From Rhodothermales bacterium (GTDB lineage: Bacteria > Bacteroidota > Rhodothermia > Rhodothermales > VXPQ01): 64,000 bases of DNA. Location of the stretch: the NCBI GenBank assembly GCA_951812345.1, contig OX638295.1, positions 748,497 through 812,496 of the forward strand, in the 5' to 3' direction. The notes beneath the pieces were generated by a model that saw nothing but the letters and a program-made list of their open reading frames with translations, did no database searches and was not told where the DNA came from. The translations under genes were made by a program, and so were the position numbers. Shown piece after piece: positions 1-64,000 of the stretch (the stretch's first letter is position 1; each line of letters opens with the position of its first letter).

Positions 1-155
1 TGCTGGGACGTCCCGAACAGACCATCGTTACCGTGGTACAGCCGCGCGTCGTGGTGGAAGAGGTCGACGAGCTTGAAGGCGAAGCGGCCGAAGGCGATGC
101 AGATGCAGACGAGGCGGCCGATTCCGGAGAGGAGAATGAAGAGGGCGATGCATAA
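1..155 (+). CDS. rplY: 3' end of 50S ribosomal protein L25/Ctc (partial)
   Basis: Frame from nt 3 reads LGRPEQTIVTVVQPRVVVEEVDELEGEAAEGDADADEAADSGEENEEGDA*. This acidic tail is typical of Ctc, and the gene lies directly upstream of pth (conserved order). Confidence 0.8.
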   Translation, partial: LGRPEQTIVTVVQPRVVVEEVDELEGEAAEGDADADEAADSGEENEEGDA

Positions 156-170
156 TCGTCGTAGCCGGCC

Positions 171-755
171 ATGTCGAAATCGAAGCGCCTCATCGTCGGG
201 CTGGGAAATCCGGGCCCGGAATATGAAGCGACGCGGCACAACATCGGATTCGAGGTGGCCGATGCAGTTGCAGAACGTGCCGGAGCGGTCTTCGAGCATG
301 GACGCGGGAATATATTGTTGGGGTGGGGGCGTATTCGCAGTTACCCCGTCGGAATCGCCAAGCCGCTGACCTTCATGAACCGCAGCGGCAAAGCCATTAG
401 CACATTGCTTGGTATCTGGCGCATGGATCCCCGGCAAATGCTCGTGATCGTGGACGATATCAACCTTGCGCCGGGCCGGTTGCGGTTGCGCGCTTCCGGG
501 AGCGCAGGCGGACATAACGGCGTGCAGGATATTGTCGATCGTCTTGGCCATCACGATTTTCCCCGGCTTCGCGTCGGCGTCGGCAACGACTTTTCTCGAG
601 GCGGACAAGTACAGCATGTCCTGTCCCCTTTTCCCCCCCAGGAACGATTGTCCATTGACGAGGCCGTGATCCGGGCCCGCAACGCTGCAGAGGCGTTCGT
701 GTGCGAAGGCATTTCGGTCGCCATGAACCGATTCAACAGAGACGTAACCCAATGA
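171..755 (+). CDS. pth: peptidyl-tRNA hydrolase
   Basis: [26 protein letters not shown] and GGHNG motifs. Catalytic-region HD reads VDD here. Confidence 0.95.
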
Positions 756-2830
756 CTGCCGAAACGATAGTTTTTCTCGTTCCTGCTGCCGGCCTGCTGG
801 CGTTGGCCTATGCTTTTCTGCGGACGCGCTGGATTAGTCGCCAGAGTACGGGTACGGAAAAGATGGTGGAGATCGCCGGGTACATTGCGGATGGCGCCCG
901 GGCGTTTCTGCGCCGGGAGTACCGCGTGCTTTCGATTTTTGTGGTGGTGGTGGCCGCCTTTCTGGCTGTGGCGGGCATGGCTGTGCCGGACACGTCCTGG
1001 CTCATTGCCGTTTCGTTCGTGACCGGCGCGTTGGCTTCCGGTCTGGCCGGGTTTATCGGGATGACCGTCGCGACGCGCGCCAACGTCCGCACGACCAATG
1101 CGGCGCGGACCGGCCTGGCCCCGGCGCTTAACGTGGCGTTTTCGGGCGGTCTGGTGATGGGTTTGAGCGTGGTGGGATTGGGCGTTCTGGGACTTGGGGG
1201 GCTTTTCCTCGTGTACAGTGGCGCTGGATGGGAAGCCGCGAAGATTATCCAGGTCATTTCCGGCTTTTCGCTGGGGGCTTCTTCCATCGCACTCTTTGCG
1301 CGCGTGGGCGGCGGGATCTATACGAAGGCTGCCGATGTGGGCGCCGATCTGGCCGGCAAGGTATATGAGGGCATCCCCGAAGACGACCCGCGCAATCCCG
1401 CCACGATCGCGGACAATGTGGGGGACAACGTAGGAGATGTGGCCGGCATGGGGGCCGATCTCTTCGAGTCGTTCGTCGGCTCTATTATCGCCGCCATGGT
1501 TCTCGGCATCGTGTTCATCGGCTCCTTTGCAGAGGCCGGCGTGGCGGAACTCAGCGGCGTTACGCTGCCTCTGGTGCTTGCGGGCGTCGGCGTGGTCGTT
1601 TCGATTCTCGGTTCGCTGGTGGTCAAAGTGAAGGAAGGAGGGAACCCGCAGAAGGCGCTCAACACCGGCCAATTCGGAGCGACGGGTCTAATGGCCGTAC
1701 TGGCGTATTTCATCATCCGGGGCATGTTGCCGGCGCAGTGGGAAGCCGCGGGCGTGGAATACACCTCGCTGGGCGTGTTCTGGGCCGTGCTGATCGGATT
1801 GCTTGTAGGGGTTTCCATCGGGCTTGTCACGGAGTACTACACGTCTACGCAGGGACGCCCGGCGCACGGCATCGCCAGGCAAAGCGTTACCGGATCCGCC
1901 ACGAATATCATTGCCGGTCTCGGGGTAGGCATGTTTTCCACGGGTTTTCCGGCCGTCATTCTGGCCCTGGCGATTCTTGGAGTATATCATTTTGCCGGGC
2001 TCTACGGCATCGCCATTTCGGCGGTGGGCATGTTGTCGGTGACCGGCATTCAGCTTGCGGTCGATGCGTACGGGCCGATCTCCGACAATGCAGGCGGCAT
2101 TGCGGAGATGGCCGGGTTGCCCGAAGAGGTCCGGGCGCGCACCGACAAACTCGACGCGGTCGGGAATACCACGGCGGCGATCGGGAAGGGATTCGCCATC
2201 GGTTCCGCCGCGCTGACGGCGCTGGCCCTTTTCAATGCATTCATACAGCAGGCGGATGTACCCGACATCGATGTGGCCAATCCGCGTATCTTGTCCGGAT
2301 TGCTGCTCGGGGCCATGTTGCCGTACGTGTTCAGCGCCATGGCGATGGGGGCCGTGGGCCGGGCGGCCGGTCGCATGATTGTCGAGGTAGGACGACAATT
2401 CCGGGAAATTCCCGGGCTGCGTGAAGGCAAGGTCCCGGCCGACCACACCCGGTGCGTGGATATTTCCACGAAGGCGGCCATTCGCGAGATGATTGCGCCG
2501 GGCCTGTTGGCGATCGCGGCGCCGGTCATCGTGGGCTTCATCGACAAAAGCATGTTGGGCGGGCTGCTGGCCGGTGTGCTGGTTTCCGGCGTGCTTTTCG
2601 CTATTTTTCAAGCGAATGCCGGCGGCGCCTGGGATAATGCCAAGAAGTTGATCGAAGGGAACATTTCTATCGACGGGACCATGTACGGAAAAGGAAGCGA
2701 TGCTCACAAGGCTTCCGTAGTAGGCGATACGGTGGGCGATCCGCTCAAGGATACGAGTGGCCCCAGTTTGAATATTCTGATTAAATTGATTGCGGTGGTG
2801 GCACTGGTAATTGCGCCGCTTATCGCATAA
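752..2830 (+). CDS. hppA: membrane-bound K+-dependent, probably Na+-translocating pyrophosphatase
   Basis: [24 protein letters not shown] and [14 protein letters not shown] motifs. GNTTAA is the K+-dependent signature and DLFES matches the Na+-PPase glutamate position. ATG at 752 overlaps the pth stop (ATGA). Confidence 0.93.
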
Positions 2831-2872
2831 AATACGTTCGCGTGTCCCGGTACCAATTATCGCAAAACGGAT

Positions 2873-4207
2873 ATGGCCAGGGTTGAAATCACCATGCCCC
2901 AAATGGGCGAGAGTATCACCGAGGGCACGGTGGTCGAGTGGCATAAGAAGCCCGGCGAGCGCATCGAGCAGGACGAAACGCTGCTTGAGATAGGAACCGA
3001 CAAAGTCGATACCGATGTGCCGTCGCCTGCCGGGGGCGTTGTGACCGAGATTCTGGTGGCAGAGGGCGAGACGGTAGATGTGGGAACGTTGCTTGCCGTG
3101 ATTTCGGACGAGAAGGAGGAAGCGCCCAAAGCGCCCGAACCGGCCCCTGAGCCGGTCAGCGAGCCTCCGGAACCGTTTCCCAAGCCGGCCCCCGAACCCC
3201 CTGCTCCGGTTGTGTCCGCTTCGCTGGAGCCGCCGTCCGACGACGATACCGAGGCTGCTGCGTTCGCCCCGAGGGGCGCTGCCGCTCCGAAGGAGGGCGC
3301 AAGCGACTCGTTCTTCTCGCCGCTGGTGCGCTCCATTGCCGAACAGGAAGGGGTAAGCACTTCCGAACTCCAATCTATCGCAGGCTCTGGTCGGGACGGG
3401 CGAGTCACGAAGAAGGATGTGCTCGATTACGTGGCCAGCCGGTCAGAGGATGGGGACGGATTTCCGGAGCCGCAGCAACCTGTCGAGCCTGCCGAAGGGC
3501 CGGAGGTGCGGGTTGTTAAAATGGACCGCACCCGGAAGATCATTGCGGAGCACATGGTTCGCTCGAAGGCGACTTCTCCGCATGTGACCTCCTTTGCGGA
3601 AGCGGACATGACGGATCTTGTCTCCTTCATCCAGCGGGAAAAAGAGGCGTTTCTGGAGCGGGAGGGCGCCAAATTGACCTATACCCCGTTTTTTGTCCAT
3701 GCGGCCATAGAAGCGCTCCGCGAGCATCCGGTGCTGAACGCATCCGTGGACGGAGACGAGATTATGCTGCGGGACGATTACCATATCAATATTGCGGTGG
3801 CTGTCGGCAAGACCGGCTTGGTTGCTCCGGTCATTCGCAATGCAGGGCGTCAATCTTTCGCCGATCTGGCGCGGTCGGTGGCGGACATTTCCGACCGGGC
3901 GCGCAACAAACGGCTGCATCCCGACGACTTGCAAGGCGGCACGTTCACTATCACGAACATTGGCCCGATAGGGGGGCTCAAGGGGACGCCCATCATCAAC
4001 CAGCCCCAGGTGGCTATTCTTGCCGTCGGGCGAATCCAGAAGCGTCCGGTGGTTATCGAAGACCCGAAACTCGGCGATGTGATCGCCGTACGGCAGATGG
4101 CCTGGTTGTCTCTTTCCTACGACCACCGCATTATCGATGGGGCCATGGCTTCTTCATTTCTCACGACTTTTGTCCGCATCATGGAATCGATGGGTACCGG
4201 TTCCTGA
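2873..4207 (+). CDS. 2-oxoacid dehydrogenase E2 (dihydrolipoamide acyltransferase, SucB-like)
   Basis: Lipoyl domain TDKVD, Pro/Ala linker, E3-binding GSGRDGRVTKKDV, catalytic SYDHRIIDG. Confidence 0.93.
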   Translation: MARVEITMPQMGESITEGTVVEWHKKPGERIEQDETLLEIGTDKVDTDVPSPAGGVVTEILVAEGETVDVGTLLAVISDEKEEAPKAPEPAPEPVSEPPEPFPKPAPEPPAPVVSASLEPPSDDDTEAAAFAPRGAAAPKEGASDSFFSPLVRSIAEQEGVSTSELQSIAGSGRDGRVTKKDVLDYVASRSEDGDGFPEPQQPVEPAEGPEVRVVKMDRTRKIIAEHMVRSKATSPHVTSFAEADMTDLVSFIQREKEAFLEREGAKLTYTPFFVHAAIEALREHPVLNASVDGDEIMLRDDYHINIAVAVGKTGLVAPVIRNAGRQSFADLARSVADISDRARNKRLHPDDLQGGTFTITNIGPIGGLKGTPIINQPQVAILAVGRIQKRPVVIEDPKLGDVIAVRQMAWLSLSYDHRIIDGAMASSFLTTFVRIMESMGTGS

Positions 4208-4228
4208 ACGTGAAGCGCTGATCAAAGC

Positions 4229-4247
4229 GGTTTTGGTCAGAGTATCC
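4229..4247 (-). repeat. dispersed IS5-end-like motif GGATACTCTGACCAAAACC
   Basis: 18/19 match to 10027-10045 in the opposite orientation. Also forms an imperfect hairpin with CTGATCAAA at 4218-4226. Confidence 0.6.
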
Positions 4248-4334
4248 TGCAATTCCGTTATTGCATTTGATGTGCCGGGTGGCTATTCTGTGGTGTATCG
4301 CAGGATGCTTCATCATGGGTAATCATGGGCAATA

Positions 4335-5285
4335 ATGGCTTCGTCACATATCGAATCCCTCAAACTGACAACCGGTGAGCTTGCAAAGCGGTTGCAGGAT
4401 TTTCAGAGGGAGTACCTCAGGGAAAAGAGCGCCGATACGGTGGGGACCTATAGCAGGGCGCTCCGCGAATTCGAGCGGTGGTTTGCCGGGCAGGCCGACA
4501 CATTTTTTTTCTCGGAGGCTGGGGTCCAGTCGTACAAAGACTATCTGGAGACGCGCTCGCTGAAAAAGGCATCCGTATCCACCTATTTGACTGCTTTGCG
4601 GCAGTTCTGCCAATATCTTGTCGACATCGGCCTGATGGACGAGAACCCGGCTCGCGCCGTGAAGGGGAACCCCCGGCCGGAGGAGCACTCTCGCGCGGTA
4701 CTTACGGAAGCGGATATCCGGCAGTTATTGGGCGTACTTGACGATACGACCCTGCTTGGGAAACGGGATCAGGCCATCGTGCACCTGATGCTGTTCGGAG
4801 GACTCAGCGAGATCGAGGTCGTACGGGCCAATGTACGGGACATCGACCACATGTTGGACGGAACCTTCCTGCGGGTGCAGGGCAAGGGGCGCGCCGGCAA
4901 GGATCGACAGGCGCCGCTGGATCCTCCGGTGATCGAAAAAATAGAGCGTTATCTGGAAGCGCGCGATTCCGTGCTGCCCGAACATCCGTTATTCGTGTCT
5001 CACGGCCATCGCTCGAACGGGCAGCGCCTGAACACGCGTTCCGTCCGAAGCCGGATCAACCGGTATCTGACGGCGGCCAACCTGAAACGGGACCGGGACC
5101 AAGACCCCAAAGTCAGCCCGCACAGCCTCACGCACACGGCGCCTATCATCTGGCTGAACAAAGGTATGGATACCAAGGAGGTCCAGACGCGCATGCGGCA
5201 CGGTACGCTCGACACGACCCGGATTTACGAGAAGAGGAAAGAGAAGTTACAGGAGAATCCTGAACAGGGAAAGGAGATCGTATAG
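4335..5285 (+). CDS. tyrosine recombinase/integrase-fold protein with both catalytic arginines substituted
   Basis: SAM-like N-terminal domain and box motifs RDQAIVHLML-GLSEIE, VQGKG, PHSLTHT and MRH-x4-TTRIY. Confidence 0.85.
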   Translation: MASSHIESLKLTTGELAKRLQDFQREYLREKSADTVGTYSRALREFERWFAGQADTFFFSEAGVQSYKDYLETRSLKKASVSTYLTALRQFCQYLVDIGLMDENPARAVKGNPRPEEHSRAVLTEADIRQLLGVLDDTTLLGKRDQAIVHLMLFGGLSEIEVVRANVRDIDHMLDGTFLRVQGKGRAGKDRQAPLDPPVIEKIERYLEARDSVLPEHPLFVSHGHRSNGQRLNTRSVRSRINRYLTAANLKRDRDQDPKVSPHSLTHTAPIIWLNKGMDTKEVQTRMRHGTLDTTRIYEKRKEKLQENPEQGKEIV

Positions 5286-5296
5286 TAGTGACAGGG

Positions 5297-6283
5297 TCAG
5301 ATCCCCGTGCGTACGGTGATCTGATGCAGGCCGCCGAGGGTGGACCAGGAATTGAAGGCGTAGTCGAAACGGAAGCTCGCCACCCGGATTCCGCACCCCA
5401 CGCCCACGCCGGCCAGATCCAGCCGATTTTTCATTTTCAGGTCCTGATGCTGCCGGTGGTTGTATCCGAGCCGGATCCGGAACGCATCGCTGAAAAAGAA
5501 TTCTCCTCCGACGGCTACGTGCCGGAGCACGCCCGACGCCGCGCTCCGGCCTTCGCTTTCTTCGCCTATCCGGTTCAGGTTGTAGCCCGACACGGCGATA
5601 AGCAGCGGCAGATGCCGCAAGCGTTTCGAGACCCCTACGCGCAGATCGACCGGCAGCGTATCCCTGAGCGAGCCGAGCGCATCCGCCACAATGCCTATGT
5701 TATGCACGGAGGCGCTCAGGGCCAGTTGCTGTTCGGGAAAATGATAGAGCACGCCGGCGTCTGCGGCGAAGGCCGATGCGCTGGCTGTTCCGACGCTTGA
5801 GAACGCCGCGTGGAGGTTCGCGCCGTACCGCAAGTGTTCGTCGTGAGCGCGTGCCCAGGATGCGGTGAGCGCCGCGTCGTTTGCGCCGAAGCTTTCCGTG
5901 GCGTTGCCGGCTGCATCGTATCCATCGGTGCTGCCCCAGGTTACGTAGCGCAATCCCGCGCCCAGCGTACCGACGCCTTCCCAATGCCGGGCATGCGATA
6001 CGAACCCCGCATGGATGCCCCCCAGATGGTTGAGGTACGTGACGGAGAGCGTGCGGTGCATTTCCGGGTTGAGCAGGGCCGGATTGTAGAAGAGTGCGTT
6101 GACATCTTCATCGTATACGGCGGAGAATGCGCCGGCCAGCGAGGCGGCCCGCGCGGAAGGGGCAAGCCGCAGGAACGAGAAGGTGGTGGCCGGTCCGGGT
6201 TGGGCCGCCGCCGGAAGGGCGCTCGTCCCGGTCAGGACAAGGATTACCGCAAGGAAGACGGGGCGGACATAAGGAGTACGCAT
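5297..6283 (-). CDS. PorV/PorQ-family (T9SS-associated) outer-membrane beta-barrel
   Basis: Signal peptide, FLRLAPSARAASLAGA and ALFYNPA motifs, amphipathic strands to the C-terminus. Confidence 0.75.
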   Translation of the reverse strand: MRTPYVRPVFLAVILVLTGTSALPAAAQPGPATTFSFLRLAPSARAASLAGAFSAVYDEDVNALFYNPALLNPEMHRTLSVTYLNHLGGIHAGFVSHARHWEGVGTLGAGLRYVTWGSTDGYDAAGNATESFGANDAALTASWARAHDEHLRYGANLHAAFSSVGTASASAFAADAGVLYHFPEQQLALSASVHNIGIVADALGSLRDTLPVDLRVGVSKRLRHLPLLIAVSGYNLNRIGEESEGRSAASGVLRHVAVGGEFFFSDAFRIRLGYNHRQHQDLKMKNRLDLAGVGVGCGIRVASFRFDYAFNSWSTLGGLHQITVRTGI

Positions 6284-6465
6284 GCTATACCAACGGAGAT
6301 AGGGGCCTGATGTTGCCTGTGAAGATGCTAAACCACGGAGCTTTTGTCTTCCCCTTCACAAGGAACGGTTTTTGCTGTTCGGCGTGATAGTCTGCTACCT
6401 GTCAGTTTGTCGGGGTTTTCTGCAGGCAAACCGATTTTTTCCTTTATTTCCGCGCCCTGCGCACC

Positions 6466-9400
6466 ATGATAGATTTCTTCAAATTGCTGTTCGGCGACAA
6501 GAACGAACGGGAGCTGAAGCGGCTCTGGCCGGTTGTCGAGCGCATCAATGCCGCCTGCGAGGACCTGTCCGGCCTTTCGGACGAGGAACTGCGGGCCAGA
6601 ACGGACGATTTCCGGCAACGCATCCGGGAAGCCGTTGTGGACAACGAAGCGAGCCAGGAAGCGCTGCGCGGCAAGTTGGGCAGCGCCGTTTCCGCGCCGG
6701 AGCAGGATACGTCTGCTGCGGACGAAACGGCGCTCCCTGCATTTTCGGGGAACGGGGTCGGGACCGATAACGACAAGGAACTCTCGCCGGAACAGCACCG
6801 GGCGCTTTTCGACGAGCTTGACGGGCTGGAAGAAGAGTGGCTGGAGATTGTAGAGGAAGTGCTCGACAGCATGGTTGCGGAAGCGTTTGCCGTCGTCAAG
6901 GAGACGTGCCGCCGCCTGCTGGGCAGGGAATGGGAAGCCGGAGGCATCAGCATTTCCTGGGATATGGTGCCGTACGATGCCCAGTTGCTGGGTGGAGTGG
7001 TGCTGCACCAGGGGCGCATTGCCGAGATGAAGACGGGCGAGGGGAAAACGCTCGTGGCTGTCATGCCGATCTATCTCAACGCGCTGGCGGACCGCGGGGT
7101 GCATGTGGTCACGGTTAACCCGTATCTGGCGCAGCGCGATGCGGAATGGATGGGGCCGGTGTTCGAGTTTCACGGCCTCACGGTGGATGTTATCGACAAG
7201 CACGAGTCGCACACGGAAGGCCGGCGCAAGGCATACCGCGCCGACATCACCTACGGCACGAACAACGAGTTCGGTTTCGACTACCTGAGAGATAATTCGT
7301 TTGTGTCCGAGCAGGAACAGTTGGTGCAGCGCGGCCACCATTTTGCGATCGTGGACGAGGTGGATTCCGTGCTGATCGACGAGGCGCGCACGCCGCTTAT
7401 TATTTCCGGACCCGTGCCGAAAGCGAACGACAGCCGTTTTACGGAACTGCAGCCCGTCATCGAAAAACTGGTCTACGCGCAGCAGAAGGCCGTGGCGGGA
7501 TTTGCGTCCGAAGCAGAGCGGCAGTTACGCGAACGGGACCGGGCCGAGGAAGCCGGCGACCGCAAGACCGCCTCGGATATGGAGGGTGAAGCCGGTCTTG
7601 CTCTTCTGCGCGCCAATCGCGGGTTCCCCCGCAACAAGAAGCTCCAGAAGCTGCTTCAGGAAACGGGCGTGGCGCAACTGCTGCGCAAGACGGAGTTCTT
7701 CTACTTGCAGGATAATGCGAAGCATATGCCGCTGGTGGATGAGCCATTGCTCTTTGCCCTCGAGGAGAAACAGCACGCTATCGAAATGACGGAGCAGGGG
7801 CGCGAGTTTGCGGCGCGGGCGGCCGGGGAAGACACCGATCTGTTCGTACTCCCCGACATGGGTGACAAGATTGCCTCCATAGAAGGCCGCTACGCGGAAC
7901 GGCGACAGAAGATCGAGGAGGCCATTGAAGCAGATGCTTCAATGGATGATGAGAAAAAGGAAAACAAACGAATGAACGATGTGCGCCTTCTCGGCAAGGA
8001 AGAGGAGGAGGAAAAACGCACGCTCTACACGCTGTATTCGGAAAGGGCGGAGCGTCTGCACGCCATCGAGCAGTTGCTCAAGGCCTATACCCTGTACGAG
8101 AAAGATGTGGAATACATCGTACAGGAAGGGCGGGTCCAGATCGTGGACGAACATACCGGCCGGGTGCTTTCCGGGCGGCGGTATTCCGACGGGTTGCACC
8201 AGGCGATCGAAGCCAAAGAGAAGGTGCAGGTGCAGGCAGCGACGCAGACGTACGCCACCATCACGCTTCAGAATTATTTCCGGATGTACGACAAGCTCTC
8301 CGGCATGACGGGCACCGCCGAAACGGAAGCTGAAGAGTTCTGGAAAATCTATGAGATGGATGTGGTGGTCGTTCCGACGAACCGGCCTATCACGCGAGAC
8401 GACCTGGACGATCTCGTATTCAGAACGAAGCGGGAGAAATACCGCGCCGCCATCGATAAAATTGCCGAGTACAACAAAGCAGGACGGCCCGTGCTGGTGG
8501 GCACCACCTCTGTAGACGTATCGGAAACCCTGTCCCGTATGCTCAAGCGGTCGGGCATTCGCCATAACGTGCTGAATGCGCGCCGTGACCGGGCGAAAGC
8601 GGAGGCCGACATTGTTGCCGAAGCCGGTCAGCGCGGAGCTGTAACGATCGCCACGAACATGGCCGGGCGCGGTACGGACATCAAACTGGGCGCCGGTGTA
8701 ATCAAGGCCGGGGGACTGGCCATTCTCGGCACCGAGCGGCACGAGAGTCGCCGGATCGACTTGCAGTTACGCGGCCGGTCGGGCCGGCAGGGGGATCCGG
8801 GCGAAAGCCAGTTTTACGTATCCCTCGAAGACGACCTGATGCGTCTGTTCGGTTCGGACCGCGCCGCCAGGGTGATGGACCGGCTGAAGATGGAAGAGGG
8901 CGCCGTCATCACGCATCCGTGGGTAAACAAGAGCATCACCCGGGCGCAGAAAAAAGTCGAGCAAAACAATTTTTCCATTCGCAAGCGGCAGCTCGAATAC
9001 GACGATGTGCTCAATTCGCAGCGGCAGGTGATCTACGACCGCCGACTGCATGCGCTCAAGGGCGAGCGGTTCCATGGAGAAATCCTCGAAATGCTTCAGG
9101 ATGTCATCTCGAAGGTGGTGGAAAAGCATTACGGGGAAGGCACGCTGGACGAATTGCATGAGGAAGTCCTGCGCAAACTGGCGTTCGAGTTCGAGCTCGA
9201 ACGGGAAAGATTTGTGAGCCTTGGAGAAGACGGCGTGGGGCAGCTGATCTATGATGAGGCGATCTCGTTTTACCGGCGAAAACGGGATGCCTTGTCGCGC
9301 CCGTTCCACAAGGGCATGCAACAGGTGATGGAGCAGGATGAAGAGCGCCGCCCGGCGCGGGTGTTCGTGGACTTCACGGACGGGCGCCGTCTGCTGCGTG

Positions 9401-9969
9401 CGGTGGTGAAGGTGGAGGAGGCGGTAGGTACGGAAGGACGCATCATCAACGATACGCTCGAACGGACCGCCATGCTCAATATCATCGACGAGAAGTGGAT
9501 GGGGCACCTGCGGGAACTCGATGAGGTCAAGGAGGGGATCGGACTCCGGGCCTACGGACAGCGGGATCCGCTCGTCGAATACAAAATGGAGGCGTTCAAG
9601 CTCTTTGCGGAGATGATGGAGACGATCAACGAAGAGGTCGTTTCGTTCGTGTTCAAGGCGGGGCCGCTTGTCGCCGAGCAATCCGGTCGGTCTGCCCGCT
9701 CCGCCCCTGCGCGCCGCCGCCTCGATCCGAAGCGGGCGCGGGCGCGCCACGATTCCATGGAGCCGACCTACGGCGTCAAGTCGGGCGGAGGGCAGGCGGC
9801 GTCTGCCGACCGGGATCCGACCGCCCGGAAAGAGACCGTCGTCGTGGACCAGAAAATCGGACGCAACGAGAAAGTGACCATCCAGAATCCGTCTACCGGG
9901 CAAACGCAAACGCTCAAGTACAAACTTGCGGAGCGAAAACTTGCAGAGGGATGGGTACTGGTTTCCTGA
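6466..9969 (+). CDS. secA: preprotein translocase ATPase SecA
   Basis: EMKTGEGKT, DEVDSVLIDEARTPLIISG, ATNMAGRGTDI and QLRGRSGRQGDPG motifs. Confidence 0.99.
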   Translation: MIDFFKLLFGDKNERELKRLWPVVERINAACEDLSGLSDEELRARTDDFRQRIREAVVDNEASQEALRGKLGSAVSAPEQDTSAADETALPAFSGNGVGTDNDKELSPEQHRALFDELDGLEEEWLEIVEEVLDSMVAEAFAVVKETCRRLLGREWEAGGISISWDMVPYDAQLLGGVVLHQGRIAEMKTGEGKTLVAVMPIYLNALADRGVHVVTVNPYLAQRDAEWMGPVFEFHGLTVDVIDKHESHTEGRRKAYRADITYGTNNEFGFDYLRDNSFVSEQEQLVQRGHHFAIVDEVDSVLIDEARTPLIISGPVPKANDSRFTELQPVIEKLVYAQQKAVAGFASEAERQLRERDRAEEAGDRKTASDMEGEAGLALLRANRGFPRNKKLQKLLQETGVAQLLRKTEFFYLQDNAKHMPLVDEPLLFALEEKQHAIEMTEQGREFAARAAGEDTDLFVLPDMGDKIASIEGRYAERRQKIEEAIEADASMDDEKKENKRMNDVRLLGKEEEEEKRTLYTLYSERAERLHAIEQLLKAYTLYEKDVEYIVQEGRVQIVDEHTGRVLSGRRYSDGLHQAIEAKEKVQVQAATQTYATITLQNYFRMYDKLSGMTGTAETEAEEFWKIYEMDVVVVPTNRPITRDDLDDLVFRTKREKYRAAIDKIAEYNKAGRPVLVGTTSVDVSETLSRMLKRSGIRHNVLNARRDRAKAEADIVAEAGQRGAVTIATNMAGRGTDIKLGAGVIKAGGLAILGTERHESRRIDLQLRGRSGRQGDPGESQFYVSLEDDLMRLFGSDRAARVMDRLKMEEGAVITHPWVNKSITRAQKKVEQNNFSIRKRQLEYDDVLNSQRQVIYDRRLHALKGERFHGEILEMLQDVISKVVEKHYGEGTLDELHEEVLRKLAFEFELERERFVSLGEDGVGQLIYDEAISFYRRKRDALSRPFHKGMQQVMEQDEERRPARVFVDFTDGRRLLRAVVKVEEAVGTEGRIINDTLERTAMLNIIDEKWMGHLRELDEVKEGIGLRAYGQRDPLVEYKMEAFKLFAEMMETINEEVVSFVFKAGPLVAEQSGRSARSAPARRRLDPKRARARHDSMEPTYGVKSGGGQAASADRDPTARKETVVVDQKIGRNEKVTIQNPSTGQTQTLKYKLAERKLAEGWVLVS

Positions 9970-10026
9970 ACCGGGGTTATGTTCCGGGGTATTTTCTTGT
10001 CTGTTGCTGTGGAGATCCTCGTTTAA

Positions 10027-10062
10027 GGATACTCTGATCAAAACCACTTCGCTCAGCACTCC
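10027..10062 (+). repeat. dispersed IS5-end-like motif / possible miniature element
   Basis: TTAA followed by GGATACTCTGATCAAAACC, then a degenerate inverted end TCAGCACTCC. Confidence 0.55.
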
Positions 10063-10089
10063 ACGTTCGCTTAAGCATTTCGTGCTCCC

Positions 10090-11799
10090 TTGCTGAAGTC
10101 TCTTTACGTCCGCGATTACGCTCTCATCGAGGAGCTCCGTGTCGAGTTCGATGCAGGGCTTACGATCATTACGGGCGAGACGGGCGCTGGCAAGTCCATT
10201 CTGATCGGGGCGCTGCAGGCGATCCTGGGCGAGCGGACCTCTCCTTCCGCCATTCGATCCGGTGCTGCGAAAGCGGTCATAGAGGGAGTGTTTGACCAGG
10301 CGGACGATCCGTCCGTTGCGTCCTTGCTCCCGGAATATGCGGTGGATCCTGCGCCGGTCATGATCCTGCGCCGGGAAATCACGGCGTCGTACAGTCGTGG
10401 ATTCATAAATGACTCCCCGGCTACGCTGCAGGCGATGCGTGCCGTCGCCTCCCGTCTCATCGATTTGCATGGGCAGCATGAGCACCAGTCGCTGCTGAAC
10501 GTTTCGACGCATATCGGCCTGCTGGACGATTTTGGCCGGCTCGGAGAAGCGCGCGAAGCGTACGCAGATCATTTCCGGAATTTCTCGGCGCTGCTTGCCG
10601 AACGGGACGCGCTGGCGGCCCGGCAGCGCGACATGGAGGAAAAGCGCGCGCTCCATGCATTTCAGATCGATGAGATCGATCACGTATCGCCCGGCGAAGG
10701 AGAAGAAGAACTTCTCGAAAACGAGCGCCGCGTGCTGGAGCATGCGGAACGTTTGCACGAGGCATCCGCCCGGTTGAGTTCTATCTTGTACGAAGGGGGA
10801 CAATCCATTCATGATCAACTAATTGCTGTCCGCAACGAGCTGCGTGAACTGGCGGAGATCGATCCCCGCTTCGAGGAAACGCTCGGCGAGATCGATTCCG
10901 CCTGCATCGTCACGGCGGAGACCTCCTCGTTTCTGAAGCAATATGGTGAGCAGGCGGCGTTCGACCCGGAGCGGCTCGAAGAAATCAGGATTCGGCTTGT
11001 CGATATACGGGGACTGGTCCGGAAGTACGGGGGCACACTGGAAGCGGTCCTCGAACACCGGCGCAGGATCGGCGAGGCCCAAGCCGAGGCGGAGCATTTC
11101 GACACGGCGCTCGATACCCTGACGGATCGCATGGCGACAGTGCAGAAACGGTTGTCAGAGGCTGCTGTCCACCTGAACGCCCTGCGCAAGGAGGTAGCCC
11201 ACGCCATCCGGGAAGCGGTGGAGGAGGAATGCAGCAAGCTCGGCATGGTCGATTGCCGGTTCGAGGTCCGGTTCTCCGCGGACGAGGATCCGGACGGGTG
11301 GATTCATACAGGGAAACGGCGAGTGGCGGTGCATGCTTCGGGCATGGATCGTGTCGAGTTTTACATCTCAACGAACAAGGGGGAAGCTTTGCGGCCGCTT
11401 GCCCGCGTTGCTTCCGGGGGGGAGATCAGCCGCATCATGCTGGCTTTGAAGACCGTGCTGGCGCGAAGCGAGGCGTTTCCGGTGCTGGTTTTTGACGAGA
11501 TCGACACCGGTATTTCGGGGGCGGTGGCAAGTAAGGTGGGGCAAAGCCTGCATGCACTGGCCGCAAACCATCAGATTATCGCCATCACCCATTTGCCCCA
11601 GATTGCAGCGCAAGGGGATGCGCATTTCGTAGTCGAGAAATATGTAGAGGGGGGGCGTACAAAGACACGCATTCGGCAACTGGTTGAAAACCAGCGGGCA
11701 GAACATGTGGCCGGGTTGATGGCCGGTGCCGATATTACGGATGCGGCGCGGCAAAGCGCACAGGATTTAATGGAAGCCAGCCGCAAGGGAGGGGCATAA
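10090..11799 (+). CDS. recN: DNA repair protein RecN
   Basis: ITGETGAGKS, HGQHEHQ, ASGGEISR, FDEIDTGISG and ITHLPQIAA motifs. TTG start. Confidence 0.97.
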   Translation: MLKSLYVRDYALIEELRVEFDAGLTIITGETGAGKSILIGALQAILGERTSPSAIRSGAAKAVIEGVFDQADDPSVASLLPEYAVDPAPVMILRREITASYSRGFINDSPATLQAMRAVASRLIDLHGQHEHQSLLNVSTHIGLLDDFGRLGEAREAYADHFRNFSALLAERDALAARQRDMEEKRALHAFQIDEIDHVSPGEGEEELLENERRVLEHAERLHEASARLSSILYEGGQSIHDQLIAVRNELRELAEIDPRFEETLGEIDSACIVTAETSSFLKQYGEQAAFDPERLEEIRIRLVDIRGLVRKYGGTLEAVLEHRRRIGEAQAEAEHFDTALDTLTDRMATVQKRLSEAAVHLNALRKEVAHAIREAVEEECSKLGMVDCRFEVRFSADEDPDGWIHTGKRRVAVHASGMDRVEFYISTNKGEALRPLARVASGGEISRIMLALKTVLARSEAFPVLVFDEIDTGISGAVASKVGQSLHALAANHQIIAITHLPQIAAQGDAHFVVEKYVEGGRTKTRIRQLVENQRAEHVAGLMAGADITDAARQSAQDLMEASRKGGA

Positions 11800-13229
11800 T
11801 GGCGGATATTCGTTTCGGAACAGACGGCTGGCGCGCCGTTATTGCAGAGGACTTCACGTTCCGCAATCTGCACAGGGTGGCCCATGCGACCGCCCAATGG
11901 CTCCTTGAGCGGTCCGGTACCGCACCGAAAGTCGTGATCGGGTACGATACGCGGTTTCTTGGACGTTCCTTCGCGGAATACGCCGCCCGTGTGCTGGCTT
12001 CGGCGGGCATCGGGGTCCTGTTGCCGGAATCGTTCGTGCCTACTCCCGCCGTAAGCTGGGCTACACGGGAATTCGGATGTGCGGCAGGCATCGTTATCAC
12101 GGCCAGTCATAATCCGCCCGAGTACAACGGATTCAAGCTGAAGGCGGATTTTGGCGGGCCGCTGTTGCCGGACGATATCGCGGAGGTGGAGGCCCGGATA
12201 CCGGCTGCGGGCGATATGCTGCCCGCTCCGAAGCCGTTGGATGTATTGCGGGTAAGCGGAGGGATTACGGAGCAAGACCTCACGACAGGCTATCTGGATT
12301 GCCTCAGGAGCCGCCTGGATATCGATGCGATCCGCGCTTCCGGTTTGCGCGTTGCACACGACGCCATGTTCGGCGCCGGTCAGGGCGTCTTCACCGAATT
12401 GCTTGGAGCCGGGCAGGTGGTGGCGTTGCGGAGTACACACAATCCGGGATTCGGGGGGTGTCCCCCCGAACCGATCAAGCGCAATCTGGGCATACTTGCC
12501 GAGGCCGTCGTCGCCGAGGGGTGCGCTGCGGGGATCGCCAACGACGGCGATGCGGACCGGGTGGCTCTCTTCGACGAGCGGGGAAGATTTGTGGATTCGC
12601 ATACCCTCCTGGCGTTGCTCGTCCGATATCTTCACAAGGATCTCGGGATGTCGGGCCGGGTGGTCAAGGCCTTTTCAAGTACGTCGATCATCGATCGCAT
12701 GGGGGAGGCGTACGGGCTCCCTGTGGAGACGACCCGGATCGGTTTCAAGTACATTGCCAGGCATATCGTGCAGGGGGACGTGCTCCTCGGAGGCGAGGAA
12801 TCCGGGGGCATTGCCGCACAGGGGCATATCCCGGATCGGGACGGCCTGTACATTGGTCTGCTTGTGATGCAGATGATGGCGCAGCGGGGCAGGAAACTGT
12901 CGGAACTCGTCGAGGAACTGCACGACGAGTTCGGCGCGCAAGCCTATCGCCGCATCGATTTTCGCACTACCGATGCGAAAAAGGAAGGCATACTGGAGCG
13001 TCTACGGAATGGAAACGGCCCGGAAACGATCACAGGCTCTTCCGTGCTGCGGGTGGATTCTTTCGACGGGTTCAAGCACCATATCGAAGGGGGCTGGTTG
13101 CTGGTCCGGCCTTCAGGTACGGAACCGTTGCTGCGCGTCTACGCCGAGGCGGAAACGCCGGAGCGCGCCCATGCGCTGATTCTCGACGCCGCCGACCAGT
13201 TGGGTTTGCCGGTTCCCCAGGAAGGGTAG
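11799..13229 (+). CDS. phosphoglucomutase/phosphomannomutase
   Basis: FGTDGWR, ITASHNP, DGDADR, GGEESGG and RPSGTEP motifs. Confidence 0.95.
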   Translation: MADIRFGTDGWRAVIAEDFTFRNLHRVAHATAQWLLERSGTAPKVVIGYDTRFLGRSFAEYAARVLASAGIGVLLPESFVPTPAVSWATREFGCAAGIVITASHNPPEYNGFKLKADFGGPLLPDDIAEVEARIPAAGDMLPAPKPLDVLRVSGGITEQDLTTGYLDCLRSRLDIDAIRASGLRVAHDAMFGAGQGVFTELLGAGQVVALRSTHNPGFGGCPPEPIKRNLGILAEAVVAEGCAAGIANDGDADRVALFDERGRFVDSHTLLALLVRYLHKDLGMSGRVVKAFSSTSIIDRMGEAYGLPVETTRIGFKYIARHIVQGDVLLGGEESGGIAAQGHIPDRDGLYIGLLVMQMMAQRGRKLSELVEELHDEFGAQAYRRIDFRTTDAKKEGILERLRNGNGPETITGSSVLRVDSFDGFKHHIEGGWLLVRPSGTEPLLRVYAEAETPERAHALILDAADQLGLPVPQEG

Positions 13230-13283
13230 TCGCCCGCCGGAACGCCGGAGTCCGGGAGCGTGCGGTCGGCAATCCGACCAGGG

Positions 13284-14267
13284 TCAGGACGCCGCTGCGA
13301 TGGTTTCCTGCCGCTGCGCCAGCAGGTTTTCTATGGTGCGCACATCGTCTTCGGAAAGCGCCGCGTTGCCTGCCCGGGCCGTTTCCTCGATCTGGTCCGG
13401 TCTCCGGGCGCCCACGATAGCGGAGGTCACTTCGGGTCGCCGGAGCACCCATGCAATGGCCAGCTGGGAAAGCGTCAGGTTGTTGCGCTCGGCGATGGGT
13501 TTCAGCCCATCGACCAGGGCGAGGTTTGCTTCGAAGGCCGGCGCCCGGAACTCTAAGTTTCCGCGCCGCCAGTCGTTTGCAGGTAACCCGGCAAGGCGGG
13601 CTTTGGAGAATTTACCGGTCAGCAGACCACATACCATCGGGCTGTAAACGATCACACCGATGTTGTTTTCGGCGCAGTACGGCAACAGAGCATCCTCGAC
13701 GCCGCGCCGTAACATGCTGTAGGGCGGCTGGAGTGACGCCACCGGGTGAATGGCCTGCACGGCCCGCAGGTGTTCCACCGTGAAGTTGGATACGCCGGCA
13801 TAGCGAATCTTTCCTTCCTCGACCAGTTTTGCGATTTCGGTCCATCCTTCCTCAATGTCTTCGGGGGGATCGGGCCAGTGAATCTGGTACAGGTCGATCA
13901 CGTCCGTTTTGAGGCGCTTCAGGCTCGATTCACATTCCTTGCGTACGCTGGCGGCCTTCAGTCTCCTGTAGATAGTGCCGTCCTCTTTCCAATGGGGTCC
14001 GCATTTCGTGGCCAGAAACACCTCGTCCCGGCGGCCCGTAATGGCCTCCCCTACGATTTTTTCGGAATGCCCGAGGCCGTAGACACGGGCTGTGTCTATC
14101 CAGTTGATACCCACGTCGAGAGCACGGCGAATGGCAGCGACGGATTCCTGGTCTTCCTGGGGCCCCCAGCCGTATTGCCAGTCGCCGCCGCCGATGGCCC
14201 AGGTGCCGAGACCGACGCCGGTAAGTTGTTCTCCGGTATATCCGAGGGAGCGTGTATCGAGAGACAT
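13284..14267 (-). CDS. aldo/keto reductase
   Basis: GLGTWAIGG, IDTARVYG, IDLYQIHWPD and GVSNF motifs. Confidence 0.93.
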   Translation of the reverse strand: MSLDTRSLGYTGEQLTGVGLGTWAIGGGDWQYGWGPQEDQESVAAIRRALDVGINWIDTARVYGLGHSEKIVGEAITGRRDEVFLATKCGPHWKEDGTIYRRLKAASVRKECESSLKRLKTDVIDLYQIHWPDPPEDIEEGWTEIAKLVEEGKIRYAGVSNFTVEHLRAVQAIHPVASLQPPYSMLRRGVEDALLPYCAENNIGVIVYSPMVCGLLTGKFSKARLAGLPANDWRRGNLEFRAPAFEANLALVDGLKPIAERNNLTLSQLAIAWVLRRPEVTSAIVGARRPDQIEETARAGNAALSEDDVRTIENLLAQRQETIAAAS

Positions 14268-14291
14268 GGTGCAGGCGTTTACTTCAGGCGT

Positions 14292-14834
14292 TTACTTCAG
14301 GCGGGCCGCGTATTCCTTGCGCAGTTTGGAGACTTTGGGGGCAATGACAATGCGGCAATACGGTTGCCGGGCATTATCCCGGTAGTACGCATGGTGTTCC
14401 TTTTCTGCAGGGTAGAAGGCCTCCAGCGGCTCAATTTCGGTCACGATGGGATTGTGCCAGATATCCTTGCCGTCGAACTCGGCCAGCGTGCTTTGCGCTA
14501 CGGCTGCCTGGGTTTCGTCATGGTACAGGATGATGGAGCGGTATTGCGGTCCGACGTCTCCACCCTGCCGATCCGGCGTCGTCGGATCGTGCGTGGCGAA
14601 GAAAATGTCAAGGATATCCCGATAGGAGATTTCGGAGGGGTCGAAGTCGATTTGCACGACCTCGGCATGGCCCGTATGTCCTGCGCATACCTGCCGGTAC
14701 GTCGGGTCGGGGACATGACCGCCGGCATAGCCCGGGACGATGGTATGTATCCCCCGAAGCGGCTCGAACACGGCTTCAAGACACCAGAAGCAGCCTCCTC
14801 CAAGAGTGGCCTGTTCTATAGCCTGTTCGGTCAT
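14292..14834 (-). CDS. msrA: peptide-methionine (S)-S-oxide reductase
   Basis: GGGCFWCLE, GHAEVVQ and QYRSII motifs. Confidence 0.96.
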   Translation of the reverse strand: MTEQAIEQATLGGGCFWCLEAVFEPLRGIHTIVPGYAGGHVPDPTYRQVCAGHTGHAEVVQIDFDPSEISYRDILDIFFATHDPTTPDRQGGDVGPQYRSIILYHDETQAAVAQSTLAEFDGKDIWHNPIVTEIEPLEAFYPAEKEHHAYYRDNARQPYCRIVIAPKVSKLRKEYAARLK

Positions 14835-15979
14835 GGCAATACGTCGAAGGAATAGACAGTGCGGGAGGTGTACGCTTCGCCCGGTCGCAGAATTGTCGAG
14901 GGGAAAGCGTTCTGGTTCGGCGAATCGGGAAAGTGCTGGGTTTCGAGGCAGAAGCCGCTGCGTCTCTCATAGGATACGCCCTTGCCGGTAATGGATCCGT
15001 CCAGAAAATTTCCCGTGTAGAATTGGATGCCCGGCTCGGTGGTATGCACTTCCATGACGCGTCCGCTGACAGGGTCCGCAACCCGGGCCGCGAGTCTCAG
15101 GGCGCCCGCTTCTCCGTTCAGCACGAAGTTGTGGTCGTAGCCCCCTCCGTACGCGATCTGCGTATCGTCTGCATCGATGCGGGCGCCTATGGCGGTCGGT
15201 TCCGTGAAGTCGAAGGGCGTTCCCTCTACCGGTTGCAATTCTCCGGTGGGGATCAGCATCTCGTCACCAGGCGTGAACCGGTCTGCAAGGAGCGTGAGTT
15301 CATGGTCGAGAATGTCCCCGTTGCCCACCCCGGCCAGATTGAAATAGGTGTGCTGCGTCAAGTTGACGGGGGTTGCTTTGTCCGTCGTAGCGTGGTAGTC
15401 GATTTCGAAGGCGTTTTCGTCGGTGAGCGTATAGGTCACTTCCATATCGAGCGTACCCGGGTAGCCTTCCTCTCCGTCCGGGCTGGTGTAGGCAAGTCGT
15501 ACGCCGCGCCGGCCGGTTTCCTCGAACGGTTCTGCTGCCCAGACCACCTTGTCGAAACCTCGTTCGCCTCCGTGCAGGTGATTGGGGCCGTCGTTAGCGG
15601 CGAGCGTCCAGGTTTCCCCGTCGAGGGTGAAGGAAGCTCCGCCGATCCGGTTTCCGTACCGCCCGATGAGGGAGCCGAAGTAGGGAGTCTGCTCCAGATA
15701 CCCTTCGAGCGTATCGTAACCAAGCGCGATGTCGCCGGGCGTGCCTTCGGCGTCCGGCACGAACAGATGGGTAACGATTCCTCCATAGTTCGTGAGCCGG
15801 ATTTCCATGCCTTGGGCATTCGCCAGCGTGAATAGTTCTACGGGTACGCCGTCCACCTCGCCGAACGGAGCGACCTGTACGCCGGGAGCAGGTTCCGGCG
15901 CTTCCGCATCGTCCGGCGCACCGGTACAGGAAGCCATGAGCAAGAGGGAAAGCATCGGGAAGATCGTGCGTCGTTGCAT
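14831..15979 (-). CDS. galM: aldose 1-epimerase (mutarotase), predicted lipoprotein
   Basis: GRYGNRI, NHLHGG, NLTQHTYFNL, GYDHNF and CLETQHFPD motifs. Lipobox-like LMASC. Confidence 0.93.
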   Translation of the reverse strand: MQRRTIFPMLSLLLMASCTGAPDDAEAPEPAPGVQVAPFGEVDGVPVELFTLANAQGMEIRLTNYGGIVTHLFVPDAEGTPGDIALGYDTLEGYLEQTPYFGSLIGRYGNRIGGASFTLDGETWTLAANDGPNHLHGGERGFDKVVWAAEPFEETGRRGVRLAYTSPDGEEGYPGTLDMEVTYTLTDENAFEIDYHATTDKATPVNLTQHTYFNLAGVGNGDILDHELTLLADRFTPGDEMLIPTGELQPVEGTPFDFTEPTAIGARIDADDTQIAYGGGYDHNFVLNGEAGALRLAARVADPVSGRVMEVHTTEPGIQFYTGNFLDGSITGKGVSYERRSGFCLETQHFPDSPNQNAFPSTILRPGEAYTSRTVYSFDVLP

Positions 15980-16122
15980 GGGGAAGGGAAATATTTCAGA
16001 TTACTGGTGCAGGCCTCCCCGCTAACCGTTCACATGGTTTTATGGTTCGCGGATGACCATTTTCTTGTAAGGACAGATACAAGATGTTTTCCGGTTGCTG
16101 CTTGATTGAGCCATTCAATTGC

Positions 16123-17007
16123 TTATTTGAGCAATTCCAATTTATTTCGCAGAACCGTTTCAAAATCATCGCGACGTACTGCATACGCTGCGAGGAGTTT
16201 TTCGTGAGATTTTTCCAGCGTAAGCACTTCCCAATGCCCGCGCGTCAATCGATACTTTCCGTCATTACCTCGTTCCACTTCCGGAACGAGCCATACGATA
16301 TCCCCATCACTGAGATCGTGGCTGGGATTCGAAGACGGCCCTCCGATCGCTTCAAAAAAAGGGCGATCAACAGCTACGGCCATTTTGGACCCCCATCGAC
16401 GCAGTGTTGGCACTTTGATTTGTAATTGCGGCATAAGTCTCTTTGCGCTGGACGAGCGCCAGTCCGGGCGCCGTGTCTCAACGGGGAACGGAGGGGTCGG
16501 CTGCACACTTCTTTCCAATTTCGCAAATTCGGATTGCATCCCGGGCCCGGAAAAATACACAGCCTGAATTTCCAAACCATACCAGGACAATCGTTCCTTA
16601 CTTCCACTGGCGATCACAAGGTCGATTTTTCCTGCCGGTCTTCCCGTTTCCGTTCCCTGCATGAACGGAACTTCTCTCGAGATCATGACCTTGTCCGATG
16701 GAAAACCAATGATATCTGCAAGCCATCGGACAACGACATGTTTCTCGTTGAATCTCTTGGGGCAGACAATCACAGGATCCCCTTCAGGGGTATCGATCAT
16801 GCCGTCCGCATCTGGCATATAACTGTGCAGCGAGCATACCCCGCCCTTTTTACTGCATGGCGGTTTTCCTTCTTGAAATGGACAGCAGGGGCGTTCATCC
16901 GCCCTGTTGTTTAGTGCTATCCTGGCAAGGCGATTTCTCTCAGAGGGCGATAAATCCAGAAAGGAATATCCGTACCACTCAGCGATACCATAGCGCGGTG
17001 CGGTCAT
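16123..17007 (-). CDS. NotI-family type II restriction endonuclease
   Basis: Four-Cys metal motif (CPF..CSK..VCS..VCP), then GKIDLV..LEIQAVY PD-(D/E)xK-like core and RPDWRSSSAKRLMPQL. More AT-rich than its neighbours. Confidence 0.8.
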   Translation of the reverse strand: MTAPRYGIAEWYGYSFLDLSPSERNRLARIALNNRADERPCCPFQEGKPPCSKKGGVCSLHSYMPDADGMIDTPEGDPVIVCPKRFNEKHVVVRWLADIIGFPSDKVMISREVPFMQGTETGRPAGKIDLVIASGSKERLSWYGLEIQAVYFSGPGMQSEFAKLERSVQPTPPFPVETRRPDWRSSSAKRLMPQLQIKVPTLRRWGSKMAVAVDRPFFEAIGGPSSNPSHDLSDGDIVWLVPEVERGNDGKYRLTRGHWEVLTLEKSHEKLLAAYAVRRDDFETVLRNKLELLK

Positions 17008-17019
17008 AATCAGAGTATC

Positions 17020-18054
17020 CTAATGAAAAACCGGTCGTGGGGTGATGATCAATTCCGGGAGGCGCGTGTGATGACTGTTCTTCATTAGCACCCGCACAGC
17101 AGAAAATCCGTGCAGGCGTATCAGCGACATGATTTCGGGCGCACAATCGTACGTCATCAGAAAATTCGCCCCGGTTCCGGCCAATATGGAAAATAACCGT
17201 TCATGGTCGATTTCACTGTGGGCATAGAGTCGCGAGCCCGCGCGTTTCCCCCCCGCAGTGTATGGCGGATCGACAAAAACCGCAACATTTTCATTGAGAT
17301 CGCAAGCGAGCGCTTCGAGGAATTGCATACCGTCCGTTTCGCAAAAGGCTATGCGATCCGCATAGTGGCCGATCGCTTCCAGACGCTTGACAAGAGTACC
17401 AGGATACCACCTTGACGAAATGCCGTGTCCGTTCTCGCCCTTTTTTGAAAGGGATGCGCCCGGGGCAAGGATACCGCTCCGTCGGGTACGATTCAGGACC
17501 AGCGTGCGAAACCCATGTTCGGCCGTGTTTCGAGGGGCTGCGTTCGCCAGTATCTCTACATTGGATCGGGTTGGATCGAATGCCTGCACGCGCCGGATCA
17601 GTTCATCTCCCTGACGCAACGCGGCATGCCAAAAAGCCGCCACATCCCGATCCAGTTCAATCATTATGCATCGCTTGACCAGGCTTTCCATAACGGCCGT
17701 CAAGGAAACAATACCTCCCCCCGCAAATGGCTCAATAAGGAGATCGACGGAAGGCAGACCTCCAAGCCATGCCCGAATATGGGGAATGAGCCATGTTTTT
17801 CCGCCGGGATATCTGAGGGGGCTGCGTTGCGGGACCTGGGCTACGTTGACCGCTGGAATCGGTGATTCCGGGATGATCATGGGCGGTACGGCCGGCGACG
17901 AAACTGCGGCTTCCGCTTCATGGCGAGAGCGGTCCGGGGGGCTTTGGGTCCGAGGGACAGACAGTGTTGCGGCCTCGCTACCTGTCTTTTCCGCCGGGTC
18001 GTCGATGTTCCGAAACAACGGTCCCGGATATTTGATTTGAATACCGCTATCCAT
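17020..18054 (-). CDS. Dam-class (alpha) N6-adenine DNA methyltransferase
   Basis: SPLRYPGGK, EPFAGGG and FVDPPY motifs. The true start may be the downstream MIIPES at about 17880. Confidence 0.9.
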   Translation of the reverse strand: MDSGIQIKYPGPLFRNIDDPAEKTGSEAATLSVPRTQSPPDRSRHEAEAAVSSPAVPPMIIPESPIPAVNVAQVPQRSPLRYPGGKTWLIPHIRAWLGGLPSVDLLIEPFAGGGIVSLTAVMESLVKRCIMIELDRDVAAFWHAALRQGDELIRRVQAFDPTRSNVEILANAAPRNTAEHGFRTLVLNRTRRSGILAPGASLSKKGENGHGISSRWYPGTLVKRLEAIGHYADRIAFCETDGMQFLEALACDLNENVAVFVDPPYTAGGKRAGSRLYAHSEIDHERLFSILAGTGANFLMTYDCAPEIMSLIRLHGFSAVRVLMKNSHHTRLPELIITPRPVFH

Positions 18055-18249
18055 CGCCTTACCCCTCCCGAACGTATATTCCCAACAGTGGCGTTTCTCC
18101 TCCCGACAGCATATGCAGTATACTGATCAGGGGGATGGACATCAAGAACGGAACTGGCAAAATCCATCCTTAAATGGGATTGGTTCTATCTGCCGGGCGC
18201 CCATGTGGTCATTCGCCCGGCATAACCTTTTTAGTCCCTTGATTCCCCC

Positions 18250-19098
18250 ATGATCCGGCCCGAACGATCCGGCGACGACTTTCTTGCGGATGTGCGCGAC
18301 GCGCATAGCCGCTCCGAACCTTTCCACCTGTGGTGGCTGGGGCAGAGCGGCTTTCTGCTGCAATGGCAGGGCGCCCACTTGCTCTTCGATCCGTACCTGT
18401 CCGACTCGCTGACGAAGAAATATGATGGCACGTCCAAGCCGCATGTGCGGATCACGGAGCGCGTCATAGCGCCGGAGCGCCTCGATTTCATCGATGCGGC
18501 GACCTCCACCCACAACCACACGGATCATCTGGACGCGGAAACCCTCGTGCCGCTGATCCGGGCGAACGATGCGCTGCAACTGGTCGTTCCGGAAGCGAAC
18601 CGGGATTTTGTGGCGGATCGCCTGGGATGCGATCCCGCATGGCCTGTCGGCATGACGGCCGGGGCGGAAAATACGGTCGGGCCGTTGCGGTTCATGGCCG
18701 TGCCTGCCGCACACGAGACACTTGAAACGGATGCCGCGGGGCGTCACACGCACCTCGGGTATGTGGTGCAATTCGGACCGTGGACTGTATATCACAGCGG
18801 CGATACGGTCCGGTACGAGGGCATGACCGATCTTTTGCGCCCGTTTCGTATCGATGTGTGCCTGCTGCCCGTCAACGGACGGGATCCGGCGCGCGGCGTA
18901 CCTGGCAACCTTACCGGGGAGGAAGCGGCGCAACTGGCGCACGATATCGGGGCGCGGGCAGCCATCCCGTGCCATTACGAGATGTTTGCTTTCAATACGG
19001 CCTCACCGGAGCCGTTTTTCGAGGAAGCGGCACGCCTGGGGTTGCGCACGGTCCGGCTTGCTGCCGGGGGGCGGTGGAGTTGCGATCTGTCGGGGTAG
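18250..19098 (+). CDS. metallo-beta-lactamase-fold hydrolase (UlaG-like)
   Basis: WWLGQSGF, THNHTDH, YHSGDT and IPCHY motifs. Confidence 0.88.
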   Translation: MIRPERSGDDFLADVRDAHSRSEPFHLWWLGQSGFLLQWQGAHLLFDPYLSDSLTKKYDGTSKPHVRITERVIAPERLDFIDAATSTHNHTDHLDAETLVPLIRANDALQLVVPEANRDFVADRLGCDPAWPVGMTAGAENTVGPLRFMAVPAAHETLETDAAGRHTHLGYVVQFGPWTVYHSGDTVRYEGMTDLLRPFRIDVCLLPVNGRDPARGVPGNLTGEEAAQLAHDIGARAAIPCHYEMFAFNTASPEPFFEEAARLGLRTVRLAAGGRWSCDLSG

Positions 19099-19105
19099 CG
19101 GCTCG

Positions 19106-20122
19106 TTATTCCAGTTCCGCCCGCACAATATGCGCGCCCTTCACCATGGTGTGCAACTTGGCGCGGGCTGCCCAGCGGGCCGTCTGACTGAACCCGCAAT
19201 CCGGCGTGACGGAAAGACGCTCCGGGGGAACGTACGCAAGGAGCGCCCGGATGCGTTCGGCCACGAGTTTCGGCGGTTCGACGAAATAGTTCTTCACGTC
19301 CACGAGTCCTGCCGCCACGTCTTTTCCGGCTTCTGCAACGCGTGCGGTCAGTTCGATTTCGGCAAGTTCGCGGTTTGCGAACTCCATGGCGAATTCGTCC
19401 GCATGCATATCCAGAATATGCGGAAACAGCGGAGCGTAGGTGCGGTGCGCCACGGGGCGTCCCACGAAATTCCCGAAACACAGGTGAATGCCTATGCGGG
19501 CATCGACGTCCTTGACGGTCCGGTTGAAGAGGTCGACAAACTCGCCCGGCGAGTCGGGATGCACCGCATAGGAGGGTTCGTCCAACTGGATGAAATCGAC
19601 ACCCTCCTTGACCAGTTGCTTCAATTCGGCCCGGATGAGATCGGAAAATGCGTGGGCGACCTCCATGCGGTCCCGGTAGTGTTTGCCGGGGGTTTTGATG
19701 CGTCCGGCCAGCGTATAAGGGCCGGGACAGGGCATTTTGATCCGGCGGTTCGTGCGCTTGCGGGCATACCGGTATTCGGCGACGAGGCCCAGGCCGTCCG
19801 GGGCGGTAATCGGTTCCAGCGCTTCGTACCGTTCCCGCTGGTCATGCCCCGCCGGGCCGATGAGCCGGGGGCTGGGTTCGATGTTTCCCAGACCCGCCAG
19901 CCGCCCGTAGAAACCGGCGGTGAAGAAGCCGATCCGACGCATTTCGCCGTCTGAAATCACGTCTACGCCGGCGTCCTCCTGGTCCCGGATCGCCAGATCG
20001 ACGGCGTCGTCCAGCGTTTCTTCGATGTCCCGGACGCCGTACTTGCCCTCTTTCATGGCCTCCAGGCTGGTAAAAAGCCAGGACGGCCAGGCGTAACTGC
20101 CGATGATGCTTGTTTCGATCAT
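19106..20122 (-). CDS. single-barrel cobalamin-independent methionine synthase-family protein
   Basis: SDGEMRR, IQLDEP, Zn ligands HLC and PDCG. Confidence 0.88.
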   Translation of the reverse strand: MIETSIIGSYAWPSWLFTSLEAMKEGKYGVRDIEETLDDAVDLAIRDQEDAGVDVISDGEMRRIGFFTAGFYGRLAGLGNIEPSPRLIGPAGHDQRERYEALEPITAPDGLGLVAEYRYARKRTNRRIKMPCPGPYTLAGRIKTPGKHYRDRMEVAHAFSDLIRAELKQLVKEGVDFIQLDEPSYAVHPDSPGEFVDLFNRTVKDVDARIGIHLCFGNFVGRPVAHRTYAPLFPHILDMHADEFAMEFANRELAEIELTARVAEAGKDVAAGLVDVKNYFVEPPKLVAERIRALLAYVPPERLSVTPDCGFSQTARWAARAKLHTMVKGAHIVRAELE

Positions 20123-20173
20123 TTTATAAGCAATGGGACAGGGATCGATACCCCGGAGGGCGAATCGGCCGGG

Positions 20174-20665
20174 TTATTCGTCGGATTCGTCGGATGCTAT
20201 ACTGAGGAGTTCGATTTCGTAGATAAGCGTAGCGTTCGGGGGAATGCCGGCTTCTCTGAATCCCGTTTCGCCGTAGGCAAGTTCCGGGGGCACCACCAGC
20301 TGGCGTTCGCCTCCTTCCCGCATGCCCGGAATTCCCTCGATCCATCCCTCGATGACCGAGTCGGAATCAAGGTTGATGGTGAGCGGCGCATTCCCGGAAT
20401 ACGAACTTGCTACCAGTCTGTCGTCCGCAAGCCATCCGGCATAGTGCACTGTGACGCTATGGGTGGAATCGGCTTCCTGGCCGTCGCCGATGACAAAGTC
20501 GTAGTACTGCAATCCGCTGTCGGTCGTCGTGTATTGGCCCTCATCCACCTCGCGTGGTACAAGAATATTAACAGGGGGCGGCTCGTCGGTAAAGTCGCAA
20601 CTGCTTGCTGCGATGCCTGCAAGGACAGCGAGCAGGAGTAGCTGCTTGACGCGTCCGTTATTCAT
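20174..20665 (-). CDS. FKBP-type peptidyl-prolyl isomerase lipoprotein
   Basis: TTDSGLQY, VHYAGWL, VIEGW and PELAYG..IPPNATLIYEIEL motifs. Lipobox ASSC; start placed at MNNG. Confidence 0.92.
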   Translation of the reverse strand: MNNGRVKQLLLLAVLAGIAASSCDFTDEPPPVNILVPREVDEGQYTTTDSGLQYYDFVIGDGQEADSTHSVTVHYAGWLADDRLVASSYSGNAPLTINLDSDSVIEGWIEGIPGMREGGERQLVVPPELAYGETGFREAGIPPNATLIYEIELLSIASDESDE

Positions 20666-20902
20666 CGGTTCGGGAAAAGATGGAAGTAGAGCGCCACGGC
20701 GTAATGGTTTGCGCATGGCCTGGAAGATACCGCATACTATCTCTCGGGCGGCGCCTGTCATGTAACCAACGTGCTACGTATCGGCAAGGGGCATGATCCC
20801 TTTGCCATGCACCGGGATTGGTCTCTATATGATTTCGCATTTCTTCGATAATCCATGTATCATGCGTTCCAAACCACCCTTGCGATTATGTCGGATAAAG
20901 CC

Positions 20903-22468
20903 ATGAATTTTTCTTTCCTGCGTTTGCGCTGCGCCGTATGGACCGCGCCGGTTCTTCTTGCCATGATGCTTGCCGCCGTCCCGGTGCATCGCGCGGATGC
21001 GCAGCCCGAACCCACCTACACGGAGCGCTACCGCCCGCAATACCACTTTACGCCCGCCGTGAACTGGACCAACGATCCGAACGGACTGGTCTGGTTCGAC
21101 GACGAGTACCACTTGTTCTACCAGTACAATCCCTTCGGCACTCGCTGGGGGCACATGAGCTGGGGGCACGCGGTGAGCCCCGATCTGCTTCACTGGGAGC
21201 ACTTGCCTGTCGCCATCCCTGAAACGGACAGTGTTATGGCGTTTTCCGGCAGCGCGGTGGTGGACTGGAACAACACGAGCGGGTTTGGAACGGATGAAAA
21301 CCCGCCGATGATCGCCATTTATACGGGGCACTACCGGGAGCGGAAACTGCAGGCGCAGTACATCGCATGGAGCACCGACCGGGGGCGCACCTGGACTCCT
21401 TACGAGGGCAATCCCGTACTCGATTTCGGTCTTGCGAATTTCCGCGATCCCAAAGTGTTCTGGTATGCGCCGGAAGAGAAATGGGTGATGGTTGTAGCGC
21501 TGTCTGTGGACCGGAAGGTGCATCTTTATTCCTCGAAGGACCTGAAATCCTGGACGTTTCTGAGCGAATTCGGTCCTGCGGGGAACGTGACCGGCATCTG
21601 GGAATGTCCCGACCTGTTCGAATTGCCTATCGAGAACCGGCCCGGGGAGACGCGCTGGGTGCTGGACGTGGATAATGGAGGGGGTACCGTCGCGGGCGGT
21701 TCGGGGGGACAGTACTTCGTAGGGCATTTCGACGGGACCACCTTCGTCGCCGAGCACGCGGATACCCGCTGGGTGGATTATGCGAAGGATTTTTACGCCG
21801 CCATTTCCTGGTCCGACGTGCCGGAAGAAGACGGCCGCCGCCTGTGGGTGGGCTGGCTGAACAATTGGCTGTATGCCGGAGAGATTCCCACGGACCCCTG
21901 GCGTAGCGGACAGAGTTTGCCCCGCGCACTGTCGTTGCGCGCCGACGCGCTCGGCGATCTGTGGCTGGTGCAGAGGCCCGTCGAGGAACTGAAGACGCTG
22001 CGCGAAACGCACCGCCGCCTCGACGCACGCGCCATTGCGGAAGGAGAGCATGACCTGAGCGGCGAAGGGATCGCCGGCAAGGCCATTGAACTGGTGATCG
22101 AACTGGAGGTCGGCGATGCCGCGGAAGTCGGCCTGAAAGTGCGTCAGGGCGAAGGGGAGGAGACGGTGATCGGGTACGACGCGCTTCGCAAGGAGGTGTT
22201 CGTGGACCGGTACCGGTCCGGCGAAAAGGAATTTCACCCGACGTTTGCGGACCTTTTCGAAGTGTCTATGGAAGCGCCGGAAGGGCGCGTAAAACTGCAC
22301 GTATTCGTGGACTGGTCGTCGGTAGAGGTCTTTGCGGACGACGGCGCCATCGTGTTCACCAGTCAGGTGTTCCCGTCGCCGGACAGCGAGGGGGTGAGCA
22401 TCTACGCGGAAGGAGGCGCCGCCCGCCTCGTGTCGCTCGACATGTGGACGCTCGGTTCTGTCTGGTAA
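20903..22468 (+). CDS. GH32 beta-fructofuranosidase/levanase
   Basis: WTNDPNG, FSGSAV, FRDPKV and WECPDL motifs, with a signal peptide. Confidence 0.95.
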   Translation: MNFSFLRLRCAVWTAPVLLAMMLAAVPVHRADAQPEPTYTERYRPQYHFTPAVNWTNDPNGLVWFDDEYHLFYQYNPFGTRWGHMSWGHAVSPDLLHWEHLPVAIPETDSVMAFSGSAVVDWNNTSGFGTDENPPMIAIYTGHYRERKLQAQYIAWSTDRGRTWTPYEGNPVLDFGLANFRDPKVFWYAPEEKWVMVVALSVDRKVHLYSSKDLKSWTFLSEFGPAGNVTGIWECPDLFELPIENRPGETRWVLDVDNGGGTVAGGSGGQYFVGHFDGTTFVAEHADTRWVDYAKDFYAAISWSDVPEEDGRRLWVGWLNNWLYAGEIPTDPWRSGQSLPRALSLRADALGDLWLVQRPVEELKTLRETHRRLDARAIAEGEHDLSGEGIAGKAIELVIELEVGDAAEVGLKVRQGEGEETVIGYDALRKEVFVDRYRSGEKEFHPTFADLFEVSMEAPEGRVKLHVFVDWSSVEVFADDGAIVFTSQVFPSPDSEGVSIYAEGGAARLVSLDMWTLGSVW

Positions 22469-22550
22469 TCTCCCCGGATCCGCCGGGCCTTGCCCGGCCC
22501 ATGACTCGCACACAGAATTCAGGTAATAAACAAGGGAAGTTGTATCCGTC

Positions 22551-23930
22551 ATGAACCGCCGCACCGTCTTGTTCAGCACCATCGTGGCCGCTCTCGGCGG
22601 CCTTCTTTTCGGCTTCGATACGATCGTTATTTCCGGCACGACCGAGGCGCTCGAATCGGTGTTCGGTCTGGACGAGTTCTGGCTGGGCTTTACGGTGGCC
22701 TCCGCGCTCATCGGCACCATCGTCGGGGCGTTCGGCGCCGGGATTCCCGCCGACCGCTATGGGCGGAACCGCGTACTTATCGTGCTGGCGGTCTTTTACT
22801 TCGTCTCCGCGCTGGGGAGCGCCACGGCGGACAACTGGATCGCCTTTCTGCTGTACCGTTTTCTCGGCGGGCTGGCCGTCGGCGGTTCGTCCGTGGTCGC
22901 GCCCATGTACATTGCGGAAATAGCCCCGGCCCGGTTGCGCGGACGGCTTGTGGCGGTCACCCAGCTCAACGTGGTCACGGGGATCCTGCTGGCCTTTTTA
23001 TCCAATTACGTGGTGGCCCAGATCATTGCGGACGCAACGGCCTGGCGGTGGATGTTCGGCGTGGAGGCGGCCCCCGCCGCACTGTTCTTCGCGCTGCTCT
23101 TTTTCATCCCGCAAAGCCCCCGCTGGCTCGTCAAGCGAGGGCGTTCGGAGGAGGCCCGCGCCGTACTGGAGCGTCTCGGGAAAGTCGAGATAGATAACGA
23201 AATGGCGGAAATCGTCGCTTCGCTGAAGACCGAGACCGGTCAGACGGGCAGCAAGCTGCTCCAGAAGCGTTATACTTTTCCGATCCTGCTGGCGTGGGGG
23301 CTTGCCATGTTCAACCAGCTTTCCGGGATCAATGCGCTGATGTACTATGCGCCGCGCATCTTCGGCATGGCGGGAGCCGGCGTCGACGACGCCCTGTTGC
23401 AGTCGGTGGCCGTGGGCGGCACCAACCTCATCTTCACCATTTCGGCGTTCTTCATCATCGATCGGTTCGGGCGCCGTCCGCTGATGATCGTAGGCTCGGC
23501 GGGTACGGCAGTCTGCCTTGCCCTGGTGGCCTGGGCCTTTTTCGTCGGGGGCGATCACATGGGGACTCCCGTACTGATCGGCCTGCTTGGGTTCATTGCC
23601 TTCTTCGCCTTGTCGCAGGGGGCGGTGATCTGGGTGTTTCTTTCGGAAATCTTCCCGAACCGGGTGCGATCCAAGGGGCAATCTCTCGGCTCGTTCACCC
23701 ACTGGTTTATGGCCGCCGCGGTTTCCTGGACCTTTCCTGTGGTGGCCGAGGCGTCCGGCGGGTTCGCCTTCGCGTTTTTCAGCGCCATGATGGTGCTCCA
23801 GTTGTTCTTCGCCGTCAAGATAATGCCGGAAACGAAGGGGTTGTCGCTGGAGGAACTGGAGGTGAAACTGGGCATCGGCACGGCGGAACTGGAAGCGCTC
23901 GAAGAACGGCTCCATGCCGGCGAGAAGTAG
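22551..23930 (+). CDS. sugar porter family MFS transporter
   Basis: GGLLFGFD, DRYGR, PQSPRWL, DRFGRR and PETKG motifs. Confidence 0.95.
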   Translation: MNRRTVLFSTIVAALGGLLFGFDTIVISGTTEALESVFGLDEFWLGFTVASALIGTIVGAFGAGIPADRYGRNRVLIVLAVFYFVSALGSATADNWIAFLLYRFLGGLAVGGSSVVAPMYIAEIAPARLRGRLVAVTQLNVVTGILLAFLSNYVVAQIIADATAWRWMFGVEAAPAALFFALLFFIPQSPRWLVKRGRSEEARAVLERLGKVEIDNEMAEIVASLKTETGQTGSKLLQKRYTFPILLAWGLAMFNQLSGINALMYYAPRIFGMAGAGVDDALLQSVAVGGTNLIFTISAFFIIDRFGRRPLMIVGSAGTAVCLALVAWAFFVGGDHMGTPVLIGLLGFIAFFALSQGAVIWVFLSEIFPNRVRSKGQSLGSFTHWFMAAAVSWTFPVVAEASGGFAFAFFSAMMVLQLFFAVKIMPETKGLSLEELEVKLGIGTAELEALEERLHAGEK

Positions 23931-23932
23931 CC

Positions 23933-24091
23933 TCAGTTTTTCGCCGTCACGGTCACGATCACCCGGCGGTAGCGCGTAAGCGGGGGGTTGCCGGTGTCAG
24001 TCGCTTCCAGTACGATATGGATGGTTGCCCTGGGCGGGGTGTCTTCCGGCACCGTGAACGACGCTTCGGCCCGATCCGCATTTTGCAGCAT
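23933..24091 (-). pseudogene. orphan C-terminal fragment of a DUF1593 protein (52 aa)
   Basis: MLQNADRAEASFTVPEDTPPRATIHIVLEATDTGNPPLTRYRRVIVTV aligns by eye with the C-terminus of 35951-37474 (ITNASSMEASLVVPE..IQVILTAHDDGEPVLYRYRRIIVTV). Confidence 0.75.
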
Positions 24092-24099
24092 AATCCCCC

Positions 24100-25873
<1,774 letters not shown>

Positions 25874-25923
25874 GATGTTTCCTTAATACTTGTCTGATGC
25901 CTCATGATGTCTATCCAGTGGTG

Positions 25924-26724
25924 TCACTGGAAGCGTTCTTTCATCCATTCCTGCCACGCGGGGTCGTCGCGGGCCGCGATGGCGGGCGCGTCGTCGCCGT
26001 ACAGGTAGATTCCGACGGAAGCCAGCACCTGATTCTCAAAGGGAAAAACGGTCACGGACCCAATGCCCGGCCCCGGATCGTCGAGCCGCAAAATCGCATA
26101 GGGTAGCGGCCCCTCCGGCGCGCGCTCCCGGATACCCGCAAGCGGCGGCGTGCCATCGGGAGACCGAAAACGCTCCCCCTCGGATATGTCCGCAATGCCG
26201 AGCGCATTGCACGCCGCGCTCCAGGCGTCGTCCAGAGAGCCGGTCGCCGGACTGGTGATCCGGATGATCGACGCGGGCTGCCCGCGAAAATGCGTCATGT
26301 AGCTTCGCAGGACGGCGAAGCAGCACGGCCAGTTGCTTTCGATTTCATCAAGATCCTTGTCCCACTCGTCGGCGTCCGCAAACACACTGTGCGCCACACG
26401 CACCACACACGTTCCCGAAGGGCGCGCCTCGACCGTCCACTCGCTGGTCATGGGCGGCGCTCCGGGGCGCCAGTCTTTTTCCAGGTTGACGAACCGGTGC
26501 GGCGGGTCCCAGACGGTCACGGTGGCGACGACATTCATTTCCAGTCCCGGTCCCATGTCCCAGACGATCAGGCCCCCGACCCATTCCTCGGTCGTGTTCG
26601 GAAGGAACCAGGAAGAAACTCCGGGTCCGGTGGCGACAGCCTTCCAGACTTCCTCTACGGTCCCCGGTACCTCGACCTCGACCTGGATCGACTGGCGACC
26701 GGACTTGTCGTGCTGGATGCTCAT
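25924..26724 (-). CDS. SRPBCC/AHSA1-domain protein, paralog 1
   Basis: Same motifs as 25070-25873; tandem duplicate. Confidence 0.8.
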   Translation of the reverse strand: MSIQHDKSGRQSIQVEVEVPGTVEEVWKAVATGPGVSSWFLPNTTEEWVGGLIVWDMGPGLEMNVVATVTVWDPPHRFVNLEKDWRPGAPPMTSEWTVEARPSGTCVVRVAHSVFADADEWDKDLDEIESNWPCCFAVLRSYMTHFRGQPASIIRITSPATGSLDDAWSAACNALGIADISEGERFRSPDGTPPLAGIRERAPEGPLPYAILRLDDPGPGIGSVTVFPFENQVLASVGIYLYGDDAPAIAARDDPAWQEWMKERFQ

Positions 26725-26854
26725 GACGCCTTCCGGATATCTTTTCCCGATGTCGATTGAAGCGGATGTTTATCCATTTTCCCGAAACGCTTCTCCATAG
26801 CGCCATGCTCCGCAAAATATACCGCATTTCAGGATGTTTGGCGTGTATACTTTG

Positions 26855-27910
26855 CTACGCCTGCATCCGCACGAGGGATTTTTGCTGCATGCGCTGCTGC
26901 CACTGGTCCACGACAACGGCCAGCACGATCACGGCGCCTTTTATGACGATTTGCCAGAACTCCGAGACCCCGAGTAGCACCATCCCGTTCACCAGCACCC
27001 CGATCACAAAGGCTCCGATAATGGTTCCGCCGATCGTGCCGCGTCCGCCCATCAGGGAGGCGCCCCCAAGGACCACTACGGCAATGGCGTTGAGTTCGAA
27101 GGTTTCCCCGGTCGCCGGATGGGCGGCGACCAGTTGCGAGGCGATGATCAGGCCGACCATGGCCGCGCAAAGCCCGGAGATCATGTAGGTGACCAGTTTC
27201 ACCCTGTTTACGCGCACCCCGGAGAGTTCCGCCGCTTTTTCGTTCCCGCCTATGGCGTAGACCTGCCGTCCGAACGGAGTTTTGCGTGCCACGAACGCTG
27301 CCGCAACGGCAAAGAGCGCCATCACCCAGATAGGGTAGGGCAGAGCCAGAAAGGTATCCGCTCCCAGCGCCGGGAAACCCGTATTGCCCAGATCATCCTG
27401 CCCGACCAGGTTGGCGAACGTTGCGCCGTCCGAGATCAGGAGCGCTGCCCCCCTTGCTATATACAGGGTGCCGAGCGTGGCGATGAACGGGGCCACGCCC
27501 AGCCGGGTGACGAGCCACCCGTTCAGGGCGCCGACCGCTATGCCTGCCACCAGTGTCAGCAGCATAACGATCGGCACGGCGAAGAAAATGGATACCCCGA
27601 ACGGGGGCAGGATCAACCCTTCGGTGAGCAGCCAGCCGGCCACCATCCCGCACAGCCCCACCACGGACCCCACCGACAGGTCGATACCGCCGCTCAGGAT
27701 CACGAAGGTCATGCCGATGCCCAGGATGGCGTTGATGGCGACCTGCTTGGTGAGGATGACGAGATTGCCCGTCGTCAGGAAGGCGGGCGTCAGCAGCGAA
27801 AATGCGATGAACAGGACAATCAGGGCAAGGTATGCCCGCGATTGCAGGAGCCACATCCGGAGCGGAAGGCGCCGGGATGTGGCCGGGACAGGTTGTGTAT
27901 GATCTCCCAT
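26855..27910 (-). CDS. sugar ABC transporter permease (RbsC-like)
   Basis: GGIDLSVGS, PFIATLG, YAIGGNEKAAELSG and ELNAIAVVVLGG motifs. Confidence 0.95.
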   Translation of the reverse strand: MGDHTQPVPATSRRLPLRMWLLQSRAYLALIVLFIAFSLLTPAFLTTGNLVILTKQVAINAILGIGMTFVILSGGIDLSVGSVVGLCGMVAGWLLTEGLILPPFGVSIFFAVPIVMLLTLVAGIAVGALNGWLVTRLGVAPFIATLGTLYIARGAALLISDGATFANLVGQDDLGNTGFPALGADTFLALPYPIWVMALFAVAAAFVARKTPFGRQVYAIGGNEKAAELSGVRVNRVKLVTYMISGLCAAMVGLIIASQLVAAHPATGETFELNAIAVVVLGGASLMGGRGTIGGTIIGAFVIGVLVNGMVLLGVSEFWQIVIKGAVIVLAVVVDQWQQRMQQKSLVRMQA

Positions 27911-27919
27911 GATGTTGGG

Positions 27920-29539
27920 TTATGCCACCTGTTCGTTGGGGTGTTCTGTGGATGGGGCAATTACCGAGGCGTCCGCAAGATGTTGTTCGGTGATGTCTTC
28001 GCCTTCGAGGGCGGCCGTGAGGCGGCCCCGCGCCATGACAAGCGCCCGGTCTGCAAGGGCTATGACCTCCTTCAGTTCCGAGGAAACGAACAGGATGCCC
28101 ATCCCCTGCGCCGCCAGATCGTCCACAATATGGAAAATGTCCGACTTGGCTGCGACATCGATGCCCCGGGTCGGTTCGTCCATCATGAGCACTCTGGGCT
28201 GCGTGAGAAGGCTTTTGGCCACCACCGCTTTCTGCTGGTTTCCGCCGCTCAGCGTAGCGATCGATTGCCGGGCGCTGGACACCCTGATCCCGAGGGTTTC
28301 GATCATGCGCCAGACTTCGCGATTTTCCCGGCGTCCGGATAGAGCGGGTCCTCTGGTGAAGCGCGAAAGGGCAGCGAGGCTAATATTTTTCGCCACGGAC
28401 ATATTCCGGAGCACTCCAAGCCGCTGCCGGTCCTCGGGAATGAGCGCCAGACCCGCTTGCAGGCGTTCGTCGATGCGCAATCCAGCGAGGGAGCGATCAC
28501 CGAGAAAAACGCTGCCCCGTGCATCGGGGTGCATTCCAAGGAGACATTCCAGCAGTTCGGTGCGTCCCGCTCCCATCAGCCCGTAGATGCCGACCGCCTC
28601 CCCTGCCCGGACCGTGAACGACACGTTTTTGATAAGATATCCTCCGCCATGCGGGCGCGGCAACGACAGGTTTTCGACGCGCAGCACGGGTTCTCCGATC
28701 GTTCGCGCCTCCTTGCGGAAGAGCGCTCCTTCACTGCGCCCGGACATGTTTTCGACGATCCAGGCCAGGGAAACGTCCTGGGCAGGCGCTTCGGCAACGA
28801 GCCGTCCGTCGCGGAGCACCGTGAACCGGTCGCCGATCCGCAAGCACTCGTCCAGTTTGTGCGAAATGTATACGATGGCGACGCCCTGTGCGGTGAGTTC
28901 CCCGACGATGCGAAGCAGGATTTCCGTTTCGGCGCGGCTCAGGGCCGAAGTCGGTTCGTCCATGATGAGAATGGATACATCCTCGGCCAGCGCCCGGGCA
29001 ATCTCGACGAGTTGCTGCTGCCCGATGCGCAGGTCTTCCACCAGCGTGTCCGGCGAGATGTCTTGTTCCAGCCGCGCCATCAGTGTCCGGGCGACCTCTT
29101 TTTGTTTTCCATGCTGCACCGTGCCCACCCCCGAAACGAGTTCGCGGCCCGTGAACAGGTTTTCGCTCACGGACAGATTGGGAAACAAGGTGAGTTCCTG
29201 ATGAATGACGCCGATGCCCAGCGCCCGCCCTTCCCGCGGCGATGCCGGAGCAATGGATTGGTCCCGGAGCAGGAGTTGTCCGCTTGTGGGGGATTCTATC
29301 CCGGCCAGGATGCGCGTCAGCGTCGATTTGCCAGCCCCGTTTTCTCCGATGAGCACATTGACGCAGCCGGGGTATACATTGAAATCCACGCCGTCCAGCG
29401 CCGTCGTTCCCGGATACCGCTTCACGATCCCTTCGGTGCGCAGCACAGGTTCCGTCTTGTCCGAGCCGTTGGAGGAACCAGTCCGGCGAGGGAGAGCCGT
29501 TCCGTTTTTGTCGTTCGCTATGTTTTCGGCATGTGTCAT
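27920..29539 (-). CDS. sugar ABC transporter ATPase (RbsA-like, two domains)
   Basis: GENGAGKST, IMDEPTS, LSGGNQQK and DEPTRGID motifs. Confidence 0.95.
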   Translation of the reverse strand: MTHAENIANDKNGTALPRRTGSSNGSDKTEPVLRTEGIVKRYPGTTALDGVDFNVYPGCVNVLIGENGAGKSTLTRILAGIESPTSGQLLLRDQSIAPASPREGRALGIGVIHQELTLFPNLSVSENLFTGRELVSGVGTVQHGKQKEVARTLMARLEQDISPDTLVEDLRIGQQQLVEIARALAEDVSILIMDEPTSALSRAETEILLRIVGELTAQGVAIVYISHKLDECLRIGDRFTVLRDGRLVAEAPAQDVSLAWIVENMSGRSEGALFRKEARTIGEPVLRVENLSLPRPHGGGYLIKNVSFTVRAGEAVGIYGLMGAGRTELLECLLGMHPDARGSVFLGDRSLAGLRIDERLQAGLALIPEDRQRLGVLRNMSVAKNISLAALSRFTRGPALSGRRENREVWRMIETLGIRVSSARQSIATLSGGNQQKAVVAKSLLTQPRVLMMDEPTRGIDVAAKSDIFHIVDDLAAQGMGILFVSSELKEVIALADRALVMARGRLTAALEGEDITEQHLADASVIAPSTEHPNEQVA

Positions 29540-30243
29540 TCGCTGTCCCGGATGACGATCCGGACCGGCGTAATCGCCGGCAGGTCTGTCCCTTGCAATG
29601 CGAAGGCCCCGTGGAAGTCGATGTCGCGCCCCGGCAGCGATGCCGGATTCAGCTCGCCCAGTACCGTTTCGAGCAAGCGGGCATGCATGGCGTGGGAGGC
29701 GTTCGCGTGCTCCATCTGGTTTACGAATCGGTCGAAGGTCATGAACGGCAATGCATCCCGCAGCGCCGTGCCGCGCAGCACGGGGCCAATCTGCAGACGT
29801 ACGTTGGCCATGTCGTCGAGGGGCGGCACATCCAGTAGCAGAAAACCTGCGCGCGAGGTGGTATCTGCTGCAAGAACGCGTCCTGTTCCCTGCACAATAA
29901 AATTATACGGCCGATCTCCTTCCCGGCGCCCGTATTGCGTCGAGGCCGCCGCTTCGTCCGTTTCCAGAGCCTCCAGCAGCATGGTCAGGTCCGCTGCCTC
30001 GTTTTCGACGGTCGGGAGGATGCGCGTTTCCCAGTTTTCTTCCACGAACGTCTCTGCGTCGAAGGCGGGTTGGGCTTCTTCGATAATAGCCTTGCCCGTG
30101 GCCGGGTCCAGCGGGCGGATTTTACACCCGGCGGTTGCAAGGGCCGCTGTGATGAGGATGCTCGCAAGAGACAAGAGGAACGTGTTGCGCATGGTTGAGC
30201 GAGCTGGTGATCGGACCTGCTCCGCTGTTCCGATCGGTTTCAT
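29536..30243 (-). CDS. DUF2291-family lipoprotein
   Basis: Lipobox TAGC and LQIGPVLRGTALRDA..F..FVNQ signature. Lies next to the ABC ATPase; the start may be the downstream MRNT. Confidence 0.8.
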   Translation of the reverse strand: MKPIGTAEQVRSPARSTMRNTFLLSLASILITAALATAGCKIRPLDPATGKAIIEEAQPAFDAETFVEENWETRILPTVENEAADLTMLLEALETDEAAASTQYGRREGDRPYNFIVQGTGRVLAADTTSRAGFLLLDVPPLDDMANVRLQIGPVLRGTALRDALPFMTFDRFVNQMEHANASHAMHARLLETVLGELNPASLPGRDIDFHGAFALQGTDLPAITPVRIVIRDSE

Positions 30244-31760
30244 GGATTGGGCGGGGACTCGCCGGGTTCGTGCAAGGCGCGCGCCACAGCGTGCCGCCAG
30301 CCTTCGCAGATTCGTTGGCGTTCCTTGTTCGGGCGCCGGGGTTCGAACCGGTCCAGCGAGCGCGGCAGGGCGGCCAGCGCATCAAGCGAATCCCGGTATC
30401 CGAGCGTCAGACCGGCCATATAGGCCGCTCCGAGTGCGGAAAGGTCTTCGGCCCGGTTACGGAGCACCGGAGTTCCCAGTACATCCGCCTGAAACTGCAT
30501 GAGCGTATCGTTGCGACTGGCGCCCCCATCCGCCAGGAGGACATGCAGCGCGGCGTTGTGCGTTGCGCCACTCGCCGTCTTTGCCATTGCCTCGAACACA
30601 TCGCGCACCTGAAAAGCGATGGATTCCACGACAGCGCGGGCCAGATGAGCGGCGGTCGTGCCCCGCGTAATCCCGGTCACGAGGCCGCGCGCGTTTTCGT
30701 TCCAGTGCGGAGCGCCCAGTCCCACGAAGGCGGGGACAACATACAGCCCTTCGGTGCAGTCCGTTTCTTCGGCAAGCGCGGCGACCTGCGAAGGATCGTC
30801 CAGACCCAGCAGGTCGGCAATCCATTGCAGGGCCGATCCCGTCACCGAAATATTGCCTTCCAGTGCATAGGTGGTCTGGTTTCCCAGCTTCCAGGCCACC
30901 GTGGTGGCGAGGCCGTGTTCGGAAAAAGCGAGGCCGGACAGCGGGGTCATGAGCGAGCTGCCCGTGCCGTAGGTGGCCTTCACCGCACCGGGTCGGAACC
31001 CGGCCTGCCCGAAGAGGGCGGCATGGGAGTCTCCCATCATTGCAGCGACAGGAATACCTCCGGGCAGGACGCCGTGTGGGACCGTTTCCCCGAACAGGGC
31101 GCCGGACGGCATGATTTCCGGGAGCATGGTTTCCGGGATGCCAAACGTTTCCGTCAGGTCATGATCCCAGGCGCCCGTGTGCAGGTTGAAGAGTTGCGTA
31201 CGCGAGGCATTGCTCGCATCGCACCGGTGTGCTTTGCCGCCCGTCAGATTCCAGAGCACCCAGCTGTCGATCGTTCCGGCGAGGAGTTCGCCGCCTTCTG
31301 CCCGGCGCCGGCCTTCGGGCGCCTGATCCAGCAACCACCGGATCTTCGACGCGGAGAACAGCGGGTCGACAGGCAGGCCGGTACGTTCCAGGAGCATGGG
31401 TTCCTGTCCTTCGCGGCGCAGCGTGTTGCAGAAAGGGCCGGTGCGGCGGCATTGCCAAACGATGACCGGCCCGGCGGGACGGCCCGTATCCCGTTCCCAC
31501 ACCACCACGGATTCCCGCTGGTTCGTTACGGCCAGACCCTGGGGAGTCGGGTTTCCGGCCTCCGCGAGACACATTTCCACGGCTGCCAGCACGCTTTTCC
31601 ACAGCAACATAGGGTCCTGCTCCACCCAGCCCGGCTGCGGAAACGATACGGGCACGGGGCGGGCGGCTTTGTGCCGGATCGTTCCGTCGGAAGCATCGAC
31701 CAGCACGGCTTTCGTGTGCGTGGTGCCCTGGTCTATGGCAAGAATCAGGGGGCTGTGCAT
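30240..31760 (-). CDS. FGGY/glycerol kinase-family kinase, probable D-apulose kinase (AplK-like)
   Basis: LAIDQGTT, TNQRES, NASRT, GDSHAAL and KATYGTGS motifs. Start placed at MHSPL; substrate inferred from context. Confidence 0.85.
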   Translation of the reverse strand: MHSPLILAIDQGTTHTKAVLVDASDGTIRHKAARPVPVSFPQPGWVEQDPMLLWKSVLAAVEMCLAEAGNPTPQGLAVTNQRESVVVWERDTGRPAGPVIVWQCRRTGPFCNTLRREGQEPMLLERTGLPVDPLFSASKIRWLLDQAPEGRRRAEGGELLAGTIDSWVLWNLTGGKAHRCDASNASRTQLFNLHTGAWDHDLTETFGIPETMLPEIMPSGALFGETVPHGVLPGGIPVAAMMGDSHAALFGQAGFRPGAVKATYGTGSSLMTPLSGLAFSEHGLATTVAWKLGNQTTYALEGNISVTGSALQWIADLLGLDDPSQVAALAEETDCTEGLYVVPAFVGLGAPHWNENARGLVTGITRGTTAAHLARAVVESIAFQVRDVFEAMAKTASGATHNAALHVLLADGGASRNDTLMQFQADVLGTPVLRNRAEDLSALGAAYMAGLTLGYRDSLDALAALPRSLDRFEPRRPNKERQRICEGWRHAVARALHEPGESPPNP

Positions 31761-32701
31761 CAGCGGACCGGCTTCTTGAGTTCCAGCGCAGCGTCCCGGA
31801 TGCCTTCGGGGGTAAGACCGAAATGCTCCAGCAGCCATTTCGTGTCGCCGGTGGGCGCGAAGACGCCGGGTACGCCAAGGATGCGCATCGGGACAGGCAG
31901 GTGCTGCACCACAACCTCCGCCACAGCGCTGCCCAGTCCGCCGAACGTGGTGTGTTCTTCCGCGGTCACGATGGCCCCGGTTTCACGGGCGGCGGCAAGC
32001 ACCGCTTCCCGGTCGATGGGGCGTACGGTCGCCATGTTCAGCACCCGGGACTCTATACCCTGTGCTGCCAGCAGGTCGGCCGCTTCCAGGACCCGGGCCG
32101 TCATGACGCCATTCGCAATGAGCGTCACGTCGCCGCCGGGGCGCAGCAGGCTTGCCTTGCCGAAGGCGAATGCGTAGTCGGCGTCGTGCAGGGCGGGCAC
32201 GCCCATGCGGCTCAACCGCAGGAAGACCGGCCCTGCAACCTGCGCCGCCGCCCGGACGGCCTGTGCGGTTTCGAGGGGATCGGCAGGCGCCGTCACCGTG
32301 ATGTTCGCAATGGCCCGCACCCAGGCGAAATCCTCGATGGAATGGTGTGTTGCTCCGAGCGCGCCGTACGCCAGCCCGCTACTCACGCCCACCAGTTTCA
32401 CGTTCGCGTTCGAATACGCCACGTCCGCCTTGATTTGCTCCAGCGCCCGCCCGGTCATAAAACAGGAGGCCGAGCAGACGAACGGTATTTTCCCGGCATT
32501 CGCCAGCCCGGCTCCCACACCTACGAGATTCTGTTCTGCAATCCCCACGTTGATCAGCCGGTCGGGGAAACGTTCACGGAACGCCCCGGTTTTGCTCGAC
32601 CCCACCGAGTCGTTGTTCACCACAACGATGCGCTCATCGGTTTCGCCCAGCGCAACGAGGGTTTCGGAAAAGGCGTCGCGGCAATCGTACAGCATGGTCA
32701 T
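31760..32701 (-). CDS. transketolase C-terminal subunit (AptB-like)
   Basis: YDCRDAF, NVGIAEQN, GATHHSIED and AEEH..GGLG motifs. Confidence 0.9.
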   Translation of the reverse strand: MTMLYDCRDAFSETLVALGETDERIVVVNNDSVGSSKTGAFRERFPDRLINVGIAEQNLVGVGAGLANAGKIPFVCSASCFMTGRALEQIKADVAYSNANVKLVGVSSGLAYGALGATHHSIEDFAWVRAIANITVTAPADPLETAQAVRAAAQVAGPVFLRLSRMGVPALHDADYAFAFGKASLLRPGGDVTLIANGVMTARVLEAADLLAAQGIESRVLNMATVRPIDREAVLAAARETGAIVTAEEHTTFGGLGSAVAEVVVQHLPVPMRILGVPGVFAPTGDTKWLLEHFGLTPEGIRDAALELKKPVR

Positions 32702-33552
32702 GCGTCCCGCAAGGCGGCCTCCAGTTCGGCGATCGCTCGCGCCAGTTCGTCTTGCGAGGGCACTTTGTGGTGCCACTCCACCCGGTCTTCCATGAACGAG
32801 ACCCCCCTGCCCTTATGGGTATGGGCGATGATGCACGAAGGCTTGCCTGGTTCGAAGGGCAGGCGGCCGAAGATATGAAGCAATGCCTTGTAGTCATGCC
32901 CGTCCACATGATCCACTGCCCAGCCGAAGGCCCGCCACTTGTCGGCCAGTGGATCCAGCCGATTGGTGTTGGCTGTGGCGTCTCCCTGTTGCAGCCCGTT
33001 CCGGTCGATGATCAGCGTCAGGTTGTCCAGGCTGCGATGCCCGGCGGTCATGGCCGCTTCCCAGTTGCTTCCTTCCTGCAATTCCCCGTCCCCGGTCAGC
33101 ACGAATACGCGCCATGCGGCCCGGTCCAGTTTTCCTCCAATGGCGGCTCCCACGGCCACGGGAAGGCCATGTCCCAACGGCCCCGTATTCGTTTCCACGC
33201 CGGGGGCCTTGGTCCGGTCGGGGTGGCCGTTGAGCCGGGAGAGCGGCTGCATGTAGGTGTCGAGTTCCTCCAGAGGAAAGAAGCCCGCATACGCCAGCGC
33301 AGTATAGAGGGCCCCCGAGCAATGACCCTTGCTCATGATGAATCGGTCCCGGTTCGGATCCGCCGGGTCGTCCGGGTTCACCGACAGCACTTCACCGTAG
33401 AGGGTCGTCAGAATATCGGCTGCCGACAGATCGCCGCCGGTATGCCCCATGCCGGCTTCATGGATCATGCGCAGGTTGCGCCGACGCATTTCGTTGGCCT
33501 GACGGCGTAGCCGCTCGATCTTCCGGGCAATGGATGTGTGCGCTTCGGACAT
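32698..33552 (-). CDS. transketolase N-terminal subunit (AptA-like)
   Basis: GHTGGDLS, MSKGH, NTGPLGHG and GDGELQEGSNWEA (TPP motif). Confidence 0.92.
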   Translation of the reverse strand: MSEAHTSIARKIERLRRQANEMRRRNLRMIHEAGMGHTGGDLSAADILTTLYGEVLSVNPDDPADPNRDRFIMSKGHCSGALYTALAYAGFFPLEELDTYMQPLSRLNGHPDRTKAPGVETNTGPLGHGLPVAVGAAIGGKLDRAAWRVFVLTGDGELQEGSNWEAAMTAGHRSLDNLTLIIDRNGLQQGDATANTNRLDPLADKWRAFGWAVDHVDGHDYKALLHIFGRLPFEPGKPSCIIAHTHKGRGVSFMEDRVEWHHKVPSQDELARAIAELEAALRDA

Positions 33553-33572
33553 GGGGCATTGGGCGAAACGGC

Positions 33573-34907
33573 TCAGAATCGCGTGTTGACGATGTTGGCG
33601 AAGTCGGATCCGAACGTATATGAAAGGGCAATGGACCCGGAGAGTTCGAAGTCCGTCGCCAGTTCGCGTTGCTGCAGCAGGATTTCTTCCAGGGAGGCAT
33701 TACCGGCGGGAAGCGCCAGTTGATCCTGGACCATTTCAAAATCCCCCTGTATGCGGAGCGATAACCCCTCCAGCAGTCGTACCGAAACGTACCCGAATAA
33801 TTCGGCGCTGCGCTTGGTCACGTCGTGGAAATAATGAGACCCTTCTATGCCCCCGTAGATATCGCCCCACGGTTGCCGGATCGCCACGGAAGCTTCCAGT
33901 TGCTGTTGCAGGAGCGTTTCTTTGGTTTCGTTGAAGATGGTTTGCTCGAAGTAATCCACGTAGGAGTACCCGAGTCTGTACACGACGGTTATGGCGCGGC
34001 GCGTGGCCTGTTCGTAGGGGAGCACACTGTACTCGACGCCCGGCGCCACTTCGCCCCAGTGCCGGAGATTTCGGTCGTTGCGGGTTATATAGTCTCCGAA
34101 GAGGCCCACCGACCAGTGCTGACCGAGGCTCCGGATGGCGTAACTGTCGAAGCCGTGCCGGGAGAGGCTGCTTCTTACGTCAGGCTGATCCTCCCGTTTG
34201 ATTTTCACCAGATCGTAGTTGAAGTAGGGGCGCAGGCGTATTTTCCACTGTTCGCTTATATGATCGGCGTAGAAGCCCCAGCGGGCGTCGAACACTGTCC
34301 GATTGGATTCTTTTTCCAGTTCGATGCCTCCTGCGTAGGCCGTGAATATCCAGTGCCTCCATTCGTCGTGCGTTTGCGCACCGGCCCCTTCCTGATTTTC
34401 TCTGGAGTAGTCGAGCGAGAATCCGGAGATGGATTGCACCTGCGCGACGTACGGCACGAGGCCCAGCCGGATTGCCGAGTTGACAGCTTCGCGGGCCTCG
34501 TCGTTCGTTGCATTCTGGCCCACTGTGTGCTCGAACGTGTACTCGACGCTGGCGTAATCGCCGCGCCCCAGAAACGAAAGTTGGTACTGCCGCCCGTTGC
34601 TGCCCGTACGCTGATCGGTGATGAATACGTGCACATCGGCCTGCTCCGGATCGCGCACGTAGTTCACGAAGGTGATTTCGCTGCGGATGTGGTTAAAATC
34701 ACAGCGGTCGCAATCCAGATAGACACGCAATGCGTTGCTTGCCGGGAGGGCGGCATGCAGCGTGTCGGACAAGATGTCCTGGGCTGCCAGCGGGGCAGGG
34801 AGGGCAAGACATCCCCAAAGGAGCAGTCGGCAAAGGATGCGGCACGGTATCCGCCGCTGAGAAAAAGGCATGAACGGAATTTCGGTTTTTTCTTTACTTT
34901 CCAGCAA
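33573..34907 (-). CDS. uncharacterised outer-membrane protein
   Basis: Signal peptide ending LAAQ, VYLDCDRC motif, aromatic-rich amphipathic strands, terminal Phe. Confidence 0.7.
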   Translation of the reverse strand: MLESKEKTEIPFMPFSQRRIPCRILCRLLLWGCLALPAPLAAQDILSDTLHAALPASNALRVYLDCDRCDFNHIRSEITFVNYVRDPEQADVHVFITDQRTGSNGRQYQLSFLGRGDYASVEYTFEHTVGQNATNDEAREAVNSAIRLGLVPYVAQVQSISGFSLDYSRENQEGAGAQTHDEWRHWIFTAYAGGIELEKESNRTVFDARWGFYADHISEQWKIRLRPYFNYDLVKIKREDQPDVRSSLSRHGFDSYAIRSLGQHWSVGLFGDYITRNDRNLRHWGEVAPGVEYSVLPYEQATRRAITVVYRLGYSYVDYFEQTIFNETKETLLQQQLEASVAIRQPWGDIYGGIEGSHYFHDVTKRSAELFGYVSVRLLEGLSLRIQGDFEMVQDQLALPAGNASLEEILLQQRELATDFELSGSIALSYTFGSDFANIVNTRF

Positions 34908-34919
34908 AGTTATTATTTT

Positions 34920-35906
<987 letters not shown>

Positions 35907-35950
35907 GAGGATAATGTGATTACGATGTACTGTCTGTTCGTGTATGCGCG

Positions 35951-37474
35951 TTAGTCTTTTCCAACCGTCACGATGATCCGACGGTACCGGTACAGAACGG
36001 GTTCGCCGTCGTCATGTGCCGTGAGAATGACTTGAATCTCTGCGCCGACAGCATTTTCCGGGACGACAAGGCTTGCTTCCATGGACGAAGCATTCGTTAT
36101 GGAGACATCGCCCGGATACGAGCCGGCCTCGGAATAGACCCACCAGTCGAATGTGAGATGGTCTCCATCGGGGTCTGACGATCCCTCGGCGCTCAGGCGA
36201 ATCGTCTCGCCGATGTGTGCGGTGATATGGAGAGGGTCCAGACCGGCGTCGCCGTTCACGACCAGCATCGGGTTGTGGTTCGCCCCGGCGAAGTCCGGCG
36301 TGTTGCTCCAGTCCGCCCGTGCGGCGATGTCGTGCTGGTACCCTTCCCGCCAGCGCCACACCGTGGCGTGGTTCGTGGTGTACGTGTTGCCGTCAAAGGC
36401 CAGCACGGTATCGTCCGAATTGGTCCAGATAGGCCGGGATTCTCCTTCGGGCTGCGATACGGCATAGCGGCCGCCCCAGCCCCCGTAACTCGGGCTGACG
36501 TGTCCGGCCAGCCCGTTCCGGAACAGGTTCATGAACGAGGGGGTGTCGCCTTCCATCAGGTAGGCTGTAGCCGGGTAACGTGTCCCCAGCGGCCCGTGCC
36601 CGGTGCGGATATTTTCCGATAGCCAGGGATTATCGACGATGTCGAAGTTCGGCCCCTCGAACATCCCGTGGAAGTGGTCCCCGGAAATGCCCACCCAGGT
36701 GGCGTATTTGTAGTCGTCACCGTCATGCGGCGAGCTGGGCGTCACTACATAGAACAGGTCGGGAAATTCCTGCCGCATCCAGGGGCCGGAATCGTCCTGG
36801 TCGGAAATCGTGTACACGCGCAGTTTGGCCACGAAGGCGTCCAGTTCTTCCGAGGTGCGCGTCTCGCGGACTTTCCACAGGGCCTGCGCAAGGCAGTTGG
36901 CCCCTCCCCAGACGCTGATCCACAAGGGGCGGTCGTCCTCCTTGTCCACGGCGGCGATGATGTGTTCGGAGCCTTCCGTATCGTTTCCCTTGCCGACGCC
37001 GTTCATGCCGTATACATCCCGGCACGTTTTCACCTGCGAGAGCAGAAAATCCGCCTCCGGGTAGCCGTCGGCGTGTACGATGAGGTTGTTGCGCACTTCA
37101 CGGTATGCCTCGATATGGCCCCGGATTTTGTCCGCCCGTGTGGTGTCCCGCATCCAGACGGACGTGGTGGCGAGCAGGCCCTCTACATCCATTTCGTTGG
37201 CGTAGAGCAGGAAGCGGACGAGCGATTGGGCGTCGTCCGGTTCGTTTTCGATGTCCGTGAGGACGAGCACCCGCGATTTGGAGGATGGAGCGGGCAGGGG
37301 GGCGTTCTGTGCCTCGCCGGCGGAGTTGGAGCAGGCGGTGGGGAGGAGCGTCGCGGCAATGAGCAGGGCTGCGAGCGAGCCTCCGGATTGTTGCACCGGG
37401 GTTTTGCTTTCCGCGGTTTTCGCAGTAAGAATGCGGGCCCCGGCAGGTTCGGAGCATGAGAAGGCGTCGCGCAT
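35951..37474 (-). CDS. DUF1593 (nucleoside-hydrolase-like) lipoprotein with C-terminal Ig-like domain
   Basis: VLTDIENEPDDAQS, WGGANCLAQAL, ISDQDD, MEGDTPS, GGWGGRY and ANHNP motifs. Lipobox PTAC; start uncertain. Confidence 0.85.
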   Translation of the reverse strand: MRDAFSCSEPAGARILTAKTAESKTPVQQSGGSLAALLIAATLLPTACSNSAGEAQNAPLPAPSSKSRVLVLTDIENEPDDAQSLVRFLLYANEMDVEGLLATTSVWMRDTTRADKIRGHIEAYREVRNNLIVHADGYPEADFLLSQVKTCRDVYGMNGVGKGNDTEGSEHIIAAVDKEDDRPLWISVWGGANCLAQALWKVRETRTSEELDAFVAKLRVYTISDQDDSGPWMRQEFPDLFYVVTPSSPHDGDDYKYATWVGISGDHFHGMFEGPNFDIVDNPWLSENIRTGHGPLGTRYPATAYLMEGDTPSFMNLFRNGLAGHVSPSYGGWGGRYAVSQPEGESRPIWTNSDDTVLAFDGNTYTTNHATVWRWREGYQHDIAARADWSNTPDFAGANHNPMLVVNGDAGLDPLHITAHIGETIRLSAEGSSDPDGDHLTFDWWVYSEAGSYPGDVSITNASSMEASLVVPENAVGAEIQVILTAHDDGEPVLYRYRRIIVTVGKD

Positions 37475-37750
37475 GGGGAGAAAAAGGGGCCGGATTTTGT
37501 TCGGGGGGCGTGTTTGGGGCGGCTGGATGGCGGGTGCGTTTGTCCCGGGAGGGCATCTCGTGAAGCGTCGTCCGGGGAGCGTTTATCCTAATTAGACAAG
37601 ATAGGAAGGAGCGAGGAAAAAGGGGGAGGGGAAGGGGAGAGAAAAAGGCGCGGCGCGGTTTGCAGGCGGTTCGAAATCGCCTGTGGGTGGCAATGAGGGC
37701 CCCGTTAATTTTTTACAACCGTCACGATAACCCGGCAGTACCGGGCAGCA

Positions 37751-39118
37751 TTATTCGCTATCAGATTCCAGCCCAGGAGTCCACCAGGCGTCCAGACGGG
37801 CCCGCAGTTCCCGGATGCGTTCGGCCTGTTCGGGATGCTGCGCCAGATTCACGTTTTCCAGCGGGTCTTCCGCCAGATGGTAGAGTTCCAGCGGCTCGTT
37901 CTCGATTTCAGGGAGGATGAGCTTCCAGTTGCCTGCCCGGATCCAGCGAAACAACACGTTGGCGTCCGGACGATCCCAATCTTTGGCTGTGTGTCTGAAA
38001 ATGCTGCCGAATACGGCGTCGCGGGCAAGCGGCTCGCCGTGCAAGGCTCTTGGCAGGAGGTTCAGCCCCGGAAGGTTTTCGGGGATATCGAGTCCCGCTG
38101 CGGCAAGGCTGGTCGGCAACAGGTCGATCGAGCTGACAAGTTTGTCGGAAACTCCGGGGGCGATACGGCCGGCCCAATGCAGAAGGACGGGCGTGCGCAC
38201 GCCCAGATCGTACTGGGACTGCTTGCTCTTCCAGTGCGGAGGGCGGACGGTCCCGTCGCTGCGGTCAACCAGCCGGTCCGCCTCGTTTTCCGCGGTCACC
38301 CAGCCATTGTCGACGATGAAGATAAACATCGTTTCTTCGTATTCGCCTTCCTCTTTCATCAGGTCGATCAGTTCGCCCACGGTCGCATCGAACCAGAGAA
38401 TGCTCGCATAGTATCGCAACGTCCGTTCGTGCAGGCCGAGGTCGGCGAACGGCGTCTCGTATTCAGCGGGGGCATTGTGGGGCAGGTGCGGCAGAAACGG
38501 CGCATACCAGATGAACATGGGTTCGTTCTTGTGCCGCTGTACGAAATCGCGGATCGGCTCCATCCCCTTCCGGCCTATGGTGAGACCGAGGTCGCCGTGG
38601 CGTTCTCCGACGGTCATGCCTTCACTGAATCCGCCGTTCCGGTAGGAGCCTTCCCAGAACTTTCCGGTCTGCAGGCTTGCATAGTCCGCTTCCGCCAGGA
38701 GCGAGGGGGCGGGGCGTTGCCGCAGGAGGAGCTGGTTCACTATGCCTCTTCGTACTCCAGGCTCGGGGTCGTTGAAGGTCAATCCGTGCTCATGCTGGTG
38801 CTTGCCTGTGATCATCGTAGCCAGACTGGGACGGCACAGGCTGGTTGGATTGTAGCCGTGGCGAAAGACCAGCGATTGCGCTGCAAGGTCGTCAATCCGC
38901 GGGGTTTGCACCACGTCATGTCCCATGAACCCGAAATCGGTGAAGGACTGATCGTCGGAGATAATCCAGACGATATTGGGGAGCGGGGCCAGATTCGACC
39001 CGGCAGGATCGTTTACATCGGGGATCTGTGCAGCGTTTTCGCCGCTGCAGCCGATGAATGCTAGAGCAGCGAAGAAGGAAACAATGGGCGCGAGTATACC
39101 TGGGCGGAGTGGGGTCAT
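37751..39118 (-). CDS. S1 sulfatase lipoprotein
   Basis: PNIVWIISDD, SLCRPSL..TG, TGKFW, PHLPH and DNG motifs. Start placed at MTPLRP. Confidence 0.88.
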   Translation of the reverse strand: MTPLRPGILAPIVSFFAALAFIGCSGENAAQIPDVNDPAGSNLAPLPNIVWIISDDQSFTDFGFMGHDVVQTPRIDDLAAQSLVFRHGYNPTSLCRPSLATMITGKHQHEHGLTFNDPEPGVRRGIVNQLLLRQRPAPSLLAEADYASLQTGKFWEGSYRNGGFSEGMTVGERHGDLGLTIGRKGMEPIRDFVQRHKNEPMFIWYAPFLPHLPHNAPAEYETPFADLGLHERTLRYYASILWFDATVGELIDLMKEEGEYEETMFIFIVDNGWVTAENEADRLVDRSDGTVRPPHWKSKQSQYDLGVRTPVLLHWAGRIAPGVSDKLVSSIDLLPTSLAAAGLDIPENLPGLNLLPRALHGEPLARDAVFGSIFRHTAKDWDRPDANVLFRWIRAGNWKLILPEIENEPLELYHLAEDPLENVNLAQHPEQAERIRELRARLDAWWTPGLESDSE

Positions 39119-39148
39119 CGGTAATGAGGGGTGCTGGCTATATTTCCA

Positions 39149-39179
39149 TGCAATTATGCATTTTAAATGCATAATTGCA
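39149..39179. promoter_or_regulatory. perfect 31-bp palindrome, candidate operator of the divergent sulfatases
   Basis: TGCAATTATGCATTT-T-AAATGCATAATTGCA in the AT-rich intergenic region. Confidence 0.7.
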
Positions 39180-39257
39180 ATAAAAAATCCAGTCCATCCC
39201 CCTTGCAGCCCCCTGTCATATATTATTGCTCCATGTCCGTTCAAACGACGCTGCGCC

Positions 39258-40835
39258 ATGCGTTCCATGTATCGCTTGCCCATCCACGTATGTTCGATTA
39301 CCGCGCTGCTCGTTGTGCTTGCAGCGGCAACGGCCTGCCAGGCGCAAACGCCTTCCCCTGTCGCCTCCCGCCCGAACATCATTTTTCTTCTCACCGACGA
39401 TCAGCGGGCGGACGCCCTCGGAATCTCCGGTCACCCGGTGCTTGAGACGCCCCACATCGACCGGCTCGCGCGTGACGGTGTCCGGTTCACAGAGGCCCAT
39501 GTCGTGGCGCCTGTGTGCATGCCGAGCCGCGTGAGTTTCATGAACGGGCAGTACGAGCGCGTGCATCGGATCGGTTTCTCGTCGCCGAATGTGCTTTCGG
39601 AAACCCAGTGGAATCAAACCTATCCCGCCCTATTGCGCAACGCAGGCTATCACGTCGGATTCGTCGGGAAAATCGGTCTCCAGCAATATTCGTTTCGCGG
39701 CAGCCCGCTCGAAAAGTTCGATTTCTGGCGGGGCCATGACGACTGGGCGCGGTTCTGGCCCAAGGAGTTCGATCATCTCGCTATTTACCACGACTCGGAG
39801 GGCGAGATCGTAACCCCGATCATGAGCGAGAGCATCGAGCGTTTTCTCGACCAGGCGCCCGCCGATCGCCCGTTTATGCTATCGGTCAGTTTTTCGGCGC
39901 CGCACGGGTCCATTTCCGGCAGTATGCTTTATCCGGACGAACAGGGCACGGATCGTATGTTCACCCCTGCGAACACGCATCCCGAACTGCTGGATCACCC
40001 GGTGTACGGTTCCTTGTACCGGGATCGCGAGATTGCGCTTCCGGCTTCCCGGGGAGACGATACGGCGCAGCATATTCCGCTCGACGTGCACCCGCGCGAA
40101 GGGCGCATGACCACGTATTCGTACAGCTACGCTGGCGACGAGGTGCTGCGGGAGTATCATATTCGTTACTACCAGTTGATCCATGGACTGGATATCGCGG
40201 TCGGCAAACTGCGCGAGAGCCTCGAACGGCGGGGTCTGGCGGACAACACGATCGTCATTTTTTCGAGCGATCACGGGTTGTTGATGGGCGAGTATTCGAT
40301 GGGCGGCAAATCCCTGCTCTACGATGTGGCTACGCGCGTTCCGCTCATCGTGTACGACCCGCGAATGCCGGTCGGCGAGCGCGGCGTGACAATCGACGAG
40401 CTTGCGCTCAGCATCGATGTCCCGGCGACCATCGTTTCCTACGCCGGTCTGGATGCGCCGCAGACCATGCAGGGGCGCAGCCTGTGTCCGCTTATCGAGA
40501 ATCCCGAGGCGTCATGGCGGGACGAGATATTCCTTGAAAGCCTCTTCCTGCTGCGTACGGGCCCTTTCATCGAGGCTGTCCGGACGAAGGAATGGAAATA
40601 CGTCCGTTATTTTCGCAGCGATACGTCGCAGTACACTGCGCAAGATGTGGATTTCGAGGGGCGAGCGCCGGATTTCGAGCAATTGTTCGATCTGGTCAAC
40701 GATCCTGCCGAGGAGCGCAACCTGATCGGAGACACATCGCAAGCGGCCCGGATTGCTGCGTTCCGGGAACGCAGCAAGCAATACTCGATGGAACTGGTGC
40801 GGGCCGGCAAGGATATGAAGAAGTATCCCCGGTAG
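39258..40835 (+). CDS. S1 sulfatase
   Basis: RPNIIFLLTDD, VCMPSR, APH, SSDHG and RVPLIVYDP motifs. Confidence 0.92.
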   Translation: MRSMYRLPIHVCSITALLVVLAAATACQAQTPSPVASRPNIIFLLTDDQRADALGISGHPVLETPHIDRLARDGVRFTEAHVVAPVCMPSRVSFMNGQYERVHRIGFSSPNVLSETQWNQTYPALLRNAGYHVGFVGKIGLQQYSFRGSPLEKFDFWRGHDDWARFWPKEFDHLAIYHDSEGEIVTPIMSESIERFLDQAPADRPFMLSVSFSAPHGSISGSMLYPDEQGTDRMFTPANTHPELLDHPVYGSLYRDREIALPASRGDDTAQHIPLDVHPREGRMTTYSYSYAGDEVLREYHIRYYQLIHGLDIAVGKLRESLERRGLADNTIVIFSSDHGLLMGEYSMGGKSLLYDVATRVPLIVYDPRMPVGERGVTIDELALSIDVPATIVSYAGLDAPQTMQGRSLCPLIENPEASWRDEIFLESLFLLRTGPFIEAVRTKEWKYVRYFRSDTSQYTAQDVDFEGRAPDFEQLFDLVNDPAEERNLIGDTSQAARIAAFRERSKQYSMELVRAGKDMKKYPR

Positions 40836-40863
40836 AATGAACCATGTATGAGGCAGGTGCAAA

Positions 40864-42024
40864 ATGACTCGATATAATTATATACATAACTATATACGGT
40901 ATCTGTTTTTGCCGGTCCTGGCGTGTCTATGCGCTGTAAACGCCCTGCCGGTGGAAGCGTCCGACACGGAGACCATTTCTACCCCAAGCACTTGTGAAGT
41001 AGGCGATCTGGTATGGAGCGACGAATTCGACGAGGATGGTCTTCCGAACTCTTCGAATTGGCGCTATGAAACAGGAGGACACGGATGGGGCAATCAGGAG
41101 TTGCAGTTTTACACGATAGCACGTTCGAAGAATGCTCGGGTAGAGGACGGAAGCCTGATCATCGAGGCGCACCAGGAGTCCTTTTCAGGCAGCGGTTATA
41201 CGTCCACCCGTTTGCTTTCGAGGCAGGAATGGACCTACGGCCGGTTCGAGGCCAGCGCCATCCTGCCGTCCGGCAGAGGAACATGGCCCGCCATATGGAT
41301 GCTGCCGGATCTGAGCCAATATGGAGGGTGGCCCCGGGCCGGCGAGATTGACATCATGGAGCATGTGGGGTTTGAGCCGGACCGGGTTCATTCCACAATG
41401 CATACAGAAGCATACAATCATTTGAGGGGTACGCAAAAGGGCGCATACATCACGGTGCCGACGGCCCGTTCGGCATTCAATGTGTATGCGGTGGAATGGA
41501 CGCCGTCCGAGATACGCAGCTATGTCAATGACACGCATTATTTTACGTTTCGGAACGAACGCTTGACCAATCCGCAAGCCGACGATCGGCACTGGCCGTT
41601 CGATCACCCGTTCCATTTTATTTTCAACATCGCCGTGGGCGGGACCTGGGGCGGGCAGCAGGGGATAGATCCGAACATCTGGCCCCAGCAGCTCCAGGTC
41701 GACTATGTACGCGTGTACGAATGCGGCGGGGTGGTCAGCATCGAATCCGAAGAGTTACCTGAAAGTGTCGGACTCGATCAGAACTATCCCAATCCGTTCA
41801 ATCCCGAAACGTCCATTCGTTTCGCGTTGCCTCGAACGGGCCATGTCCGCCTTGCCGTGTACGATGCGGTCGGCAGGGAGGTGGCGGTGCTGGTGGATGG
41901 GGTACGGGCGCAAGGAACCCACACGCAAATTTTCGAGGCGCCGGGCTTGCCGACGGGCGTGTACCTGTACGAACTGTCCACGCCCGAAACGGTTTTGACG
42001 AAAAGGATGGTATTCGTCAAATAG
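40864..42024 (+). CDS. GH16 laminarinase-like glycoside hydrolase with T9SS C-terminal domain
   Basis: WSDEFD, WPAIWML and GEIDIME motifs; QNYPNPFNP..VYD..GREV sorting domain. Confidence 0.93.
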   Translation: MTRYNYIHNYIRYLFLPVLACLCAVNALPVEASDTETISTPSTCEVGDLVWSDEFDEDGLPNSSNWRYETGGHGWGNQELQFYTIARSKNARVEDGSLIIEAHQESFSGSGYTSTRLLSRQEWTYGRFEASAILPSGRGTWPAIWMLPDLSQYGGWPRAGEIDIMEHVGFEPDRVHSTMHTEAYNHLRGTQKGAYITVPTARSAFNVYAVEWTPSEIRSYVNDTHYFTFRNERLTNPQADDRHWPFDHPFHFIFNIAVGGTWGGQQGIDPNIWPQQLQVDYVRVYECGGVVSIESEELPESVGLDQNYPNPFNPETSIRFALPRTGHVRLAVYDAVGREVAVLVDGVRAQGTHTQIFEAPGLPTGVYLYELSTPETVLTKRMVFVK

Positions 42025-42050
42025 ATCGGGAGGGGCTCAACAAACGCCAT

Positions 42051-44204
42051 CTATCCGCTGGTTTCCGCCTCGGCCCCGAAACGCCCGGAAAGCAGGTAGC
42101 GATACAGTCGCAGCGTGCGCTGTTCCTCGTGTTCCTCCAGCCAGCGCCGGCTGGCTGGCGTCAGCATCATCGTCTCGCAGGGTTCGTCGGCGGTCACGGA
42201 AGGCGCTTTCTTGTCCAAGGGGTCGACCGGCCAGATTGCATCGCCGGGGCTGTACTGACGGGAACGCGCGCCCTCGGCTTCATGGGAGGAAGCCCGGCCG
42301 GACGTCAGCAGTTGCAGCCCTTCGCTTCGCACGTCCGGCCCTGCGAGGGTTTCTCCTGCGGCGTAGCGACGCGGATGCAGCCAGCTTCGAAGTTCGTCCA
42401 TCAGTTCCTCGAAGCGGACCTGCCGGTCCAGGTAACGTTCGAGGTCGTCGGCGGCGCGCTCAAGTAACGAGGCACGCCGATCTTCAGACATACTCGCTTG
42501 CGCCCTCCATGCCGTAATGACGGATTCCTCGCAGCGCTCCAGCGCGAGGTCCACGTTCGGCTCGAGCCGCAACGCGGTGAAGTCCGAAGGCGGAAGGTTG
42601 CGCTGCAATTCGGTTTTCAACTGCTCCGGCGGTGCGCTCAAGACCACCTGCACCCCGGCTGCATTTGCCGATCGCAGGAACCTCGCCAGGACGTTCACCG
42701 CCGAGAAATCGAAGCCGGAGACGGCCTCGAAGTCCAGCATCAGACAGGCGGGCGGCGGACTCCCCTTCAGGGTTTTCCCCAGATGATCGGCCAGAGGGCA
42801 GACGCTTCCGAAGAAGATGTAGCCGCGGAGCCGGTATGCAAGCACACGCCCGCCTTCCTCCAGCAGGATGGCGTTATCGGGAACGGAGCGCGCCTTGCTG
42901 CTGCGCCGCTCCCGCGCGGTGAAGCGTGATGCGATCGGGTCAACGCGGCTCAATCGCACGGCAAAGAACACCAGCATGGCCAGCATTCCTGCGGCCACCC
43001 CTTCGAACAGCCCGAAAGCGACGATGACGACGAAGATCAGCACGATGATGCCGTATTCCAACCAGGGAAGCCGCTTCCGGCTTCTCAGGAGTCCTTCGTC
43101 CAGCATGCCGGCGCCGGCGAAGAACAGAATGCCTCCGACGAGCGGAACCGGGACGAGCTCCAGCATCTTGTCGCCCATAAACAATGCGCCTCCGATGACG
43201 AGGGCGGCGAAGACGCCCGTCAGGCGAGTGGAAGCCCCGAACAGCTTGCTGCGCAGCGAGGCGGGTACGATCAGAGTGGCGACTGTGCCGCCGCCCAGGC
43301 CCGCCACTACGCTTGCCAGCCCGCCCGCCCTGAACTCGCGGTTCCAGTCCAGATCCTGGTTTGCCGCCATTTCGAGGCCCGCGATATTCATGATCACGAC
43401 GATGAGCGCGATCAACACCAGCATCAGCAGGGTCGGAAGCTGCCCCGCCATCGCGGCGAAGTCCACGTTCGCGAGGTCGGCGGGCTGCAACACCGGCCAC
43501 AGGTTGCCTCCAAAAGTGCTTTGCAGCAACAGACCCGCTATTCTGGCTTCGTCGCCGGAGACGCCGAACGCGGCAAGGGCGAGATGGTAGACGCCGATGA
43601 AAAGCGCGACGCTTACGGGCAGGATGAGAGGGTGTTTCCAGCGCTTCATTGCCAGATACAGGGTGATTCCGAACACTGCGCCCGGACCCCATTTCCCCAG
43701 CATGGAGGGTTCCGCAAGCGCAGGAATCGCCCGCCAGTGCGTATCCGCGCCCATCAGGGACATGGCCGACAGGCACACCACTCCTCCGATTCCGGCCACG
43801 AAACCGCCCGCCACCGGCCAAGGGATAAAGCGCATCAGGTTAGCGAGTCGGAATTGTCCGATCAGGAGGCAGCACGCGCCGGTGGCGACTGCGCCTATGA
43901 TGAGTGCGATTGCGGTGGTGACGAACAGCGTGTTGCCTTCGGCGTCCATGGTGGAGCCGATTAGAGCCATTACGACCACCAGCGCAGGGGACAGTCCCGC
44001 AATCGCCCCGCGATAGCCGCCCGCGAGGGCGATGATCAGGCAGGCGGCGAAGTTTCCGAACAGCACCAGACCGACGCCCTGGGAGGAATACGCCGCCAGC
44101 GGTCCGGAGAATATGAAGCTCCCGAAAGCGACCTGGGCAACGAGCAGACCGAGGCCCGAAGTGAAGCCTGCCGCCAATGCCGGGACTGTTTTCGCGGGAA
44201 ACAT
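42051..44204 (-). CDS. SulP/SLC26 anion transporter with STAS and cNMP-binding-like domains
   Basis: Multi-pass membrane region (LMRFIPWPVAGGF), STAS LRGYIFFGS..DFSA, degenerate C-terminal cNMP domain. Confidence 0.85.
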   Translation of the reverse strand: MFPAKTVPALAAGFTSGLGLLVAQVAFGSFIFSGPLAAYSSQGVGLVLFGNFAACLIIALAGGYRGAIAGLSPALVVVMALIGSTMDAEGNTLFVTTAIALIIGAVATGACCLLIGQFRLANLMRFIPWPVAGGFVAGIGGVVCLSAMSLMGADTHWRAIPALAEPSMLGKWGPGAVFGITLYLAMKRWKHPLILPVSVALFIGVYHLALAAFGVSGDEARIAGLLLQSTFGGNLWPVLQPADLANVDFAAMAGQLPTLLMLVLIALIVVIMNIAGLEMAANQDLDWNREFRAGGLASVVAGLGGGTVATLIVPASLRSKLFGASTRLTGVFAALVIGGALFMGDKMLELVPVPLVGGILFFAGAGMLDEGLLRSRKRLPWLEYGIIVLIFVVIVAFGLFEGVAAGMLAMLVFFAVRLSRVDPIASRFTARERRSSKARSVPDNAILLEEGGRVLAYRLRGYIFFGSVCPLADHLGKTLKGSPPPACLMLDFEAVSGFDFSAVNVLARFLRSANAAGVQVVLSAPPEQLKTELQRNLPPSDFTALRLEPNVDLALERCEESVITAWRAQASMSEDRRASLLERAADDLERYLDRQVRFEELMDELRSWLHPRRYAAGETLAGPDVRSEGLQLLTSGRASSHEAEGARSRQYSPGDAIWPVDPLDKKAPSVTADEPCETMMLTPASRRWLEEHEEQRTLRLYRYLLSGRFGAEAETSG

Positions 44205-44214
44205 GTCAGACGCC

Positions 44215-44952
44215 TTACTGCTCGAGTAGCCGTTCCAGGTGTTCCAGCATCAGGTCGGCTACGAACCGGTTACCTTCCTCGTTGAGGTGCACGCCGTCGG
44301 TGGTCAGCACGCCCTCGTAGAGTTTGTCGGGATTGTGTGTTGCGAGATGGTCCTCGAACGCGGCCCGCAGGTCGCACAGGGCAGCTCCGGATGTCTCTGC
44401 CACGGCGCGCGAAATATCCGCGTATTCCATGAGCGCCCGGTTGACCTCCGTATCGCTGGCCGGGTCTTCTCCGATCACGCTGGGGGTGCACAGGGAGACA
44501 TGCACGCCCGCACCCTGCATGGTCGAGATCAGATCGTGCAATCCCTCCTCGAACACTTCCCGCTCCGTGCCCGTGACGTCATCGAATTCATAGAAATGCC
44601 AGACATCGTTGATGCCGATATAGATCACCACGTGCGTGGGATCGTGGGCCAGTACATCCCGGTCGAGTCGTTCCTGCAGATCGGGCACCTTATGCCCGCT
44701 TATGCCCGCGCCAATCACCTCGACAGTACCTCCGGGGTATTGTTCCGTCAGGGCTTCCGACACCAGTGTGACGTATCCTCCCGGGAATACGCCCACTTCG
44801 GTAATGGAGTCCCCGAAGAAGACGATGCGTATGGCCGGAGCAGGTTGTGTGTCGGCGGGCTCGGGAGCGTCTTCCTCTCCGGCGCAGCCGGCGGTCAGGA
44901 TCAGGGCGCAAAGCGCCAGAAAGAATGCCGATTTGTGAACAGGATTATGCAT
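44215..44952 (-). CDS. SGNH/GDSL hydrolase lipoprotein
   Basis: FFGDSIT, GIND and DGVH motifs. Lipobox TAGC. Confidence 0.92.
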   Translation of the reverse strand: MHNPVHKSAFFLALCALILTAGCAGEEDAPEPADTQPAPAIRIVFFGDSITEVGVFPGGYVTLVSEALTEQYPGGTVEVIGAGISGHKVPDLQERLDRDVLAHDPTHVVIYIGINDVWHFYEFDDVTGTEREVFEEGLHDLISTMQGAGVHVSLCTPSVIGEDPASDTEVNRALMEYADISRAVAETSGAALCDLRAAFEDHLATHNPDKLYEGVLTTDGVHLNEEGNRFVADLMLEHLERLLEQ

Positions 44953-45216
44953 GAGACGATTGTTTTCTTGCAAAAATGATGTGTGGACACACCGCGTCGG
45001 GTGCCTCGTCGACAAGGATACGGGAGCGCTCTTTATAGACCTGAATATATCGAATAAACGCACCACGAATGGGTTTTCGCCGGCCGCTCTTCCCGCCACC
45101 TCCGTCGTCGGTCGCATCAGGAAGATGTCACATCATTCTTCGCACCGACCACGGATGCGCTCGTAATCACAGGGAGGGCAATCCATTCCCTCTGCATCTC
45201 CAAAATCCCTGATAGC

Positions 45217-45333
45217 CTATCCTTCGGTGATGATCCCGATGGTGCGGCCAATGCCGTCTTCGTTGGCGATAGCCCGGGCGACGTACGGCTGCACATCCCC
45301 GCGTGTACCGAAACCGGGAAGAGCGATTTTCAT
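45217..45333 (-). pseudogene. internally deleted GT1 (sterol-glucosyltransferase-like) glycosyltransferase remnant
   Basis: 38-aa ORF MKIALPGFGTRGDVQPYVA|RAIANEDGIGRTIGIITEG*, joining the family N-terminal motif directly to its C-terminal EDG helix. Absent from the ORF track. Confidence 0.75.
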
Positions 45334-45993
45334 TCAGTCCGAGTCCTGAGCCCGAATCTCCACATAGCGTTCCAGACGCGCGACTTCGTCGTCATTGACA
45401 TACTTGCCTATCTCCCGGCGAAACTGTTCGATTCGGCTGTACGTCCGGTATTCCTTGAATTCATGAAGCATCCGGTTGCCCAGATTCGGAATCGTAAGAA
45501 TATCTTCGTCGCTGGCCGTGTTCAGGTCGATCGGTACGAAGACGAACTGCTCCAGTCGCGCCACCTCCTCATCGTCCACATATTTGCCTATTTCCCGGCG
45601 GAATTCGGCAATGTGGGCGTACGGTTTGTATTCGTCGAACTCATGGGCCATCCGGTTGCCGACGCCGGGAACGAGAAGAATTTCCTTTTCGGTTGTGTCA
45701 TTCAGGTTCAGGGGCAGGAAAAGCCGGGCGTACAACTCGTCCCGCTGCGCTTCATCCAAAGAATCGGCGACCAGCGCGTTGACATCGAGCATATTCATAA
45801 ACGGACGCCCTGCAACGATCGAGTCCGCCTTCGCTGCATCCATATGGGGGAGCGCTGCAAGCTCGGATTCGGTGGCCGTGTTCGGATTGAGCACGCCCAT
45901 GTTTTGCCCCACCTGAGCCTCGGCAACAGTAGCGGGGATCAGGGCAAGCGCTGCTAACAGTACGAACAGTCGGGTCGGGATGCGTTGTATCAT
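45334..45993 (-). CDS. secreted helix-hairpin-helix (ComEA-like) repeat protein
   Basis: Signal peptide and three LN(T/D)A..L..xP repeats. The last two share RM.HEF.EY..Y..I..FRREIGKYV. Confidence 0.8.
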   Translation of the reverse strand: MIQRIPTRLFVLLAALALIPATVAEAQVGQNMGVLNPNTATESELAALPHMDAAKADSIVAGRPFMNMLDVNALVADSLDEAQRDELYARLFLPLNLNDTTEKEILLVPGVGNRMAHEFDEYKPYAHIAEFRREIGKYVDDEEVARLEQFVFVPIDLNTASDEDILTIPNLGNRMLHEFKEYRTYSRIEQFRREIGKYVNDDEVARLERYVEIRAQDSD

Positions 45994-46469
45994 TCTTTTT
46001 CCTCGTGTAACGGGTTTGCCTCGTTTATCTCCAGGGATGCATGGGCCCTGTTCCGTGAGGCGGAGAATATCGGATGTCGCCAGGTGTGCAGGAATCCGAT
46101 GAGTCCAAGATACGCCATGGTTCCGGGCGCCAGGGCCGGCATTGCCCCGGTGAGAGATTTCCAGATCAGTTCCCATCCTGCAGCCGCGGGGTTCATTTCC
46201 AGTTCGAATTCGACATTGCTTTGGTAGTGCAGATAGACGCCCAGGACGCCCGCGACGACGAACAGGAGCATGCATATCTGAAAAATGCGCAGGACTCGGG
46301 CATCGTTGCGAAAAAGCCGGACTACGAGCACCGCGAGGCTCAGTCCGATCATTCCCAGCGGCACGAGTTGCCACGGTTCCTCGTAGTGGCCCAGCAGGAC
46401 CAGTTCGCCGCCGGCGCCCAGGGCGCCCAGCAGGAATATGGCCAGTAGCAGCGAGCGAATTCGTTTCAC
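45990..46469 (-). CDS. four-TM membrane protein of unknown function
   Basis: Four hydrophobic segments; its stop overlaps the HhH gene start (ATGA). Confidence 0.75.
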   Translation of the reverse strand: MKRIRSLLLAIFLLGALGAGGELVLLGHYEEPWQLVPLGMIGLSLAVLVVRLFRNDARVLRIFQICMLLFVVAGVLGVYLHYQSNVEFELEMNPAAAGWELIWKSLTGAMPALAPGTMAYLGLIGFLHTWRHPIFSASRNRAHASLEINEANPLHEEKE

Positions 46470-46718
46470 GTTTCAGATTTCATTGTTTTTTTGAGCACGG
46501 GATGCCGAGAGCCGTTTCCGGTTCCAGCGTATTGTACATATGCCATGCTTCGCGCCACCCGGTCGGTCAGGGCGCCGGCAGGGCGTTGCTTTGATTGCAA
46601 CGGTCATCGTATTGGACCCTGCTGCGTCCCTGTTTTATTCCCTGCTTGCAGGAAATATCCGGTCAGCCCGCCTTGTTTTGCCGGATGCTTCATCTTATTA
46701 TTAATGTGCATACCCTGC

Positions 46719-47189
46719 TCAACACCCACCCTGCACAGGAAAGAAAATATCGGTGCGCCACTTGGACGGGTCCGGCTCGGCGCCGGGATCGGTGATGTAC
46801 ACTTCCCAGGGGGCATGTGCGGGTTGGAGTTCATTGGATTCGATCCATTGCACCAGCGCGGTCCAGGTTCCACCGAGGTCGTCGTAGGATCCGATGTGGG
46901 TGACTGTCGCCACGGTTCCGGCAGGAAGTTCTCCGGGCCGGATGCGATCCGTTCCTTCCATCGGCGAAGATACGGGCATCGCACACTCAAGCTCGACGGT
47001 ATTGCCGTCCATGGCGTGGTAGATAGCGAGGGGCATCCCGGCCGGTTGCTGCCCGCTCTGCTGGATGTGCCCGTATATCTCTCCGAACAACGCGCCCATG
47101 ATGGTGGCGAGCTTATCCATCGTGGTCGTAGTACGGACGCCAAGAATGGGTTGTGCGTCGATCTGTCTGGTTTTGAATTCCGGTGTCAT
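46719..47189 (-). CDS. GyrI-like small-molecule-binding protein
   Basis: PAGMP..YH, LPAG.VA..H.GSYD.L and WEVYITDP..W.TDI motifs. Confidence 0.88.
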   Translation of the reverse strand: MTPEFKTRQIDAQPILGVRTTTTMDKLATIMGALFGEIYGHIQQSGQQPAGMPLAIYHAMDGNTVELECAMPVSSPMEGTDRIRPGELPAGTVATVTHIGSYDDLGGTWTALVQWIESNELQPAHAPWEVYITDPGAEPDPSKWRTDIFFPVQGGC

Positions 47190-47323
47190 CTTATTGCTTC
47201 TGGTTTTTGCGCCGTGTCTGGTGCGTACGCTTGTCTGGAAATCTTCGGAGTGCAAGAAGTGGTATGCTCAAAATCAACAGGAGTACATCCCTGTGGCGTT
47301 TGGCGATGGCGTGGTCCCTCTCC

Positions 47324-47950
47324 TCATCGGGTTGGCGCGCCGTCGAAGAAATCGACCTCGCCGGATTCCAGGGAATACTCCGCTCCAACGACGAGCAGGC
47401 CATCTTGCTCCATGAGTTCCTTGAGGATTCCCGAACCGTTCCGCAGCGCATGCGCGGACCTGCGGACGTTTGCCCGCACCGCCCGGCGCATCAACGTATC
47501 CGGGTCGCATTCAGATTCCGTTTTCAACAAGTCCTCCACCGCAGGGCGAATTCGATCCATGATCGAGGCCAGATTTTCCGATAGCTTGCCGCCGGGTTGC
47601 CGGAGGCTTTTCAGCGTGGCTCCGACCGCGCCGCATCGGGTGTGGCCTAACACGACGAGAAGCCGCGTACCGAGTTGCTTCGCCGCGTACTCTGCGCTAC
47701 CTGCCTGGGACGGCGCAACGATGTTTCCGGCAACGCGGATCACGAACAGGTCTCCGAAACCCTGATCGAAAATATGCTCGACGGGAACCCGGGAATCGGA
47801 GCATGCCAGAATCGTTGCGAAGGGCGCCTGCCCCTTGAGGAGATCGTTGTGTTTTTCCTGGCTTGCGAGTGCTTTGGTACGCTGCATTCCGTCTATGAAG
47901 CGGCGATTGCCTTCTCGCAGGCGCTTCAGGGCTTCAACTGCTGAAATCAT
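47324..47950 (-). CDS. beta-class carbonic anhydrase
   Basis: LREGNRRF, CSDSRV, RVAGN and LGHTRCGAV motifs. Confidence 0.96.
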   Translation of the reverse strand: MISAVEALKRLREGNRRFIDGMQRTKALASQEKHNDLLKGQAPFATILACSDSRVPVEHIFDQGFGDLFVIRVAGNIVAPSQAGSAEYAAKQLGTRLLVVLGHTRCGAVGATLKSLRQPGGKLSENLASIMDRIRPAVEDLLKTESECDPDTLMRRAVRANVRRSAHALRNGSGILKELMEQDGLLVVGAEYSLESGEVDFFDGAPTR

Positions 47951-47962
47951 CCGGTTCGGATT

Positions 47963-49633
47963 TTAGTGGAGAGGGGATACGCCCTGCGTTTCTGCTTTTG
48001 CGGTATGTAGTGCTGTAATCATGGAACGGACGATTACGCTGCTTGCGGTGTTTTCCGCCGTAACGACCTCCGTGGCGCCGGCGTCGTACAGGGCGCCCTT
48101 ATCTATGTCGTACCAGGCGCGAGCGATGATGGCGAGGTCGGGAGCTATTTTACGAATAGCGCCGACGGCAAGCCCGGTGGCTCTGGCGTCATTGATGCTT
48201 ATTATCACCAGCCGGGCGTCCTTGCATCCAAGTGTCTTCAGCACTTCCTGTTGGGTAATATCTCCAAGCACCGCCCGGTTTCCGGCAGCTTTCGCCGCCC
48301 GGACGTTATCGGCGTTTACATCGACGACAATAGAAGGAACCCCGGTGTCCCGGACAGCCCGGCAAACTTCCCGGCCTGTCAACCCATAGCCGGCAATGAT
48401 CACGTGGCCGCTGTGCGGTTCGTGAATGTCGACGCCGGGAGGCTCCGCATCCAGCACCCGATTCAGCCATGGGACGCGGGCTGCGCTGAGAGCCAACCTG
48501 GGACCGAGCACAATGATTACGGGCGTAAGCAGCATGGACAGGATGATCGCCAGCAGCAGGTTGTGGGATAGCGTGGCGTCAAGGAGTTCAAAATCCGAGG
48601 CCGTGCTTAAAAGTACGAACGAGAACTCGCCGATCTGGCACAGGGTGGCCGCCGACAGGATCCCCACGCGAAGAGGCAGCCGCAGGATCAGTGCGGCTCC
48701 AAGGATGATCGTGAATTTCCCCACGAGGATGATACCGAGAAGCCCGACGGTTGACGTCAGGTGCTCAAGCACAGCCGAAACATCCAGCAACATCCCCACG
48801 GAAACGAAAAAGAGGCTGGCGAACACTTCGCGCGCGGGAATCAGGTCCGACATCGCCTGGTGACGAAACTCGCTTCCGGCAACGATCATTCCTGCCAGAA
48901 AGGCTCCGAGCGCCAGAGAGATTCCCGCTAACGACAGGGCCCATGCGATTCCGAAGCACACGAGAAATACCGCAAGAATAAAAATATCCCGCTGCCTTGT
49001 TCTGGCCACGAATGCAAGCAAACGGGGGACCAGATAACGGGCTGCGATCAGCACGCCCGCGAGGATGGCCAGCGCCGTGCCGGCCGCAAGCAGGATTTCC
49101 CGGACGGTTCCGCCTCCTCCGGCCAGAATGGGCACGGTCAGGATCATCGGAACCACACACAAGTCCTGGAAGACAAGAATGCCAACGGCCAGCCGCCCGT
49201 GAGGCGCTTCCAGTTCGCCCCGGTCGGAGAGACCGCGCAGGACCACGGCGGTACTGGATACGGCGACGACGCAGCCCAGAAATATCGCAGGGCCCGGCGC
49301 CAGACCAAACCAGTTGGCGAGTACGGCGGTGCATGCAACCGTGAGGGTTACCTGAATACCTCCGCCCAGCAGTACGGCTCTCCAGAAACGCCGCAGCCGA
49401 TCAAGGGAGAGTTCCAGACCGATTCCGAAAAGCAGCAGGACGATGCCTATTTCAGCGAGGACTTCAACCTGATGCGTATCGTCCACCAGGCCCAACGCGG
49501 TGGGCCCGACCAGAGCGCCCGTTAAAATAAACCCGGCAATTGACGGGACCCCTGCGCGGCGCAGGGCCGTTACGACCACAATCGCCGCTCCCAGTACGAT
49601 GACCAGATCCTTGAGGTAGTCGATTTCGGGCAT
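47963..49633 (-). CDS. CPA2 cation:proton antiporter with TrkA-N (KTN) domain
   Basis: LFGIGLELS, SSTAVV, FQDL, QIGEFSFV and IAGYGLTG motifs. Start placed at MPEIDY. Confidence 0.92.
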   Translation of the reverse strand: MPEIDYLKDLVIVLGAAIVVVTALRRAGVPSIAGFILTGALVGPTALGLVDDTHQVEVLAEIGIVLLLFGIGLELSLDRLRRFWRAVLLGGGIQVTLTVACTAVLANWFGLAPGPAIFLGCVVAVSSTAVVLRGLSDRGELEAPHGRLAVGILVFQDLCVVPMILTVPILAGGGGTVREILLAAGTALAILAGVLIAARYLVPRLLAFVARTRQRDIFILAVFLVCFGIAWALSLAGISLALGAFLAGMIVAGSEFRHQAMSDLIPAREVFASLFFVSVGMLLDVSAVLEHLTSTVGLLGIILVGKFTIILGAALILRLPLRVGILSAATLCQIGEFSFVLLSTASDFELLDATLSHNLLLAIILSMLLTPVIIVLGPRLALSAARVPWLNRVLDAEPPGVDIHEPHSGHVIIAGYGLTGREVCRAVRDTGVPSIVVDVNADNVRAAKAAGNRAVLGDITQQEVLKTLGCKDARLVIISINDARATGLAVGAIRKIAPDLAIIARAWYDIDKGALYDAGATEVVTAENTASSVIVRSMITALHTAKAETQGVSPLH

Positions 49634-50057
49634 GGACCGAGGGTTTGATAACGCAGCAACACAGATCACGCATGCTAACCGGATCCGGCATGTCGGGATC
49701 CATAGCATCGCCGGATCAGGTCTAACCCCCGCGCGCAATGCGCTGTGCCATATTGTGCCGATGCGGGGATTGCTCGCAGATGAGTTCGCGACCGTGTTTC
49801 TCCCAGGATCCGTTTACCGAACAGATCGATACTGACATGATCTTGTGTCAGCAGTATCGCCGGTTTCGGGAGAAAAGAGATGAATATATCAGGAAAAACA
49901 ATAACAAGAGAATTTTCGCCATTTCGGGCAAAAACTCTCCTTTCCGCATCGAGACCGGGATGTTCAGGGTCGTCGTCGCGGACACTATTCACTATCCTCT
50001 CGGGAACGCTATGCGGGCTACGAGCAGGATGGTGGACGGAATGGAGCCGGATCTCCA

Positions 50058-50100
50058 GGCGGATGAGCGGCTGCATGGGGTTGCAGGCCGCTCATCCACC
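50058..50100 (-). terminator. strong hairpin just downstream of 50111-50437
   Basis: 11-bp perfect stem GGATGAGCGGC...GCCGCTCATCC with further internal pairing. No clear U tract. Confidence 0.55.
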
Positions 50101-50110
50101 CTTCACAAGG

Positions 50111-50437
50111 TTAACCCTTGAGGCGGTTTAACGCCCTTACTGCGAGTATGGTGATAACCCCGGCAAACAGCGCTATACTTACCTGATCGACGATAGCGTC
50201 CAGGTAGGAGCCGACCACATGGATATGGCTCATCACATCCATAGTCGCGGCGCCTCCGACCGCTAAAGTAACCACCAGATAGGCTGTAGCATCCTCGGCG
50301 TCAATCGCCATCGCCGCATAGACCAAGCCCAGAATGGCCAACAGAAGCGCCACAATCTCCGTGGGGATTGCGTTGGGCGCCAGGCCTTCCACAATCGCCA
50401 AGAGGGTGATCAAACCGATAATAATTCTGACCGCCAT
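50111..50437 (-). CDS. small multi-pass membrane protein
   Basis: 108 aa, strongly hydrophobic, preceded by an AAGGAGG Shine-Dalgarno. Confidence 0.8.
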   Translation of the reverse strand: MAVRIIIGLITLLAIVEGLAPNAIPTEIVALLLAILGLVYAAMAIDAEDATAYLVVTLAVGGAATMDVMSHIHVVGSYLDAIVDQVSIALFAGVITILAVRALNRLKG

Positions 50438-50470
50438 TTTTACCTCCTTAGAATAAGTGGGTGGGTTACG

Positions 50471-50552
50471 GACTGCACCATCACACAGCCGTGACGGTAT
50501 ACAGCGCAGTCATCATGCTGTATAAGTATAGCACACCGGCACTAAATTGCAA
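50471..50552 (-). promoter_or_regulatory. sigma70-type promoter with inverted repeat and structured leader
   Basis: Minus strand reads TTGCAA-16nt-(TG n)TATACT, then TATACAGC-N11-GCTGTATA and the stem GACTGC..ACCGTCAC/GTGATGGT..GCAGTC. Confidence 0.6.
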
Positions 50553-50790
50553 GAAAAATTCACAACCTTGTGTTTCCCGCGGGCAATAGCAGCGTAATAA
50601 CCGAAAGATCGGTAGTCTGTGCGACGGATTCGCGGATGACGATTTTGGCGAGCGTTGACCCGTTCGATTACCTCGGCCATGGAGTTGAGGCTGGATCGAT
50701 CCAGGGCCACGCTGACGATCTTTCCGCTTGGGTACAACTCGGCCGAGGTTACGCTTACGGTGATCCTTGCCTTAACTCCACAGCCGTCGG

Positions 50791-51747
50791 TCAGAACCGA
50801 TACTTCATGTTGAGACTGATTCCCCGGAACCGGATGTCCCCCGTCTTTACATAGTAGGTAACGGGGACCGGCGGGTTACCGGCCACCGACGCATGATTGC
50901 GTAGAGAGTCATATGCCGACTCGTCATCGAATTCGCCGAAACTCGCCCATCGGAACTTGATCCCGATGGTGACCGGGTCGCTTGCCTGATAGTCCAGGCC
51001 CGCCACCGCCTGGTAGCCGAGCAGCGAATCCGACAATTTAGCCCTGTCCGTGGTGATCGCGCCTGCAATTTCCCGGTTTAACGCCTGGGCTTTCGCCAGA
51101 TCATCGCCAGTCAATCCCTCCGTATCGAATACCGTGATGTTCTCGGGGTCATTCGTCCGGCGCCAGAGGGTCCGGTACGCAAGCGAGACCTTCGCAAATC
51201 CGACTCCAATCCCCAGAGACGGCGTCAACTTCGAATCAGAGCGAAAGTCGTAGTACAAGTTGGCGAAAACGTTGTGCGACAACACGTTATCGACTGCATC
51301 CATGACGGTCTGGAATCCCGGATCCGTCCCGGGATCATAGTTTGTTGCGGAATCGTAGGGAACATCCGTACTCTCATGGGTTGCGGTGCGATAGAAATAT
51401 TCGCCCTCGGCCCTGAAGTTTCCCATGCGATACCCCAGGGCCAAACCGGCCAGGATCCCCCTGCCGCCATCGAACGACTCGTCCATGGGTCCCCAAGTCG
51501 AAGGAGTATTGCCACACGCTCCTTCCTCTACTTGAAAACCGTCCGGGTTTATGGTCTTGTCGCATCGGATCGCTGAATGCGCCGCATCCGCACTCGATAT
51601 CCAATCGTCCACCCCCCCGGTATTCACGTCCATTTTCGGGGTCACTCCAACCCCCGGTTCCATACCCATATACCAGCCGTCCTGAGCCAATACCGGGTCG
51701 GAGGAGACCACCAAAGAAATCGCCATGAGCATGAAGAGTTTTTTCAT
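50791..51747 (-). CDS. opacity/OmpA-like outer-membrane beta-barrel
   Basis: Signal peptide; LGYR..FRAEGEYFYR, ANLYYDF, GIGVG and GYQAVAGLDY strands; terminal YRF. Confidence 0.85.
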   Translation of the reverse strand: MKKLFMLMAISLVVSSDPVLAQDGWYMGMEPGVGVTPKMDVNTGGVDDWISSADAAHSAIRCDKTINPDGFQVEEGACGNTPSTWGPMDESFDGGRGILAGLALGYRMGNFRAEGEYFYRTATHESTDVPYDSATNYDPGTDPGFQTVMDAVDNVLSHNVFANLYYDFRSDSKLTPSLGIGVGFAKVSLAYRTLWRRTNDPENITVFDTEGLTGDDLAKAQALNREIAGAITTDRAKLSDSLLGYQAVAGLDYQASDPVTIGIKFRWASFGEFDDESAYDSLRNHASVAGNPPVPVTYYVKTGDIRFRGISLNMKYRF

Positions 51748-52011
51748 GACGCCGCCCCTCTTTCTTTTCCATATATGACGTTTCCCGATTCCCTGGTAAC
51801 TGCATCCCGGTTTGAGACGCAATCGGCTTCGGGTCGAAGCACAAACCGATGATCGTTCTCGTAGTCAGCGGAGCCGACCGCCTCTGGATTAGGTCAGCTC
51901 GTTCAAGAGCCGGAATCGTTGCAGAGCAGGCCATCGGCCTGGTTCTCCACAGGGTGATCCTGCGGGGCGTCGCGTTAACTATCGCGGCGCCGTAATTCGC
52001 GCTCGAAAAAA

Positions 52012-52086
52012 TGGCTCCCCGGGTAGGACTCGAACCTACAACCCTGCGGTTAACAGCCGCATGCTCTACCATTGAGCTACCGAGGA
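52012..52086 (-). tRNA. tRNA-Asn(GTT)
   Basis: TCCTCGGTAGCTCAATGGTAGAGCA-TGCGGCT-GTT-AACCGCA..GGTTCGAGTCC..GGGGAGCCA. Confidence 0.97.
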
Positions 52087-52413
52087 GGGTAAGGGCGCGG
52101 GCGGCCACACCATGCATGACTCGTTTCGCATTGCCCTGCCATCGCGCCATGGACGGGATCAGGCCTGCCTGCTCCTCGAAAATGGCCTATTTTACAAAAA
52201 CCCCGGGGAATGGAACAGGTTCCGGGAGGATCGGCGCAGCGTGTTTGACGACGACGACGCGTCGCAGTAAACACAGGAACTTTCGCGCTGCAGCAAGCAT
52301 TGAAATTACGCCGGGTATTCGATGCGACGTATTTCCTGGTTTCGGGATGCAGATCCACCCCATACGAAGACCCGAACGTGTATACGGCGAGCGTCGCATC
52401 AGCTGCGCACCCG

Positions 52414-52500
52414 GCCCAAGTGGCGGAATTGGTAGACGCGCATGATTCAGGGTCATGTGCCCGTTAGGGCGTGGAGGTTCGAGTCCTCTCTTGGGCACCA
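52414..52500 (+). tRNA. tRNA-Leu(CAG)
   Basis: GCCCAAGTGGCGGAATTGGTAGACG, anticodon arm CATGA-TTCAGGG-TCATG, long variable arm, GGTTCGAGTCC, CCA end. Confidence 0.97.
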
Positions 52501-52536
52501 ATGCGGAACGCATAAGGTTCTGAACGGAACGGCGGG

Positions 52537-53106
52537 ATGGGGTATCGGAACAGGAATAGCGCCGGCCCATCGGTTTTACGCTTCGAGGCCCGGCTTTTTC
52601 GGCATCCTAAAAAGGCAAAGGCCAATTCCAGGGCCTTGCTCAACGTCCCGGATTGGGTCGGCAGGCAATTTTCCCCGGGCGGCGCGACCAAGGTCGAAGG
52701 CGCCATGAACGGTCAGCCTTTCCGGGCGGTACTGGAATCCGACCCATCCGGAGGGTACCGGCTGCATGTGAACAAGGCCATGCGTGAGGGCGCCGCCGCC
52801 GACGTGGGCGACACGGTGCAACTCGCCATCCTGGGACCGGAGCCCGAACCGACGCTCCCCTCCGATTTCCGGGCCGCCCTTACCGCTTCTCGCGATGCGG
52901 AGATATTGTGGCGGGATCTCACCCTCATGGGGCGTCTCGATTGGGTCCGCTGGATCGAATCGGCCAGGAAACCTGAAACCCGGGCCCGTCGGATTACACG
53001 GACCGTCGAACAGCTTTCCTCAGGAAGTCGGCGTCCTTGTTGTGTGAATGTCTATGAATTTATGCTGGATCGCATTCGGGAAGATGAGCAGGTCAGGGAG
53101 TTCTGA
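52537..53106 (+). CDS. DUF1905 + YdeI/OmpD-associated domain protein
   Basis: KVEGAMNGQPF, VGDTV, LPSDFRAAL and WIESARKPETRARRI motifs; CC near the C-terminus. Confidence 0.82.
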   Translation: MGYRNRNSAGPSVLRFEARLFRHPKKAKANSRALLNVPDWVGRQFSPGGATKVEGAMNGQPFRAVLESDPSGGYRLHVNKAMREGAAADVGDTVQLAILGPEPEPTLPSDFRAALTASRDAEILWRDLTLMGRLDWVRWIESARKPETRARRITRTVEQLSSGSRRPCCVNVYEFMLDRIREDEQVREF

Positions 53107-53121
53107 CGCAAATACATTAAA

Positions 53122-53362
53122 GGACACTCTGATTAATACCCGGTCTATTGTCTTACGGTATTGCCCATCGACAATCGAGGAAATCCGATGCTCCGGTTTT
53201 CTTTCGAGGAGGCAAGCTACCAAAGTCGTCGCAAAAAAACGCGTAACCGGCGATTTCCGGAGCAGATGGATGGGATGCTTCCATGGAAGGCTTTTCTCTC
53301 GGAATTAGCGCCTTTCTATCCCAGGGGCTGTCTCCGATCGGTCTGGAGATCATGCTTCGTAA
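53122..53362 (+). mobile_element. IS5-family transposase remnant (left end plus truncated, frameshifted N-terminus)
   Basis: End-like GGACACTCTGATTAA. ATG at 53188 reads MLRFSFEEASYQSRRKKTRNRRFPEQMDGMLPWKAFLSELAPFYPRG, and a shifted frame continues SPIGLEIMLR. Confidence 0.8.
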
Positions 53363-53629
53363 CTCAGGGCTCTTGCCACGATGCCCCATTGTGCATCTTG
53401 CTTGTCATATCGCTTGAGACGATATTCCCCGAAACGCATAGGAAAACGATGGGCAATCGTTGCGTATAAGGCAGGCAGCGTATCTGGAAAAAGTGGGTGC
53501 CCCCGCCCGGTACAAAATGAGCGCCGCCTTTGGTCATCCCGCCGCCCATAAACGGCAAGGGTCTCCGCCTTCGTACGGCGACGGGGATCCTTTGTCGAGC
53601 TTAAGCCGAGAGAGAACTTTGGCTGTCGT

Positions 53630-56600
53630 TCACTTGACAAGAACCATCGTGCGCACGATCGTCTTCTCGCCCACCGCGAGGCGATACACGTAGACGCCGC
53701 CCGGCAAGTCGTTCGCGCCGGAACGCACCGTGTGGCGACCTGCCGCCTGCGGACCGTCGACGAGCATGTCCACCTCGCGCCCCAGCATGTCGTACACGAT
53801 CAGGCGCACATCGCCTGCCCGGGGCAAGCCGTAGTCGATGGTCGTTTGCAGTTTGAACGGGTTCGGGTAGTTCTGGGAGAGTTCAACCTCCGTCGGCAGT
53901 TCCGGATCTTCCGTGTTACCCCCCGCCGTCACCGTCACCAGCACCGTGTCCGGTGCGGAGTCGTTCACCCCGTCGTTCACCGTCAGCGTGAACTCGAGCG
54001 ACGCGTCCGACAGAAGCTGCGTCGGCGCCGTGAACTCCTGATTTTGCAACGTGGAGTCTGACAGATCGATACCCATCGGAGCGTCCCAGTCGTAGGTCAG
54101 CGATGCGCCCTCCGGGTCCGTACCCGAACCGGATAGCGTCACCGTCGCCCCCTCCGCCACCGTCTGGTCGGCGCCTGCGTTGGCCGTCGGCGCATCGTTC
54201 GGCCCCGCCGTCACCGTCACCAGCACCGTGTCCGGTGCGGAGTCGTTCACCCCGTCGTTCACCGTCAGCGTGAACGTCAGCACCGAGTCCTCCGGAAGCT
54301 GCGTCGGCGCCGTGAACTCCTGATTTTGCAACGTGGAGTCCGACAGCTCGATACCCATCGGAGCGTCCCAGTCGTAGGTCAGCGATGCGCCCTCCGGGTC
54401 CGTACCCGAACCTTCCAGCCTCACCGTCACCCCCTCCGCCACCGTCTGGTCGGCGCCTGCGTCGGCCGTCGGCGCATCGTTCGGCCCCGCCGTCACTGTC
54501 ACCAGCACCGTGTCCGGTGGGGAGTCGTTCGCCCCATCGTTCACCGTCAGCGTGAACTCGAGCGACGCGTCCGACAGAAGCTGCGTCGGCGCCGTGAACT
54601 CCTGATTTTGCAACGTGGAGTCCGACAGCTCGATACCCATCGGAGCGTCCCAGTCGTAGGTCAGCGTCGCGCCCTCCGGGTCCGTACCCGAACCGGATAG
54701 CGTCACCGTCGCCCCCTCCGCCACCGTCTGGTCGGCGCCTGCGTTGGCCGTCGGCGCATCGTTCGGCCCCGCCGTCACCGTCACCAGCACCGTGTCCGGT
54801 GCGGAGTCGTTCACCCCGTCGTTCACCGTCAGCGTGAACTCGAGCGACGCGTCCGACAGAAGCTGCGTCGGCGCCGTGAACTCCTGATTTTGCAACGTGG
54901 AGTCCGACAGCTCGATACCCATCGGAGCGTCCCAGTCGTAGGTCAGCGATGCGCCCTCCGGGTCCGTACCCGAACCGGATAGCGTCACCGTCGCCCCCTC
55001 CGCCACCGTCTGGTCGGCGCCTGCGTCGGCCGTCGGCGCATCGTTCGGCCCCGCCGTCACCGTCACCAGCACCGTGTCCGGTGCGGAGTCGTTCACCCCG
55101 TCGTTCACCGTCAGCGTGAACTCGAGCGACGCGTCCGACAGAAGCTGCGTCGGCGCCGTGAACTCCTGATTTTGCAACGTGGAGTCCGACAGCTCGATAC
55201 CCATCGGAGCGTCCCAGTCGTAGGTCAGCGATGCGCCCTCCGGGTCCGTACCCGAACCTTCCAGCCTCACCGTCACCCCCTCCGCCACCGTCTGGTCGGC
55301 GCCTGCGTTGGCCGTCGGCGCATCGTTCGGCCCCGCCGTCACCGTCACCAGCACCGTGTCCGGTGCGGAGTCGTTCACCCCGTCGTTCACCGTCAGCGTG
55401 AACTCGAGCGACGCGTCCGACAGAAGCTGCGTCGGCGCCGTGAACTCCTGATTTTGCAACGTGGAGTCCGACAGCTCGATACCCATCGGAGCGTCCCAGT
55501 CGTAGGTCAGCGATGCGCCCTCCGGGTCCGTACCCGAACCTTCCAGCCTCACCGTCACCCCCTCCGCCACCGTCTGGTCGGCGCCTGCGTTGGCCGTCGG
55601 CGCATCGTTGCAAATGTTGCTGCTGTCGCCTCGAAAGTCAGAGAGAACGCCAAGCCATCGCTGGAATGCGGTATTTCCCGGTATGCACAGCACGTCGTCG
55701 ACATGAAAGTATCGGAGATTGATCAAGTTGATAAACTCCGCCGGGACCGAACCCGTCAGGGAGTTGTTGTCGAGAAACAGGTATTTGAGGTTGGTCAAGT
55801 TGCCCAACGCCGCCGGGATCGACCCCGTCAGGGAGTTGTTGTGGAGATACAGTCTCTCGAGCTTGGTCAAGTCGCCTAACGCCGCCGGGATCGACCCCGT
55901 CAGGGAGTTGTCGTAGAGACGCAGCAACTCGAGGTTGGTCAAGTTGCCCAACGCCGCCGGGATCGACCCCGTCAGGGAATTGTTGAAAAGATCCAAGAGT
56001 TTGAGGTTGGTCAAGTTGCCCAACGCCGCCGGGATCGAACCCGTCAGGGAGTTGCGGTCGAGAGTCAGATTTTTAAGTTTGGCCAAGTTGCCCAATTCCG
56101 CCGGGATCGACCCCGACAGGGGGGTGGAACCGAGACGCAGGTCTTCGAGGTTGGTCAAGTCGCCAAGCTCCGCCGGGATCGACCCCGTCAGGTCGTTGTA
56201 ACCGAGATTCAGGATTTGGAGATTGGTCAGGTTGCCCAACTCCGCCGGGATCGACCCCGTCAGGTCGTTGGAAATGAGCCACAGGTTTTCGAGGTTGGTC
56301 AAGGCGCCCAATTCCGCCGGGATCGATCCCGAAAGGAAGTTGCCAGAGAGAGACAGATATTTAAGTTTGGTCAAGTCGCCCAGTTCCGCCGGGATCGACC
56401 CCGTCAGGGAGTTGCGGTCGAGAGACAGATATTTAAGTTTGGCCAAGTCGCCCAGTTCCGCCGGGATCGTTCCCGACAGGGAGTTGCCGCGGAGATCCAG
56501 GTTCCAGAGGTTGGTCAAGTCGCCCAATTCCGCCGGAATCGACCCCGACAGGGAGTTGGTATGGAGATGCAGCCACTTGAGGGAGTCCAGGTCGCCCAAT

Positions 56601-56977
56601 TCCGCCGGGATCGTCCCCGTCAGGGAGTTGTTGACGAGACTCAGAGTGTCCACCCGTCCGGCGGCATCGGCGGAGACGCCGTACCACGTATCGAGGGCCG
56701 CGGCAGTGTTCCAGTTGGTCTTGTTTGTCCAATTGGCCCCGTCGGTCGCATTGTAGAGCGCAATCAGCGCGTCTCTGTCCGTCTGAGCGTACGCCGTTCC
56801 GGATGCGGCCAGCGAAGCGACCGCGACAAGAGCGACCGCCACCGGGCGAAGCAAGAGGGCGAACGTGCGGCGCAAGCGGTAGGCTACGATGCAACGGCCG
56901 ACATGGAGCCCGCCGAAGGACGCATCGTTATCGTTACGCTTTGTAAAACGGACTGCTCGAATCTTTTTCTTGTTCAT
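53630..56977 (-). CDS. T9SS-secreted leucine-rich-repeat protein with six PKD/Ig-like repeats
   Basis: DRDALIALYNATDG..W cap, 13 LxLxxNxLTGSIPAELGxL repeats, six 94-aa APTANAGADQTV domains, QNYPNPF sorting domain. Confidence 0.92.
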   Translation of the reverse strand: MNKKKIRAVRFTKRNDNDASFGGLHVGRCIVAYRLRRTFALLLRPVAVALVAVASLAASGTAYAQTDRDALIALYNATDGANWTNKTNWNTAAALDTWYGVSADAAGRVDTLSLVNNSLTGTIPAELGDLDSLKWLHLHTNSLSGSIPAELGDLTNLWNLDLRGNSLSGTIPAELGDLAKLKYLSLDRNSLTGSIPAELGDLTKLKYLSLSGNFLSGSIPAELGALTNLENLWLISNDLTGSIPAELGNLTNLQILNLGYNDLTGSIPAELGDLTNLEDLRLGSTPLSGSIPAELGNLAKLKNLTLDRNSLTGSIPAALGNLTNLKLLDLFNNSLTGSIPAALGNLTNLELLRLYDNSLTGSIPAALGDLTKLERLYLHNNSLTGSIPAALGNLTNLKYLFLDNNSLTGSVPAEFINLINLRYFHVDDVLCIPGNTAFQRWLGVLSDFRGDSSNICNDAPTANAGADQTVAEGVTVRLEGSGTDPEGASLTYDWDAPMGIELSDSTLQNQEFTAPTQLLSDASLEFTLTVNDGVNDSAPDTVLVTVTAGPNDAPTANAGADQTVAEGVTVRLEGSGTDPEGASLTYDWDAPMGIELSDSTLQNQEFTAPTQLLSDASLEFTLTVNDGVNDSAPDTVLVTVTAGPNDAPTADAGADQTVAEGATVTLSGSGTDPEGASLTYDWDAPMGIELSDSTLQNQEFTAPTQLLSDASLEFTLTVNDGVNDSAPDTVLVTVTAGPNDAPTANAGADQTVAEGATVTLSGSGTDPEGATLTYDWDAPMGIELSDSTLQNQEFTAPTQLLSDASLEFTLTVNDGANDSPPDTVLVTVTAGPNDAPTADAGADQTVAEGVTVRLEGSGTDPEGASLTYDWDAPMGIELSDSTLQNQEFTAPTQLPEDSVLTFTLTVNDGVNDSAPDTVLVTVTAGPNDAPTANAGADQTVAEGATVTLSGSGTDPEGASLTYDWDAPMGIDLSDSTLQNQEFTAPTQLLSDASLEFTLTVNDGVNDSAPDTVLVTVTAGGNTEDPELPTEVELSQNYPNPFKLQTTIDYGLPRAGDVRLIVYDMLGREVDMLVDGPQAAGRHTVRSGANDLPGGVYVYRLAVGEKTIVRTMVLVK
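53920..55609 (-). repeat. six near-identical 282-bp tandem repeats (coding)
   Basis: The same DNA recurs every 282 nt, e.g. GGGTCCGTACCCGAACC. Confidence 0.95.
55720..56650 (-). repeat. 13 x 72-bp LRR-coding repeats with constant and variable halves
   Basis: CGCCGGGATCGACCCCGTCAGG recurs every 72 nt, with divergent segments in between. Confidence 0.92.
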
Positions 56978-57309
56978 GATCCAAAGTCCGGTTTTCTCCC
57001 TATGCTGCCCTTAAAACCTCAAAGTATTGAAAGGAAATTATCCGGAAAGGTTGACGATGCCTTGTTCGTTGCCTGCCGCGAGGGTTCTCTATGGCGGCAG
57101 CTTCCCTGCCATTGCGTCAGTCAGGATACCTATATCCCGATGCAGGTAAACGGCATCCGATCCGTTTGCTAAACGCTTGCAACATGTGAATTTAAATTGA
57201 AAATATCAACCTTTATTTGTGAAAATGTATACGTGCGCGCCGGCTCCGGATCGCCGGGCGCATCGCCGTATAAATCGGCCAAGCGCATACGCGTGCGCCT
57301 TTTTCGCAA

Positions 57310-58440
57310 TCAGTCTTCCACCCATTCCGCAAGGAAGATATTCGTGTCGTTCGTGTCCGCGTTGTTCCGGTTCGAGCCGAACGCCAGATAGCGCCCGTCC
57401 GGGCTGAATACGGGAAATCCGTCGAATGCTTCGGAGTGCGTAATACGCGTCAGGCCCGTTCCGTCCACCCCGATCATATAGATTTCGAACTCCCGTCCGT
57501 TCGGGTCCTCATGGTTGGAACTGAACAGGATGCGTTTCCCGTCGGGATGCCAGTAGGGGGCGAAGTTGGCCCCGCCGAGGTGCGTCACCTGACGCATGTT
57601 CGAACCGTCCGCATCCATGACGTAAATCTCCAGCTCGCCGGGCCGCAGAAGGCCCTCTTCAAGGAGGCGGAGATAGTCGTCCTGTTCCGGTCCCGGTTCG
57701 GGGTAGTGCGCCCGCCACACGATTTGCGAACCGTCGGGGGAGTAGAAAGCGCCCCCGTCGTACCCGATACGGTTCGTCAGCCGCTGCATATCGGAGCCGT
57801 CCGGGGCCATCGAGTACAGTTCCAGATCGCCGTCGCGTGCGCTTGTGAACACGATCCGGTCCCCGACCGGCGAGAAGGTGGCCTCGGCGTCGTAGCCGTC
57901 GGCCTCGGTGAGTTGGCGCAGGTTGCCGCCGTCCGCATCCGCCGCGAAGATATCGTAGCTCTCGTAGATGGGCCAGACGTAGCCTTGCGAGAAATCCGGG
58001 ACAGGCGGGCAGGCCGGGTCGGCAAGATGCGTGGACGAGTAAAGAATCCGGTCTCCCGAGGGATAGAAATAGGAGCAGGTGGTGCGTCCGTCGCCGGTGC
58101 TCACCATGCGGGATTCTCCTGTTTCCAGATCGTCCATGACGTAAATCTGGTCGCACCCGGCGCCCGGCTTGCGGGCCTGGTAGATGAGCGCCGATCCGTC
58201 GAACGCCCAGTACGCCTCGGCGTTTTCCCCGCCGGAGGTCAATTGCCGGACATTGCGCAGGTGCTTTTCTCCGGGTTGCGCGTGATCGGCTGCGTGGGAG
58301 GGCTGCGGCGTTGCGTATTCTCCAGTGGCCGGCTGCTCGCTATCCGCACCGCAGGCGGCGAGCAGCAACGCGGCGCCAAAGAAGATGGCGCCAGTGAACA
58401 GGGGTGCGGCTATCCGCGTACGACGGTGCAAGAACGTCAT
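57310..58440 (-). CDS. TolB-like/PD40 beta-propeller lipoprotein
   Basis: [21 protein letters not shown] and repeated FSPDG motifs. Lipobox LAAC. Confidence 0.9.
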
Positions 58441-58465
58441 GCTTCCGTTACGTGAGAGATTCGTT

Positions 58466-60292
58466 ATGATTTTTGTTCGATATGCGCCTTTTTTTGCGGC
58501 GCTGTGCGCGGTTGCTATCGCATGCCCGGCCAGCGAGCCAGCTTTCGGGCAGGTATCGTGCCCGCCCGTGGAGGAGCTGACCCACGACCTGCCTGCCGAT
58601 CCGACGGAGGCCATGCGGCACATCCGTTACCTGGCCGACGACCGGCTCGAAGGCCGCGAAGTCGGATCCCGGGGCGCCTGGTGCGCCGGGGAATATATTG
58701 CCGGAGCATTTCGCAGCCTCGGACTCGCCCCCGCCGGATCGAACCACGATTTCTTTCACCATTTTTCGGTCCGGAAAGGCGTCCGGCTCGGTTCCGGCAA
58801 CGCACTGCGCGTAGCGGGGCGAGCATACATGATCGACTCGGAATGGGTTCCCCTCGGTTTTTCGGCGAGCGGTCATATGGAGCATGCGCTGGCGTACGGC
58901 GGGCACGGGCTGACCGGGGATGATCCGGCGGGCAACGAGGGCGAGGGCGGTAAAGACGATGCGGAAGAGGCCGGAGGCGCGTACGCCCACATGGATATTT
59001 CCGGCAGGATCGTCGTGGTGGAATGGGGCGATCCCGATGCGCCGCACGGCATGTCGCTCCGGGGCGATTCCCATTTCAAGGCGATGGAAGCATCCGGGCG
59101 CGGCGCGGCGGGCCTGCTGGTGCTGGCGCCGGAGGGCATGCGTCTTCCGGATCCTTCCGACGAAACCCGCGCCGCGTTGTCCATTCCTGTCGTCATGGTC
59201 GCCGGGGAGGCCGCCGGAGCGGTTCGCACCGCTGCACAGGAAGCAAGCTCCGCAGGACTCGCGGTGGACATTTCCCCGGAAACGGCCGAGGCCCGTAATG
59301 TGGTTGCCCTGCTGTCCGGCGCCGATCCGGACCGCGCCCGGGAATACATTATCGTAGGCGCCCACTACGACCACCTGGGCTTCGGCGGCGACGGCTCGCT
59401 GGCGCCCGATTCCCGCGATGTACACAACGGCGCCGACGACAACGCCAGCGGCGTTGCGGCAGTGATCGAAATCGCCCGTCGGCTGGCCGACGGACCGCCT
59501 CTTGACCGGGGCGTGCTGTTTATGGCTTTTACCGGCGAGGAGAAAGGCCTGTGGGGATCGGCCCGCTTCGTGGCGGAGCCGACCGTGCCGCTGGACGAAG
59601 CGGCGGCCATGCTCAATTTCGACATGGTAGGCCGGATGCAGGACCGCACTCTGACGGTTTTCGGAACCGGCACTGCGGAAGAATGGGATGATGTGCTGGA
59701 CGACGCCAATGCCGACCTGTCCGAGCCGCTTGCAGTGGCCGGGGTGGCCGACGGATACGGTCCTTCCGATCATTCCTCGTTTTATGCGGAAGGCATTCCG
59801 GTGCTTCATTTCTTCACGAATACCCATGAGGATTATCACCGGCCCTCGGACGATTGGCAGAAGGTCAACGGGGAGGGGGTCGATCTGGTGGTCGAGCTGG
59901 CGAGCGGGATCGTGCGCCGGCTTGCAGGCGCGGAAGCCGCGGACACGGAAGCGATCGCACTGACTGCCTTGGCGCAGGCGCGCCCCTCGCCAGGCGGCGC
60001 CAGCTCTTCTTCGGTAAGCGGCTACGGTGCGGCCTATCTCGGTTCTATTCCCGACATGACCCCCCGAGATTCCGGCTTGCGGCTCACGGGGGTGCGAGCG
60101 GGCAGTCCCGCGGAAGAGGGCGGCCTGCGGGGCGGGGACATTGTGGTGGAATTCGCCGGCAAGCCTATCGCGGATATCTACGCATATACCTATGCGCTGC
60201 GCGAGCAGTCTCCCGGCGATGTGGTGAAGATCGTCGTGGAGCGAGATGGAGAGCAGATCACGCTGGAGGTGACACTGGGCGAGCGGAGGTAG
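58466..60292 (+). CDS. M28 metallopeptidase with PA and PDZ domains
   Basis: [32 protein letters not shown] and YHRPSD motifs; C-terminal PDZ. Confidence 0.93.
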
Positions 60293-60303
60293 GGCGCGCG
60301 CAC

Positions 60304-61074
60304 TTACCGCTTCTGTTTTCCCCGGAAGGCGCCCCCGATCTTGACGCCGAGGCCGCCGTCGATCCGAAAAGCCTGTCCCGTGATGAAGCTGGCTTCGTCG
60401 CTTGCCAGATAGGCGATCATGTGGGCAATTTCGCTGGGATCGGCCGCCCGGTTCAGGAGGTGCATGCCCCGGATTTCGTCCAGCATGGCTTCCGGGTCGC
60501 CGGACTGGTCCGCCGCCCATTGCAGGAGCGGGGTGTCCACGCTGCCCGGACACACCGCGGACGAGCGGACGTTGTACGGCGCGTAATCCACGGCGATGCT
60601 GCGCGTAAGACCGAGCATGGCGGCCTTGCTGGTGGCGTAAGCGGCCACATGCTCTTCACTCATCAGCGCCTGAACGCTCGACACATTCACGATCACGCCG
60701 TTCCGTTGCGCGGTCATGCTCGGGAGCGCCTGCTTTGCGCACAGAAAGGCGCCCTTCACATTGACGGCCAGCACCCGGTCCCATTCTTCCTCGGACGTTT
60801 CCTCGACCGTGCCGTACGTCTGTACCGCCGCATTGTTGACGAGTACGTCGATGCGCCCGAACCGGTCGAGCACCTGCCGGAAGGCCCGCTCCACCTGATC
60901 CGCTTTCGATACGTCGCACTGGACATACATACCGTTTTCCGCGTCTTTCTCTTGTGCAGGGGCAACGTCCAGGCAGACTGCGCACGCGCCCTTTTCCAGA
61001 AACAGTTCCATGGCGGCAGCCCCGATTCCCCGGGCGGCTCCGGTGACGACAACAATTTTCCCGTCGAAGGTCAT
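60304..61074 (-). CDS. short-chain dehydrogenase/reductase
   Basis: TGAARGIG, NNAA and YATSK motifs. Confidence 0.94.
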   Translation of the reverse strand: MTFDGKIVVVTGAARGIGAAAMELFLEKGACAVCLDVAPAQEKDAENGMYVQCDVSKADQVERAFRQVLDRFGRIDVLVNNAAVQTYGTVEETSEEEWDRVLAVNVKGAFLCAKQALPSMTAQRNGVIVNVSSVQALMSEEHVAAYATSKAAMLGLTRSIAVDYAPYNVRSSAVCPGSVDTPLLQWAADQSGDPEAMLDEIRGMHLLNRAADPSEIAHMIAYLASDEASFITGQAFRIDGGLGVKIGGAFRGKQKR

Positions 61075-61212
61075 AGTGCAGGGTATTTGCGTATCGGATT
61101 CGGATATTCCGTAAGGATAATGGCGAACGTATTATACCGCAATACACGGAACCGTTCGGTATCCTATATTCGATTTGCGAGCCGTGTCGCGTAACCAACG
61201 CAGCAAAACAGC

Positions 61213-62571
61213 ATGGACAAAAGAGCTTTCCTGAAAACATGTTCCGCCCTGATGGCGGGCGGTATCCTTTCTCCGCTGGCCTCCTGCAGGCCGGAAGAAG
61301 TCACTACCCTTCCGCCCCCCCGGACGAATTGGGCGGGGAATCTGACCTACTCTACGGACCGGTTGCATTTGCCGCAAACGGTCGCCGAGGCGCAGGACCT
61401 CGTGAGGAATACGCCCAGGATTCGGCCGCTCGGTTCGCGCCATTGCTTCAACGCCATTGCCGACAGCACCGAGGCGCAAATATCCCTTGAGCATCTCAAC
61501 CAGGTGGTGCATCTCGACGAGGCGGCGAACAGGGTGACGGTGGGGGCCGGTATGCGCTACGGCGATCTTGCTCCGTACCTCCAGGAGAGAGGGTATGCCT
61601 TGCACAATCTGGCTTCTCTGCCGCATATCTCCGTGGCGGGCGCTTGCGCGACGGCCACCCACGGTTCGGGCGTGGCGAACGGGAATCTGGCCACGGCGGT
61701 GGCCGCGATCACGTTCATCGATGCGAACGGCGATCTGGTCACCCTCTCCCGCGAGGAAGACGGCGAACGATTCGCCGGAGCGGTCGTGGGGCTCGGTGGA
61801 CTCGGCGTGGTTACGGAGGTTACGCTGGACCTCCAGCCCGACTTCGACATGATCCAGCATGTCTATCTGGACCTCCCGGTGGCCTCGCTGGACGACCATT
61901 TCGATGAAATCATGTCGAGCGGTTACAGCGTCAGCCTGTTCACGGACTGGACGGACTCGGTGAATCAGGTCTGGATCAAGCGGGTAGCGGGGGACGATGC
62001 GTTCGAGGCGGAACCCACGTTTTTCGGCGCCAACCTGGCGACAAGGAATGTGCACCCGATCCTGGAACTCTCGGCGGTGAATTGCACGGAACAGATGGGC
62101 GTCCCCGGCCCCTGGTACGAGCGGCTGCCGCATTTCCGCATGGACTTCACCCCGAGCAGCGGCAAGGAATTGCAAAGCGAATACTTTGTCCCCCGGGAAC
62201 ACGCGCGGGAGGTGGCGAGAATTTTTCAGGGGATGGGCGAGCGGTTCGGTTCGCTCCTGATGATCTCGGAGGTGCGCACCATCGACCGGGACGAACTGTG
62301 GATGAGTATGTGCTTCGACCGGCCCAGCGTCGCTTTTCATTGTACCTGGGAGCAGGACTGGGATGCGCTACAGCAACTCCTTCCCGTCATCGAAGAAGCG
62401 CTCGAGCCCTTCGAAGCGCGTCCGCATTGGGGAAAACTGTTTACGATGGCGCCGGACCGGCTGCAATCGCGGTACGAAAAGGTATCCGCCTTCAGGGAGT
62501 TGCTCCGGGAATACGACCCGGACGGCAAATTCCGCAACGCTTTTGTACAGGAGAATCTGTTCGGCGGTTGA
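61213..62571 (+). CDS. FAD-linked alditol/xylitol oxidase-like protein, predicted exported lipoprotein
   Basis: TNWAGN, GSRHCFN (FAD His), LASLPHISVAGA, ELQSEY and RPHWGK motifs; leader KRAFLK..LASC. Confidence 0.88.
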   Translation: MDKRAFLKTCSALMAGGILSPLASCRPEEVTTLPPPRTNWAGNLTYSTDRLHLPQTVAEAQDLVRNTPRIRPLGSRHCFNAIADSTEAQISLEHLNQVVHLDEAANRVTVGAGMRYGDLAPYLQERGYALHNLASLPHISVAGACATATHGSGVANGNLATAVAAITFIDANGDLVTLSREEDGERFAGAVVGLGGLGVVTEVTLDLQPDFDMIQHVYLDLPVASLDDHFDEIMSSGYSVSLFTDWTDSVNQVWIKRVAGDDAFEAEPTFFGANLATRNVHPILELSAVNCTEQMGVPGPWYERLPHFRMDFTPSSGKELQSEYFVPREHAREVARIFQGMGERFGSLLMISEVRTIDRDELWMSMCFDRPSVAFHCTWEQDWDALQQLLPVIEEALEPFEARPHWGKLFTMAPDRLQSRYEKVSAFRELLREYDPDGKFRNAFVQENLFGG

Positions 62572-62805
62572 GCGTGGCGCAGAGCGGTTGAGCCCGTAGC
62601 GCACCGGGGAAGGGCAGAATAATTCGCATTGCGCCTGCGGACGATGTGGAGATGGTTTGAAGGTGATCGCATCTGTCCCTTTACTCCGAAAGATTCGTTA
62701 TATTTAGGGCTGTGCTTTCCGGTTTTTCTTCGATAGCCTTCCGAACCGGCGGGTTTTCCGTCGCGTTCGTTTCTTTTTTCTAACCAACCTCAACGGATCT
62801 GCATT

Positions 62806-63348
62806 ATGAAGTCCTCCCGATTCCTGTGCCTGTTCTCCCTGCTGGCGCTCCTGCTCGCCGCATGCGGCGGCGATGCTGCCTCTGACGGCGCCGATGTCGC
62901 TGCCTCCGATGGCGGCGACGCCGCTGCCGAAAGCGATATGGCCTCTGCCGACAGCGGCATGGATGTCGCTGAAGTCGTTCTCCGCCCTGCCGGCGATACG
63001 ATAGCGTTTGACGAGAGCTCGACCTCGTTTACCGTCCAGGCCGGACAGACGGTCAACCTGACCCTGGAGAATGTGGCGACCCTCGATATTATGTTGCACA
63101 ACGTGGTCATACTTTCTTCGAATGAAGACGATGTGGCCAACCGCGTAGGGATGGCGGGCATCGCTGCCGGCGATGCGAGTGGATTCGTTCCGGAGGATCC
63201 GGCGATTCTGGCGGCCACGGCGCTCGCACTGCCCGGCGAGACCGTGCAGGTTACGTTCGAGGCTCCCTCGGAACCGGGGACCTATCGTTATATCTGCACC
63301 TATATCGGTCACCACACCCTGATGCAGGGTACGATGATCGTAACCTGA
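62806..63348 (+). CDS. azurin/auracyanin-like blue copper lipoprotein
   Basis: Lipobox LAAC, acidic Ala/Asp/Ser linker, type 1 Cu ligands in HNVV and CTYIGHHTLM. Confidence 0.9.
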   Translation: MKSSRFLCLFSLLALLLAACGGDAASDGADVAASDGGDAAAESDMASADSGMDVAEVVLRPAGDTIAFDESSTSFTVQAGQTVNLTLENVATLDIMLHNVVILSSNEDDVANRVGMAGIAAGDASGFVPEDPAILAATALALPGETVQVTFEAPSEPGTYRYICTYIGHHTLMQGTMIVT

Positions 63349-63687
63349 TCGGGCTGATCGTACCGTTCTTTCGGGAGCGGGAATGCAGAGACAGGGTGCT
63401 GCCCTGTGCCTGAAATGCTGTGCGGGAGATGCCTTGCACCCGGGGCCGCGCTGTACCGTTGCGTGTCCATGGCGCCGGTGCTGATTTGCCGTGCGTGTTC
63501 GGCGACGATGGATATTCCGGTCGAGTGAAATAGGGAATGATGGATTATTCTGATTTTTGGCACGGATATTGTCTAAGAATCGTGGTACAGTAAACAAGGC
63601 CGTTCGGTATATTCCGATGCACGGGTTGTATCGGAAAAGAGATGTACGGAATAAACGGTTCATGGACATCGCCACGGAGGTAACGAC

Positions 63688-64000
63688 ATGAAAACCTACG
63701 GAAGCATTCCCCTTTTCTTCGTGCTCGCTGCGCTGGTTTCCGGCTGCGTCAGCATAAATCATACGATGCTCGACACAGGACCGGGGTACGCTCCGGTGCC
63801 GGGCCCTGAGGTGTATGTGTTCTTCGAGCGGGACGAACTGCCGGAGCACACGCGTGTTGCGCTGCTCTATGGCAAGACCTTCGAAAACATCACCACGGAG
63901 AGCAGGTTGATCGAAAAGCTGCGTGAGGCGGCGGGCGCTCTCGGAGCGAACGGCGTGGTGTTGCTCGGCCAGACGGATCTGGGCGGGGAGATCAGAATAT
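63688..64000 (+). CDS. hypothetical lipoprotein (partial, runs off the window)
   Basis: MKTYGSIPLFFVLAALVSGC...LIEKLREAAGALGANGVV (YbjQ-like helix motif); open to the window end. Confidence 0.7.
   Translation, partial: MKTYGSIPLFFVLAALVSGCVSINHTMLDTGPGYAPVPGPEVYVFFERDELPEHTRVALLYGKTFENITTESRLIEKLREAAGALGANGVVLLGQTDLGGEIRI

Follow-up and report, generated by a model that had tools for sequence, protein, structure and literature searches.

A PF07632 gene at the head of a D-apiose cluster homologue in a Rhodothermales bacterium and its product as a candidate apiose-releasing hydrolase

The locus and its gene cluster

The window, i.e. the whole stretch of 64,000 nucleotides of Rhodothermales DNA that was analysed, carries an array of 12 same-strand genes with intergenic gaps of -79 to 130 bp. 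The 5'-most of these genes encodes a member of Pfam family PF07632 (formerly DUF1593 in Pfam naming) and was described as the first gene of the cluster in a sequence-only reading of this DNA, a placement that the present analysis confirms. The array, preceded by the two features upstream of it, comprises:

37751..39394, minus strand: sulfatase gene, upstream on the same strand and given for context, with PF00884 matching from aa 139
37475..37750, minus strand: 276-bp gap between the sulfatase gene and the PF07632 gene
35951..37474, minus strand: PF07632/PF21027 gene with ATG start (ORF, Pfam), encoding a candidate apiose-releasing hydrolase of 507 aa (P0001)
34920..35906, minus strand: xylose-isomerase-like TIM-barrel isomerase (P0003), a putative D-apiose isomerase (PF01261; PDB 3ktc_A, E 5.7e-99)
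33573..34907, minus strand: outer-membrane beta-barrel-like protein of 444 aa (P0002, OMP444), with a signal peptide and C-terminal ...NTRF
32698..33552, minus strand: split transketolase N-terminal subunit, AptA-like (PF00456; 51% identity to ECSF_RS02710)
31760..32776, minus strand: split transketolase C-terminal subunit, AptB-like (PF02779/PF02780; 42% identity to ECSF_RS02715, aptB)
30240..31838, minus strand: AplK-like FGGY kinase, a glycerol-kinase paralogue (Pfam; 45% identity to ECSF_RS02700, aplK)
29536..30243, minus strand: DUF2291 lipoprotein of the ABC system (Pfam, E 1e-52; 26% identity to DUF2291 of the E. coli cluster)
27920..29539, minus strand: sugar ABC transporter ATPase (Pfam; 46% identity to ECSF_RS02685)
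26855..27910, minus strand: sugar ABC transporter permease (Pfam; 57% identity to ECSF_RS02680)
25070..26724, minus strand: two tandem SRPBCC/AHSA1-like genes of 266 and 267 aa, 57% identical (Pfam, blastp)
24100..25065, minus strand: RbsB-type periplasmic sugar-binding protein, last gene of the array (PF13407; PDB 5ibq_A/4ry0_A, E 7e-120)

The reading frame at 35951..37474 represents a genuine gene rather than a fortuitous one, since its product matches both PF07632 Sde182_NH-like (E 4.9e-107, 357.9 bits, cut-off 26.8, aa 68-337) and PF21027 Sde0182_C (E 1.3e-25, 90.2 bits, cut-off 27, aa 424-504). Both scores exceed the gathering cut-offs and, together with a 2YHG-like structure and an invariant acidic cluster (see below), place the protein in this family, which counts 5,328 cluster representatives at E<=1e-3. 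The true start of the AptB-like gene is probably downstream of the ORF start, and that of the sulfatase gene probably near 38980.

Over 92% or more of their length, six window proteins share 42-57% identity with members of the D-apiose cluster of E. coli SE15. D-apiose degradation I is the transketolase route (apsI, aplK, aptA, aptB) that Carter et al. reportedly described in 2018, and, with the lineage-specific insertions set aside, the eight remaining genes behind the PF07632 gene (isomerase, AptA, AptB, AplK, DUF2291, ATPase, permease and binding protein) match its cluster. A screening rule given in the accessible text of PMC13001218, where ECSF_RS02710 is named aptA, calls for five or more of the 10 cluster genes of E. 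coli SE15, each with >=40% identity and >=80% coverage, within 10 consecutive genes, and further demands aplK, aptA and aptB. Six genes of the window pass this rule (AptA, AptB, AplK, binding protein, ATPase, permease), all of them inside the 12-gene array, whereas DUF2291 falls short at 26% identity. Judged by sequence similarity, the array and the D-apiose degradation I cluster are truly homologous. According to the same accessible text, growth on D-apiose was demonstrated for cluster carriers only in E. coli ST131/ST1193, E. fergusonii and P. carotovorum (PMC13001218). As annotated, the E. coli SE15 cluster contains no glycosidase and imports free apiose, whereas the window and 17 of 80 related loci add a PF07632 gene.

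Model databases name the cluster genes in general terms: no apiose-specific NCBIfam model matched, and the hits were to generic transketolase, GlpK-like and RbsB models. The AplK-like kinase scores 551 bits against TIGR01311, below the cut-off of 590, and a true GlpK (752.9 bits) is encoded elsewhere in the genome. Isomerases of the P0003 type are found in 32 of 80 transketolase loci, and the best 120 isomerase homologues carry generic names only. The model of the RbsB-type binding protein superimposes on 4RY0 (R. etli RHE_PF00037, EFI-511357) with a TM of 0.94 at 67% identity; its identity to the binding protein of the E. coli cluster is 45%.

A role in the pathway was weighed for the 444-aa protein and the SRPBCC pair and rejected, because none of the 160 related loci contains them and they have stayed intact after loss of the operon, the former in congeners that lost it and the SRPBCC pair in one such congener (G006). 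Both the SRPBCC pair and the gene of the 444-aa protein are lineage-specific insertions, the 444-aa protein being probably outside the apiose pathway. This protein has no Pfam match, and its Atlas neighbours are hypothetical proteins, one cluster containing 12% DUF481.

The operon promoter likely lies in the 276-bp gap. A consensus scan of this gap returned neither a sigma-70-type promoter nor an intrinsic terminator, so that the PF07632 operon and the sulfatase gene may be co-transcribed. The upstream sulfatase was compared with a sulfatase fused to a PF07632 orthologue in another genome (L032); the two are only 23% identical and are therefore not treated as one and the same association. In two congeners (G006, G002) the PF07632 gene and the operon have decayed jointly. 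This co-loss was dropped as apiose-specific evidence, because the damage extends to the sulfatase, GH16 and GH32 genes next to it.

Export signal, fold and acidic motif

Four features of the PF07632 protein are relevant to its possible function:

37331..37474, minus strand: N-terminal export signal, aa 1-48, ending in L-P-T-A-C48, a putative lipobox (sequence)
37232..37258, minus strand: TDIENEPDD motif, aa 73-81, at the end of strand beta-1 (sequence, alignment)
36464..37273, minus strand: nucleoside-hydrolase-like domain, aa 68-337 (PF07632, Foldseek)
35963..36205, minus strand: C-terminal beta-sandwich, PKD/cadherin-like, aa 424-504 (PF21027, Foldseek matches to PKD/cadherin domains)

The bacterial lipobox follows the pattern [LVI][ASTVI][GAS]C. 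In the window's protein L44-P45-T46-A47-C48 closes a hydrophobic stretch, and position -3 is occupied by Pro. A cysteine stands at the equivalent place in three other Rhodothermales orthologues (IFTAC, LLFAC, LLAGC; four of four with the present protein) and is not conserved there outside the Rhodothermales orthologues: those of Cytophagales resemble signal-peptidase-I substrates, and the Paenibacillus orthologue is without a signal peptide. The protein had been called a predicted lipoprotein, an assignment that is plausible from the sequence, with a lipobox that is non-canonical.

An AF2 model of the protein has a pLDDT of 87.2, with values <50 over aa 1-33. Its top Foldseek match is 2YHG (E 3.4e-50, target-normalised TM 0.92, 38% identity), which is also retrieved by a sequence search of the PDB (2yhg_A, E 5e-100, phmmer). 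The next matches are the nucleoside hydrolases IAG-NH, URH1, RihA, YbeK and plant NRh, at probability 1.0, target-normalised TM 0.45-0.54 and 10-12% identity; nucleoside-hydrolase entries at this probability include 4I70, 8RIH, 3G5I, 1YOE and 6ZK1. The predicted model thus has the nucleoside-hydrolase fold, in agreement with the sequence-only reading, which had compared the protein with these enzymes. The C-terminal beta-sandwich gives weak profile matches to collagenase PKD domains. The fold is common to the protein and the Ca2+-dependent nucleoside hydrolases (IU-NH, IAG-NH, RihA/YbeK; PF01156), whereas a sequence-level match is lacking: Pfam reports PF07632 and PF21027 only (E<=1e-5) and no PF01156, and the PF07632 family profile retrieves no nucleoside hydrolase among PDB sequences at E<=10, which counts against an apiosidase.

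2YHG is the C-terminal region of Sde_0182 from Saccharophagus degradans (Hehemann, Marsters and Boraston, 2011), which shares with the window's protein the family, the two-domain architecture, the acidic cluster and the GGWGG and EGDTP blocks. The accessible text of PMC8910321 describes Sde_0182 as a putative furanose-interacting module that retains a Ca2+ ion and is inactive on purine and pyrimidine nucleosides; the protein is a monomer, and an additional beta-sandwich occupies the place of the dimer contact of nucleoside hydrolases. Furanose binding has hence already been proposed in print for Sde_0182 (PMC8910321, citing Hehemann et al., 2011), and the family was rightly called uncharacterised; Sde_0182, its only studied member, has no known activity. 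Unlike Sde_0182, the window's protein is a stand-alone putative lipoprotein with TDIENEPDD, of a subfamily that occurs inside apiose operons.

The Asp-rich motif TDIENEPDD, to which the earlier reading had pointed, is present at aa 73-81 and is exact in 80 of 83 collected proteins of the same subfamily (subfamily A). Among 37 diverse PF07632 members from at least five subfamilies, D74, D80, D81 and D310 are invariant, as are W189, W333, G309-D310 and P312; motif variants of the subfamilies include xNEPDD, GGDPDD, GADPDD and GExDD. The N-terminal fingerprint of nucleoside hydrolases, DXDXXXDD, has the same spacing as D-I-E-N-E-P-D-D in the present protein, where the second acidic position is Glu. 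The beta-1 acidic motif of these enzymes is matched as D-x-[D/E]-x-x-x-D-D, at motif level only. In a local hhalign comparison TDIENEPDD aligns with LDCDPGHDD of E. coli RihA at an overall probability of only 1.2%, which is non-significant, and of this alignment only the N-terminal motif was used. Two observations count against an apiosidase, namely Glu at the place of the catalytic Asp of nucleoside hydrolases and the fact that no acid catalyst was identified in the PF07632 protein. Nucleoside hydrolases cut N-ribosidic bonds, whereas the bond proposed for PF07632 is an O-glycoside.

Linkage with apiose genes and distribution of GH140

PF07632 genes are strongly enriched beside apiose-catabolic genes in several phyla and in both directions of counting, in keeping with the link drawn by the sequence-only reading. 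A split transketolase lies within 10 kb in 44 of the 80 best PF07632 loci; binding protein, DUF2291 and FGGY kinase genes occur in 43, 41 and 22 of these loci, respectively. The positives cover 17 of 38 taxon labels, with Rhodothermales, Cytophagales, Acidobacteriota, Verrucomicrobiota and Paenibacillus represented and gene order varying among them. Dyadobacter alone contributes 20 of the 44, which counts against an apiosidase, as does the lack of a transketolase in 36 of the 80 loci, although contig ends truncate 19 of the 80. Counted in reverse, a PF07632 gene lies within 10 kb in 17 of 80 AptA-like transketolase loci, the linked genes belonging to at least two subfamilies, and GH140 in 6 of 80. 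The remaining 63 have no PF07632 gene within 10 kb, which also counts against; as the E. coli cluster is without it as well, the apiose pathway does not need the PF07632 protein. Among 61 related genomes, 18 have PF07632 and 6 a close copy of the cluster transketolase gene (>=70% identity); five of these six also have PF07632, with the genes adjacent in four. On the other hand, 13 of the 18 are without a close copy of this transketolase gene.

In the monosaccharide operon of Cytophagales the PF07632 gene stands between transketolase and binding-protein genes, and in Rhodothermales directly upstream of the isomerase gene. In Paenibacillus, PF07632 copies stand beside catabolic genes and the fetched locus holds no monosaccharide transporter gene, which speaks for an apiosidase. 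PF07632 loci hold 2-4 diverged paralogues, and further neighbours in the 80 best loci include RG-II-type enzymes (BT_1020-like in 15 of 80, GH127 in 21 of 80).

To our knowledge, GH140 is the only sequence-defined bacterial apiosidase family. The window was said to contain no GH140, which holds for it and also for the complete 2.8-Mb genome: the highest-scoring PF13204 match there reaches 24.4 bits (cut-off 26.5) and lies far from the window; the PF07632 protein itself has no PF13204 match in the Pfam search. GH140 above the cut-off is likewise absent from the Paenibacillus genome and from a sister Rhodothermales genome, and its absence from these three genomes speaks for an apiosidase. It is present in three of five other genomes with PF07632-linked clusters, which counts against an apiosidase. 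The PF07632 protein would share its product (free D-apiose) and its substrate class (apiose on a galacturonan backbone) with the GH140 beta-D-apiosidase BT1012 of Bacteroides thetaiotaomicron (PF13204), which is of an unrelated sequence family; according to the accessible text, BT1012 cleaves D-Apif-beta-1,2-D-GalA, and B. thetaiotaomicron secretes the apiose it releases (bioRxiv 10.64898/2026.03.13.711244). Both families occur in pectin and RG-II loci. In a small control set of GH140 loci, genes for RG-II depolymerisation were frequent neighbours (BT_1020-like in 6 of 9 loci) and those for apiose catabolism rare (transketolase in 1 of 9), whereas PF07632 is the family inside catabolic operons. 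This GH140 control is weak, as it comprises only nine loci, one of them the place beside a PF07632 orthologue (L100) itself.

Proposed function and alternative readings

Based on this dataset, we hypothesize that the protein is an exported, Ca2+-dependent furanosidase with the scaffold of nucleoside hydrolases, whose product, free D-apiose, would be taken up by the transporter encoded nearby, and we consider the chances of this reading to be evenly balanced. The apiosidase proposed in the sequence-only reading is partly supported, namely by the neighbourhood enrichment, the nucleoside-hydrolase fold with its invariant acids, the cluster homology, the Ca2+ retained by the nucleoside-inactive Sde_0182 and the fusion of relatives to pectic acid lyase, a GH88/105-like domain, esterases and CBMs; the absence of PF07632 from most apiose clusters, the lack of a close copy of the cluster transketolase gene in most related genomes with PF07632 and the coexistence of GH140 weigh against it. 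In the proposed mechanism the exported, probably lipid-anchored glycosidase would act on apiose-bearing pectin fragments (apiogalacturonan, RG-II) or small apiosyl glycosides. By analogy with nucleoside hydrolases, the furanose cis-diol is likely the handle for the Ca2+ site: the acidic cluster D74, E76/E78, D80, D81 and D310 would hold a Ca2+ ion that binds a water molecule and, by chelation, a terminal beta-D-apiofuranosyl residue through its cis-2,3-diol, and a carboxylate may activate this water for a direct, inverting attack at C1. Freed apiose would be bound by the RbsB-type protein, and imported by the ABC system encoded downstream. The TIM-barrel isomerase would presumably then convert it to its isomer, the AplK-like kinase would add a phosphate group, and the AptA/AptB-like split transketolase would cleave the product.

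More tentatively, PF07632 as a whole might consist of Ca2+-dependent O-glycosidases on this scaffold, with a -1 subsite recognising beta-D-apiofuranose via its cis-diol and subfamilies differing in the aglycone (galacturonan, apiose, plant glycosides). Such a family-wide extension is possible and somewhat doubtful; if it is true, the window's subfamily would be the 'operon apiosidase' feeding the ABC transporter and the transketolase route.

An unlikely, still credible alternative is a glycosidase of apiose-bearing pectin that cuts another bond, such as that of a residue on apiose, another furanoside (L-arabinofuranose, aceric acid) or the apiose-apiose link only, while GH140-type or other enzymes finish the release. 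GH140 is fused to PF07632 in 2 of 54 long relatives; in L100 it is a neighbour of the orthologue, and in Dyadobacter beijingensis about 11 kb separates it from PF07632. This coexistence and fusion suggest that the two activities are complementary and not identical, and hence that the PF07632 protein could cut a different bond in the same substrate. The BT_1020-like and GH127 neighbours, the presence of several PF07632 subfamilies within one locus and a family distribution wider than apiose clusters are consistent with this. However, the GH140-fused copies belong to another subfamily (motif TDIGGD[AP]DD), three genomes have a linked cluster and no GH140, and the position of the gene inside a monosaccharide operon in Cytophagales or directly upstream of the isomerase gene in Rhodothermales argues against this alternative.

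That the protein is a non-catalytic binder of furanose or apiose, i.e. a surface glycan-binding lipoprotein or a CBM-like module serving uptake, appears improbable. A non-catalytic furanose-binding module is the published hypothesis for the Sde_0182 domain, in line with its inactivity on nucleosides (PMC8910321, accessible text), and the window's protein is a likely lipoprotein encoded by the first gene of its operon, as a surface binder would be. The same domain recurs in other architectures. Moreover, it often shares a polypeptide with catalytic domains, among them pectic acid lyase (L101, L072, L092), a GH88/105-like domain (L069), sulfatase (L032) or GDSL esterase (L084), with esterase-type domains in 6 and Pfam CBMs in 9 of the 54 long relatives. 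Yet three relatives (P0201, P0169, P0130) consist of a carbohydrate-binding domain (CBM or F5/8 type C) and a PF07632 module and nothing else, which is an architecture typical of a catalytic module. The Paenibacillus copies are cytoplasmic, the 2-4 diverged paralogues per locus resemble glycosidase families, and there are more invariant positions (W189, W333, G309-D310, P312) than a metal site needs.

It is quite improbable that the protein acts on free or borate-bound periplasmic apiose, as a mutarotase, as a ring-form isomerase or in borate-ester release. The tight linkage to the binding-protein gene would fit, and a Ca2+/cis-diol site would compete with borate; but the CBM, lyase and esterase fusions point to polymer substrates, such chemistry has no known precedent on the nucleoside-hydrolase fold, and E. 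coli apiose clusters function without a PF07632 protein. Finally, a true nucleoside or riboside hydrolase freeing ribose for an RbsB-type ribose transporter is hardly credible: the fold, the title of the closest solved binding protein (ribose transporter protein) and nucleoside hydrolases in Bacteroidetes ribose-utilisation loci (bioRxiv 10.1101/574913, accessible text) are offset by the inactivity of Sde_0182 on nucleosides, the lack of a PF01156 match, a ribose catabolism that needs no isomerase, AplK-like kinase or split transketolase, and a cluster homologous to the apiose cluster.

Apiose is a signature sugar of RG-II, of duckweed and seagrass apiogalacturonans and of more than 1,200 plant glycosides, as stated in the accessible text of PMC10602602. 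In the open literature searched, no publication on PF07632 as an apiosidase was found. If the apiose-releasing activity proposed here is true, PF07632 would become the second apiosidase family besides the unrelated GH140, with a fold that has until now been associated with N-ribosidic bonds, and a function would be given to 2YHG, an orphan structure since 2011, and to about 5,300 related protein clusters. It would also explain the source of apiose for bacteria that have apiose operons and no GH140, and may provide enzymes for dismantling pectin and apiosylated natural products.

An operon headed by a PF07632 gene

As the sequence-only reading had it, the PF07632 gene stands first in its cluster, an array of twelve genes on one strand, with overlaps or with gaps of no more than 130 bp (percentages are identities to the E. 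coli SE15 counterparts):

35951-37474, minus strand: gene 1, PF07632 gene, a single long ORF of 507 aa with an ATG start
gene 2: xylose-isomerase-like TIM barrel
33573-34907, minus strand: gene 3, 444-aa outer-membrane beta-barrel-like protein
genes 4 and 5: split transketolase, N-terminal subunit (TKN; AptA, 51%), then C-terminal subunit (TKC; AptB, 42%)
gene 6: FGGY kinase (AplK, 45%)
gene 7: DUF2291 (26%)
gene 8: ABC ATPase (46%)
gene 9: permease (57%)
25070-26724, minus strand: genes 10 and 11, two SRPBCC-like genes
gene 12: RbsB-type binding protein (45%)

According to PMC13001218, the D-apiose degradation I cluster is made up of apsI, aplK, aptA and aptB in P. carotovorum (after Carter et al. 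2018) and of ECSF_RS02670-02715 in E. coli SE15; the paper shows that strains carrying it grow on apiose. With the identities listed, the window cluster falls under the screening rule for apiose clusters given there. The FGGY kinase scores 551 bits against TIGR01311, under the cut-off of 590; a true GlpK (752.9 bits) is encoded elsewhere in the genome, and the window kinase is a glycerol-kinase paralogue. With R. etli RHE_PF00037 (4RY0/5IBQ) the binding protein shares 67% identity; of the two structures, we take 5IBQ to be the form with bound D-apiose. Among solved structures, the isomerase comes closest to 3KTC (E 5.7e-99), presumably from Pectobacterium.

In three related genomes (G030, G053, G005) the array runs PF07632, isomerase, TKN, TKC, FGGY, DUF2291, ATPase, permease, binding protein, without the beta-barrel and SRPBCC genes (3, 10 and 11), which were found in 0 of 160 related loci; these genes are thus insertions specific to the window's lineage. 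The 444-aa protein, encoded between the isomerase and transketolase genes, has a signal peptide and a C-terminal ...NTRF; a Pfam search gave no match, its Atlas neighbours display a trace of DUF481, and its gene is intact (85% identity) in the congeners G006 and G002, both of which have lost the operon. Between the permease and binding-protein genes lie the two SRPBCC/AHSA1-like genes in tandem, of 266 and 267 aa and 57% identical to each other; both are intact in G006. A small AHSA1-like gene, unrelated to this pair, occurs in a Paenibacillus locus (L105:5555-6082).

The surroundings of the operon comprise:

37751-42024: two divergent sulfatase genes and a GH16 gene whose product has a T9SS sorting domain, immediately upstream
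20855-23930, plus strand: GH32 (fructan/sucrose hydrolase) and MFS sugar transporter genes, convergent with the operon's end
16123-18054, minus strand: NotI-like restriction endonuclease and D12-class adenine methyltransferase genes (in a stretch of lower G+C, 0.536; window, about 0.60)

In two congeneric species (L199, G006:C1:358000-377000; L200, G002:C1:1360000-1377000) the whole glycan-use island is decaying, with the PF07632 gene, isomerase, both sulfatases, GH16 and GH32 reduced to fragments and the transketolase-to-permease stretch deleted.

Linkage of the PF07632 family to apiose genes

The proposed co-occurrence with apiose genes is seen in both directions. Within 10 kb of the best 80 PF07632 genes (48-76% identity; 19 of 80 loci shortened by contig ends), the split transketolase is present in 44/80, the RbsB-type binding protein in 43/80, DUF2291 in 41/80, a fucose-isomerase-like gene in 40/80, FGGY kinase in 22/80, GH127 in 21/80, a BT_1020-like gene in 15/80, pectate lyase in 10/80, GH140 in 5/80 and the TIM-barrel isomerase in 2/80. 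Twenty of the 44 transketolase-positive loci come from Dyadobacter; 17 of 38 taxon labels are positive, spanning Rhodothermales, several Cytophagales genera, Acidobacteriota, Verrucomicrobiota and Paenibacillus. Gene order varies among these groups, which argues for selection on the PF07632-apiose linkage itself.

Conversely, the best 80 AptA-like loci (58-75% identity; Chloroflexota, Acidobacteriota, Alphaproteobacteria, Actinomycetota) hold AptB-like genes (77/80), FGGY kinase (70/80), TIM-barrel isomerase (32/80), fucose-isomerase-like genes (24/80), PF07632 (17/80) and GH140 (6/80). Their PF07632 genes span several subfamilies; in Actinoplanes relatives the gene carries the motif TDMEQDD and adjoins the isomerase. 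Among 61 related genomes sampled, PF07632 occurs in 18 and a close transketolase copy (at least 70% identity) in 6; both occur in 5, against about 1.8 expected under independence (an approximate figure, the genomes being related and so not independent samples), and they lie side by side in 4. G032 and G016 carry the operon with no PF07632 gene adjoining. Upstream of the G016 operon lie genes for an AraC regulator and a 687-aa protein (L204:5643-7706, plus strand) with an N-terminal DUF5060 and no annotation in the remainder; a PF07632 paralogue (L105:8621-9874) and the GH140-PF07632 fusion P0243 also bear a DUF5060 domain.

The isomerase slot is filled by a fucose-isomerase-like gene (PF02952) at L035:6520-7989, L036:5950-7368, L100:12763-14283 and other loci, and together with the TIM-barrel isomerase in 0 of the 160 loci. 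In E. coli two SDR genes hold this slot (PMC13001218). With the fucose-isomerase-like gene, the first step of the apiose route may have a third solution not yet described.

The absence of GH140, the beta-D-apiosidase family, from the window extends to its entire genome, with no PF13204 match above cut-off; the same holds for the Paenibacillus silviterrae and sister Rhodothermales genomes. PF13204 matches number 4 in Dyadobacter beijingensis (4 pass the family cut-off; one sits some 11 kb away from the PF07632 gene), 4 in Larkinella terrae (3 pass) and 6 in a Bryobacterales genome (5 pass). Nine GH140 loci served as a small control: BT_1020-like genes lie near 6 of them, PF07632 near 2 and transketolase near 1. 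A preprint (bioRxiv 10.64898/2026.03.13.711244) describes the GH140 enzyme BT1012 as cleaving Api-beta-1,2-GalA; the apiose thus freed is secreted by B. thetaiotaomicron.

Fold, motif and export of the PF07632 protein

The protein displays the Pfam domains PF07632 (Sde182_NH-like, formerly DUF1593; E 4.9e-107, aa 68-337) and PF21027 (Sde0182_C; E 1.3e-25, aa 424-504); none of the NCBIfam models matched it. The sole solved relative by sequence search is 2YHG (E 5e-100), the 'cellulose-binding protein' Sde_0182. An AlphaFold model computed from a 37-sequence alignment (mean pLDDT 87.2) superposes on 2YHG with a target-normalised TM of 0.92 and, in line with the suggested likeness to nucleoside hydrolases, next matches T. 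brucei and T. vivax IAG-NH, yeast URH1, E. coli RihA and YbeK, plant NRh and XopQ (probability 1.0, target-normalised TM 0.45-0.54, 10-12% identity). The C-terminal domain of the model resembles PKD and cadherin-like domains.

The Asp-rich motif TDIENEPDD is indeed present, at aa 73-81. In 37 family members from at least five subfamilies, residues D74, D80, D81, D310, W189, W333, G309 and P312 are all invariant. The exact motif occurs in 80 of the 83 proteins of the window gene's subfamily, and hence marks it. A local hhalign comparison with E. coli RihA, overall non-significant (probability 1.2%), sets TDIENEPDD on LDCDPGHDD with equal spacing, which would place Glu76 at the position of the hydrolases' second Asp.

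The predicted lipoprotein nature is plausible: a hydrophobic stretch ends in L-P-T-A-C48, and a Cys is found at the corresponding place in 3 of 3 other Rhodothermales orthologues, but the lipobox is non-canonical because of the Pro at -3. On sequence inspection, Cytophagales orthologues resemble ordinary secreted proteins; the Paenibacillus orthologue is without signal peptide.

Fusion partners and a candidate apiose-releasing hydrolase

Scanning 1.84 billion cluster representatives in full with HMMER recovers 5,328 PF07632 relatives at E<=1e-3; of these, 2,682 pass E<=1e-10 and 839 pass E<=1e-30. Of the top 150, 68 have at least 600 aa; a Pfam scan of the first 54 of these displays no other domain in 24, CBMs (CBM2, 6, 9, 4_9, 35) in 9, esterase-type domains in 6, a GH140 apiosidase-like domain in 2, PL14 in 1 and BNR in 1. 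The GH140-fused copies carry TDIGGD[AP]DD and belong to a subfamily other than the window's. P0125, P0128, P0132 and P0151 hold two PF07632 modules per polypeptide (two matched stretches each).

At transketolase-less loci, PF07632 orthologues are fused to pectic acid lyase (L101, L072; in L092 a paralogue), to a GH88/105-like domain (L069) or, in a Pirellulaceae genome (L032:8213-11377), to a distantly related sulfatase; a paralogue is fused to a GDSL esterase (L084). Orthologues at these loci also neighbour GH28, GH127, GH43, GH78 and SusC/D genes. That the PF07632 protein cuts another bond in apiose-bearing pectin is a reading we consider unlikely. P0201, P0169 and P0130 consist only of a carbohydrate-binding domain (CBM2, CBM6 or F5/8 type C) and a PF07632 module, an architecture typical of catalytic modules; a non-catalytic binding protein appears quite improbable. 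Action on free apiose seems very improbable, and we give hardly any credence to a nucleosidase.

In the open literature searched, the one relevant paper on PF07632, Sde_0182 or 2YHG is the nucleoside-hydrolase review PMC8910321, and neither 'DUF1593' nor nucleoside hydrolases together with apiose were found; titles and abstracts on apiosidases and apiogalacturonan contain nothing on the PF07632 family, nor do passages of PMC11229556 mention it. The PF07632-apiose link is therefore not in print within that literature.

A putative hydrolase inside an operon for import and catabolism of a monosaccharide would free that monosaccharide, here D-apiose. Nucleoside hydrolases grip the ribose cis-diol via Ca2+, and beta-D-apiofuranose bears a cis-2,3-diol. 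Sde_0182 retains Ca2+ (PMC8910321). Apioside hydrolysis on a nucleoside-hydrolase-like fold is chemically plausible. Release of D-apiose by the candidate PF07632 hydrolase is the most economical explanation of its position in the operon.
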